This document shows, one piece after another, positions 1-64,000 of a stretch of 64,000 bases of DNA. Within the stretch, counting starts at the first letter, position 1; the number at the start of each line of letters is the position of its first letter. Made by a program: the position numbers and the translations under genes. The notes under the pieces are model-generated. The model did no database searches and was not told the origin of the DNA. It saw only the letters and a list, made by a program, of their open reading frames with translations. Source of the DNA: Podarcis pityusensis (taxonomy: Eukaryota); the NCBI GenBank assembly GCA_964106645.2, contig OZ067043.1. One strand, given 5' to 3'.

Positions 1-1354
1 GCCTGATAAAATGTGAATATTTTATTTGCACAATTTTGCATTGCCCTGTAAATAGGTTGACCATTCAGAGATAAGCAGAATAGAGGAGAAGGCTGGAGGG
101 ACTAAAATGTTGTGCAAATCATGAATATGCAGATTGGACATAGGAAGTTAACATGAAGGACAGAAGTATAAAATACTTAGACTTTGTTCATACAACACTT
201 TAAACCGTACTTCAACTAAATGTTCCTTTAAATGTGAACACACAGCATGTGCTGGCGCATGCTGCTAAAATCACAGACCATTTGCTCTTCTTCTACCCAC
301 CATGTGGGAAGGAAGAGTAGAATGCTTGACTGTGTAGTCTATAAAAGCACAGGTTTGTCTTAATCCAGTAGGAAGGAATGATTTCCGTAGCTCAAATATC
401 CAGATAAGAACACCAGCTGATGTGGGACTGGCTGGTAAGAAGAGATCTAACACTCTAGTATTGCTTAAGTATCTGCAAACAAAAGGATGACATGAGAATA
501 AATGAGGTTCTAGTATTTTAAGAAGCTTTTAAATGGTGTTCTGACTTTTCTCATATATTTGTCTGTCTTGCTTGCAACTCATGTTTAGCAGAGAACAGTA
601 CATCTTGCCTAAGATGTGAGGAAATGTGCTGAGCTTAGGAGATATTTGCTGAAGTGCTGCTCTGGAGCATTTGGGGGTTTTCTGTACAGGCCTCATAATG
701 GCCTCAGCTACACTTACCTGTAAGGGTAGTACAGCTACTGCAGATAGAATTACCTTTTTCTCTCACTGCTGAATTTTCTTTTTTCAAACTGTTCATCATA
801 GTGATACTTTCATCTTATAATAGAGCAGTAAGCCACGGCAGGGTGTACATTGCTCATTTTCTGCACGCCTCAGGTATCTTCAATTGCCTGGGAGAGTTTC
901 TGGCAGCTTCTTAATGTGCACCCTGGCATGGATTGGTGCAATTGCTTTGGCTTGTTAATTTTACATTCATTTGTTCATCATAGTCATTTAATAATCATAT
1001 GTGCCTTTGGAAGATCAGGACAACATGGGGAAAATTCAGTGAAAACTGAAATGAAAAATACTTGTCAGAGATTTGAGCTGCCTCTTCACTATTTTTGCTA
1101 TGTTTATTGCTTGAGAGTCATATATACAGTCATATATTGTTTGAATGGGTGAGCCGCTGTGGAATCATGGACTCACCCCAATCTACATAGATGTGCAATT
1201 GCATGATCAAGCTTAGGAAAGTAGGTTTGCCAGAGGAGTCACCTGTGCACAGCCCTGATTGGCTGGTGCTTGCAATATTGCAAACCAATTTCCTGTTTTG
1301 GAATTTTGTCCCATTGCTACCTGGTAACATGATTCTCTTTCTATTGTGTTTCAG

Positions 1355-1543
1355 AGAACCAGATCCCATCTGGCTTTCCAACCATAGACATGGGTCCACA
1401 GCTCAAGGTAGTAGAGAAGGCCCGCACTGCTACAATGCTCTGTGCTGCCAGCGGTAACCCTGACCCTGAAATATCCTGGTTCAAAGACTTTCTTCCTGTG
1501 GACACAGCCACTAGCAATGGCAGAATCAAACAGCTCCGTTCAG
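1355..1543 (+). CDS. PTPRF: PTPRF exon, Ig2 first part, 189 nt, phase 1-1: (E)[62 protein letters not shown]
   Basis: Acceptor tgtgtttcag|AG, donor TCAG|gtaaaa; translation matches LAR Ig2. Confidence 0.97.
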
Positions 1544-3334
1544 GTAAAACAATAAAGTCTTCTCATTTCCTGACCCGACTCCACCCCAAATCTTTCTCTA
1601 CAGGAAGAAACTGTGGTATTTTGTACCTAGATTGTGGGGTTCACTTTTTCATCCAACTTCTGCTACGTTTAAAACATTGTGTGATATGAAGAAAGGTTTG
1701 AGATTTGGGTGAGAGAGTAGATTTCAATAGTTAGGATATTTGTCCTTGTTAACTGAAGAAGCAGAGCCTTTTGAACATGCTTTCTTGTGTCCCATGAGCA
1801 AAGGAGATTTCTTATCCATGACCCGGTAGCATATTGGATCAGAAATATATCACTCCAATTCCAATATAGGTTCCTGCTTTCAGGATAGTAAAACACATGT
1901 CACTAGTTGTTCCACTTAGACCAACAGTCGGACAAAAAACATTTTGATTCATGAATAGTTACTCAGTTGGGCCAAAGACAGAAGCTCTTAGCCAGTTTCC
2001 AAAATGTGGAAAATCTGGATTTCTAAAATGCACAGGACTTTCTTGAACAGAAATCTTCCCTGCTGCAGAAATTTTCCCCATTAAATGAGAAAATTATAAG
2101 AATGAAGGTTGGGAAATGATGGGAGGTAGCCTACTCACCCAGCTGCCTCCCTCATGAATTTATGTTAACCTAATGGCAACTCTGAAGAGGGCTGCTTAAA
2201 ACATTTCAGTGGCTTCATACGTTCTACAATTCTGCGTCTTTTGGTAACAGGGAAACTCTTCATATAGCCATGGTGCCAGAGCACAGTGTGGATAGGAAGT
2301 GAGGATAGTCCTTTTGAGGGAGAGAGAGAGATTGTGATTGGGATATCTGCCCCATTCTAATGAGCATACATGCCCATTAGCTGGCCTCTGATAACTACTT
2401 GTATGCAAAACTACTACCCCCTGCAAGCAATGTAACTCATGTGTGGTAGTGGTCGTGGCTCTTAAATTGATATATATCAGATTCTGCAGAAATGAGTTTA
2501 TAATTAGCTCCTTGCTGACACCTGTGAGACCTCAGTCTTGCAGTAGGCTCCTCCGCATATAGAGCAGTGAGCACTAATTACACTGATAAATTTACAGTTT
2601 ATATAATTTCACAGTGACCTTTAGCGTAATCTCAATATGTTTGTGCTGAAAGAAAATATCACCCTCGTTAATTTAACTTGAAAGGCACTAAGCAGGCAGC
2701 ATTAGGGAAGTGCATCCATGGATACTTGCTCTTCATACTTACTAAATCAGCATCCTCATCTAGGAGGATTGCAGATGAGCTGGGCAACCCTTAGGCACAT
2801 GCTGGGCTCTCAACAACATTCACATCATGTGCACTCGCCTGCTGCTGAGCAAGCTTCAGGGAGGAAAAACCTGAGTTTAAAAACAAAACGTGTTCAGCAC
2901 TACCGTCACGTCCAAAGTTTATTTTGTTTTTCTTCATTGTAAGCAGTGTCTCAACTGAATTTCACCAGGGATTCGGAGTCCCCAGTTGTAGAAGACACTT
3001 GAATTTCCGGGAGGAGGGTAGAAATCAATGAGTAGCATATCTGCAGGCCTGAGAGAAAATTGATTAAGCTGTATGGAAGTAAATGAGGTTTATAGACTTG
3101 CATATAGTGAGCTCAAAAAAGAGGTTTAAGGTCTTTATTGGTAGGAACATTGGAAGAGCTCACAAAGCAAAATTAGTATATGCTGCTGATCCAAATTGCC
3201 TCTACTCAATGAAGCTTCCTTTCCAGCAAGTGTGTAGAGGACTATTGTAACAAAGTATTTCATTTTCATAATCAAAAGAGGGAACTTTATAAGTCTGCAG
3301 TTCATAGGGTTCTGAAACTGCATAGAACAGATAA

Positions 3335-3558
3335 TGACCCAATTCACATGTAGCACTAAGCCAAACAGAAGCTTAGCATGGAGGAGTCAAACCTCAAACC
3401 TATGTACAGATGTAATGCTAAGCTAAATCGTGGTTAATGCCTGGGCCTTTAGCAGCACCAGGGGAGGAATGCTGCATTGCAGTCTTCATTCTGGGAACCT
3501 GCATGTTTGCTTTCTCATGCCAAGTTATGGTTTGGCTTTGCACGGCATGTGAACTGGG
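3335..3558. mobile_element. MITE-like element with terminal inverted repeats
   Basis: Left end cccaattcacatgtagcactaagccaaac is an imperfect reverse complement of right end gtttggctttgcacggcatgtgaactggg. Confidence 0.55.
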
Positions 3559-3764
3559 CCGTTCTATTGGTCAGCTGCTGAAGACTTGGGCCCTTCCAAA
3601 CACTCTCTATTTCTGTGTAATATTTTCCCAGTATTCAGACTGCAGTATATCTCTGAACAAATGCAGTTGTTTTCCCACCAGAATCTATAAGATGTACTGT
3701 GCCATGTCAAATGGGATTGTCTGAGTGTCATGACCACCAGTTGGATAGGCCCTGTGACACCACT

Positions 3765-5070
3765 GGTCTGAGAAGCTGAGGCAAATAGTGTTGAAAGGAG
3801 TTGGATTTCTAGGCCCTATTGAAGAATTAAAAAATGACAAGTCCCTGGGTCTGGGTGGCATCCACATGAGAGTTCTTAAATAATTCAAAATATCTAACTT
3901 CTCCCTAAGATTAGACTGCATATCTGAGAAATTGAAAGCGGCCAATGTAACACCAATTTTTAAACAGCGATTGGGGCGGGAGGAGGAATCCAGGAAGTTA
4001 CAAGCCCATTAGTTTGTTCTGGGAAAGCATTCTTAAAAAATAGAATTAGCAAGCATATTGAAGAGCAAGTATTGCTGAAGAAGAACCACCATAGCTTTTC
4101 CAAGAGTAAGTCCTGTCTCGGTGTCTCAATAACCTTTTAGCATGTAAATAGAGGTGATCCAGTAGACATTGTGTACTCCAGCTTTCAAAAAGCCTTTGAC
4201 AGAGTACCACACCAAAGACTCCCGAGTAAGCTCAGCAGGCATGGAATAAGAGCAAAGGTCTCTTATGGATCAGGAACTGTTTCAGAAACAGGGAACAGAA
4301 AGTTAGAATGGAGATCCCTTCCAATGGAGAAATGTTGGAAGTAGAATTTCTCAAGGATTGATGTTGGGGCCTTCTCCCTTTGACTTGCACAGAGTTAAGA
4401 AGGTGAGTTGTGAGGTGGCAAAGTTTGTTAATGATACCAAATCGTTCAGTGTGTTTAAAACAAAAAAAGGATTGTAAGGTGCTTCAGAAGGATCTCTCCA
4501 AATTGGGTGAGTGTGCATAAAATGGCAAATAGAATTCAATGTAAGGAAGTGTTAAGTGATGCACACTGAGGCAAAAAAAATCGTGAATTGGTGGTGACTC
4601 ACTAGAAATGAGATTTTGGGGTCACAGTGGATAACTTGATGAAGTTGTTGACCCAGTGAGCAGCAACTGTGAAAAGTGCAGATTCCATGCTAGGGATCAT
4701 TAGAAAAGGAATTTAAAATAAAACTGCTGATATCATAATGCTGTTATACAAATCTATGGTGCAACTGCATTTGGAATACTGTGTACGCTTGTGGTTGACT
4801 CTCCTCAAAAAGGATATTGTGGAGTTCAAAAAGGTTCAGAAAGGGAAAGCCAAAATGATCAAGAGGTTTCAGCAACTCCCCCATGAGAAGTTTACAATAC
4901 AAGTTGAGTGACACGGACATGGTAGAGGTATGTAAGATTATTCATAGTGTGGAGAAATTGGATAGGGAGACATTCTTCTCCCACTTTCATAATAATTTGG
5001 GCCCATCCAATGAAGCTAAATGTTGGAGGATTCAGGACAGACATATAAAAGAAAGTACTTCTTCACACAG
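3765..5070 (+). mobile_element. Degenerate 5'-truncated CR1 LINE (ORF2 reverse transcriptase remnant)
   Basis: Decayed motifs in order: KSPGPDGIH-like (~3838), ANVTPIF (~3941), KSCL (~4108), VDIVY..FQKAFDRVPHQRL (~4162), PQG-like (~4350), AKF[AD]DTK-like (~4418), W Q.. F N V.KC (~4523). Many stops and frameshifts. Confidence 0.9.
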
Positions 5071-5123
5071 GTATATAATCAGGTGAAATAAAATTAACAA
5101 ATTTATTATTAACTATGGGTATT

Positions 5124-5462
5124 TGCAGTTTAGTAGTGCTGCAGAGAGCTTGCTGGGGAGACCATGCATTAAAAAGGGACTCAAAAATAACTTAAACAAG
5201 GTTTTAATAACAAAAACAAAAACTCCTTATACACTAAATACATCAACAACAAACCAGACCCAACCACCAACCCATCCCTCAGGGTAATGAGGGAGCTAGG
5301 TGCTGCTCCTTATATACTATGCCCAAATGCTGACACAGCTTAATTAACACAACCTAGTAGCACCTGCTATGTTTCACAGCTGTAAGACTGGGTCTCGTTA
5401 TTTGCCTTGGCCCTGGCCCTTAAAGACATACACAACTTGTGAAGCAATAATGAACCTTCACA
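5124..5462 (-). mobile_element. Insertion splitting the CR1 copy; possible solo LTR
   Basis: On the minus strand it starts TGTGAAG, then TATATAAG (~5310-5317), then ATTAAA (~5203-5208). No convincing target-site duplication; left boundary uncertain. Confidence 0.35.
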
Positions 5463-5484
5463 TTTTAAAGTGACCATTCAACAA

Positions 5485-5738
5485 TTTACACCACCAAAAT
5501 GTAGTTGTAGTTACCACTGTGGGTGGCTTTAAAAAGAGGATTAGGAATAAATTTATCAGTGGATACTAGTGCCTTGATGTCTATGTACTATCTCTGCTGT
5601 CAGAGGCAGTATTGAGGTTACTGGGAATCATCAGTGGAAAGGGTGCTGTTGCTCTCAGGTCTTGCTTCTGAACTTCCAATAGGCATCTGTTTGGCCACTG
5701 TAGACAGTTTCTGAGCCAGCAGGGTTCTTCTAATGTAT
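5485..5738 (+). mobile_element. 3' end of the same CR1 element
   Basis: ggctttaaaaagaggattag...ggcatctgtttggccactgt...ccagcagggttcttctaatgt resembles the squamate CR1 3' tail. Confidence 0.7.
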
Positions 5739-7309
5739 GCCACTTACCCCTATAAGCATGCCTTAAAGCGACTCACAGCAAAACAGCAAAAACATATGAA
5801 TACGTCACTACACTAAATAGTCCAAAACCAATTCATTACAAAATATAACAAAATTTGAATAAACAATTCATTTCGATAAAACAAACTTTATAATGTTTAT
5901 ATAAAATAGACAATATAAGTCATTAAATCTTATCAGTTGATATTATTTATATTAAATAGGTAAGCCAAAGCCAGATATGAGAAAGCCTTCCAGTATAATC
6001 ATGCATTAACAAATAATATAACCAGTGCTATGTGCAATAAATGGCAAGCATATTTTATAGAACCTGCAGCAGATAATCTCTCACATGCCCCACTCTCATA
6101 TTCTGATTAATTTTCTTACTTATTAAAAAAGAAAACAAGTATTTAAAGGTTATAGTCATATTTCCTACATTTACTGTGGAAGAAAACTAATGCCAAGTCT
6201 AGACAGTGGCTTGCAGCTCCTCCTCGCTATTGATTGTACCGAGGCTGGACAGGGCAATTTGTGGGCTTTTCCTCCAGGTGCAACTAAAAGTGGCATCCCA
6301 AAATGAAGTAAATAGTAATAAATGTTTGATCATAAAAACTAAACTGTGCCTTTACATGATACAATCTAAGAGAGGCAGTTGACTTACTTGTGTAAGATTC
6401 AGGTTGTGACATTCAATCTGAGTTTGTTTAAAGATGAACAAGATTAAAAAGCAGTCAAAATGTGTTAGGTTTTTACCTCAAGTGTTTAGGACATTGCTTT
6501 CAAAATGGAACATAGCCATAGAATGATTATGTTAGAGGCCTAGTTTCCCACTTCATCACTTGCTCCCCAAGCAAAGGAAGACAGATCTGCAACATAGAGG
6601 TTTGGCAACACAGTTCCTCTAATGGTCCTGGCTGATGAGTGATGTAAAGATTTGCTGTTGTTAATTTTTTTTCTTTCTATCACACCCCTCCTGCACTTGC
6701 TGCTCAAGGTACTATTAAATAAAATAATGTTGTAAAATAAAGTAAGGGCATATTAAACATTGACTTATGTAGAGTGGAGGAAGGCGTGGCAGTGAAGATG
6801 TAGGCTAAGGAGAAGGTATTTACACTTTGCTGAAAAATTTGTGTAAAAATGAGAGGAAGCACACAAGCCAAAGCTGAAATGGGAGGCGAGATTGTATCAT
6901 TGGCAAGGTTATGGATTAAAAGATACTCCTACAGTACCAGATCAAGAAAGTGGCCAGCAAAGTTGCTCTTGCTGCTTGGGCCAGGCATTAATAGAAAATG
7001 TGGCTGGTCATAAATTAAAAGTAGTAATGAAATGGATGTAGTGTGGGCATAGTCATTCATCCATTTATGTGACTGCCATTCTGCCAAGGCAACCAAAATG
7101 GTTTATAATTTTGAAATACTGAAGCAACCAAAAACTACAACATTTTGAACAACAGAATTCTCAGTAAAGCCAACCCTGGGAATGTTACTAGGAGGCATTG
7201 TAGGATGGAAGGCATCCTACATTGGTGGGATCTGCATTACTTAACACCCAGAGCATCCAGTATAAGGAATAGCAGAAGTGTGGAAAGGATATAGAATTAG
7301 GGTGGCTTG

Positions 7310-7396
7310 GGCTGCAGTCCTAACTAACTTTCCTGGAAGAAAGCCCCATTGACTCTAGTCAGAATTACTTTTGAGTACACATGGTTAGGATTGAGC
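7310..7396. mobile_element. Short palindromic MITE-like repeat; related copies near 14310-14380, 20781-20865 and 50960-51012
   Basis: gctgcagtcctaac...ccccattga...ttacttttgagta...gttaggattg; similar core motifs recur at the other positions. Confidence 0.5.
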
Positions 7397-8530
7397 TTTT
7401 ACTCAAAGTAGCACTCACATACCAACATTCTTTTCAAATATTATTGGCTTAGTTACCTCATTGGGAAAGTCAGATCCTCAGGTCTGCTGTATCTGTAGTT
7501 CTGCATTCAAGGCTGTGCGAAGTGCCATATACCTCAAATTGGTTTGGATTTGGTTTAAATGGTCATTCAGACCTGAATGTTTCTAATGTAGATTATCAAC
7601 AATATGGACAAGCCTTTTGGTCACATTCAAAGCTCCTTTGTGCTAGAAAGTGAGCAAATGAAGATGTCATTCCTTAACTATAATTTCCTATTTTCATCCA
7701 AACCAGGAAATTTTGGTTAACATCTTCAGAACAAACCAAGATATTAAACAGTTTTTCAAAGTTTAATTAACTGGTAACCATTGTTTCCTAGTTCAGATGA
7801 AATGGGAAACTATCGTTAATGAAAGACATGGTGGTTTGTTTTGCTTGAAGTGAGGAATGAAAGGACTGTATGCACAGCCAAATTCCTGCTCTTGTCTCTG
7901 TTTACTAAGGGTGCTTCCAGACAGAAGTTTATTGTGGAATTGCTGCTGAACCATGCAATTTTTTCTTGCTGTGTCCGCATGAAGTTGTTGTCACCAAAAT
8001 GCCAAGCAATTTTTTTTTTTTACATTTAATTTCCATACCCCTTACTGCGAAAAATAGATAAGTAAAAATAACTTGTTATAAGCCTTAAGTCACTTTGGAT
8101 GTGGAAGCTAGTTAATGCATTAGCATTTTTTTGTGTGGTGATGGTGGCAGTTTGTCACATGTGGTGACATTTCTGTGGGTGGCCCCTAATGTGACAGTCT
8201 GTACACAGGTACAGAAATACTGCATACATGCACAGAGCAGAAGGCAATGGAGGGTGGTGGTGGAGTGTTGGACAGGAGGGACAATAAAACCATCTTCATA
8301 TATACTCTGTTGAGGTCCACTAATGTGGATAGCAACTGGCAGAATAGCAATGATATCCATGACTGGAAAAGAGGTGGGGAACAGAAATATGTGGAAGCTA
8401 ACATGCCAAATGTGCACACTGAAGTATCTGATCTGAGCATTATGTTTGCAATATAAGCCCCCCTCCTGGAAGCACCCTAAGGCAGCACAATAATAAGTGT
8501 CATTAATTATTTAGGTTGGGTGGATGTCTT

Positions 8531-8680
8531 ATAAGAACACTGGAAGCTGCATGCAGAGTCAGTCCATTGGTGCATCTAGCTGAATATAGTCTACAATGAC
8601 TAGCAGTTGGTCTCCAGGTTTCAAGCAGGAGTCTGGAGATGCCAAGAATTGGATAAACTGGCAGCTTCTGCATTCTTGTT
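8531..8680 (-). mobile_element. Old SINE-like fragment with a CR1-type tail
   Basis: taagaacac...ccattggtgcatctagct...ctccaggtttcaagcagg...ggagatgcca resembles the reverse complement of squamate short retroelements. Confidence 0.4.
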
Positions 8681-9875
8681 CATGTTGAAAACGTACTCCA
8701 TTAGAATTAAAACTTAGGATGTTGTCCAAATTTTTATTTTGTAGCATATGACTTACATCTTCATTTGGTGATCCTGACCACTATCATGGGAGTTCTGAAT
8801 AATTTTTATTTTATGTCTTTTATTGCCATATTCTCTAACATATATTAGTGCATACTAAACCTCCAAAGAGATCTTGTTTCATTGCTTCAGAGTCACTATA
8901 CAGCTCTGGCAAGGGCTATCTTACACTAAGATCTGGAGACTGGGTTTTAATAACATACCAGCTAAACTTTAGGGAATCCATTTTGAGTGTGTGTTGGGAT
9001 TCCTTAGCTTTGCATCCATACAGAATTTTCAGTGACTAGGTGGATACAGAACAGCTCCATATGATCTGTTTGGCATCAACATAAAACAGAAGCTGCTTCA
9101 GTTAGCCAGGAATCATTTCTGGACTCTGTTGTAAGAGATGCTTCTTGTCTCTTAGAGTGGGGGAAGGGGATGTAGACACTTTATTTACAGTGATAATTTG
9201 GAGATGGTGCAGGGGCAAGTAAGCACTCAGCAAATTTTTCTTTGGAGCATGAACCAATAACCCTCTTCTTCCTGTCAGTACAGCTTGTGAGCCATGCAAG
9301 CTTCCGTGATGAGAATGGTTCTGTCAAGGGGGATGGAATGGTAGTTAGAAAAGCAGATAAATAGGCAGCAGATTTATTATGGTAGAGATTACCCGCAACT
9401 TCAGCAAACGGCATTAGCCTTCCTGATGCTTCACTCATCTGTGGACAAAAGCATCAGCAAGTATAAACCAGCCATAAAGCGAAAATGGAGTAATGTCATC
9501 TCGGCTGTGGAGAATGCTAAACGAAGCAGCTGGAACTGCTTCCTCTGATTAAAAGCTAGGGCTACTGCCTGAAGGAACATGCACTAGGAGAGTGGGAGGG
9601 AAAGAGATAACAAGTGTAAATATTTTAATTACTCTTTAAGAGGCAAGTTAAACATGCTTAAAATCTGCCTTCTTTGTATTTACAGAAATCTTTGAGTGTC
9701 TTTCTTTGTTTCCCATTGGGTGATCAGTGCTGTGGATAATGGAATGTGGGGAGCGGTTAATCTCAGATACACAGCACTCATATGCTTACTGGTATTTATT
9801 GATCAATACACGGAACATGATTTGACGCTCTGTGTCCTGTTTAACCCTCTCTTTCTATCTGTTTAAACTCCCCAG

Positions 9876-9884
9876 TTTTCTTTG
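9876..9884 (+). CDS. PTPRF: Candidate 9-nt microexon (meA3-like), TTTTCTTTG, adds VFF
   Basis: ctccccag|TTTTCTTTG|gtaagt; frame-preserving in phase 1; no AG in 9775-9873; located between the Ig2 exon and meA6, where PTPRD/PTPRS have a 3-aa mini-exon. Confidence 0.65.
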
Positions 9885-10957
9885 GTAAGTGCTTGGTGTT
9901 CAGATATGCAAAATCTGCATCAAACCAACACATACCATGAACTGCCTACAAATTAGATCTGCATGAATCTCCCTCACCTTACTAACAGCCTTCATTTGCA
10001 CAAAATAAGACCAAGGGGACAAAACTGGGGATCAGAGGAGTTTGCTGTCAGTTTACATACACGGGTTTCCCTCTGCACATCTGGACCAATGCTAACAACA
10101 AAGCCCATGACTGAGCAAACTGCACTTTTGCTTGAAGTTTTGGAGCAGTTAGCTTTGTAACCAAGCCCTCCTTATAAGATGCACTCATAGCATGTGAACT
10201 TATTTTCTGCTCCCTTATAAGGAGGGTTGGAAACCCTTTCCTCTGCCTACTGTATAAATTATGCAGAGCGAGTCTGGTGCTCCATTGGTCCAAATAAAAA
10301 CTAGAAGAAAGTGCTTTAGATTTTTATTTGAAAAATCTGTTGTGTAGAATACCAATTTCTGGCCAGGGGGAACCTGGTGTAGGTTTTATTAAAGTTACCC
10401 CTGAATTCATCACTCAGTTTTTAAGTTTCAATTACATAATCAGATTTTGTCCCCAACGGTCCATGTAATCTTAAACCAAGAATGTGTGTCTCACCAACAC
10501 CATATGCTTAATTTTTCTCCCCCCACACACTCTCTCACAACACTCACTCTGGTACTCCCACAGCCCCATCTTCTGGCAGAATAAAAGGGCGCAGCACCCA
10601 TATCCCAGTGGCTTCTCCATCTCAGTTGTGACAATGAATGCTAGTGGTTTTGCTTAGGAGTCAGAGCCCTCCTTTGTGTAGGACCAGCAATATATTAATT
10701 GGGTAAAATGGGGCCAGACTCTGTGTTCTTGGTAGCAGAGCGCTTTACTAACCACCTGAGGGCATCACTCTGACTTGTTACTGCACATCCTTTATTTCTT
10801 TTTATTTATTTATTTATTTATTTTTGTTTGTTCCTGTTGTGCTAATACAGATTCTAGCTTTGAAAAACTTTCTACTTTTTTAGTTATAATTTTCTTCCTT
10901 TCCTGTTTGTACTAACGCTTCTCTCTAATCTTATTTGCATTCAAATTACCTCACCAG

Positions 10958-10975
10958 GTGGTACACCAATCAGAG
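10958..10975 (+). CDS. PTPRF: Mini-exon A6, 18 nt, adds GGTPIR
   Basis: tcaccag|GTGGTACACCAATCAGAG|gtaaga; peptide matches meA6 (PTPRD GGTPIR, LAR GGSPIR); TACTAAC at 10910-10916 and TGC at 10936-10938. Confidence 0.95.
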
Positions 10976-11524
10976 GTAAGAATGCTGAACTGTGCCTCTA
11001 ATTGTCATGTCACTCCATATCCTTTCTGCCATGTCCGTCTCCAACAGTATATCATCTCCAGCTATTCTTTCACTCCAAACTCTTGTCAACTCACTTGCGC
11101 ATCTGCCGTTCCTTCCTGTGTGTGCTTGTTTTTGTTTATTTTTAGTGTGGCGCCTTGTAGAATCATCCATCGCAGGTGTGCACAGGTCAAAGGGGGTTAT
11201 TCAACGGGAGGTTTTCAGAGAGAGAACGCTATCCCCATTCATGCCACAGAGGGCTCTGAGGTCTTGAATCTTTCAGATTCAGTCACCCTCTGGGGCACCA
11301 CGTCCTGGCAGGTCTGAAATAGCTGCTGTGGTGTGTTTTGAAGGACGTAACACTTTCACAAGAGAACAGTGAAGCCCTTCCTTCTGCATTATTGCTGACA
11401 GGAATTGAACTAATACAAAGGAAATAAATTCTTAAAATGCCAGGCAAATCTAACTTGAGGAATAAGACTGGAGGACTTTCTTTGAGAGCTGAAGGTGCAC
11501 CTTTTCATAAATTTAATAAATAAA

Positions 11525-11569
<45 letters not shown>
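11525..11569. repeat. (ATT)n microsatellite, about 15 units
   Basis: Read directly. Confidence 0.95.
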
Positions 11570-14500
11570 TTGCTGGCCCTTCTCTGGTATGAAGGTGAAG
11601 GGAGGAGATCTAAGATGCCAGCTCCACCCCTTCTGAAGCCTGACAAGGATTCATGGTGCACTGTAGCATAAAGATTTGTTGTGAGTAAATGAATCAGACA
11701 CACATCTGGCTGCATTAAGTCTTCAATTGTTCAATCCACCTCCAGTCTGACAGCTCTGCATTCCCAGACCTTGCTAGTTTCACTGCCTATATGTGCTAGT
11801 AACATTTCTAGCCTACACACTCAAAGTAGTCCCTTGAATTAATTTTAAGGTTGTAATCAGTACTATATAGTGTGACTCTGATCTCTTGTGATTTCAGTTA
11901 CTGCTGTTGACTGACCCCTGAATTTCCTGATAAACTTTTTAGCACCACTAAATTACACTATCTCATTTGTCCAATGCTCCCCTTCTTTCCTCCCCCTTCT
12001 CTCTCCACTGAATCACTGCTGGAAGTTAATAATCCAAGTCTTTGGAACTGGTTCTGTTGCTGGGGGTTAATGTTTTCAGTTCTTGTTAAGTGATTTTGGA
12101 GCAAATGGGGGTTGCTGTTTCAAGTGCATTTGCATCAAGTTGCTTCTGTGAAAAATCTGGGTCAGGGGAAAAACTGTAAACCTCATTTTGATATGAATGG
12201 GTTTCTCTGTCATCTTCTCTCTGGAATGCTGCAAGATTGACAGCTGTGATGCCACGCATTTTTAAAACCTTTTCTCTGCTTCTATCACAACTCTGAAAGC
12301 AAAATGACAGACTGAATGCTAAGTAACCAAGCAGGCCCTATCTTTGCCCATATCAGGTTGGGCCTTTCCCAGCACACAACTGCTATGTATTTCCTCTGTA
12401 TCAACAAGCGAGGGCATTAATGACTCAGCACCAGAACCGCCTGGATGTTCCGTACATCCTTTTTGAGGAAAGTGGACATATCTTTATAATGAGAATCATC
12501 CATCTCATAAAACATAAATCTCCCTATCTGAGTCCTAATGAGGTATTTTAAGAATGTGTCTGACATTATTTAAAATGTATGTGTCCCGTTTGAATGTCAA
12601 AGATGACATTTCTGTACGTGCCAAAAAGCCACCTCTTAGCATCTCATACAGGATTTGTGTCAGACTTACACCTTTTGTTAAACACACAGGCTATTGAGTC
12701 TCTAAAGATTACCAGATGTGGTAGGTGAAGGCACTTTTGTGAAAGGGAGGTTATATTCACATAGTGGTCTGTACTGTGGTTCTCACTAAGGTAAGTTTGT
12801 TGCACTTCTGGGATCAATTTGATGTGGAAATAAAACTAAATTTTTTTTTGTTTGCACAGCTAGTTGGATGTAAAGTTTTCAGTGGTTCATGTTGAGAGGT
12901 GGATTCTATGTGAATGCATTGAAGGGCCAATCATACTTTCTGCCTATTGAATGGAAGTGTTATGGAAGTCAGGCTGGAGAAGCAGGATAAAATTTTATTT
13001 CTGAAACTAACCTTTCCTTTGGGCCCTGCAGCCGCAGTTCTACTCTTGCTGTCCAGAGGTGCTGTCATTTTTCTAACTGAGAGCTCTGTGTTCACAAGGC
13101 ATGTTGTCACTTTTAACATTCCCCCTTTGCCTTTCAGGTGAGACCCAGGCTGAAAGGTCAGGGTGAGTTTTGATAGACTGTTCAGAGATGCATGGGTCTA
13201 GTTGGTGACTGGCAGGTTAGACAAGAGGATGGATGAATGGATGTGTATTTTGAAGGATGGCTAGTAAGCAAAAATAAAAGCTGCTTTAGGGGAAGTGACT
13301 TGACACATGTCCCCTTCCTCAAAGTTCAAATCAAGTTTTCTATGTTGTTATAGAATGCACTTAAATATTATGAGAAATATTTCTCCTGGAAGCAGAAAAT
13401 GCTGGCATGTCATGGACCTCTGATGCTTCAGATTTTGCCATTGCAGGTACATGAGAAGCAGTGGAAGTGTTAAAGGGAAGACAGCATTTTAAATGGTCCT
13501 TTTCTTCACAAAATAAATTGGAATCAATTGGAAAGCGTTCGTACCCATTGACTGGATAGACTTTCCTCCAGTGTGAGTTTCACCACTGCAAAGCAGAAGG
13601 ACAATTACTTTGAAACAGAAAGATCTGATAATTGGCAGAGAAGAGCTGAGAAACTTTTTATCTAATACTTTTACTATTGCCCAAATTTCACGCTGTTTTG
13701 CCCTTAGCACCCTCTTTGGCAGCCTTGTAGTGCTGCTTCTCTTGGGATCTGCATATCTCAATCTCTCTTTTTCTGTATCTGGAGTACAAGAGGAAAGTGC
13801 ATGAATGCCAGATGCATGATACACAAAAGGAAGGGGAATCAGTGATTGAGCTGTATTCCTGCATTTGCCCTTGTGTGCTGCTCAGTTTCATAGCTCTCCG
13901 TCAGTGACTGCCTCACTTGTATATATCACAGAAACCCAGCTTCATTCCAGGTCCCAGCCATGCCAATCATCATGCTCAGGAAGAAGAGGCACAGCTGAAC
14001 AGGAACATAATGAGCATCAGTAATAACATCACTGTGGTAGTTTTGTTTTTATTTATTTAGCTTATTTGGCCATAAAAAATAAATAAATTTGAGATGGGGG
14101 CATTTGGCTGCCATTCCAGGTAGCACCTAGGATTATTAGAGCTGAAAATCTAAGTGGCATGTTAAGTATTGATATATAAATCATGATCCAGAAAATTTTG
14201 TGCACCATTTTACTCTACTGGCAACTGCAGAGCTGCAAGAACCCAGTGTGAGATTGTGAAAGTAGGCTTCTGCCTTCCTCGTCAAATCCTCAAAAAGGTT
14301 TCACTCTTGTGGACTTATATGAACATAAATTTAACTGAACTCAGGTGAAGCTTCTGAGTAAACATTCATAGGATTGCTCTGTTAATGAGACAGTCAACAT
14401 TTTTCATTAACTTTGCTGGCAAAGAAAGGCAGCTCCTGCCAAAACCAGAACACTTCTATGTTCCATAGATTAGACCTACCTGCAGAAATGTAAGGTGAGA

Positions 14501-14929
14501 AGGTATCTGTGGATTTATTTATTTTAGCCATCTCTGACCATGCTTATGAAGCCCACCAACCCCCACTACCTATTTTCACTTGCAATTACAAGTCAGTAGA
14601 GAGTAGCCTTCCCCAATTCCCCTCAGCCCCAGATGGCATAGCCAATGGTGAGGAATGATGAGAATTCTAGAACAAAACATTTTGGGGTTGGGGAAGGCGA
14701 TATAAAGCATATGCATGTGCCTCACAAGTAGAGAGGAGCAATGTAGGGAAACGCACATACATAATGTTTGGAAATATCCAGGGTCAAGGAACAGAAGGCT
14801 AGGAGTTTGAATTCCCTTTCTTGGGGGTTCCCTCTGCCTCCTGTCAGCCATGATGCAGGTCATCATTGCTTGCTGCTACTATATTTTAATACTTGCTTTT
14901 GTTATATTTGAAGGTAGTGATGGACTGGA

Positions 14930-15690
14930 TGTGGGCCAACAAATTAAAAATGAATCCTGAAAATCCAGGAGCTGGGAGGGCAGCCTCTTCTGAGCAGGGT
15001 TGCAATCCCCTGGAAGAAGCAGGTTCATAGCTTGAGGGTGTTGTCCAGCACTGTCACTTTAGGTAGCTAATTTCCTGCTATCGCTGGTTTGCCAGCTACA
15101 ACCCCTTATGGAGAGAGGTGACTTCGCCGCAGTGCTGCATGCTCTGGTAACTTCCAGATTGGACTACTCTACATGAAGATGACTTGGAAACTTCAACTGG
15201 TTCAAAATTCAATGGTCAGATCGCTGGCTGGGTTTGCCTTTAGCACTTATGCAACTCATGTTCTAAAACAGCTACATTTTCTTCCAATTCAAGGTGCTCA
15301 TGCTAGTTTTTAAAGCTCTAAATTATTTAAGCCCCAAATATCTGAGACACTGCTGCCTTCTCTACAGACCCTCTCAGATATTAAGATCAGCAGAGGGACC
15401 CTTTGGGTGGCTCTGCTGCCCTCAGAAATTCAAGGTGATGGCTCAGGAGAGGACATTCTTTGCAGCAGCTTATAAATAGTGGCACCTTTGCTATATAGGC
15501 TTTGTCAGTTGCTGAAGACGCACCTTTTTATCCTGGTGTTTTTGGTGTTTTCAGATGTGTGTTTTCAGGACCCACCTGTTTTTAATAACTGTTTTTAATA
15601 CTGAATTTAAATCATAGTAACCAGCCCTGGCACCTGCTGATGAAGGGTGGGTAATAAATTTAACAACAGCAGCAACGTAGCAGCAGTAGT
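14930..15690 (+). mobile_element. Degenerate L2-like LINE 3' fragment
   Basis: catgctctggtaacttccagattggactac (HALVTSRLDY), ggaaacttcaactggttcaaaat (KLQLVQN), caattcaaggtgctcatgctagtttttaaagctcta (QFKVLMLVFKAL), ending gaagggtgggtaataaat plus a simple-repeat tail. Confidence 0.75.
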
Positions 15691-17137
15691 ATTGGTAGTA
15701 GTAGATGAAGTTTTCCTGGTCTGGGTTACAAAACATTAAAAACAAACCTGATAATGCTGGTGCTGCTGTATTAAAGAACAGCCAACTTATTAGTATTATA
15801 TGTGAAAGCACCTTAAGAGTGGCAGAAGGAAGGCTTTTCTGGCTGGCGTCCCCTGCACTGCCCCCTGCCAGCCCCAGCGTGACAATAGGAAGGGCTCCCT
15901 ACATCATTTTTATTACATAGCAAAGCTCAGTGAGGTTCATTTTTTCTCTCCCTGACATATAGACTTAGGCTACAGTCTCAATTTATCCTTCTAAATAATG
16001 TAGGTGGCGGCAGTTGATTCACATTAGTTTTCCTTCTGTTGCAATGATATGAAAACTGAATTTGACCTCCGTTCCTTGAAGTGGGAAGAGCGGAGACAGC
16101 AATTTTGGCTTCTGTTCACAGTGCTGTTTTCTCTGGCAAATGGAAATGGGTTCAGACTCTGACAAGCAGACAGGTTAATGCTTTTTCTCTTGGTTCAAGT
16201 GTGTATGTGTTTCTGAGCAAATGCCCTCTTCTGCCATCTCTGGAATCTCAACTTCTGGAAGAACCAAGAAAGTCTTTGCTGCTCAGGAAGTATGGAGGTT
16301 CTGATCTGGCAAAGTGGCATCAAGGCTACTTCTACATTCACCCTTTGCTTATTTTCCTCTTCACCATTGTCATCCTTACTTCCTCCACAAGCTAGATGCA
16401 GCCCATTTTAAATGATTTCCAGAGGAAGCAACTGGACAGGGTTCAGCACTCATGTATGATGGACGAGATAAGGAACAAGAATGCCATTCAAGCCGTATTT
16501 GTCCCTAATGTGGGTTGGGCTGATTTCAGGTTTAAATTGGATTTAACACAAGTTGTACCATTTTCTGATGCTGACTTATTAATTGTATTGATGATTGTAT
16601 TGAGGTCTTTATCATAAATGAAAGGAGTAGTCTTCAGAAGCAGAGATGCAAAGGACTTCTCAGGGTACAATTTGTAATCCTTTTGGTTTGTAGGTTTCTA
16701 AGATTCTGTTATTCATACTTTATGGGGAAGTGAAAGTTTAATTTTAGAGAATCGAATTGATAATTAAAGGAAGGAGAGTAGTGCACCAAGATGCAAATTG
16801 GTTGTGTGAAGATGGTATTTGTTGTGATATTTCAACGGATAAACCTGAATTCTTTTGAAACTTTCTGTGCTTGGTAGAAATGGATGTGTTCCATAAGAAG
16901 TGAATTGAAAAGGTGTCAGTAACTGTTTGCCTGTGCAGCTATAAAAACTGGACACAGCAGGTGCTTTTACGCAACAACCAAGTGGAAGTGGTGTTTGGTG
17001 GACCCTCTGAGAAGTGCCATGCCACACATTTACCAGAAGCCCTTTGTGTCCTAAGTTAGGGACACAGAGCAAAAATTTACATGTTTTGTAAATATATTAT
17101 TATAACCAATATTGTCTGTGTTCTATTTTCCACATAG

Positions 17138-17248
17138 GAGCTCTACAGATTGAGAACAGTGAAGAGTCAGACCAAGGCAAATATGAATGTGTCGCCACGA
17201 ACAGTGCTGGGACCCGTTACTCTGCTCCAGCCAACCTTTATGTGCGAG
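17138..17248 (+). CDS. PTPRF: PTPRF exon, Ig2 second part, 111 nt: (G)[36 protein letters not shown]
   Basis: Acceptor ttttccacatag|GA, donor CGAG|gtaaag; D-x-G-x-Y-x-C Ig motif; not in the ORF track. Confidence 0.97.
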
Positions 17249-18577
17249 GTAAAGTTGGAGAAGGCAAACTTCCATCCCTTTCTACCTTCTCTTCCGTGTC
17301 TACACCTTCTCTAATAACCCATGAGACATTGCAGTGAGAGGTTACCTTTATGATGTATTGTAAATGATGAAACCTAAATGCCCAACCAGTCATTGAGTTC
17401 AAGCCTTGGAAAGTCAATTTTTGCCACAATTTTTTTCTTTATTTCATTTTTTTCACCAGAGCTTCTTTAATGGTCAAACTGGTTAAACCACTGTCATAAA
17501 GAGGGCAGAAATTCATGTTTAATTATTTGCATATTTTGTTAAACAAAAGTGTGTTTGGGGGCTTTGTGAAATTAGTGGGTCTCTCTTTTTCTCACCACCA
17601 CCCTTTTTGGGGAGGGTTTATTTATTTATTTTAATGAGATAAAGCTTTGAGCATTCATTTCATAAGCTTGACTTGTTCTCTTGCAGGTGCGTTGGTGCAT
17701 CATGTTGACTCTGGAATAGTATGTTAGTTTCCATAAGCTCTCTTGGTCAACACCTTGTCAGCAACGGGGATTATTGCAGAAGCTATTACAATAGCTTCCA
17801 TTCCTGCTGAGAATCAGCTTCAGTTTGTTGCATGAAGCCACTTTGCCAGACTGTTTTCTTAACTTGTTATTATTCCCAGATCTCAAAGTCTTTTCACTCA
17901 CTACGTTAAATTTGATACAGAATTTTGTGTTTGGAGAGCAAAGAGTTTGGTACTTCATTAAAAGCTGATGAGTTTTCTGTTCTGTTTTACATGGGGACAA
18001 TGTGTGTTCTCCGTGGCCAGACCTTGTATTAGCCAGGGGTATTAATGTAAGACACCCCTTGGAGGTGTGGTTTGGTACTTACATAACAGTGGGAAAGAGG
18101 AAGAGTGTCAATTTGGTGCCTTTGACTGGTTGGCAGTTAAACTCATATTTTATTCCTTCTTAGGTCCTGGATCTCAATAACTACCCGTTTAGAAATACTG
18201 TTTCCATCTTCATTCCTTCCTCTGTCTTTTCTCTTTTTTCTCTCTCTCTGTCTCCCCACTTGATCGTTGCTTCCTAATACTCATGCACACGCCTTTTATT
18301 TGTGGGGTGGAGGGGAGCTGCCTTAACCAAGCTGAGGAAGAGTTATTCCCAGGAGAAGCCAAAATGACTTACTGTGTGATTGCTTCTAGGTCTCTTGGTT
18401 ACTCTCATTGGGTTCAGCACTCATTTTCTACAGGTGCCGTTTCATCTTGCAGAACAATTTCAACATACAAATCTGTACGATGCTGAAGTTTCAGATAGTC
18501 TCAGAACTCTTTATCTGTGCAGCAGAAATGCCCATTTCTCAAGCATAATGTGCTTATTATTGACCTTATATACCCTG

Positions 18578-18580
<3 letters not shown>

Positions 18581-18608
<28 letters not shown>
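18581..18608. repeat. (TG)14 microsatellite
   Basis: Read directly. Confidence 0.95.
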
Positions 18609-18611
<3 letters not shown>

Positions 18612-21420
18612 TCAGCTCTAGTAAAAATAATGTCATATCTCCCCAGAGTAAAGGGAGGGTGTTTGTTTGAACATATTTCATGTTTACATTGTTGTGTAAA
18701 TTTTTGGACATTCTTAATCACTTTCACATTTTTCCCCCAAGTATCTTTCTCTGTGTCAAGCCTTTCCGAAAAAGCTTGGGAAGGCTAATGTTTCACCTGA
18801 ATACACATCTTGCAAAGGCAAAGAAACCTCACCTTTAAACCTGCCTGATTCCCTGTTTGTTGAGACTTTCTTTATTTAGCTAGAGAACTCCCCGTAGATT
18901 CTACGGAGTGCAGTAAACTGTGACCCCAGGTTTGATGCGAACAGCAGGTTGTTCAGCTAGCTGGCTGGCTGGCTGGCTCTCTCTGGAGATAAGGTGACAC
19001 AAGCCAAGCTTCTAGTAAGGTTCTGTTTCTAGCCCTGTGTGTGTGGCTCATTTTCTATTAACTGTTGTATTTCTCAGGCATAAATTTCGAAACAAGCCTC
19101 TTTTTATTGCGTATAATCTTTACAAGGTTGGACTCCAAGCTGCAGGATTGAGATAAAGCCCCATAGTATATAAAAGACAGGTTACTACATAAATTGTCCC
19201 CTGTGGAGGTTTGCCATATGTACTGTTTCTCGGACTATATTTGTGCAGGCGGCTTCGTTTTATAGAACAAAATAGACACCCTAACCAGCCCAGTGAAAGA
19301 CTTTCACCATTCCTTTGGCTCCCAATCCATTGCCAAAGCAGGAGGCTACTTCCCTTGTTTGAGAAAACAGAACAGAATGTATGCACAAATATTATCCACA
19401 TGTTATATTACTGAAACCATACAAGTTTCATGTCACTAGAGGCAAGGAATACTGTAGCCATGATGACCCCTTCTTGCTTGCAAAGCGTCCTAAGGTAGGG
19501 TTGGTTTGCATCAGGGGATGGAGTATTCAATTTTCCCACTGCTGTTCCTGTGTGGGTGTGCATATGCACGCACGCACACACACAGCTGCTTTTATCCCAA
19601 CCAAGGTTCTGGATTCCTGGTAACCTTGAAATCACAGGTCTGGACCCTCACAAATGAAAAGATGAGGGTTGCAGTTTCAGGGGAAAGTGGCTGGTAAAGG
19701 AAGGTTAAGAATCACTTTTACTCCTTCCCCTTTACTCCTCCTCCTCCCTCCTTGCACTGCATCCCTTTGCAACAGCACTTTGCAAGGGAGGAGGAGGAAC
19801 CATTCAGGGGTTGTTACCCATAGCTGCAACATAACATGTAGCTTGTCCCTTACCCTTGTTCAGATGTGCATCCAAAGAGTTAGAAGCATCCTACAGTGTG
19901 TGGTCTGGTCTCTGTGTAGCTCTGAGAAGAGTAAATGGCAAGCCACAATAATCTGTGTAGCTGGCGCCTCCAATCCCATATAGTTTTCTGTTTGTATAAT
20001 ATAACCTGCATGTATAAGAACCGAACACTTTTCCTTAGTGCTCATATCATTTTCATAACTCCTCTCAATAATCCTTACACTCTGTAAAATAGACCACTAT
20101 CAGTATCCACATACTGCAAATTAGGAGGTGAAACTGAGAGAGACCTGCTTGTTGGGAGCAAATCATAGCTGAGCTCTTTGAACTGGGTACTTCCTCTTTC
20201 TTAGACCACACCTTTAACCACTTCCCTACATCAACTAATCTTGTGTACATGGGAGGAAAACAGTCAGTGGGAAAAGGAGATAATTCTTTCCATGAGTAAA
20301 ATATAGCATGCAGGGGATGGTCTGAGTAGCTGTACATAGGCTGAATGTGGCTTGTGGATCTCAGATGGTTGGATTAGCTCTTGCGGCATCCTACCAAAAT
20401 GTTTTTTTCTCTCTCCTAGCAACCTTATAAGTTGAAATGGTTGTCACTTGGCCTCTTCTGCATTTTCCATCAGTTTTTCCCCAACCAGCTTCAGTGGATA
20501 CAAACTCCAGGGTGGATAATTTGGTTTAGTTATATTCCTCCTGCACATAAAAAAGTTTGCTCTCTGAGCCACATATCCTTCCATCGCTTAAGAGTTCTTG
20601 AGTGCTGTAAAACCAAAATAAATTGAGCATCAGCTAAGAGTTACCCATCACTGTGTCATCCAGATTAGGTCAGCCCAGTTAGTAATGCCATTCTGAAGAA
20701 TTTTTTTTAATGAACAATAAAATTGCTAATTGAATCAACTATTAAAGTAAAATGTTGACCCACAAAACCAGAGATTGGTTAGGCTGCAATCCTGTACCCA
20801 CTTATTTACATGGAAGCAAGACCCACTGAATTCAGTGGGAGTTGCTTCTGAGTAAATAGATGGAACTGTTACTACCTTTCTGTACGAAAAGCTGATCACA
20901 TTGCAACTTTTTAAAAAATGTTAATCTCATAAGCCTTATACAGAAAGGTGCTATGATTTTAAAAACACCAACTTTACACTGTGATAAGGCATGTCTTGCC
21001 CTTTTTCTGGAAAAAGAGGTTAGAAGTGTAACTGGATAATAATAGTAATAAGAATAAGAATAAGGCTACAATTCTATGCACAACTAGCTGGTAAGAATTG
21101 GCATGTAAATATTTTAAATAGGAGTTCTTAAAAATAAATATTAAGCAAGCACACCAGTTTCTTTGTCACTGACTTCTCCAGTATGATGAAATGCATTGTA
21201 TTGTTAGTTAAATTATAACAGCTGTTTCTAAATGGGCATCTATACCTACAAATTGGCATATACAATTTTTAGGCAAACCAGTGCCCTCTTTTGTCCTCTT
21301 TTGGGTTGATGGATTTTCTTGTTTGGGGTGGGGGTTATTGTGCAAGTAATCACCCTAACTGTTACCACATTGGTTCTTCTGCAGAGGATAGGAGAATGTG
21401 CTATGAGGCTTATACATAAA

Positions 21421-21497
21421 TTATCAAAGTGATCAGGGTTACTGGGAGCTTCTCTGACCTTATCAAAGTAATCAGGGTTAGTAGGAGTTTCTCAACC
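21421..21497. repeat. Two-copy ~39-bp tandem duplication
   Basis: ttatcaaagtgatcagggttactgggagcttctctgacc followed by ttatcaaagtaatcagggttagtaggagtttctcaacc. Confidence 0.85.
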
Positions 21498-24290
21498 TCT
21501 TCATTTACTTTCTTTTTCTCTGTGGAATACTGGGAACAGCATTGTGCCTTCTGATTGCTTGTCCAATATCACATTTGTTATTTTGATGCTGTTGCTCCTC
21601 ATCAAGTGAGACTAGCAGTTGCTGTCAGACTACTGACAGATGGGGCCCATGAAACATGGAACACTTAAGGCCTTTCTTGGCTCCTGTAGGTGATAGCAGA
21701 ACTTGAGGTTGTGGTGTCAGTTATATTTTGCATATATTGCTCTTTCCATGGAAGATGTAAACTACTGCACTTCTTACTGTCATGCCTTTAAGTCCCAGTG
21801 TTCTGAAAAGAGCAGGAGGACTTGCTTCCTGCTGTGCCAGAGATAAGGGATGAAGAGAAGGGCTCTGGTGAGAAAGTGAGCATTCCAATTCACTAGGTGT
21901 TGGCATATTTACTGATAAAGCAGGCACAATTTCAACATGAGATGAGGTGTAGCTGCTTCCATCCAGGGTCTTTCCAGAGCAGACTCAGCTGCAGATGTTC
22001 ATTTCCTATAATCCATTAGTATAAGAAGTGATTAAGAGATAATCCAGCAATTAGTAACAAATTACAGGCCCCAAGATCATTCTTGACTGACGGGCTAGAA
22101 AGTTATCTGTTTGTATTAGTGTGCTTCATAAGTGAACCTTGCTTACTGTAATCTAAAGTACAAACACATGTGGGCAACCATTACAGCTTGCCTGGCCTGG
22201 GCTTTGTACTGATGAGTTGTATAGCATTGCTGTGCACCTCAGATAGCACAGTCTTCTTTTCATATTGCCTACCTCAGTGTTAGTTCCTTTTTTGTGGAAT
22301 GCTGGTAATTTTGCAAAGTAGTTGCCTCTATGCAACTACTTTTCACTGGGGTAGTAAAACTGTATCTGGGCTGATACATTTCAGACCGCTAGTGGGGTTC
22401 ACATGATTCAGTGCTCTCTTTCCTGTAAAAAATCACTTCCACATAGAAAACTAAATGTCAAAGGAAAAGATTCTAGCCTAGCCTTCTCTCAGAGAATACT
22501 AATTTACTAACGTACAGGAATTATTATTAATATTTTGGCTCCATATTGGCGAATCTTTATGTAATCCTCCTATCTGTACTCTGAAGCAGTACAGCCCCAG
22601 ACACAGGTCTGCTCACCTCACTGAGAAATGTAGGTCTGCACTGGGGAACTGAGTCAAAATTCAGACCCACCCAAATTGCTGAAGTCCCAAAGATTTGAAC
22701 CTTTTTTAATAGGAAGGTTATATAGTTGGGATTCTAATCTCTTCATACAACAGATTAGGTTCAAATAATAGAATCTTATGAACAATCATTTGACTACATA
22801 TCCAAAGGCGGAACCTTTGCCATCTTCCCATCATCCCCTGAAACAACTGTGGAACTACAAATGTGGTACAATCCTCCTGTCACACTCAGAAAAGACAAAG
22901 TACTTTTTCCATTCACTCCTGGGTGGTGACAAAGGAGTATGCAGAACTAAAACTATATTTCCACTTTCTGTACTTAATGGCTACTGCAACACACTTCATT
23001 CTGGTCCTTGAGCAAGTGAGCACATACTCTTCGATTCTATGCAAAGAGAGGAGTACAGTGCTTCCTTTCCCCTTCCTCCCCCACATCTATTGTGTATCAG
23101 TGCTGAGAATATGCACTGTGGAGTAGTATCTTAGCTTCCATGGTACTTCTTGGTGCAGTCTGTTTAAGGAGCAGGTAGGTGGCTGCACATCATGAAAACT
23201 AGCTGAAATCCCATCCTCTCTCATCCTTGCAAATGAATTACTGATGGAACCAACCATACAGTGTATATCTTTCCCATTAAGGGTTTTAATTGAGAGTGTG
23301 TTCTGCTGACAGGCAGTGTCCTCCCCCCACACCCGCCGTGCCTTTTCCCACCCTTAAAATGTGACTCATAAGCAGTTTCTAACCACCAGAACAGTCTCTG
23401 CATTCTCTCAGCAAGGGTTCAATTTCAGGCGATTCACCACAGATATTAGCTGCTATAAGGTCATTCCTGCAAAGGAAACGAGGTTTTCCATGCCCTTCAG
23501 GGAAACACAACTAACCTCTTACTATCTCTCCTGCAGGAACAAAAACAGGAATGTACTGCATTGCCCTGCTGATTTGGGGTGATCGTTGCTTTGACTTCTT
23601 GCCCTCCTTTCTTTCCCAGTTCAGTGCATCAGGGGTCCTGACACAGCAACTGGTTCATACTGCACTAACGTTTCTCTGCTGCTTTTAGCTCTGTTTGGAA
23701 AGAGGGAGAAAGAGGCTCTTCATGCTTAAAGAATCCCCATTGTTCACCAGGACTGCTTCCTCTGTGTTGAGGAGTGATGGGGCGTGTGTGCAGATACTGA
23801 GCTGTGTGAGAGAGGCAGGTGGGGGTTAAAGTGCCTCCGCTACTGTCTGTACAGTTGGGACGGAGCTTGGCACTTGACTGAAAATCCTGTGGTGTCTGAA
23901 ATGTGGTGGGTATGTCCATGAGTGTGTGCACACTTGTTCTTGCCTGTACTTGGCCAGAAGTGGGGGCAGCCTACCAAAATCAACTTGGCTCTTGGTGTTC
24001 CTGGGACATGTGCTCCTATATACTGATGGTCTGGTTGTGTGCATCTGGACGAGGAAGAGAAGCTGAATCCAGTGTTCTGTGGCAGGAATGTTTGTTTGTG
24101 TGTGTGCGTGCACAGTTGCACAGTGGGTAGTCCTGGCCGGTCTCTACCATCATGTCTTGTTGTTTCAGTGCTGTGCAGACACATGCAGCTTGGCCTGTTT
24201 TTACTCTCTGTGTTTTTCCTTGTCTTTTTTTATTCCCTTCTCATCTTCATCGCACAATGTCATCAAACAAAACAAACTTTCATCTCTCAG

Positions 24291-24302
24291 ATCCGCGAGA
24301 AG
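24291..24302 (+). CDS. PTPRF: Mini-exon B, 12 nt, adds DPRE to the Ig2-Ig3 linker
   Basis: catctctcag|ATCCGCGAGAAG|gttggt; frame-preserving; resembles meB peptides ELRE (PTPRD/PTPRS) and DQRE (LAR); no AG in 24189-24288. Confidence 0.92.
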
Positions 24303-25539
24303 GTTGGTCCTTTTCACTTCTTATCCATCTACAGTATGCCACCTCTGATGAGACTTTTCCAGTAGGGGATGGAGAGCCAGCCCTGCAAGGGGAGGGTCTG
24401 ATGGCCCCTGGCTCTCTGCCAGGCACTGCCATAGCAGGCCTGAATCTGCTTCCTAATTGCTATGTCCTTGCTGACAGCATTGACCACACTGCTTGCATGC
24501 CTTTTGTCGCTTGATGTTTAAAATGCACAGACCCTTATCTGCATGCAGTCCATCCCAAAGATTTTCGTGTTTTGAGATGGGAATGGGGTGCATGTACATA
24601 GAGAGTAGGCAGCAGAGTGGGTTTTGCCTTAATCTGTTACTTTGTTAGACTCCTGTGTGACCTTTCCTTTTTGTTGAGGAATGCAAAGTACTGATTTGAA
24701 GTTTTGGTCAGGGTGGACACCGCTCGCTCACAGTGTAAGCTGCTTGCTATAGAGTAGGAAGAGGAAGGAGCAACTGATAGAGGCACCATAACTGCCTTTT
24801 TAACACATTGAATTCATTCCACATCACACTTGCGTTTGAGATGCTGTGTTTATGATACATGCAAAGCACCACTGATGTAATTGAAAAAGCAGAGTTTTTT
24901 CATGCTGGATCATTTTTGTTTATAAGATTGATACCTGTATACCTGAAACCCAGGAACTTCATTCTTCCCTGGACAAGGACTCACTCAGCAAGGGCAACAA
25001 CTGTACTAGAGAAAGGAAGGTGTGCCGTTATCTTACCTGCCTTTCTCTTATTGACAGTGCTGTGTTGCACCAAGATATTAGACAAAAGGTGATTGGTAGA
25101 CATCAAAATTAGCAGGTGGCTTAAGCTACTCCAATATTTCCATTGAAGTTCAACTTCTGTTCTAAGTCAGGTATTTTCAAAATGGTGCTGAGTATTGAAA
25201 TTAAGGGAGGATGTTGCCTGGACTTAGCAGTGCCATAACCTGAAGCAATTCCCATTGATATATCAACAACTTTCTCTGACCCAAGGTAGTATTCCTTTGA
25301 TGAAAGAAACAGAATCCATAACTTTATAGGCCCTAAAATGAACAATTAATAGAGAATGGTGGATATTGAGAGTTAGGAAATGTCTATGCATTAGTTCTGA
25401 AGGGGGATAATGTTCATCCTTCAGTCCACATGCTATTGCATCCCTTATGTTCCCACACTTTTTCCTGTGTACCTGTAATGATCATAGGACAGTGACTACC
25501 CTATTCTGCATGCCAGGACTTATGGTTGGAGTCTGTACT

Positions 25540-25540
<1 letters not shown>

Positions 25541-25574
<34 letters not shown>

Positions 25575-25750
25575 TTTTATTTATACCCTGCCCTCCCCAG
25601 CCAAGGCTGGGCTCAGGGCGGCTAACAAGCAATAATAAAAACAAGTTGAATGAATACAACTTAAAAACAAAATTAAAATACAACATTAAAATATTAAATA
25701 TTAAAATGTAGCCTCATTGCAGGAGGAGAAAGGAAAAGAAAAAAGAAAGA
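25541..25750 (-). mobile_element. Retroelement 3' end with (TAA)11 tail
   Basis: (TAA)n at 25541-25573 followed by tttatttataccctgccctccccagccaaggctgggctcagggcggctaaca, typical of a reversed LINE 3' terminus. Confidence 0.6.
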
Positions 25751-25919
25751 GGGGGAGGGAATCAAAAAGCACCTACTTTTCCAAGTTACTCTTCTGTTGT
25801 TTGTGCTTCTTGTTTAGCACAATAGCACTAAAATACATGAAGCCTGAGACACTGCTATTTGGACATTCCCTTAAACCAAGACTCCTCAATCTGCTACACA
25901 GCCGCACGAAGTGAACTTC

Positions 25920-25943
25920 ATTAGAATTAGAATTAGAATTAGA
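25920..25943. repeat. (ATTAGA)4 simple repeat
   Basis: Read directly. Confidence 0.9.
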
Positions 25944-28900
25944 ACTTGTTTAATGAGCTGTCATTGCAGTTGTCCCAGAGCTGTTGCTTTTGTTTTCATT
26001 TTAGTTCTCTGAATATGCTCCCTTTAACAAGGGGAGAAAGTTTTATTGTTTTCAGACATAAACCAAAGCTTGTTTAGGGCAACATTGCATGTGATCCTGG
26101 CAGGAATTGAAGCTGAGAGATAGTGAAACAATCTGAAGCTGCACAGATTCTGTTTGCCTGGCACTTTCATGTCTAAGGTCAAGTAACCTGAAAAAATTAA
26201 ATCCCTTCTTCCAGTGGAACCACCAGCATATATCAATAGCAAAAGTAGCCTTGATTGACAGATATACGCTTAGGGCTGTTTCATGCATTATGCTTACACC
26301 TTCACATATTAAAATCATAAGTGTGACTTCCATTTTCTCCAGTGCACAAATGGGTGTGTTTTATTTTTATTATTAGTTACACTTTGCAAACCATATATAA
26401 ACATCATTAATGTTATTCACAAGTGTTATGTACACACTTCTCTATAATTCAGCATATCTCAATTTATATGCTCAGAATTCATTTTAAATCCAACTTTTTG
26501 TTCCAGTTTCATTAACATATATCATATTCTGCATCTATAAATAAAATTTCTAATTCCTTTAGGTTTCCATTCCATCCAGTTAAGCTTCCATAAAGCTATT
26601 TAAAAATCTATCAGAATACTTCATCTAGCAAACAGCTTTTCAGTTGTCTTTCTTTCTTTCTTGTTTCAAAGCCACAGCCACTAGCCTGTGGAAAACAGGC
26701 ACTATTTTCACACTATATTCCCAGATGTACATGTTTCCCAACACCCTTGTGAGAAAAAGGCATATGTGGAACAGCCCTTGACCAGGATGTTGCTTGGTCC
26801 CAGCCCACGAGAAATGTCCCAAAGCTCAAACATTTAATGGGGAGAGATATGTTAGATGCTAAATATTCCAGTGGGATGTTCCAAGCCTTATAATTTGTTT
26901 GGCACTGATAATTACATCTTAGTTTTTGTCGTCCCCCCCCAGCTTTACTTACAACTGTGTACTGTTCACCCATGCATTTAGTTATTGCTCTACGATTGCT
27001 ACCAGGTTATTTATTAAGGAGTTGTTTTATCTTGATATAGCAGCTCTTTTCTCCCCCCCCCCCTTAATGCTGTGTTATTTTCAGAAGTGAATGAATGCAA
27101 ATTCCAGAGCTGCAGAGTCTGCCTCTCCCTTGCTTTGCTATTAGCGTGTCACCAGGCCGAACCGTGATAGGTCTTTGGCATTGCTCTGCTGTAATGATAG
27201 ATCCTCTTTTATATGGGGTTGTCAGCGCAAATAATTAGCTCTAAAAGTTATAGCTGAAATATAATCCAAAAATGGCTAGGCCCTGTTTTGGAAATTGTCT
27301 ATAAAATGTCAGCACTCAGGGATGTATTGGGTACATAAATAGTGAGGCATTGTTTGAACAGGAGTTTAGACTCTAAATGCATCTTTTTTTCCCTTCCAGT
27401 CTTCTCCCTCCTGCTGGTGATTCTGTCAATAGATTGTGAGGCCCTAGGAACTACCTTTCCATCAGGAGATATTGTTTAAAACAGTAATGACAAGTATGAG
27501 AAGGGGTGGAGGGGTTATTCAGATCTGATAATTTTTCCAGTTTGCCCACCTTCCAGAAGCAGTTGTGATAAAGCAGAGTAAGATGGAGCCGTGGACACTG
27601 GACAATACAGGAGGAAGGATTGTTCAGTTTCCCAACAGCATTGCTTTTACCCCAGCGTTCCCACAAAGCCAGAAACAAAACCATACATGTAAGCTGACCC
27701 AGGTAGCAAACTTGTGCAGGTGTCAGGAAAATGAGATTTATATTATGGAAGAATTGAGAGAGGAGGCAGTTGTCTTTGGCATGAACAGCTTATTAAAGCA
27801 GTTTCGCTACCTGAAGGAGGGGATCAATTTGCATAGTCTCCCGCTCAAAATTAAGATATATTGAATAAAATGTTTTGCGAAAGTCAAAATTATATTGCAA
27901 TGATGGTTGCTACCTTGCCTTTGTTTCTGGATGGTTCTGGCATTTTGTTACAACTAAGAGTGCTAAAAGCTAAATCAAGACTCACAATGTTGAACTTTAA
28001 TTAATACTCTAGAATCTGGAAACAACTTTTGACAAAGATTAAAATCCCTAAGCACGTCATGGTCCGATGCAATACTTGCAGAAGATGAAGTGGGGTTTGT
28101 GTATGAGATTTTAAAGTCAGACTATGAAAAGAGTTGAAGCTTTGCGAGTGACAAAAGCAAATTGCTTATTAAGGAATTTTTAAAAATAACACACCATTGA
28201 TCCTACTGTCCAAAAGTGCTAACAACAACAACCACAACAACAGGAATTCATCTTTTACTGTAAATTAATTTTGGCTGGCTGGTGCCTTTCACTTTTAGTG
28301 TGACTCTAGCACTCCTTCTGTTATTATTTTCCAGTGGCCTTCTCTTAGCTCTGCTGCAGTAATCAATTAATAGTTGTTAAAACTGCCCAGCTTTTAGCAA
28401 TTGCTTAGTGCCTGGAGTTTCCCATGATGGAAGTAGAAAAGTGATGGGAGGAGGACTTTTAGTGAGATTACCTCAGTGTTTTTATGAAATCTGAGAAGCA
28501 GCTGCTCTAATCTGAGCTAAGCAGGTTGATTGATCCATGCACATTTATTCTAGATGCAAGGAAGGTGCACGCTAATGCATGCTAAATTATTAACACTTCT
28601 CCACCTCCCTTTGTGGTATTGCCTGCGTCTCCCCTCCCCACCTTCCAGAATGTGGAGCTGGTCTCTACTGGTGTGTTCTTATCACCTCCACTGCTGTGAG
28701 ATGGCTCAGAATATGTCACTTACTTTCCACCTTGACTGCCAAATGATTGCCCTGCATGCTCCATTCCGTAGGGAAGCCTGGGGGGTTTTCCTCTTTTGTG
28801 AGTCATATAGGATGCCATGCTCTGGGATGAATAACAGTGAATTTCATGTTCGATAGTCTGCTGAAATAAACCTTGAACACCATTACCCATAGACCTTTAC

Positions 28901-31900
28901 AATAGTTTTCCCCATGTGGTTTCTTCCAAAATCACCAAGTTGCTCACTTCTGCTTTATCTAAAAGGAGTTTACAGAAAACAAAACAAAAAAACTCTGACA
29001 AATTCTACTGAGAAAAAAAGTCATGATAGTGTGAATGATACTGGAAATATTTGGAAGGCATCCACTCTCGTTTGGTCCTTGTGATTTGCTTTGTAAATTG
29101 GAAGAGGATTTCTGCAGATTCCTGCAATTGGTGGGAATGGATCTGCCTTAATTATTGATTGTCATGCCAGAGGCAGGAGAAAGATTGGAGCCTAGTGGAA
29201 GCTAGAACCATATGCATGCTTGGGGATGCTGTGTAAGCAACCTTCACTAGTTCTGCTCTGCCAGAATGTTCTAATGCTGATTGACAGCTGTGCTTCACAT
29301 CCCACTGGACTCTGCCCACAAAGAAGCTGCCAATTACCCAGGAATGCTATACTGCTGCTAGGTTGGAATCCACCTCCTTTCTAACCTTCCCAGGCATTCT
29401 TTCTAGATTATAATCCAGCCTGGATTGACAGTAGCATCTTTAAGTCCATCTGTTCCTGTTTTATTGACATTTTAAGATCTCAGTGTGTAGTTTAATAGCC
29501 AAAGAAAGACTAGATAGAAGGGAGGTTGCCTCCCACTCGCTAGTAAGGCACACAACTGAGCCTCCATTGATCACCTTGCCTTTGTTCTTCCCCTCTACAT
29601 AATGAGAACTACAGTTTGATTTGCAGCACATCTGAAGAGTATTTGCAACCAGACTGGAAGAGAGAAACCACCAAAGTGATGCTACAGAGGCAGGCCCAGC
29701 ATAAGGGCAACAAACACTGGATACTGTCGGAGTCTTCACAGCCTTAGCGTGGGAGCTGTTCCTGCCACCACCCCTTCTGACCAACAGAAACAATCTATTC
29801 TGCTTGCACAGTGCAGTACTTAGGCAACGTATTGTGGCTGGAGGACAATTTGTTGAGGCTAGGTCATTAATAGGGCAACCTAGGGCAGGAAGAAGGCAAG
29901 CTTTTTTTGGAAATGAAACAGTGGAAACTGAGTGAAGAACTAAGGCAGCAGCCTCACTTTTGCACCTTTGTGCCCTGTAACCAATCTCGAACTGTTGCTG
30001 CATCAACATACCAATAGGAAAGAAAAGGTTCATCAGCTTAGTGTCTGTGTTGGCCTTAGGGAGATGCATATCTCTGCTCAGTCATAAGAGTGACATTTGG
30101 CTGAGTCGTCTTGTGGAATCAGAAGTGCTCTGATTTCCGATCCTCTTTTTGAGTAACCTACCCCTGGGGAAGGGGCTTGCCTACAGCCTTTCTTTAAATC
30201 GGCTTGGTTTTGTGTGGGGATTGGAGGGGGGGAGAGATTTTCATTGCCATTCATCCTGTGGTTAGGCTAGAAGAGACCCCTCTCTGATACATTGTCGAGT
30301 AACCTTTTCTCTTCCCCTGCCGCTAGAATAGTAAACAGCAGCTTTCAAAAAGGGCGAGAGGTTTTCTCGATAGCTCTTTGCTGAATGAACTAAAGCGCTT
30401 ATCGGCAGATTCACAAGCCATGTTCTTTCTTCCCAAGCATGGTCTTGACAGGTCTTTTTACGGCCACAAAGGAGACAGCTGGGGACTGATGTCTGAGAGA
30501 TATGTCAGGGAATGCTGTTCTGGTGGAGATTCACTCTAATTCTAACCACTGCTCATGCATGCATCTGAAGGTGGCTTAGGTAATCGGAGGTAGTTGTAGG
30601 AGCTATCTTGCTTGGTTCTCACTGGAGTGGATGGCAGAGGTGGTTTCTGCATGCTACTGAATTCTTTCACCCCTTCTGCATGAATTCCTTCCGATCTCAT
30701 TCCTGTGCTTGCCTATTTGTGCATTTCAACCCTCCCACTCTTGTTTTTTGTCAAGATTTTATGTAGCAGCTTCTTTCCCATACCTGGCCTTTTTCCTGTC
30801 TGGCGCATGTCAAGTCAATTAATTATTGCCGTGCACGAGCCTGTTGTGTTACTACTCAAGCTTGCTTTTCTTTGAGACCAGTTTGGTTGGTGAGCGGGTG
30901 GGAAGTTGGTTGGTCCCTGGAATAAAACACAACAAATGAACAAACCTCTTCATGTACTGGCTCAATACCATGTTCATTGTGGGGGGGAGAACGAGTCCTG
31001 CCTCTTGCCGATCAGAACCAGGCTGCGTTGGACAACCACCCCATCATGTTGATCCATTGCCATGTCCATTAAATACCAGGGTATTCTCATAACTCTGTTA
31101 GAGCCCTGATTTGCTTTAATTTCTGTCTTGTTTGGGGGTGCACTCCCCTGTCAGGCAGGGAGCAAGCCTTTCACTGGTGACCATGCACACAATTATTGAC
31201 CTGAGATTGAACAATTGATTAAAAGGAACAACCCACTAGATTATAGATTTAGACATTTGATAACATGCACATTATCATTATGGGAGGGCCCCTTTAAAAA
31301 AGCTGGTGAGGAGCTGATGAGCTCTGCTTTGTCACTGTTGACAGCATTGTCTAATTTATCCCCAAACCCTCACTCTGTTGTACATTCTAATGTGGGGGCT
31401 TCTGTGTTCAGTCTATTTCTGTGAGTCTGCTGGTTTGGGAATGAATCATCAAAGAGAGCTCAAGCGAAATTTGATTAGGGGAAGTGTCAGGCTGAGCCGA
31501 GTCTTGTCAGCCTGTCTGTCAGCAGCTGCCCCTTTTCTAACGAGATTTTGTGGTGCTGGAGATGACGCAGGAGGAGGCCCAGCATGAGGCAGTCCCAGTG
31601 GGCTTTAGCCCCTGAGCAGGTCTCTCCCATCTTGCTAACAAATAGTCCACCCCACTGCTTTCCAGCTAACCCTGTCCCTCTGCATTGCAGCTCTTCACTA
31701 CTCTGCCAGCCCTGACTCTGTGGACTGGAGAGGCTGTGATATTAAATGTGTAGTGACATCTCCATTCCAGAAAAGCAGGCTTCCCAGAAGAGACACATTG
31801 CACCCTCCCTCCCACACTTTTAATTTTTTATTTTATTGTATGTATTTGAAATGAGTTTGCCCAGAGGAGACAAAGATTTACTATGTTCAGTTGTGTTCCT

Positions 31901-32749
31901 CTATCCCTCCTTAAATTGGCCCTTAACACTGGCCTTAAAGAAGGGTCCTCATTTCTCAGTGTCATTTCCCTGACTGATGTGTGTACAGCAAACAGCTGGG
32001 GCACTTTAGCCGATCTAATGGTTTGTCTACAAAATACCCAAGTGAGACTTTTATATGAATAGATGCTGTGTGATGAAATAAGGAGTGTTCTTTCTCCTGG
32101 AGCACATTCCCAATGGGAGAGAGGACCCTGTCACCCAGGCCCTCTGCTGTCACTTGGATCTGATCTCCTGTCTATTAGGATGAAGCTCCTACCCAACAAG
32201 GTGTTCTGATCCGGCTGTGAGGTGCCCCAGGCTCACTGCTGAATCTTGCACAGGAACACTGTTTTAGCTAGCAGTAATGCATGCAGTAATTTAAAAATAA
32301 AACCCTGTAGCTGCCCCTGCAAGATAGGTTTGTCCTGCAGTTTGCTTTGCTGTGAAACCAACCAGTAGTAGCTTATTCCACCTTGCAGAGGTTCTGCACA
32401 CCCTATGGACAGGGAGTGAACATATTTTCTAATTAGTGGGTACATTTGAAACAAGGAGAGATTTTAGTGTCCGTAATGTAACTTAGTTGAGAGAACAATA
32501 ATGGTGGCAGTCCTATAGTTGAGCTCCTGCCGAAAACACCAGTGGCTCAAAGGGAGAACCTTGGGTATGAAATTTGGCAGAGCAGTGAACAGCTCTTGTT
32601 CAGAATTCTTTTTTTCTTTTCTTCTTTTCTGGATTGATTTGCTACTACTTAGGAGAAATGTTGATCCTTCCCCCACCCCTTGGGTATGCAGCAAGTGAAT
32701 ATCAATGGTCTAGGCTGTGACCCTACTAGTTGTCTATTCCTTGTTTCAG

Positions 32750-33019
32750 TGCGGCGAGTGTCACCTCGATTTTCAATCCCTCCAAGTAACCATGAGGTGA
32801 TGCCTGGAGGGAGCGTGAATCTCACATGTGTAGCAGTGGGGTCCCCAATGCCCTACGTGAAGTGGATTGTCGGAGATGTGGAGCTGACGAAAGAAGATGA
32901 CATGCCAATGGGCAGGAATGTTTTAGAGTTGACCAACATCACGCAGTCGGCCAACTACACCTGCGAAGCCATGTCCTCACTGGGGGTAATCCATGCAACA
33001 GCTCAGATCACTGTCAAAG
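32750..33019 (+). CDS. PTPRF: PTPRF exon, Ig3, 270 nt: [12 protein letters not shown]...[16 protein letters not shown]...[23 protein letters not shown]
   Basis: Acceptor ttgtttcag|TG, donor AAAG|gtaaga; Ig Cys-Trp-Cys core. Confidence 0.97.
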
Positions 33020-34301
33020 GTAAGAAGCCGCTCCATGGTATCTACCTCTACATGGTACCAGGTAGCAGAATGGGGTGCACTTGTGACATAAGCCCTACTC
33101 AGTCATTATTGGTGTGAATGGGGAACCTGAGTACAAAGATGCTGTGGAGCCTCACCATTAGCCCTGTCCCCATTGTTGCACAGGTCTTTCCAGCTTCTCA
33201 CATGTTCACGGCAAACATCTGTAGCAGGGAGTCTGCTGTACTTGTGTAGACTTTTAAGACACATCGCGTGTGCCAACCCCCCCCCCCCGTCTTTGTTACC
33301 CAACATTTATCTCCCAGGGTTTTCTCATTTGTTTTCTTGTAAAATAGAGGTTTACTTACAGTGCATAAATGGAATGGCCAAACATCAGAATTATAGAGCA
33401 AGTCTCAGGGAGAAATAATAAGGCCTCTCCACTGTAATTCAAGAGCCCTGCCCAAGAGCTAATATTTGTTTGGTTTGTGCATGTATCTGGATGGTGTGAA
33501 ATAGCATCCAGGACAGCACATCTCTGTCAGGTCACTTGAAAAAGCTTTGTGGGAGCACCTGTCTTTCAGTTCTGTTACCTTACTAAACATCCTATAACCT
33601 AATGTGATTTCAGTATTTACATTAATACAGCTCCAGAGGGTGATCATTATGGGAGTCAGGGAGTCTCTCAATCTTTTCTTCATGATCATAAATGTTTTCC
33701 TTGTGCCTAGCCAGTACATAGAAGGATCCCAAGATAGTAGAACACAGTACTGATCACAAATTTATCTTTTTTGGATAAATGGCTGATGTGCTAGAGTAGT
33801 TCTGCTTTCTTGTTAATGCTCGGAACTTTCATAACAGGATTGGCTTCCTTAACATCCCACCACAAAAATATGCTTGCCACAAGTCCCTGCAGTCCACATA
33901 TTCTTGCTCTTGCAGCAACAGTAGACATGGAACTACTTTTGCCCCTGGTATACTTTCCAAAAAGGCCATGAACCTGGCTTCCTAAAGTGTACCTCAGCTG
34001 AATAACCCTTTCTGCTTTAGAAAACCTGACTTGGTTCCTTGTTTAAATTACCTTTATTTAGCCAGCTGCCAGCAAGTGCTTTGAGCACATCTAATAACAT
34101 GATTGCTGTGTTTACTCTTCCATTAAGAAGCACTTCAAGCAATATATGGTAATGTGTAATATAAAAATGTACGTTCTTGACTATGAAATGATTTCTGCCT
34201 TTAAAGGGAAATGTTAGCAAGCATCTAAGCCTCCTTTATAGCTCTGCACATTACAGCATTTGCACTAATCAAATTACTGACATTGTGCTTTTTGCTTTCA
34301 G

Positions 34302-34883
34302 CTCTTCCAAAACCTCCAATGGAGCCATTAGTAACGGAGACGACAGCTACCAGTGTGACTCTCACCTGGGACTCAGGAAATGCTGACCCTATCTCCTACT
34401 ATGTCATCCAATATAAGTCCAAGTCATTAGAGGGCACTTTCCGAGAAGTAGATGGTGTGGCAACCACCCGCTATAGCATTGGTGGCCTAAGCCCCTTCTC
34501 AGAATATGAGTTCCGCATTATTGCTGTAAACAACATTGGCAGGAGTCCCCCTAGTGAGTTGGTGGATGCACGGACAGGAGAGCAAGCTCCATCAAGCCCA
34601 CCCCTCAAAGTGAAGGCACGGATGCTGAGTTCCAGCACCATGCTGGTCCAATGGGAACAACCTGAAGAGCCCAATGGGATGATCCGTGGCTATCGAGTGT
34701 ACTACACCATTGACCCCCACCTACCACTCAGCAAGTGGCAGAAACACAACACTGATGATCATCATCTCACCACTGTAGGAAGTTTGATAAATGGGGCCAC
34801 CTATAGTATTCGTGTCTTGGCTTTCACCTCAGTAGGAGATGGACCCCCTTCTGATGCCATCCAGATAAAGGCCCAACAGGGTG
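34302..34883 (+). CDS. PTPRF: PTPRF exon, FN3 repeats 1 and 2, 582 nt: ALPKPP...IKAQQG
   Basis: Acceptor tttgctttcag|CT, donor GGTG|gtatgt; two FN3 signatures ([19 protein letters not shown]; [17 protein letters not shown]). Confidence 0.97.
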
Positions 34884-35271
34884 GTATGTATGTTTTATGT
34901 GAGCTCTATTCCTTCTCTGTCCTACTGTTTCCAAGAGCTAATATTTTGAGCTGAGGTTGAGGTGTGATCCAGAGACTTTAGGGATTTGGTAAGCAATTTG
35001 TCCTTTTCAAATAGGTGTTCCAGCAGCACTCTGTTGCCAGCATAGTTAACAGTTGACTTAAGCATAGTTGTGGATACTTTGGTTAATCACTAGTTTGAGA
35101 AAGAACATAGTTGTCTTTGTTTGAACCTGGAGCTTAGGAGAATGTGTTAAGATTGTGTTTATGACAATGCTGTTGTTGAAGTGCGTTGATGATAGGGCTT
35201 GCACCTTGAAATTTTCTAAAGCTGCTCTGGAGTCCCCTCCCACAACTGACTCTTGTTTTATTGGTTTCCAG

Positions 35272-35405
35272 TTCCATCTCAGCCAGCTGATTTCCAAGCT
35301 GAGGCAGAGTCTGACACACGGATCATGCTGACCTGGCAGCCAGCACCTCAAGAACGTGTCACCAAGTATGAGTTGGTGTATTGGGAAGAGACAGATGGGA
35401 TCCAG
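35272..35405 (+). CDS. PTPRF: PTPRF exon, FN3 repeat 3 first half, 134 nt: VPSQPADFQAEAESDTRIMLTW...YWEETDGIQ
   Basis: Acceptor ggtttccag|TT, donor CCAG|gtgagg; phase 1-0. Confidence 0.96.
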
Positions 35406-36097
35406 GTGAGGGACAACATGACCCATTGGTGGTTAAAGACCTATGCCAAAGTAGCCTATGGGTATGGGGCACTTATTTTTATATCTGTTAGAGTTAGGCC
35501 CAGTATGATTGTTGTGGAAAATGGCATTTGCATGACTAGATATTTGTTCATCTGTGAGAATACTGCAATCCACAGCCCATTGGATTATGAACCTATACCA
35601 GAGTTTCACCTCCCTATGATAGCTGCAAGAGCTCCTGCTCCTGCAAGAGCAGCAGTAAGTTTTGTTGGCGATTATATTGCCACATAATAGTTGGATCAGG
35701 TCCCAGAAGTTATCTGGCCTTGAACCATTAGGTGGTAGCTCTGAAGTGAAGACCTATCACAGCTTGTCTTCTCTATATGCTAACTTACTCGCACTTATGT
35801 CAACACATACTTCATTAGCCAAAAGTTTGCAGTGTCTGGGAAATGAAAGTGATTTTTTTCTTATGGCTGTAATGAGAATGCACAACATCTGTGGGGAAGT
35901 GAAATCATCTCCTTTAAATAATGGCTTTCAGGGTTACATAGGATGAGCATAGATTGCTCTATTGCATGATTCCTAGTATGCAGTACTGGTAGGCATCCAC
36001 AGCCAAGAGTCCAATACTCAAGTGTCAATAGCTATGTTATTCCCTCCCTTCCCCCCCAATCTGAGTAAAAGAAAAACTTGCCTCTTGCCTTTTCTAG

Positions 36098-36242
36098 CAT
36101 AAGGTGGACTTTGACCAGACCTCATCATATGCACTTGAAGGGCTCAAGCCGGACACACTCTACAAGTTCCAGCTGGCAGCCCGCTCTGAGCTGGGCCTAG
36201 GGGTCTATACCCCAGTTTTGGAAGCTCGAACAGCACAGTCCA
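36098..36242 (+). CDS. PTPRF: PTPRF exon, FN3 repeat 3 second half, 145 nt: HKVDFDQTSSYALEGLKPDTLYKFQLAARSELGLGVYTPVLEARTAQS
   Basis: Acceptor ccttttctag|CAT, donor TCCA|gtaagt; phase 0-1; this + strand frame is not in the ORF track. Confidence 0.96.
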
Positions 36243-38468
36243 GTAAGTGTCTCTGTTTGGTTGAGAGTGAGTGAGGGACAAAATCTTATTGCACTTTTGT
36301 ATGAGAGTTAATGGAGAGGTTGGAACCAGTAGCAAGAGAAATGTGGAGAGGACAGACCAGCTGTGGCTCTGATGCAGGGGCCATTTGCCCAGGGTAAGTC
36401 TTGTCCCATTGTCCTTCAGTCCATGCTTTCCCCTTTCAACAGGTGGACTCACAGATATGCTGGGCAAAGGGAATAGGTGGGAGAAGCTGATGAGATTTAT
36501 TCCCTGTATCTCTGTGAGTTTACTGGCACATCCTCTTCCCCATGCAATTCAGTTGTAGTGGGTGTTTGATATCTGCACCTCGTGCATGCACCTTCCTGCT
36601 GTGCATGTACCTCATACCCCAGTCAGAGACACCATTGCTCGCCTTTTCCCTGCCCCTTCCAGACAATCATCTCTGTACAAGAGGAGCGATGCACACATTG
36701 CATTACTGCTACACTGCAGGCATTTGCAAGCCTGGAAGAATTAACTTGAGGGGGTGGCAGGATCTTTGCAAGTAGATTGAATGATTAATAGCTTCTTAAG
36801 GGGATGTGTGCTGAGTGAGGTGTGTGGTGCATGTGGATGCTTGACTTTTATGGAGTGGAAGGAGGAAGAAGACTGCTGCGTGGGTTTTGCTCCAAGGCTT
36901 TGAAGGCTTGAGGCAAACAGTGAAGTAAGTCAGAAGGCCAGATAAAGAGGTGACCCAAGCTGGATCACTTTCATTCTCTTCTGAGCTCATGTGCTGGTGG
37001 AGTAGGAGACCAGTGCACCTTTATTGGCAGCTCAAAGTGCTGCACATAAGCAGATTAAAGCTATCAAAGAGCTCTGAGATAAGCTTGTTTTCACTAACGA
37101 TTTTGGGGCTTGCTTTTATGCAAAAAGCATTAAAGGGGGAAAGTGAGACATTTTTGTTTGTGCCATCTGTCAAGGATTTAGTGGCTGTGTGGGGCAAGCA
37201 GTAGAGGAGGCAGCAGCCGCCCTCTCTGTGTGGAGCCAGAGAGTGCCTGGGATGAATCAGGGTGGGGAAGAACTGCTCCACTTATGATTGGAATGACCTT
37301 TCCTTCTTTCATTAGCACATCAATCATAAGAATTCCAACAGTCCTGTTTAACTTGCTCTTTAGCTAATGGGATCTTAGTGCCAGGACGATTGGACAAAAA
37401 TATATGAAACAATATTCAGAGGGAGGCATCATAAATATTTTACATTGGGGGGCACAAACTGAATGTGGAGACTATTAATTGTTCTGTTAGCAGCTACTGA
37501 TGGAGCATGTGTATTGATAGGCCATGACTGGGCACTTGCCCAGCCATCATACTAACAAGGCATAACAGACAAATATCAGAAGCAAATAGTAATGCAGATA
37601 TCTCCAACCTGTGACTCATGCATAGCTCTGTGTAGCTGGGCCATGTTAGGAGTCTGTGCAAAGAATTTAAAGTCCAGCAATTAAAGGAAGGCTAATCCTG
37701 ATGTTGTGCCATTTTAGCCATTCATGGATTCTAGTCCACAGGTAAAGGAAGAAACCTCTCTTCACACCTCCCAGGTGAGGGGTGAAGGCATGTAGTGCCA
37801 AAGCACGTTTCCCTATGAAATGTAACATTTGGAGCATGAATTAATTGGCCATGATCACTGGGAAACCTGTTCTAAAGAGCCCATCAGTAGGAATTCTAAA
37901 GCTTACCTTTCCTTGAACAATGTCTGAAAGCAGCTTTTTTTGCAGACCTGATGTGTTGTGAGAAACCCGTAGAATCAAAGTTTCTGCTAATCAATAGAAA
38001 AGTTAAGGGGATTGCATGCCTCAAGACCAATTTCTGTTGAACATTTTTCTCATCTAGTCTTGCTTTTTTGCCATCACAGATTGCATGTGGAGGTGGTGAA
38101 GCATCTGAGTTTAACATAGGGCCATATGCTGATTTAGCAAACTACCAAGCTATATTTCTAAAGTTTTCCCAGTAGCATACTAAATGGTCTCTGGGGACAG
38201 AAGCAAGGGAGATCTCTCTGACACAGAACTCCTATGATACTGATCCTCCTCGGCAATGTTTCATACTATAAAAAGATAGGTGCTCTGGCTCCATCCCTGG
38301 CTATATCTCCTAGTTCCAGGTTCTGTTCTTTAGCTTTTATGAAGGAATATAACTGCATATACTCCAGGCTAAACTATATATTACACTAGTCATAGTCACC
38401 CATGTGTCATGTTAGCCATTAGTCCCTTCCTCATGGAAGGACAGCTTAGCAGTGGGAAATGGATAGAG

Positions 38469-38604
38469 TAGGAGTAGCCAACACCATGCCTTTCAGATGC
38501 TTTGGGCCCAAACTCACATCAACCCCAGCCAGCATGACCAATGGTCAGGGATTATCGGAGTTGTAGTCCACAACATACAGAGGAGACCACATTGGTTACC
38601 CCTG
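38469..38604. mobile_element. Non-autonomous hAT-like MITE
   Basis: Imperfect TIRs taggagtagccaa / ttggttacccctg and a palindromic interior (cagatg...aactc...gagttgtagtcc...aacat); a related copy lies at ~60110-60225. Confidence 0.65.
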
Positions 38605-40458
38605 TGGTATAGGACAACAGTGCTTTACCTTTCAAGTTGTTTTCCCCACCCAACCCCAATGGAGTTCAAGGTTTGTGCTAGCAAGGTAAACACATTCAGT
38701 GAAACAGACAAGATGAAAACGGTGGGGTGGAGTTTGAGGGAAAGGCAGCTAACAAGGGAAGCAACTCAGGCAGGGCATGATTTTTGAGAACTTGGGATCC
38801 AAGGCTGCACCCTGGCTCAAATGAAAACTTGAAGCCATTTTTTTCTGTTTTAGAAGAATAGTTTGCAAAGGCAGATATGGGGAATCCTGACCTTAATTGT
38901 TGAACAGCCCAAATAAGATGCTCCTCTAATCACACATAGGATCTATGTCCTTTGATATGTTATCTCTGGGGAAAGTGCTGCCGCTCCTAGCATTTTACTT
39001 GAGGATAATATCATGTTGAGAAGATCAGTCATCTAAACATAGAAACATTGAAATTAGGTTACCCAGTGCTCATCACACAAGTAGCCATTCTCATAAGCAT
39101 GATTTAGAGGCCCTTACATCTCCAGGGAGGGCATAACCTGAGAATAGTGAATGGGTTCATTTTGCCTCTGAGAATATTTGTGTGTGTCATGGTTCAAAAT
39201 GTGTGGTGTGTGTGTGTGGTGTGTGTGTGCGCGTGCACGTGCATGTTGGTGTGCATTTCTTTCTCATGTACTTTTCCCATGTATTTTGCTTGTGTTGCTG
39301 TGTTTTATTTTGTCCTCTGATGTTAAGCTGCAGCTTATTATTGGCACTGTTCAGGTGTGACTCTTACCCAGCCATCAGTAGATGTGGGAAATCACTGTGT
39401 CTCATGTTTTGATCCATTTATTATGCTTGCTGATAGTTCTTCTTCTTCTAGTTGCTGAGAGCTTTGTCAAGTGAGGCCTGTTCTCCAAAATCTCCAAATT
39501 CATTAGTAAAAGGATTGTTTCCAGTTAATTTAGGCTCTCTTCTTGTCTGCTTCTCATACCCCGTGTATCCTTCTTGGGTTATACCTATATTCACTTTGTC
39601 TACTTTCCTGTATTGCCTGGCTTTCTTTCTTTACTCTCTACCTTTCAGGTCCACCTCAGCAGTGTTGTTTGTAGTACTTTTTTTACCTCTTTAGGAACCT
39701 TCCTCATAGCCTTAGGAGCCTCCAGTTCTGTGCCCTGCTCCCAGGTTTGGAGCAATATGTCAGATGCAAAGAATCCAATTCTCCAGGATTGCTCGCTTGC
39801 CAGTTAGTGTACAGTCAGATTGTCCTCAGAAGATGTATACTCCAATAGCCTTCCTCAGCTTGAGCATCATCAGGTTATTCAAGGAACAAAACAACACTGT
39901 CCTTACTTTTCTTCTTGGTTTCAATAATTTTCATACATCAGATCCTTCCTTCTTGATGCCTGCTCTCCTATTCTCATCTGTTACTTATCCTATTGATCTC
40001 ACATCTGTCTAAGTCTTGTACTTTCTAGTTCTCTCTTCTTTTTAGGCAACCTCTACAGAGGAGGCTAGGGGAGAATTAGCTGTGGGGTCTCAGAGCGGGT
40101 AATCTTCATAAAAGGGGATGGGGAGGGAACAGAAGGAAAATAATAGATCAGGCTCAATTCAAATTAAAGGCCAGGCGGAATAGCATATCTACTTGCCAGA
40201 TGGAATATTATCACTTCTACTCCCCCCCCCCACTGCACCCAGTTCTGGGGGTTCACCCAATCCCCCAGAGTAGTTGGTGGGGTGCACAGGTGAATGAGAG
40301 GGAATAGCCAGATGACTATTCAATTGAATCGGGCCTAGTGGGTTTTGTTCTATGTTTATTGAGGCTCTGTTGGCTGGGTAAGAGCTCCCTGTAAATTATG
40401 TATTTTACCCAATCATTTCCCCTCATCTCCCCACTTGCTTCATTTTATTTATCCCTAG

Positions 40459-40764
40459 CCCCTTCTGCCCCACCCCAAGAGGTCGTGTGTGTAAGCACCA
40501 GCTCCACCTCTATCCGGGTAAGTTGGGTACCACCACCGGCTCAGAGCCGCAATGGAGTCATCACACAGTATTCTGTCGCATACCAAGCGGTGGAAGGAGA
40601 GGACAACAGCAAGCGTGTGGTTGAGGGCATTGGACACGAGCATTCAAGCTGGGAGATCAACAGCCTGGAGAAATGGACAGAGTACAAAGTGTGGGTGAGG
40701 GCTCACACAGACGTGGGTCCTGGGCCAGAGAGCATCCCGGTCTGGGTTCGCACTGATGAAGACG
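40459..40764 (+). CDS. PTPRF: PTPRF exon, FN3 repeat 4, 306 nt: TPSAPPQEVVCVS...LEKWTEYKVWVRAHTDVGPGPESIPVWVRTDED
   Basis: Acceptor atccctag|CC, donor GACG|gtaggt; phase 1-1. Confidence 0.97.
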
Positions 40765-42389
40765 GTAGGTTCCCGACCCATGACTGAAGGTAACAAGGGC
40801 TCTTTTGGGTCCTGCCAAAGGAATAGCATTTGTAGTGCTGTTCTCGGCTCTACAGAAAGGGGGGGGGGGTCTAAATGTAGTCAATAAGAATGATGGGGTT
40901 AATATGTATGAAATATAATCAAAATGCCTGCTTCCTACATGAATCTGTTCCTCTTCTCTATCACATGGGCAAAGCAGCTCTCTATCAAGGACATTCTGAA
41001 GCAAAAATTGCATTGTTATGGCTAGTCTGTCAGATATGTCATGCCAGCTTAAATCTCGTCTGTAGAAAGTGCCAGTCCTTGCACTGTCAGAAGGCACTTC
41101 CCAGGCTGCATCCTTGCCTCAGAGACCAAAAAGGGCACAGAGAGGCAAATAGAAAAAGGGAGCCACTCAGTAAACTGAGAGCAGGCATACTTCAGTTGTA
41201 CCACCCATGCTGTGCTGTTGCTTGCACCACTGCAACCCTGTAAAGCCTTGCATAGCAATGTTCATTGCCTACTTCTGAAGCTTGCTTGCACATCTGTATG
41301 TCCTGCTGCCTGAATTGTTTGCTTCAGTTCTCATTTAGCAAAGCCTTAGCCGGAGGGACACTGCTACCCTAGAAATGTCGCAGCAAGCTCTCTGCATAAG
41401 TTTGAGGTCCGTACAGTTGGCTCTTCCAGCTAAGCTCTCTGTCAGGAGTGGTTTTAAAACCTTCTGATGCACTCATTTTTCATAGGTGGTAGCACAAAAA
41501 GGGGGTGAGAGTGCTTTTTGAATCTTGAAATATTACTGGTAGCTAATATACCCTCCTCATAATTGGGGTGACCTCCATTGACCCAACAATTCAGTCCCTT
41601 GGCAGTTGCTGTTAGCTTAAGACTCTGCCCTTTATCGGCAGGTATAGGTAAGTCTCGTGATTACTGTGCCTTGACAGAACCGTCACAAGCACTTTCCCAG
41701 CCATGTCTAACTGTTGGAGCGGAAGGGGAGTGTTGTCCAGTTACTACACTGCAATGTAGTTTGCTTTCCACTCATTTTTCGGATGAGGAATAACCATCAG
41801 GGAAAGACACCCCATTTTGCAGTTTATGGAGAAAGATGGAATGAGGTCCATGATCCCCTTTCTCATTCACCGATTAGGCTTGCCTCCTCCCCCTGCTAAT
41901 ATATGTATCTTTCCCCTCTGTGCTCCTCTTCAAGTAATTATCTGCAATTAAGAGTGAGATCTGTGGAAACAACCAGTTGCCAGAGGGTGAGCGGCTGCCT
42001 TGCCTGCCTGCCGAGTGTCTGCATAGAACAGTCCTTACAGGTTCCATCCAGTTCTCTGCCCCCAATTAACCTTGTTCTGCACTAGCAAATGGGACACAGT
42101 GTGTTTACAGGGGCTGTGGATTTGCCCTGCAATAACAGAATTCTGGTCTTATTTTTTTCAAGCAAATTCTGAGTAGCAATACAGCAAGGATACTCTCTGG
42201 AAGGAACACTGTTCTCGGAGATGATTCTATAAGCTGAATGGCCAGCCAAGAATATGAGTCTCCTAGGACTGCCTTCCTCCCTCATTACCAGCCTCCCACT
42301 TTAGGCTATAGAGCAGCTGACCTTAGAGCAATTTTAATAAATTTAATAAATTTTCATCAGTGGCAGCATTTGGACACAGTAAATCATTG

Positions 42390-43170
42390 ATTTCAGTCCA
42401 GTTTCAGGCCCAGACTTTACACCAAATAGCACCTTAGTCCCCCTGGTTGATGACATTTGTTGGGAAACAGATGGGGGGAGTGTAACCCTGCTTGTTCTCC
42501 TTGATCTTTTGGTAGCTTTTGATACCTTTGACCGTGGTATTCTTCTGGAGCAACTCCAGGGTTTGGAGGCACTGTATTACAGTAGTTCCACGTCTACCCT
42601 TGGAGCTGTTTCCAAAAAGTAGTTATGTGGTAGCTATTGCTCTGCATCATGGGAGCTCCTGGAAGGAGCAGGCTGGGAGTACTCTTGGATCCAAGATATT
42701 CAGTGGAAGCTCAGGTGGCATTAGTGGCTAGGAAGACCTATTTCCAACTATATCTGGTTTGCCAGCTACAGCCCCTTTTGTGCAGAGATTACTTGGCTAC
42801 TGTACTCTATGCTCTGGGGACTTCCAGATTTGATTATTGCTATGCTGGGCTGCCCTTGAAGACTACTTAGAAACTTCAAATGCAGCAGCCAGATGGGGTT
42901 CCATTTCGAAATCACATAATCCCTGTTTTAAAACAGTTGCCAATTCATTTCCAGGGACAAGGTGCTCATATTAGTGTCTAAGGCCCTAAATGATGGGCCC
43001 CAATTATCTGAAAGACTGATTTCCCTACAGACCATTTCAGGTGCTAAGATCAGCATAGGGGGCCCTCTTGGTAGTTCCACCACTCTCAGAAATTTGGACT
43101 TATTAGTGACCTTGGTGAGAGCCTTCTCCGTGGCTGCCTCTACACTGTGTAATTCCCTTTTCACTAGATT
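42390..43170 (+). mobile_element. Internally deleted L2-like LINE remnant
   Basis: ctgcttgttctccttgatcttttggtagcttttgatacc (LLVLLDLLVAFDT, RT motif), acttccagatttgattattgc (TSRFDYC), gggctgcccttgaagact; same family as 14930-15690. Confidence 0.75.
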
Positions 43171-43583
43171 GTGTCTAGCACTTCCATTGTATAGCTCTCA
43201 TCATGGAATCTAATAAATAATTAAAAATCCCCATAGCCTGGGGTTGTGGTTTGTTTTTTCCATTCACTAATAAGGAGGTATGAAGTGGACGCTCCTGGCA
43301 TATTCATGGTAAATCATTAACTATGTTCCCATTGTGCCTGTAATATGTCCACTCATTGATATGTATGTATTGGGTTGTGTGGGTACTAGTAATCTAGACA
43401 AAGCTTTGCATCTCCTTATGCCATGCCTTGAATAGCAGGACAGCTTAGTCCAGCAGTACAATCATGGATATTTACCATTCACTCTACTGTGAATTCTGCT
43501 TTGTAATCTGGGGAGATGTGTGTTTCCTCCACCCCAGAAGCAATGCTGTTGTCGCTGATGAAATTTTCTCATGTGCCTTCCAG

Positions 43584-43777
43584 TGCCCAGTGCTCCACCT
43601 CGGAAAGTGGAGGTAGAATCAGTGAACTCCACAACCATTCGTGTTACCTGGAAGTCACCTATCTCTAACAAGCAGCATGGCCAGATCCGAGGCTACCAAG
43701 TCATCTGTGTGAAGCTGGAGAATAATGAGCCAGTTGGGTTGCCTATCATGAAAGACGTCATGGTAGCAGAGTCCCAG
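43584..43777 (+). CDS. PTPRF: PTPRF exon, FN3 repeat 5 first half, 194 nt: [12 protein letters not shown]...KDVMVAESQ
   Basis: Acceptor gccttccag|TG, donor CCAG|gtatat; phase 1-0. Confidence 0.96.
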
Positions 43778-45959
43778 GTATATCCTGGTATGAGTGGGAT
43801 GGATGGATGCATGCATGGACAGACAGATAAATAATATATTTTGGAGAAGGGTCTGTATTTGCTTTGTCATGGGCTTTTTCACTTTATATGGTTAGAGAGA
43901 AAGAGAGCTATATTATGGCAAAGAACATGCATTTTCTTTGTTACAGGCTTCCTTACTATAGTTGAGAGCCTAAAACAAATTTTGGGAGAGAATGATGTGG
44001 AAAGGGTTGAGATGGAATGTACTGGGAGTATCAGGGAGCAGGACAAGGCAGACGTTTCTGGGACTTCTACAGTTGCAGTCTAGGTGTGATCATTTGTGAG
44101 CTAGACTGTTTGAATGGCACCCAATAGGACTATTGGAGAGCTATGTTGACTAATTAATATATCTCATTAATACAACACTTGATTCATTTGCATCTTTCTC
44201 AGCAGGGAGTAAAGCACAGCCAACCCCCCAACACACATACAACCACTACCCACCCCACATACAACCCAAACCCACCCCAACAAGGAGTGAGGGGGGGGAA
44301 TAAAGTGAGACAAAGACCTGCTAGCTCAAGACTTCACTGCTCAGCTTAGACCATCATGATTCCTACAGACTTTGTCGAATTTTTGTATTTGTGAAGCAGC
44401 CCAATGCCTCTTCCAATTTCCTCAAAGTTGTCCTTTAGGCTGGTGAAATTAATCATCAACTTGCTGCAGTATTCTTTTGGTCTTTGGGGTTAAAGATTTG
44501 GTCCCAAGTAAACTATGCTGTTAATCCTCTCTAAATGAAATAACTTGATTGCATTTGCTTTTTGAACTGGGGGGAGGGGTTCCTCTGTTAGAGAGAAAAT
44601 GAACCTTCCTGGGCATTAAGAACAGATTTCACCACTGTTCTTTTAGAACACTAAGTTTGCAAGTGCATGTTCCATGGTCTCCTGTCCTTCATGGGGAAAC
44701 ATTAGTGTTTCCCCATATGGCAGAGATCAGAGGCTAGCTAATGTCCCTTCACACCTGTCCTTTGAAAGGTAGAAATGCAATATAGTAGTCTGCTGCCATA
44801 TCTTGCTGAGTTCCTAGATTCTTCCTATCCTACTTCCCTTCCAGGGTAAATTTATATAGAAAGGGGTTCCATAGGTTCAGTTGACCTTGCTGAAGGTGGG
44901 AACTGAGACCTTATGATGGGGAAACATTTCCTTGTGCCCCCTCCATACCTCTTTTGTTCCCTACCTATGGCTACAGTGCTAAGTGCTTTTATCATGCACA
45001 TTTTATTGACTCTGATATTCCTCAGCCATGTGACTGGGAGCGAGTCCCAACAGAGTTAAGAACCAATTATGTAATATTTCTGAGCCTGGCAGGTTAGACT
45101 GCCACCTCATTCCACTCCACCACTGTCTTCCACGTGGACCTTGGAGACAGAGGCAGGGAATCTTCAGACCACCTGGGAGGTTTGCTTGCCAGGCTGCTTT
45201 GGGTAAAGAATGCCCTTTCCCACTCCTCCCCTTTCCCCTTCAACAGCCCACCCATCCGTCATATTAGTTGAAACCAGGAGGACTGCCTTACCATATACAC
45301 ACTTTCCTGCTTCCTGGAATTACCTAACACAAAAGCCAAATAGGCCATATAAACCTGCTGTCTCTTAGCTTAGCTACACAGTCTGAGTAACTCATTGCTC
45401 AGATGCAGACCAAGTTGGATTTGACTGTTCCTCCTTCCCTGCTTGCCTCTAGCCCTGGCATTGCTTCATTCTGATTTACTTCCTGATGCCATGCTTCATT
45501 TATTTCTTATGTGATCATCCAGTTTCCGGCTGAGATACTTCACAGTATTTTGTAGAGCTCATGCCTTAGGCCGATCCTGGCTCAGTTCATCCTTGGATTG
45601 GATCTGGGCTGTTTTCACACCTTGTACTTTGATACTGTGTGGTATCAAATAAGGCATCTAACGGTAGAGTCTCTTCTCAGACTGTCTGATTTGCAGCCAC
45701 AGGCTTCCTTCCTTATGGAAATGTTCACACATAGAGGCATAGAGACAAAGACTATATAGATGGAACAAATAAACTTGGTCAGTTTATTCAGATGACTATA
45801 GGAAAATGAAGCTAATGTCTGCCATTTCTTACAATCCCATACATACTTAGGATTATGTATTAAAATTACATATGGGAGCTTTCAGGAAGCAATAATCAAT
45901 TTAGAGAACAAGATTTCCTAGCCCTCGTATATGTAGTTAAGGAGAAATATGAATGTGTA

Positions 45960-46310
45960 AAGGTAAAGGGACCCCTGACCATTAGGTCCAGTCGTGGCCG
46001 ACTCTGGGGTTGCGGCGCTCATCTCGCTTTACTGGCCGAGGGAGCCGGCGTACAGCTTCCGGGTCATGTGGCCAGCATGACTAAGCCGCTTCTGGCAAAC
46101 CAGAGCAGCACACGGAAACGTCGTTTACCTTCCCGCCGGAGCGGTACCTATTTATCTACTTGCACTTTGACGTGCTTTCAAACTGCTAGGTTGGCAGGAG
46201 CTGGGACCGAGCAACGGGAGCTCACCCCGTCACGGGGATTCGAACTGCCGACCTTCTGATCAGCAAGTCCTAGGCTCTGTGGTTTAACCCACAGCGCCAC
46301 CTGCGTTCCC
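45960..46310 (-). mobile_element. Full-length Sauria SINE (lacertid type) with an 11-bp target-site duplication
   Basis: Minus strand begins GGGAACGCAGGTGGCGCTGTGGGTTAAACC (A box), has a GTTCGAATCC B box and ends in an (ACCTTT)n tail; ATGAATGTGTA flanks both sides (45949-45959, 46311-46321); CpG-rich. Confidence 0.93.
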
Positions 46311-46555
46311 ATGAATGTGTAGGAAGCATCTGAAATTTACCCATCAATTAGAAAAGGGTGGATTTGTCTTCCAGTACTTAGAGTTACTGTTTTGAAGTCA
46401 GGTTACACCCTCCTCCCTATTCTGTTTAGCATCTCACAATTAATTTAAACCACAAGAATAATCTAGGTACAATAATTTGGTACAAAATTCATTTGGGTGT
46501 TACTATGTCTTTAGATCCTTAGGTCGCTGATTCGTTTTCAGTTCGAAGGACCAAA

Positions 46556-46676
46556 GGGACGTGGGTGGCGCTGTGGGTTAAACCACAGAGCCTAGGACTT
46601 GCCGATCAGAAGGTTGGCGTTTCGAATCCCCACGACGGGGTGAGCTCCCGTTGCTCGGTCCCTGCTCCTGCCCACC
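46556..46676 (+). mobile_element. 5' (tRNA-related) fragment of a second Sauria SINE, opposite orientation
   Basis: gggacgtgggtggcgctgtgggttaaaccacagagcctaggact...; roughly 90% identical by eye to the reverse complement of 46189-46310. Confidence 0.9.
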
Positions 46677-46770
46677 AACAGGATGCTGGTCTAGATGGGC
46701 CATGTTAAAAAGTTGCAAGCCTTCAGAATAGAATAAGAGCATAGGCAGCAGTCTTATACTTATATCACAT

Positions 46771-46923
46771 CCACACTGTATGTTTAAAGCACATGGTGTC
46801 TCTCCCCCCGCCCCAAAAAAAAGAATTATGGGAACTGTAGTTTGAATTTTTGCTCTATGAGGGATAAACTACAATTGCCAGAATTCTTTGGCGGAAGCCC
46901 TGTGCTTTAAATGCATGTTGTGG
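46771..46923. mobile_element. Palindromic MITE-like element
   Basis: ccacac...tttaaagcaca / tgtgctttaaa...tgtgg ends, with an internal aagaattatgggaactgtagttt / aaactacaattgccagaattctt inverted pair. Confidence 0.6.
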
Positions 46924-48089
46924 ATGAGTCAAATCCAGGGGTCCATCTAGCTCAGCAGTCTCTGACAGCAGCTTGAGATAGCACAAGCATATAAATATGT
47001 CTTTAGAACTAGCCATCTCCACACCAAAGAACAAGAAGAATAGCAACCTCTCCTCTGAGACGAGGATTCTGTAAGCACTTAAGTTGGCTTTATTAGCAAA
47101 ATCCACATGATATCCATTGGTAAAAAACAAAAAAAAACCCGACACCTGAAGTGAAGAATTATTGTGCATTCAGCAGGCGTGTGTATGTGCTTCTAGGGCA
47201 AATCTTCACTACAATGACAGTTCACACGCAGGGGAAATAAATGTCAGGGTAGGGCTAGTCCAAGTAATCCATATCACAGCTCTCCCCCCCAGAAGTGCAG
47301 ACATGGTCAGAGAGACAGTGGTTATAGAGAGTCATGATGAAGACTAAAATGAAATGCTGTAAGGGCATTGCAGCCAGCATAAATACCAGCTGCCAGTGTT
47401 AGCTCTGCTTGTATTGGTTCTGGTGCTCCCAAGCAGTGGCAGCAGCTGAATCTTTTTTATTAAGGCCACTGCCTTCCTAAAACCCATTTATCTTACTCAG
47501 CAACGCTAAATACTTAAGAAGCAATTGGGCTGGTTTAGCAGAGAAATGTTTTTATCTGCAGGTGACTGTTTCATAAATTCAGACATTTGGCTGGAGCAGA
47601 TTTCAGAGAGATGCTCCTTCTGTGGAGGTTCCTCTGATCTGTGAGGAGATTAGAGTCTGGTGAAGATGTCAGGGTAAACACTACATTTAAATAAACTGCT
47701 AAGATTGAATGGGTGCCACCAGGATGCTGGTCTGCTTCACATATTTCTGCTTTGCTCTTCAGGGAAATTGTGGAGTTCTCCTGCAGTTTGGAGCATTTTG
47801 CTCATTTGCACAGTCTGCTTTCACGGTCTGCTTATTGATATTGGCTTGGATGTCATATTTTCAATACATTTTATATATGCAAAATCTATCATCATTCTGT
47901 TATAATGATCATTGTTATCATTATCACCTCACTTTTCAGGAAACATTAGATGTTGCTTACAAAAATAAGTAGTAAAATAAAATACAATCTAAAAGAAATA
48001 CATAAAATATTAAAAATAGCAGGAATAAAACATAGGAATTAAACAACAGCAGTCCATAAAGGCTCTAGAAGAAACAGATATTTCTTCCT

Positions 48090-48400
48090 TTATTTAAACA
48101 ATTTATACCCCATTTTTAAGCTTCACAAAGGGCCCCCGGACATAATAAAAAATACAAGCACTGATGAATAATAAAACAGAATATAGAACAGCAAGGATAA
48201 AAACCCTCAAATCAAGCTAAAAGCTTGGTGAAGCAAAAAAAAAAATTATGTAACTCTCGAAAACTCCATTAAGGCTTCTTGGGGAAGGAATTGTACAGCT
48301 TGGGCACCACAACCAAGAAGCCACTGTCCCATGTCCCAGTCAGTTGAATGTCCCCAAAGAGCAGGATATGGAGCAGGGCCTTGAATGAAGAATGTAGTGG
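48090..48400 (-). mobile_element. L2-like LINE 3' fragment
   Basis: atttataccccattttt...A-rich stretch...ggaaggaattgtacagcttgggcaccacaaccaagaagcc resembles a reversed L2 terminus. Confidence 0.5.
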
Positions 48401-48973
48401 GCTGGCAGCCATTAGAAACAAAATATTGTGTGTGTATTTTTCCTTTTTCAATAAAAGCTTAAAACGCTCGGAAGGCAGAAATCTCTTTCTAGTACCAAAT
48501 TCTGTACAACTTCAAAGCATGAGGGAAATCAATCGAATGCACACAGGCTTGGATGTAGTCTACTGCTTTTGTTTATAATATTTCTAACCCACTCTTCATC
48601 ACAATGGATCCCAGAGTGGGGTGAAAACAAACATTCATATTGATAGAATACTTCTGAGCAGGCAGCTGAGAAATGTAATTATTAATTAGCTTGAGAGAAA
48701 GCAAGTTTAATACAGATAGAGGAGCTCACATTCTGATATACACAGAGCAAGTTAAGGCACCAATCTCACCTGCAGATGGCTGAGCAAGAAACCAGCCTTT
48801 GATGTAGCACACTGTAACCTCATAAGTTGCAACATTCTTGAGCAGTGAACAGCTGTGCATATTTTCATGTTCGTGTGAACAGACAGGATAGACGTTCATA
48901 TCATTGTCTTGAATAATTGTGCCATTTTGTGTCTCATTCATCCTAGGAGAATGGCTTCTCCTTTGCACTGTTA

Positions 48974-49156
<183 letters not shown>

Positions 49157-51243
49157 TCAGTGTGTGTTCTTCCCTATCTCCTCCTTTCTTTTATTAATTC
49201 TCCATCCTCTGAATCCCCCTTTGCATAGGTGTTGCCTAAGCATTTATAAAACATGGTTTGATTGTATTACTTTACTTGGGCCTGCGCCCCTGCTCTCACG
49301 GCTTGCCAGCCTTGTCTACATGTCACCCCTCCAAATCCCCAGCCCTTTTCCACTTTACACCTCAACCGCGCAAACCTCACCCAAAGCCTCTCCCCTTTAC
49401 ACTTCACCACTGGTAGGGTGAAATGAAGTAAATGAAGAGGAGAAAGTCTTTTCTCACCTTAGCACTCCCGCCCTGCTGCAAGTTTCCTTTTAATTGTCCC
49501 ACCACTGTCACTCAGAGAGAGAAAAAGAAATTGCATTTTAAAATGCAGGCTTTTTCTCTCCTTCCCGCAGCAACAGCCTCCCAGCAGAACAGCAGGCAGG
49601 CAAGAGGGGAAGGCAGACCAGGCAAGCAGAATGGGTGGCCCAAGTGAGCCGCACAGCAGCAGAAAGGTCAGTGTTGGACATTTGGCTCTGCTTCTGCTTC
49701 CTGCCTCATTGTCCTCCAATGCTGGACCAAAACTGTGGTTGCTGGGGAACTGCCCTGCCCTGCCTTGGCTGTTTCTCTGTGACTTGCCTGTCCACAACCC
49801 ACACCACTTGCCTGGACCACCTGCCACCCGTGTCACTCACCTGCCTGTCTGGGCTGCCTGCCTGCTGTTCCGTCATCACTCTGCAGTTGGTCACACCAAC
49901 TGCAGTGTGACAACATTATTACAATCTTAATACATACCAAGAAAAACTGAAGTTCAATAAAACACAATGACACACATTTTAAAAATGCCATTGTTGGGAA
50001 TGGAAGTGGGCAGTGATTGAGATAGTGGCAGTACATTTTGTGAACTGGAGGAAGCAGAATTGAGGGGAGGGGGAGTTTCCAAAGCAGGGCTGTGGACATG
50101 TACAGACCTGTGGCTCTCTTGATTACTTCTATGGGACATCATGTCTTTGCAGCAGTTACAGGTATTTCATCCTACAACAGCTTTTGCTGCTGGCTGGTGC
50201 CTTAGTAGCCGTGGATCTCACTTGTTTTGAAGAGCTTGCTTCTGGGTTTTGCTGCCAGTGAAAACATATGTGTCGCTGCCAAACTCATTTGCTACAGAGC
50301 AAGTTGCAGCAAAGAGCTCCTCTGTCCAGACAGTTCAGTAGTATGAGATCACTTGCCTGCCTGGGGTGGGGTTGATGCGGATCCTTGTGAGCCTTCCTTC
50401 AGAACCCGAGCATGTTGCTTTGGAAGGCAAAGAGATGAGTAAATGAGACGTGCACCATAAATCTGCTTGCTTTGTAAGATGCACTTTAGGTAAATGCACT
50501 CTTTGCAAGAATTTAAGTAACTCTGCTTGATGCAAGAAACTTAGAAATTGATTACACTGATGATCATGCTGCTTCTCTGGCTGGTTTTTGAGGAAGCTTA
50601 TCTCAGTACACAGCTATTGCTTATCTTAACAGGGAGGGTTACAGGAGTCTGAGAATTATGGTTGAAAGGGTTCAGCTGGTGGAAGGGGGGGAGGGCAAGT
50701 ATTGCCCTGAAGCTTTGGTAGGTCATTTTTCCTGATTTGGTTTGAGTCTCCTGGCTTGTGCTGTCTCATCAGAGGCTCTGGAGCCCAGCCACAGCATTTC
50801 ACGAAGACATTTCTATGTCCTATTTCCACTAGGATCATTCACTACAGGAGGAACATACTATTTTCACATGTGTTTCTCCTTGTTACTGTTAATTCCTTTA
50901 TTGCTAACAGTAGCAATATGTTGTTTCTAAAGCTGGTGTCCAGAGCTAGCATATGTACCTACATAATGTAACATATCAAACTCCCAGGTTAGTGTGTATA
51001 GGATTGCAGCCTTAGATAGTCTGCAGTTTGAAGAGGGGGGTTGTTTCTGTAGTTCTCGGGGGGGGGCGGAGAGAAAGAGAGCTACAATTCTTTGTGTGAG
51101 AGAGGTGTTTGTGGAAGAAAGCAGTAGATACACTTGGGGGTCCAGATAGTGCCAAATCTTGTGTGTGTGCTTGCATGTGTTAATAATCCATAGTTTGTCA
51201 TCACAGTTCCCTTACTCTTTCCTCCTTCCTGTCCCCCCATCAG

Positions 51244-51270
51244 TTAAGGTTTAAGGACGCTATTGACCAC
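51244..51270 (+). CDS. PTPRF: Mini-exon C (LASE-c position), 27 nt, adds LRFKDAIDH within FN3 repeat 5
   Basis: Long pyrimidine tract ...ccccccatcag|TTAAGGTTTAAGGACGCTATTGACCAC|gtaagt; 27 nt, phase 0-0, no stop; in the intron where LAR-family genes carry the 9-aa meC. Confidence 0.85.
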
Positions 51271-53324
51271 GTAAGTACCATTTGTTAGAGTGTTTGCTTG
51301 GATCAGATGGGTCTGAGGATCATTTTGTGAAATCTGTGTGCATAGTGCTGTCAAAACACCCCTGTCAATCCTCAGATGGTTCTAGGGAGTTGCTCTGTGG
51401 AGCTTCCACCAGCCACAAATCCTGAGCAAATTGGCATTTAGATTGCTGCTAAATACAGAAAAGCAATTGACATTTTTCATAATCTGTATTTCCAGCTTGT
51501 TGCAATGCAATTTCAGGCAGATGCGGGGGGAGCAGCCCACTTTCTACAGTCTTTGGTCCAGCTCGTTACATGGCAGAGTCAGATCTGTAATCTTTAAACC
51601 TCATTGATCCCAGTCGTGAAAAATACCCTGTTCTCTCAGCTGTGACCTTTGGTTGAAACAGAAGCTGTAATAAGAACACAATCACATTCAAACAGTTAAA
51701 TTCAATTTTTCCAAGTAATTTTGAGATATAAATTTGGAGGAACAAGCTTGAAAATTACCTTTGGAGAAAGAGAGATTAAGTTACATACCCTGCTGTGGCT
51801 TCCCTCGTCTCTTAGCAGAAGGACTTTGCTTAGAAGGGGTTTGCAGCGACAGCCCTATGTATGGTATCTCTCATTCCACCTTCTTTCTTTCCTCTCTCCC
51901 CCTAACTTGCTTTGTTCTAGTGGCATGCTCTTCCCTGTGTGAGAATTACTCTCCTGTGTGGACTGTGGTGATGACTACATCTTTTCGTAGCCTTTGTGTT
52001 GTGTGTTTGAGTATCTCCCTCTATATCAATTTATTGCCATTGATTGATTTTGCTCTCTCATACAACTCCAGGGGGAAAAGGAAATCTTACTTGAACTCTG
52101 ATTTTGGTGTCATTCTGATTTCTGTCTGCTAATTTGGGTTTGCAAATGAAAGCAATGAAGGAATAATCTGGGTTAGGTGGCTGAATCCTGTAATTTACCT
52201 GGGCTGCCAGTGAGAAAAAGCCTATTCACATTTGTTTGTTTGTTTGTTTTATTCAAGTAATTAACAATTACATGACAGCCAAAAACAAAGCACCCTGACA
52301 AACCAAGGTTCTAGGAAGAGATTGTGCTCTATCTATCCATCACAATACAGATTTATTCCTGGTTATATCACATTTTTATTTTTGTGCATTAACAGTCATT
52401 CCTTCATGCATAGGGTTAATGGTTGAAATTCTACTAGAAAACTGCTGGAGGTTGTCTTTGAGCAGGTCTTTCTCTGTGGAGTCCTTCACAAGGGTCCATA
52501 TTTGCTAATAGAATGTAGAAGGTTTGAGAGAGCTGGAGTAAGCTTATGGTTACAAAGCCAACCCCGTCAAATGATCCAGTGAGATAGTTCAAGGTCCTAC
52601 TGCTACTTGCCCCTGCTGGTGTCTCGAGCCTGCACAGCTGGGGACAATACCATTGAGAAGGTTATGGATCCTGTGGCCTTTGTTTTGTGTAGAATTTTAT
52701 GCTTGCTCTCTCGCCTTACATTTTTCCTGATGTATGTAGCATGGGTAGTTTATTTTTAAGAAGCAAGACTCTTGAATAACGTGGTTGGTGAGCATGTTAT
52801 GGCAAGTGGCAGATGCACTAGGTATATTGTTGCTCATCCCAGGGCCTTCTGCTGGAAGAGACAAGTGAGTGGTCTGCTTCTGTTCTGTTATATGTACTGA
52901 AGTTAACACTTTAACTGTGATGGAAGGGCTGCTACTTTCTTGTTACAATAGGTTTACAACCAGTCCTTTTCATCTTTTGCCCATGTATCTGTGGGGTAAA
53001 TGGCAGCACTATGAACAGAGAAGACTGCTTCATGCCCTTATTACATGACTGCGTAGCAGTTTGCCCTGCCAGGTATAGCAAAAGAATGTGCTTGTTTGTG
53101 GCCTGTTGATATGAGGAAGCACTTTGTCTCCGATAAGCATCTCATGACAATTAAAATTCAATATATGATGCTGCTGGAAGGTGCTGTTCATAAGTGAAAA
53201 TAAGACACAGAACCTTGCCAGGCTCAGAGACTAAAAGACAAGACAACAAGGGAAGGCAAGTGGAGGGAAGTTTTAAATGTTTGATTTTTATATATGCTGT
53301 AGGCCATTTAGAGATGGATGGGGT

Positions 53325-53326
<2 letters not shown>

Positions 53327-53358
<32 letters not shown>
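53327..53358. repeat. (TTA)n microsatellite
   Basis: Read directly. Confidence 0.9.
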
Positions 53359-54125
53359 GTCTGTCAGTACCAGAACAAAAAGAGATTAATTGTTAACAGA
53401 CATTTACTTCCTGTTAGCACCAGCTTGATCTTCCCTTTCTGGCAGTCTTGCCGGAATGGAAATGGTGAAACTACTCAGTAGCCCTTGGTTGTCCTTTTAC
53501 CAGTAACAAGTTCACTTGTGGTAGAAGTTGTGGGAAAGTTGTTCTTCCCTTCCCACTTCAGTTTGCTGTATTTTGTTGGGTCCCTGTTTCTTGCAGTGAA
53601 CTTCCTTGGCTATCCAGAATTATATGGTGGGCAATTTGTCTAGAAATTAGGCTGCAACTAACGACTGCTGGAATTGCATTGGCAGTTGCAAGTGCTGAGT
53701 TTGACAAACTGCTCCAGACAAACCAACCCTTTCATCCCATGTTGGAAATAGGAAAAAATGTGTGGATTTGTTCATGTGATTTAGTGAAAATGGGTGCTTT
53801 CTGTCAAAGGGAGGTGCACAGGAAACACAACAAGAGTAGCCTATGACAAAACATACCCTGGCTTACTTCACAGAGGCCACTGGATTGCATCAACCAACCT
53901 AGGAACATGTTTTCTCAATGCAACTTTCACTTGTCATCAGTGATGCGAGAGATGGAGGCCCTGTATCCAAAGTAATCTCATTAAAAAGTTAATATAACTT
54001 CAGGGTCAGTTTTCCTTCTTGTGTGTTTTGGAACTAAATGGGTCAAATATCCAAAGTAAAGAAATGCTCTTATATTCCTGCCTTCCTTAATTTGATAACG
54101 AGCTAAAAATGTCTGTTTCCCACAG

Positions 54126-54243
54126 GAAACCCTCATAGGAGGCCTTTTACCCGAAACAACCTATTCTATCAGCATCGCAGCCTACACCACCAAAGGGGAT
54201 GGGGCCCGCAGCAGGGACAAGGTGGTAACTACAAGTGGAGCAG
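54126..54243 (+). CDS. PTPRF: PTPRF exon, FN3 repeat 5 second half, 118 nt: [39 protein letters not shown]
   Basis: Acceptor tttcccacag|GAA, donor GCAG|gtgagc; [12 protein letters not shown] motif; not in the ORF track. Confidence 0.97.
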
Positions 54244-56220
54244 GTGAGCCAATAGTACTACAACACATCTTTGATGGGCAAATCTACTCTAATATTTTGA
54301 GCTCCAAAATCAAAAATGACAGAAATTTTAATCTTAAGAAGTGTTAGGAAGGTGAAAAAAGTACCTGTACCCTCGAACCCCTTGTTTTGCAGACTGAACT
54401 GCAGGTGATGGAGAAGCAAGTAGAAGAATGGAAACTTCCTCTCTTTAAGACCCGCTTCACACATTACAATTTTATTACAATGGAGATAATTTGCAGGCAT
54501 TCTGGCATGCCGTGTCTAACAGCAGTCAGTCAGATGTCTCTGGGGAGCGATAAGCAGAGCAGGAGAACAATGACCATCTCCTGTTCATCCCAAGTATCTG
54601 ACATTTGGAACTGTACTGCTTCTGCTCATAGTTACCATGGCTAATAGTTGCTGGGAAATGCCTCTGCCTTGAATTGGCAAAATACCATGACATTCACGTG
54701 GCAGCTTCATCACAGCTTAGTCAAATCAACTCACCCCAAATCCAGAATACCACTATGCTATTGTGAATTTGCTCTGAGTGCCACAGTCTGGCACAGGATA
54801 ATGGTTATCTTGGCACTGTGGTGATACTGAATAGTTTTGTTGTTGATGGATTTACACGTCAATCTCCCCTGATTTGGGGGAAGGATGTGTCTCTGTTGTG
54901 GGTGGAACGGAGATATGAAACCATCCATTTTATACAGCAGGTGTTAAGCTTTGAAGGGAGCAGCCCTTAATTTGTGCTACATATATGAGATTTGGAATCC
55001 TGTTGCTGCTCAGCCATCACATCAACATTCCTAGCAGGAACCAGTTCATCAGCTCAAACACAGCACATTTTGATTGCAAACAGCATGCTATGCTCTCAAC
55101 AGCTCGCACAGGTGGTGAAATTATAAAGATTGCTATGAAAATTGCCTGCATCAAACTAGCGGAGATTCCAGTTTTGAGTCTGGGCTTCTCTGCAACATCT
55201 TATATTAAAGCCCTGATTTCTTATCTCATGGCATTACCTTTCACTTTCTTTATCATACTGTCCCAAATCTACTTTCTCTAGGTTTGCTTCTGCAAATGGC
55301 AAGATTCAAGGAGTGGTTGCGGAAGTATGATGAGCTTTAAGAGTCAGATACAAGGATGTTTTGAAGACAGTATCCATCACAGTGTTATTTTTCATTGCAA
55401 TTTTGGAAATAGTTACATTTGGAATAATTTACACTATAGAAGTTAGGGATTAGCTGTTTAAATAATTTGCCCCAGGGTTTGGTTCTATCTGAATTTCAGT
55501 CCATCACTTACTGACATCCTGCATTATCAGTGTTTGCAAACTACAGGCACAAAGGTTTTCACAAAATATAGCAGCTGACAAAATTCCTTCAGAAGCTTGC
55601 ACAAAGTGTGGCATTTGTGATAATCTTATTCATCCCCATTCCTTTAAGATCCTATAGCATCCACCATAGGGTTCTCAACTCGCCTCCCCAAAAGAAATCA
55701 GATCTTATGATCAAGTTAGGCACATTTTACAGACAAACATATAGGTTAAGGATATTTGTGAAATGTAGCCATGTAGAAATTAGTTTTTTTCTATTATAAA
55801 ATTTGGATTGTGTTTTGTTGCTGCTGTTTAATTGTGGAATTTGGAGGACCTGGAAGAGTAAACACTGATATGTTCAGAAATACAGTGCAGTTGTTTCTGG
55901 ACTGAGCCACTTCAAATTGCAGGTGGTTTGCCTTTTTGGACATTGCCCCTGTAAACTCCCTGCCTGTGGAAAGCATGCAAAGGAAAAGTCTTCTCCCAGA
56001 TATGCTGCTTTTTTGTGTGCAGCTAATTTTAATGTGGGGAAGCGTTCAAACATATTGATCTTTCATCTGTAATCTGACGCCAAATTGATAGGGAGTGCCG
56101 TGCTAGCTAATATTCCTTAGCAGGTAGATAAATTTCCTGAATGAGCAACTCCAGCAGTGAAAAGGCCAGAACTCTGTCTCCCTCCCACTCATGGCATATC
56201 ACCCTGTTTTTGTCCCACAG

Positions 56221-56799
56221 TCCCAGGCAAGCCTACCATGATGATCAGCACCACAGCCATGAATACAGCTCTGATCAATTGGCACCCACCTAAAGAGATG
56301 GTTGGGGAGCTGCTGGGCTACCAGCTGCAGTTCAAACATGCTGAGGAGGAGAAGATGAGGATTATGAACTTTGAGAAGAACGTGGATCACTTCACCGTGA
56401 CTGACCTTTACAAGGGTGCCACCTACATCTTCAAGCTGGCTGCCAAGAATAGGGTTGGTCTTGGGGAGGAGTTTGAAAAAGAAATCACTACCGCAGAGGA
56501 AGCGCCAAGCGGTTTCCCCCAGAACCTGCACGTGGTGGGGCTGACCACCTCCACCACTAAAGTGACTTGGGAGCCTCCACTTCTGGCGGAGAGAAATGGG
56601 AAAATGACCAACTACACAGTTGTGTACAGAGACATTAACAGCCAGCAGAACCTGACCAATGTTACGAGGGAAACGAGCATCACTCTGACCAACCTCAAAC
56701 CTGACACAACCTATGACATCAAAGTTAGAGCCCACACTAACAAGGGAGCTGGCCCTCTCAGCCCCAGCATTCAGTCTAGGACGATGCCAATGGAACAAG
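56221..56799 (+). CDS. PTPRF: PTPRF exon, FN3 repeats 6 and 7, 579 nt: VPGKPTMMIS...QSRTMPMEQ
   Basis: Acceptor tgtcccacag|TC, donor CAAG|gtaagc; phase 1-1. Confidence 0.97.
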
Positions 56800-57426
56800 G
56801 TAAGCACTCCCCTGTGATCAGTTAATGAACCTCTATGGCAGAAAACAGGTCAGAGATGACGTGGTCAGTCTTACCTTCCTGAGCTTACAATTTTTTGAAT
56901 GGGGGGGGGAGCATAGAGGTTGCATGACTGCATTTGTTTTTTCAAACACATACCCACCCCATTTTCTGTTTCCAGATAAGAATTGTTGCTTTGGTGCAAA
57001 CTGAACAGGCAGCTTCTGTGAAGAAACAGTGCCTTATAACTGCTACCTTTTGAAGATTGCTGTGTACACACTATACCTTTAAAGTACAATCGGAACACAT
57101 TATTTTCCTCAAAGAATTCAGGGCACTGTAGTTTACCTCTTGCAGTGTTAAAAATCCTAGCAACCCATAACAAACTGCAGGGCCCAGAGAAAGAATATAC
57201 TTTGAACGTGCTTTAAATATATAGTTTGTACACAGTCTGTGACAAAGAGGGGAAGGTGGCAACACAGTTTGGTCAAAAAGCTTAAGTGTCCTAAGGTGCA
57301 AGAAGGCTTATTGAATCTACAGGAAAACACCAAATTTTGCTGCTACTGAGAAGAGTGGAAGGGAAAGGGTTAGTTGTCCAGTGTTGCCTCACGGGGGCCA
57401 CTCAAAAGGATTCTTTCTAATTGCAG

Positions 57427-57524
57427 TGTTCGCAAAGAACTTTCGTGTCAGTGCTGTGATGAAAACATCAGTGCTACTTAGCTGGGAGGTTCCAGACTCT
57501 TACAAATCTGCAGTTCCTTTCAAG
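57427..57524 (+). CDS. PTPRF: PTPRF exon, FN3 repeat 8 first part, 98 nt: [33 protein letters not shown]
   Basis: Acceptor ctaattgcag|TG, donor CAAG|gtaagg; phase 1-0. Confidence 0.97.
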
Positions 57525-59605
57525 GTAAGGGAATATGTCTGTCACATATGGGGACCCGATTAATGTGCAGTAAGGAAGAAATTAGAAAGTCTGTCTCAGG
57601 GACCTTCAGACCAAGAGTCTTGCTGTCATCAACCCAGTTATGTAAACTGAGCAACCAAATCCGGAGAAACACCAGGAGGTTTGAGTCAGGATGTAAGAAG
57701 TGTGGACACCCCCTTGTCCTGGGTACCCTAGAGTCCTGACACTTGTTTCCTTTAGTCTAGATCACCAAACATGGCAAATCAGCAGGTATGTCTTTAGAAA
57801 TTAGTTAAAAACTGGTACATTTCCAGTCAAAACCTCTTGATTCCCGTGCCGATTTTGGAGACTCATATATGCCCTTTAAATGTTACTCTAGTTGTATGGG
57901 AATTGGTTTCCCATGAGTCCTGCACGGTGGAGTGAGGAATTCATTCTCAGCACTGGCACAATCTTCTGCTCAGAACAGACTACAATTAGGAGCCCAAACC
58001 CCCTGCATTCCAGGCAAAATGGTTTGATCGAAGCATTTTTGTTCAGAACACAGGCAGAATTACACTTAGGGCAGGACAGAGATACCTCTAGAACCCAACA
58101 GGGCACCATAGTGTGCTGCTCTGCCTGTGGTCGCTAGCAACATGACAGAGATAAGTAAGCACTCATGACAGCAGGAGACTTCTATGCGGGGAATTTGTTC
58201 ATAAAAGGCTAGTTCTTTGGACTTGTTCCTAATGCTGTATGGTCAGAGCTGCCTTGGAACCATCATCAAAACCGTTGCATAGTGTGGGCTTCAAAACGTA
58301 GTTGCCAGATTTTGCTGACGTAAGCAGAGAGTTGACAGCAGTTGCTGCCATGGGTTTGCCATGATGAGGCACAGGAGCAGATGGTGTTAGCGGCTCACTA
58401 GCTGAGGAGCAGCCATGCAAACGCAATGGGTGTAAATGAGCTTTCTTCTTCCTGTAGACAGCATTAGATGTCCAGGCCATGCACAAGTGCCAACAGAGTA
58501 ACTGGCCCAGGAGCAGCAGCAACTTTGCAAACAGGACACTCCCCCACCCACCTGTGCTGAGCTGCTTAATTCAAGTGTACAGGATGCCAGGCCAAAGCCT
58601 AATAATCTAGCGAGCACCGCTGATAAGTCTCCATGGGAACAATTAGCATTATCTACACTTGATAAACAGTCTCACACTAAATCTACATCCCAAAGGGTGT
58701 CCTCTTTCTCTTTAACAGATTTAATTAAGGCAGATATTGTTATGATTTGTGAACACTGAGGCGCAGGCTAAATATGGTATTTTTTATTGGGAATGAACTG
58801 AGACCTCTGAAATTCCTTCACTGAAAAATCAACAACAGGGCTTTCAGTTCTCCTCAGAGAAGAGCCGTTGCTTCATCTGGTCCAGGAGATAAAACTCCCT
58901 GCAAAGAGATGACTGGTCCTGTGAAGTGAGTGAGAAGTGATGTTATGGTGAGATTCCTGCTGCAATCAGAACCTGACACTGTCCCTGATCTAAGAGAGCT
59001 GCTTCCCTGCCTGTGTTTGATGCTAGAAATGGATTTTAAATGAATGCTGTGTTGGGGAATGAGAACTGATCATGAGACATTTTCATGAGGACATAGGCAG
59101 AATGTTTTCAGACCAGTAGCCCTGGCTTCCACCTCCTAATATTGTACCTTGACAGATTTTTAGTAACAGATTCATCTTGCAGACTACTTTAGCTTCTCTG
59201 ACACAGTAACTTACACCATTGTTGCCTAACTCCAGAAGGCCCAGCAAGTGAGGAACAGCCAAGCAGGCATCTCTACCCTAGATAACCGTACCACCGCACT
59301 CCTTACTCCCGAATGGACGACAGAAAAAGTAGCAATAGTTATGGGAGCTAGGGACCTTATCTTTCTTCCTACCCACATGTGCAGACCAACAGAGCTGGGA
59401 GAAGGCAGCACCAACTCTTATTTCTACATGGGGGTCCATGTTCTCTCAGATTTGGTATAGTCACGCTTATCAACAGGTCAGCTTGTTTGGTACCTTACAA
59501 TAAGAAAAAAAAGACCCAAACCAGGAAGAGGAGTTTTGGAAAGAACTTCATCCAACCCTTTTCCTATCAGTTTGGGCTGAATCAACTGTTTCCCTCTGCT
59601 TACAG

Positions 59606-59859
59606 ATTCTGTACAATGGCCAGACTGTGGAGGTGGATGGCCACTCCATGAGGAAGCTGATTAATAACCTGCAGCCAGACACAAATTATTCCTTTGCACT
59701 CACAAACCGGGGAAGTAGCGCAGGAGCCTTGCAGCACCGAGTCTTCATCCGGACAGCACCTGATGTCATCCAGAGCAAGCCCATTTCCACATACAAATAC
59801 ATCCATAATGGGCAGTTCACTCTGACTCTTCCCAAAGTGCAGACCTCTGTGCCAGTCAG
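59606..59859 (+). CDS. PTPRF: PTPRF exon, FN3 repeat 8 second part, 254 nt: ILYNGQTVEVDGHSMRKLI...KVQTSVPV(R)
   Basis: Acceptor ctgcttacag|ATT, donor TCAG|gtacgt; phase 0-2. Confidence 0.96.
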
Positions 59860-60109
59860 GTACGTTTCTACTTTATTTATTTTTTAATTTATGATGCTAT
59901 CATAGGAAAACATGGTGTTGTATAGTTGGGGAAGGGTCTCCTGAGTCCCTGCAGAGTTTTGGTGGTTTTGCACAGGTAATAAGGGTGGTATTATAGGGAA
60001 CTGTATTGGATTTCATAGATCATGATAATGGTGTAAATCCACCTACAACATGTTAAAAATGGTTCCCAATAGCAAGAGGTTACTAAAAATATGAGAGCAC
60101 TCTGTGCAG

Positions 60110-60225
60110 CAGCCTTACCTGATCTGATGTTTTGAACTACAACTCCCAGCTGGCATGGTCAATGGACAAGGGTATCAGAGCTGTAGCCCAAAACATCTGG
60201 AAGGCACTAGGTTGGGCAAGGGCGA
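60110..60225. mobile_element. hAT-like MITE, same family as 38469-38604
   Basis: gatgttttgaactacaactccc...gagctgtagcccaaaacatc inverted pair. Confidence 0.6.
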
Positions 60226-60669
60226 TGTGCAGGATGTGATCAGGGTTCTGGATCTGGGCTACCATTTTTACATATTATAACCTGCTCCTCTCAGTCACCT
60301 ATCATTATATGAAAAATAGGGAGTCATAATCCCCATCATTCATCTGAAAGGGCCCAGGGTGTACTTTCCACACTGCTGCACAGTTACTTTAAATAATGTA
60401 TGTAAATCCTAATAGGAGGCTTGTGGAAGTCTCATTTGTGTTTTTGATCTCGCACCACTGAAAAAGGAACCAGATTATAGAGCTGTGCTTTCCCAGCTTC
60501 GGACACTATCACTTAGAAGCTGGCCTGGTGACTTTTATTAACCTAATACATGCCAGCAGGCTACAGCCCGTGTCTCTGGGAAGTTCAAAGGAGGGAGTTG
60601 CAGGGCTTTCATGGAAAGCATTCCTCTGTTTGAAGTAGAGCTCACTTATTCCCCTCTCTTGTTCCCCAG

Positions 60670-60760
60670 GTGGTACTACATCGTGGTTGTGCCGATAGAC
60701 CACACAAGCAACCTAGTTGGCTCCAGATTGAAGAGCCCAGATGATATGGGACTAGACCAG
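60670..60760 (+). CDS. PTPRF: PTPRF exon, 91 nt: (R)WYYIVVVPIDHTSNLVGSRLKSPDDMGLDQ
   Basis: Acceptor gttccccag|G, donor CCAG|gtagga; phase 2-0. Confidence 0.95.
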
Positions 60761-62266
60761 GTAGGAGAAGGCCAAAACTTGTTTCCACTTGTTTTGAAGG
60801 GGGTAAGGGAAACAGATGTTCAAGAAACTAGCCCACACATATGAAATAATTTGGGAGAGTATATGAGCAGCGTTAACCATCCTGTCATACTGGAGATAAT
60901 GGCAAAGGACCTGGGGTTTCAGAAACTTTGCCTATGCGGGATAATTCCCACATTTGATAGCTTAATTTGGAGGTGCCATCTTCTGCCATCCTGAAGTCAT
61001 CAAGTTCCTCAAATACCCATGATATCCATATTCATCTTTAACCAGCTCTCAAAATTGCCTGTGAAGCTTACTGGTCCAGTGAAAGAGGTCACTGAAGTGT
61101 GATTGCCCATGGACTTGTTGCATGTATGGATCACACCACGCCTCCTTCTGCCCTCAGGTTCTGTTGTATAATTTATATGCAAAACAAGATGTAGGAAGCA
61201 GAGGTCCCCATTTGGATGGGTAAGGCAGAAGGCAGGGAGCCCAAACTGTACTTGGAGTCGGAGCCAGTGACAGGCAGAGTCACTTAATTCTCCCTGCTGA
61301 GTTTTGCAAGGGAAACACTGAGACTTAAGAAAGAGAAAACTGGCAGTCAGTGCCACCCCCTACACAGGATGTAAATAAGAAGCCAGGCAAGTGGGGGCTT
61401 ACCAAGGGGAGCAGTGCCGCAATTTGCCCCAATAGATCAGTTTCCACTGGTAAAAACTGAAGCTTGGATAAGACTGTGTGCACACACACATCTTTGTGTT
61501 GCACACATTAGTTAGGATGCAGAGAAGCTGTGGTTGGAGGGCAGGGATGCCATTTTGTTAGGGTCACAAGCCAGCACCCTCCTTCCCTGAAATAATGGCA
61601 TGGTTCTGTGTGGTCTCTGTTTCCTTCCTGGCACCACCATTGCTCTAATTCTTCATCTCTGCCCTAACACATTTTTGTGTGAAATTTATTTCATGCCTCC
61701 TCCTTCATTTTAAATTAGAATTTCTGTTCAGAGCCAGCATTCATTTTTATTCATTAGAAAAACATCTTTAAACATCTGAGAGCTTTTCTGAGCAATGTAA
61801 TTGAATTTTGGTGTGTTTATATCCTTTTTTCTTGAGTTTGTGGATGACTATGAAATTTGCCATTTTTTCCTCTCTCTGAACATTCCATGTTAGCACTGTG
61901 TGTGATTTATACAAAGTCTTGCTGCAGCCCAGCAGGATGTGGTGGGGGTGGTGAGCTCTGCGTACAGATTTTGTCCGTTTTAGTGTAAGCTACAAAGTGT
62001 GTTTGCAGAGTGGCAGAAATCTGTGTCAAAGCCTGTGGAATTTTTGCCTATCTCCAAAAGTTCAAATTGCTGGGCATCTAAAGATGCATATGTGGACTGT
62101 GTGGCCTGTTCTCTGCTGCTCTGCTGCTCTACCATCAAAGAGAAACACGTATTTTAAAATGATTTCCCTTGAGATGTTGAGGGGTATAAACTTTATAAAA
62201 ATGGTACACTATTTTTCACAAAACTGTGCCCAGTGTAGGTTATGATGAATACAAACAAAACATGCA

Positions 62267-62345
62267 TAAGAATGTGAACAGAGGCCTGCTGGGTCAGACC
62301 AGGGGTCCATCGTGTCCTGCTTCCTGTTTTCACAGTCGTCCACCA
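62267..62345 (-). mobile_element. CR1-type 3' tail fragment
   Basis: taagaatgtgaacagaggcctgctgggtcagaccaggggtccatc...cctgttttcacagt resembles the reversed CR1 tail. Confidence 0.5.
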
Positions 62346-62582
62346 TAAACCCAGGACAACACTTGGTTCCAGTTTTACCCCCAGCAACTTAATTAACTGT
62401 TCTGTTAAGGAAGTAGATGTACATTCATTGAGTTCTAGAGAAAGCCTTCGGGAATGCACTAGAGTAATGAATACCTGGACCTCCCTTTGTCACCTGGCTT
62501 ACAGGTTTTCCTCATGGAAATGTAGAGTCACCTTGGTAAATAGCATTGCTCTCTCTCACGCTAGCTTCCTTTTGCTACCCAG

Positions 62583-62795
62583 CTACTTGAGGCCATGAAC
62601 CAAGGGGACCCAAGCAGGCGCCAGCGACGTCAGGCAGAGCGGCTCAAGCCTTATATTGCTGCCCAAATGGATGATCTGCCAGAGACCTTTGTCTTGGGGG
62701 ACCAGAAGAGCTATCAAGGCTTCTACAATAAGCCCCTTTCAGAAGACTTGAGCTACCGTTGTTTTGTGCTGGCTTCACTGGAGGATGGGGATACG
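62583..62795 (+). CDS. PTPRF: PTPRF exon with proprotein-convertase site, 213 nt: LLEAMNQGDPSRRQRRQAERLKPYIAA...GFYNKPL...CFVLASLEDGDT
   Basis: Acceptor tgctacccag|CTA, donor ACG|gtaagg; RRQRR at 62616-62630. Confidence 0.96.
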
Positions 62796-63969
62796 GTAAG
62801 GACCACGAGAAGCGAAGGGACTGTGTGCTGCCTAAGACTACCATTAGGGAAGCTTTGTCACAGTGGAACTTTGCTCTGCAAAGCTTAAGCTAATAAAATC
62901 AGATGTATAAAACAACTCAGAATCTCCTTCCCCTTCTCCATGCCTCTCTTGCCGGGTGCCTTGCAGTCCATAGGAAGAAAATAGATTATCTGCCCCACTC
63001 TCTGTGCTTCTTCACTTTCCACACCCCTGTAATCTTTAGGATTATCCATTGTTCCAAGCCAGAATGAATAAGGGAGGGGAAATGGTGGATAATGCCATTG
63101 CTTCTGCAAATGTGTAAATAATGTCCACCCATAATGAAGATACTCAAGCCCTTCTGCTCCATCCCATGCTGGGTCTCTCACTTTCAGCCTCATTTACTTG
63201 TAATGGCTCATTAGAGCTGGTCAAATGCTTCATTACTCTTCTGGTCTGAGCACTTGTGTGGCGGACATAGCAAACATGCAGGCAGGAGAATAGAGACCGC
63301 AGAGCAGGCGGAGAAGGTGCCCTTGTGCCACAAGGTTGGGTACTGCATGTACAAGAGTGAATGTGCATAAGAGCACTTTGGCTAGCAGAGCAAACTCTCC
63401 AAGCAACTGGTTTTATTTTGTGGTGCAACTGCAGCTGCCCTCTACATAAGATCTGCTGCCCTCACAAAGTTCTCTGCCAGTTCTTTCTGAAACCTGTGCC
63501 AGGTTGTGAGCTCCAGCTTGGCACTCAACTCAGTCTTCGTGTTCTTAAACTAGAGGAATGAAGCCACAATATCATAAATGGCTGTTGCTGAAAGAACGAT
63601 TGCAGAGCCACAGATTACTTTGTCATTTAGCACTTTATCAGTCTCGTTTCATTTATCACTGCATTATTCTGCATTTCATTTCCCTGTGACTTCATTGGTT
63701 ACAGCCCCCTCCATGTCCCCAGGCATGTGTATATATACATATACCTGTAATTCAGAGTAACACATCATGCATCTAATGGGCTGTAGTTCACAAAAGCTAT
63801 GCCACAGTGAATTTATTAGTCTTTAAGGCACCGCAAATACCTTCCTTGTTTTTGCTGCCCCCTGGAATTCAACATTTATTGTTTTGTTTCCCCAAGAAGT
63901 GTCAAAAATTTAGTTCTAATCTTAGAATTTGGGGAACGTGTAGTTATTTCTCAGTAATGGGCTCTAGAA

Positions 63970-64000
63970 TATTATTTTTTTACTATTCTGCATGTTCTAG
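63970..64000 (+). other. Probable 3' splice site of the next PTPRF exon
   Basis: The window ends tttttttactattctgcatgttctag; the exon itself is not visible. Confidence 0.45.

Follow-up and report, generated by a model that had tools for sequence, protein, structure and literature searches.

The meA and meB inserts determine the postsynaptic partners of the LAR-family receptor phosphatases. The meA peptide is GGSPIR in LAR, ETFESTPIR in PTPsigma and ESIGGTPIR in PTPdelta, and E181 of PTPdelta, the first residue of its 3-residue insert, contacts IL1RAPL1 in the complex (PMC6078854). The meA of PTPRD is encoded by two microexons that give rise to meA3, meA6 and meA9 (PMC8711739, PMC7821500), and targeted RNA-seq in mouse divided meA of Ptprd and Ptprs into meA1 and meA2 and treated meA of Ptprf as a single microexon (PMC10883964). 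These reports agree with two statements from which the original prediction for the locus analyzed here had started, namely, that PTPRD (ESI) and PTPRS (ETF) each have a 3-aa meA part, and that mammalian LAR has the 6-aa meA alone (PMC6078854, PMC10883964). Of the three family members, LAR has received the least study and has been described with a single meA exon; solved Ig1-2 and Ig1-3 structures exist for LAR, PTPdelta and PTPsigma. Here we describe a candidate 9-nt microexon that lies upstream of the known meA exon in the PTPRF gene of the lizard Podarcis pityusensis.

The window is a 64,000-nt stretch of contig OZ067043.1 (assembly GCA_964106645.2), and its plus strand, on which all features discussed below are located, carries the 5' part of the PTPRF (LAR) gene. 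Two Ig2 exons, A (1355-1543) and B (17138-17248), are separated by a 15.6-kb intron (1544-17137) that splits this domain, and Ig3 and FN3 exons, mapped against the bird PTPRF protein, follow further downstream. Exon A was delineated by translation (62 protein letters), RNA reads and a tblastn comparison with bird PTPRF; its 3' end encodes GRIKQLRS plus one extra G (phase 1), and the boundary at 1543 is matched exactly by the reads of RNA run X22 and by the spliced contig of X11. Exon B was defined by its translation, (G) plus 36 protein letters, and by X22 junction reads. The known meA6/meA2 microexon, GTGGTACACCAATCAGAG (GGTPIR), with the donor gtaaga, occupies positions 10958-10975, shifted upstream by one base from the coordinates originally implied for it (10959-10976). 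This exon is the orthologue of the mammalian LAR meA (GGSPIR), with the same gene and the same insertion site. Simple pattern scans of positions 17249-32736, the interval from exon B to the Ig3 exon (32737-33021), detected no meB-like 12-nt exon of the DQRE/ELRE type; the sole 12-nt candidate there is at 28649-28660 and has a poor donor. A second 9-nt arrangement, AG/TCTATTTCT/GTGAGT, was found at 31412-31420, about 1.3 kb ahead of the Ig3 exon, with 67 AG-free nt upstream.

The candidate microexon, TTTTCTTTG, is located at 9876-9884 and would add Val-Phe-Phe after QLRS. A sequence scan recovered every feature that had been listed for it, that is, the cag/TTTTCTTTG/gtaagt arrangement, 99 AG-free nt, TTTAAC, a pyrimidine tract, TGCATG and TACTAAC. 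The acceptor cAG (9873-9875) follows an AG-exclusion zone of 99 nt (9775-9873), with the preceding AG at 9773-9774. Inside this zone, the 19-nt run CTGTGTCCTGTTTAACCCT (9830-9848), invariant in a six-genome alignment, contains TTTAAC (9840-9845), a putative branch point. Next to this run is the pyrimidine tract, which, together with the acceptor, spans positions 9849-9875; pyrimidines account for 75% of the 20 nt preceding the acceptor AG, and the CU-rich, PTB-like words CUCUCU and UCUU suggest that the tract could be bound by PTB. The donor is the consensus GTAAGTG (9885-9891; GTAAGT at 9885-9890). Downstream of the exon, the Rbfox-type motif TGCATG (9960-9965), a possible binding site for proteins of this type, is embedded in the invariant TCTGCATGAATCTC, and the invariant TACTAACAGCCTTCAT (9980-9995) includes TACTAAC (9980-9986), a perfect branch-point consensus. 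A perfect TACTAAC at 10912-10918, about 40 nt ahead of the GGTPIR acceptor, mirrors the invariant copy at 9980-9986.

Compared with the Irimia-type neural microexon program, the candidate shows a length of 9 nt, a multiple of three, and strongly conserved intronic flanks, and it has a conserved TGCATG within the range of about 100-200 nt 3' of the exon that is typical of Rbfox-type regulation. Many SRRM4-dependent microexons also have a UGC-containing enhancer near the 3' splice site. No TGC is present in the 45 nt preceding the acceptor of the candidate, unlike the GGTPIR exon, which has TTTGCATTC, a UGC-type element, upstream. Recursive splicing was considered as another role for the site and rejected, given that exon A, once joined to the 9 nt, regenerates no 5' splice site.

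The candidate and the GGTPIR exon are each in phase 1-1, so that all four combinations (neither insert, VFF, GGTPIR, and VFF with GGTPIR) are in frame. Hand translation confirmed that the frame is preserved in each case, as had been claimed for VFF ahead of GGTPIR, with no stop codon throughout, and gave the predicted junction peptides S-VFF-G(ALQ) and S-VFF-GGTPIR-G(ALQ). The measured distance to the GGTPIR exon, 1073 nt, is the approximately 1.07 kb estimated before.

Thus, the candidate resembles the PTPRD exon meA3/meA1 (ESI) in being a 9-nt, phase 1 exon in the Ig2 intron, after QLRS and before an 18-nt GGTPIR exon; in PTPRD, meA1 and meA2 combine into inserts of 0, 3, 6 and 9 residues (PMC8711739, PMC7821500, PMC10883964). 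Unlike the PTPRD exon, the candidate, known here from its sequence, would encode the hydrophobic, uncharged VFF. By analogy with the PTPdelta complex, valine at the position of E181 would not make the contact with IL1RAPL1, and VFF might, at most by extension, affect the binding of IL1RAPL1 and IL1RAcP. The similarity to PTPRS meA1, the ETF part of ETFESTPIR, includes position, length and a phenylalanine as the third residue, the first two residues being Glu-Thr in PTPRS and Val-Phe in the PTPRF candidate (PMC6078854, PMC10883964). Accordingly, VFF does not conform to an ESI/ETF-type peptide: it starts with Val rather than Glu and has only the hydrophobic third residue in common with both. In contrast to mammalian LAR, for which the 6-residue insert is the only one described, the candidate would be a second, upstream exon beside that insert (PMC6078854, PMC10883964).

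Loci for comparison were collected as gene models and read-through ORFs from protein searches with exon A and then as the contigs that harbor them. They include the skink Lerista edwardsae (L001, GCA_029204185.1), a lizard-like assembly (L005, GCA_020142125.1), the passerine Pitangus sulphuratus (L006, GCA_029286575.1) and three Logan assemblies (L002, L003 and L004), which read as birds because they are near-identical to Pitangus in this region. Invariant runs were determined in an alignment of six genomes, and the exon and its spacing were compared across seven loci from six assemblies. Alignments to Lerista, L005 and Pitangus delineate a conserved core around the candidate (9700-10060), with identities of 96.4%, 95.8% and 84.7%, respectively, the last measured over 360 nt. 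For comparison, exon A is 91% identical to Lerista and 81.6% to Pitangus, exon B is 81.0% identical to Pitangus, and the alignable intron outside the core is 80-84% identical to Lerista; for intron and exons of the window overall, the range is 80-92%. The core of about 360 nt surpasses every other block of the 16-kb interval in conservation, including the flanking coding exons (about 81% between lizard and bird), and weaker lizard-bird conservation, at 75% identity, reaches upstream to about 9318. The GGTPIR exon served as the positive control for the conservation signature; the block around it is 87.3% identical to Lerista and 80.1% to Pitangus, that is, conserved less than the candidate. No RNA family in Rfam accounts for the conserved block. 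Lizard and bird also share other conserved intronic blocks, with identities of 73-80%, at 15882-16230, 24117-24547 and 26827-27462, the first of these being 93% identical to Lerista.

Two 19-nt runs are tied for the longest invariant stretch in the six genomes, CTGTGTCCTGTTTAACCCT and CAGTTTTCTTTGGTAAGTG (9873-9891), the latter consisting of CAG, TTTTCTTTG and GTAAGTG; the next in length are TACTAACAGCCTTCAT, ACCAACACATACCATG and TCTGCATGAATCTC. Across the seven loci from six assemblies, TTTTCTTTG is unchanged in every one, the AG-free zone spans 99-109 nt and is kept or longer in birds despite changes in its sequence, the pyrimidine tract contains 75% pyrimidines, and TGCATG is found at exactly +75 nt from the exon. 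The gap between the candidate and the GGTPIR exon varies from 1058 to 1164 nt in all seven loci, and the distance to exon A from 5.6 to 8.3 kb. Lizards and birds diverged about 280 million years ago. On the evidence of these alignments, the AG-free zone and the TGCATG spacing would be strand-specific constraints acting at the RNA level since that split. Because the 9-nt element is unchanged from lizards to birds, a genuine alternative exon, as yet undescribed, is very probable, and the strong conservation of the element between the two groups points to a function; because the 9 nt are invariant everywhere, they carry no synonymous-versus-replacement signal of coding. The AG/9 nt/GTAAGT arrangement, sought in orthologous introns at the suggestion of the original prediction, is thus conserved in lizards and in the passerine. 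The description of the element as one of reptile PTPRF holds insofar as it is present in lizards, but it is not confined to reptiles, as birds carry the identical exon.

The origin of the element appears less straightforward than the retention of meA3 that had been proposed. In ptprf of the catfish Tachysurus (L008), both the core and the 9-nt exon are absent between exon A and the GGSPIR exon, and at least 63 amphibian PTPRF isoforms, including several X1 forms, have inserts of 0 or 6 residues only, with no 3-residue insert among those listed. Retention is therefore not established, and the 9-nt element may be either an ancestral feature or an amniote or sauropsid innovation. In the catfish, only about 430 nt of intron (L008 6549-6983) separate exon A from the GGSPIR exon, and these are mostly of low complexity, with A-runs and a long CT repeat. 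The meA exons were not found in a cobra PTPRS contig that stops 9.4 kb past exon A and contains 2105 N.

According to both RNAalifold and single-sequence folding, the two splice sites of the candidate would lie in a hairpin (9873-9944). In the predicted fold, positions 9939-9944 form the partner of the acceptor AG, and positions 9924-9937 that of the donor region (9883-9897); the paired stretches are CAGUUU with GAACUG, and UGGUA.GUG.UUGGU, which includes the donor, with ACCAACAC.UACCA. Folded independently, the lizard and bird sequences have energies of -21.3 kcal/mol (z -2.5) and -20.4 kcal/mol (z -3.4), respectively. The arms of the hairpin are invariant, and nowhere in the core is conservation lower than at the hairpin's apex (9898-9917). 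No compensatory change was detected in any hairpin pair, so that the hairpin stays a prediction; if it is real, both splice sites would be hidden in the stem, and inclusion of the exon would require factors able to open the stem. Masking of a 5' splice site by a stem is known from MAPT exon 10 and from TSL2 of SMN2 exon 7. As in these cases, the predicted stem pairs the donor of an alternative exon, here along with the acceptor AG, but unlike them, the PTPRF stem is a predicted one, with no compensatory changes.

The gene is covered by only one (X22) of the three raw RNA runs from this species. All 88 X22 reads over the exon A donor continue into exon B, skipping both TTTTCTTTG and the GGTPIR exon, and the X11 spliced contig likewise joins exon A straight to exon B. 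The junction reads expected for the candidate in RNA of the species were thus not seen (0/88 with TTTTCTTTG), but the same count was obtained for the GGTPIR control exon (0/88); because this known exon is equally missing and leaves the comparison with no positive control, skipping in X22 is not a valid negative.

At the protein level, the listed PTPRF isoforms (about 120 from tetrapods, 63 from amphibians and 118 from birds) include none with a 3- or 9-residue insert: the insert is either missing or one of GGTPIR, GGTPIK, GGTSIR and GGSPIR. The matches listed favored exact matches to insert-less queries and did not comprise the long sauropsid isoforms, and because of this bias against inserts, they do not establish that VFF is absent from sauropsid annotation. 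Among the 118 bird isoforms, and in many from frogs, GGTPIR itself does occur, so its exon is certainly used in both groups. Two gene models, P0058 (Lerista edwardsae) and P0060 (GCA_020142125.1), were rejected as RNA proof of GGTPIR inclusion, being predictions on genome assemblies. In both models, the GGTPIR exon is spliced to cryptic exons further downstream, of which one matches the window after ttttag at about 11146 and the other frameshifts exon B; these joins are probably ab initio artefacts. The strings VFFGGTPIR, VFFGGSPIR and VFFGALQ were not found in the searched literature, the lone match to SVFFGG being unrelated.

Taken together, these observations suggest that the element is probably a regulated, alternatively spliced 9-nt coding microexon and the PTPRF counterpart of meA3/meA1. 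As an exon-like, meA3-like element of PTPRF, it stands up in position, length, phase, order and conservation; its inclusion in mRNA is a prediction, X22 having skipped both meA exons. On this reading, such an exon would be shared by sauropsids at the least and would enter mRNA in a limited set of cells. Its inclusion would extend the Ig2 loop by Val-Phe-Phe, placed after QLRS either alone or ahead of GGTPIR, and sauropsid LAR would then have four meA states rather than two. Inclusion would probably be limited to certain cell types, most likely neurons. An exon of 9 nt is far below the length required for ordinary exon definition; the AG-free zone of about 100 nt with the CU-rich tract would fit PTB-type repression, the conserved predicted stem would mask both splice sites, and TGCATG at the fixed distance of +75 nt would fit Rbfox-type activation. 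More tentatively, and with somewhat greater doubt than assurance, we suggest that sauropsid LAR has a third functional meA state, absent from the textbook code of mammals, in which a neuron-regulated 9-nt exon would add the uncharged, aromatic VFF to the ligand-binding loop of Ig2, gated by a conserved RNA stem burying both of its splice sites.

The alternative that survives best, albeit an unlikely one, is that the element is a conserved intronic module of splicing control, a decoy or pseudo-exon that never or hardly ever enters mature mRNA. It would recruit U2AF and U1, and the hairpin and TGCATG would tune the use of the GGTPIR exon or the removal of the 15.6-kb intron. The extent of the conservation, at least about 360 nt and, at 75% identity to the bird, as far as 9318, that is, well beyond the 9 nt, is compatible with such a module, as are the constrained spacing to the GGTPIR exon (1058-1164 nt), the pairing of both acceptor and donor in the predicted hairpin, and the fact that inclusion was seen neither in RNA nor among the listed proteins. 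However, long conserved flanks are typical of known microexons too, such as the GGTPIR exon here, and the RNA and protein negatives are uninformative in view of the missing GGTPIR control and the biased listings. Furthermore, a decoy has no need to keep the frame, to be free of stops, to be 9 nt long, or to occupy the site of a coding 9-nt exon in the sister genes.

Considerably less probable than a decoy is a non-coding element conserved for other reasons, for example, an enhancer of PTPRF or of a neighboring gene, in which the splice-like words would be fortuitous. Blocks of 300-700 nt with about 80% lizard-bird identity are also present at 24117-24547 and 26827-27462, and the existence of such blocks elsewhere in PTPRF introns implies that conservation by itself is no proof of an exon. 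What distinguishes the candidate is where the conservation is concentrated: the strictest invariance coincides precisely with acceptor, 9-nt exon and donor, the AG-free zone of about 100 nt has been kept or lengthened in birds even as its sequence changed, and TGCATG is on the sense strand at a fixed distance, strand-specific RNA features that would be superfluous to an enhancer. The rarity of the full motif by chance argues against this reading as well.

To quantify that rarity, the intron 1544-17137 was scanned for comparable sites. It contains eight GTRAGT hexamers and eight AG-(3k nt)-GTRAGT arrangements, and a pyrimidine tract accompanies only one of the latter eight, the candidate. Of the 4585 AG dinucleotides counted over the window, just 13 (0.28%) are preceded by at least 100 AG-free nt. 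The intron was also simulated 1500 times with a first-order Markov model. A loose class of motifs, defined by an in-frame exon of 3-27 nt, a GTRAGT donor, a pyrimidine content of 70% or more and an AG-free stretch of 60 nt or more, arose in 0.6% of the simulated introns, and a strict class, with the AG-free stretch raised to 95 nt or more, arose in none (0/1500). These criteria were chosen post hoc, when the site was already known, and for this reason, conservation weighs more than the simulation. That the motif is a functionless, splice-like arrangement produced by chance is hardly credible: both strands of the window do contain a few looser AG...GTRAG arrangements at other sites, but the simulation result and the invariance across lizards and a bird contradict this explanation, and the conservation of the sequence already effectively refutes it.

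If the regulated microexon is genuine, LAR would gain, from a second meA exon shared by lizards and birds, isoforms whose loop differs strongly in chemistry (VFF compared with ESI or ETF). Such an exon would provide a natural test of the role of the first three insert residues in partner choice, and the fixed layout of hairpin and TGCATG would offer a compact model for the recognition of a 9-nt exon. A true VFF exon would also mean that the splice code of LAR either varies among the lineages of amniotes or has so far been described incompletely.
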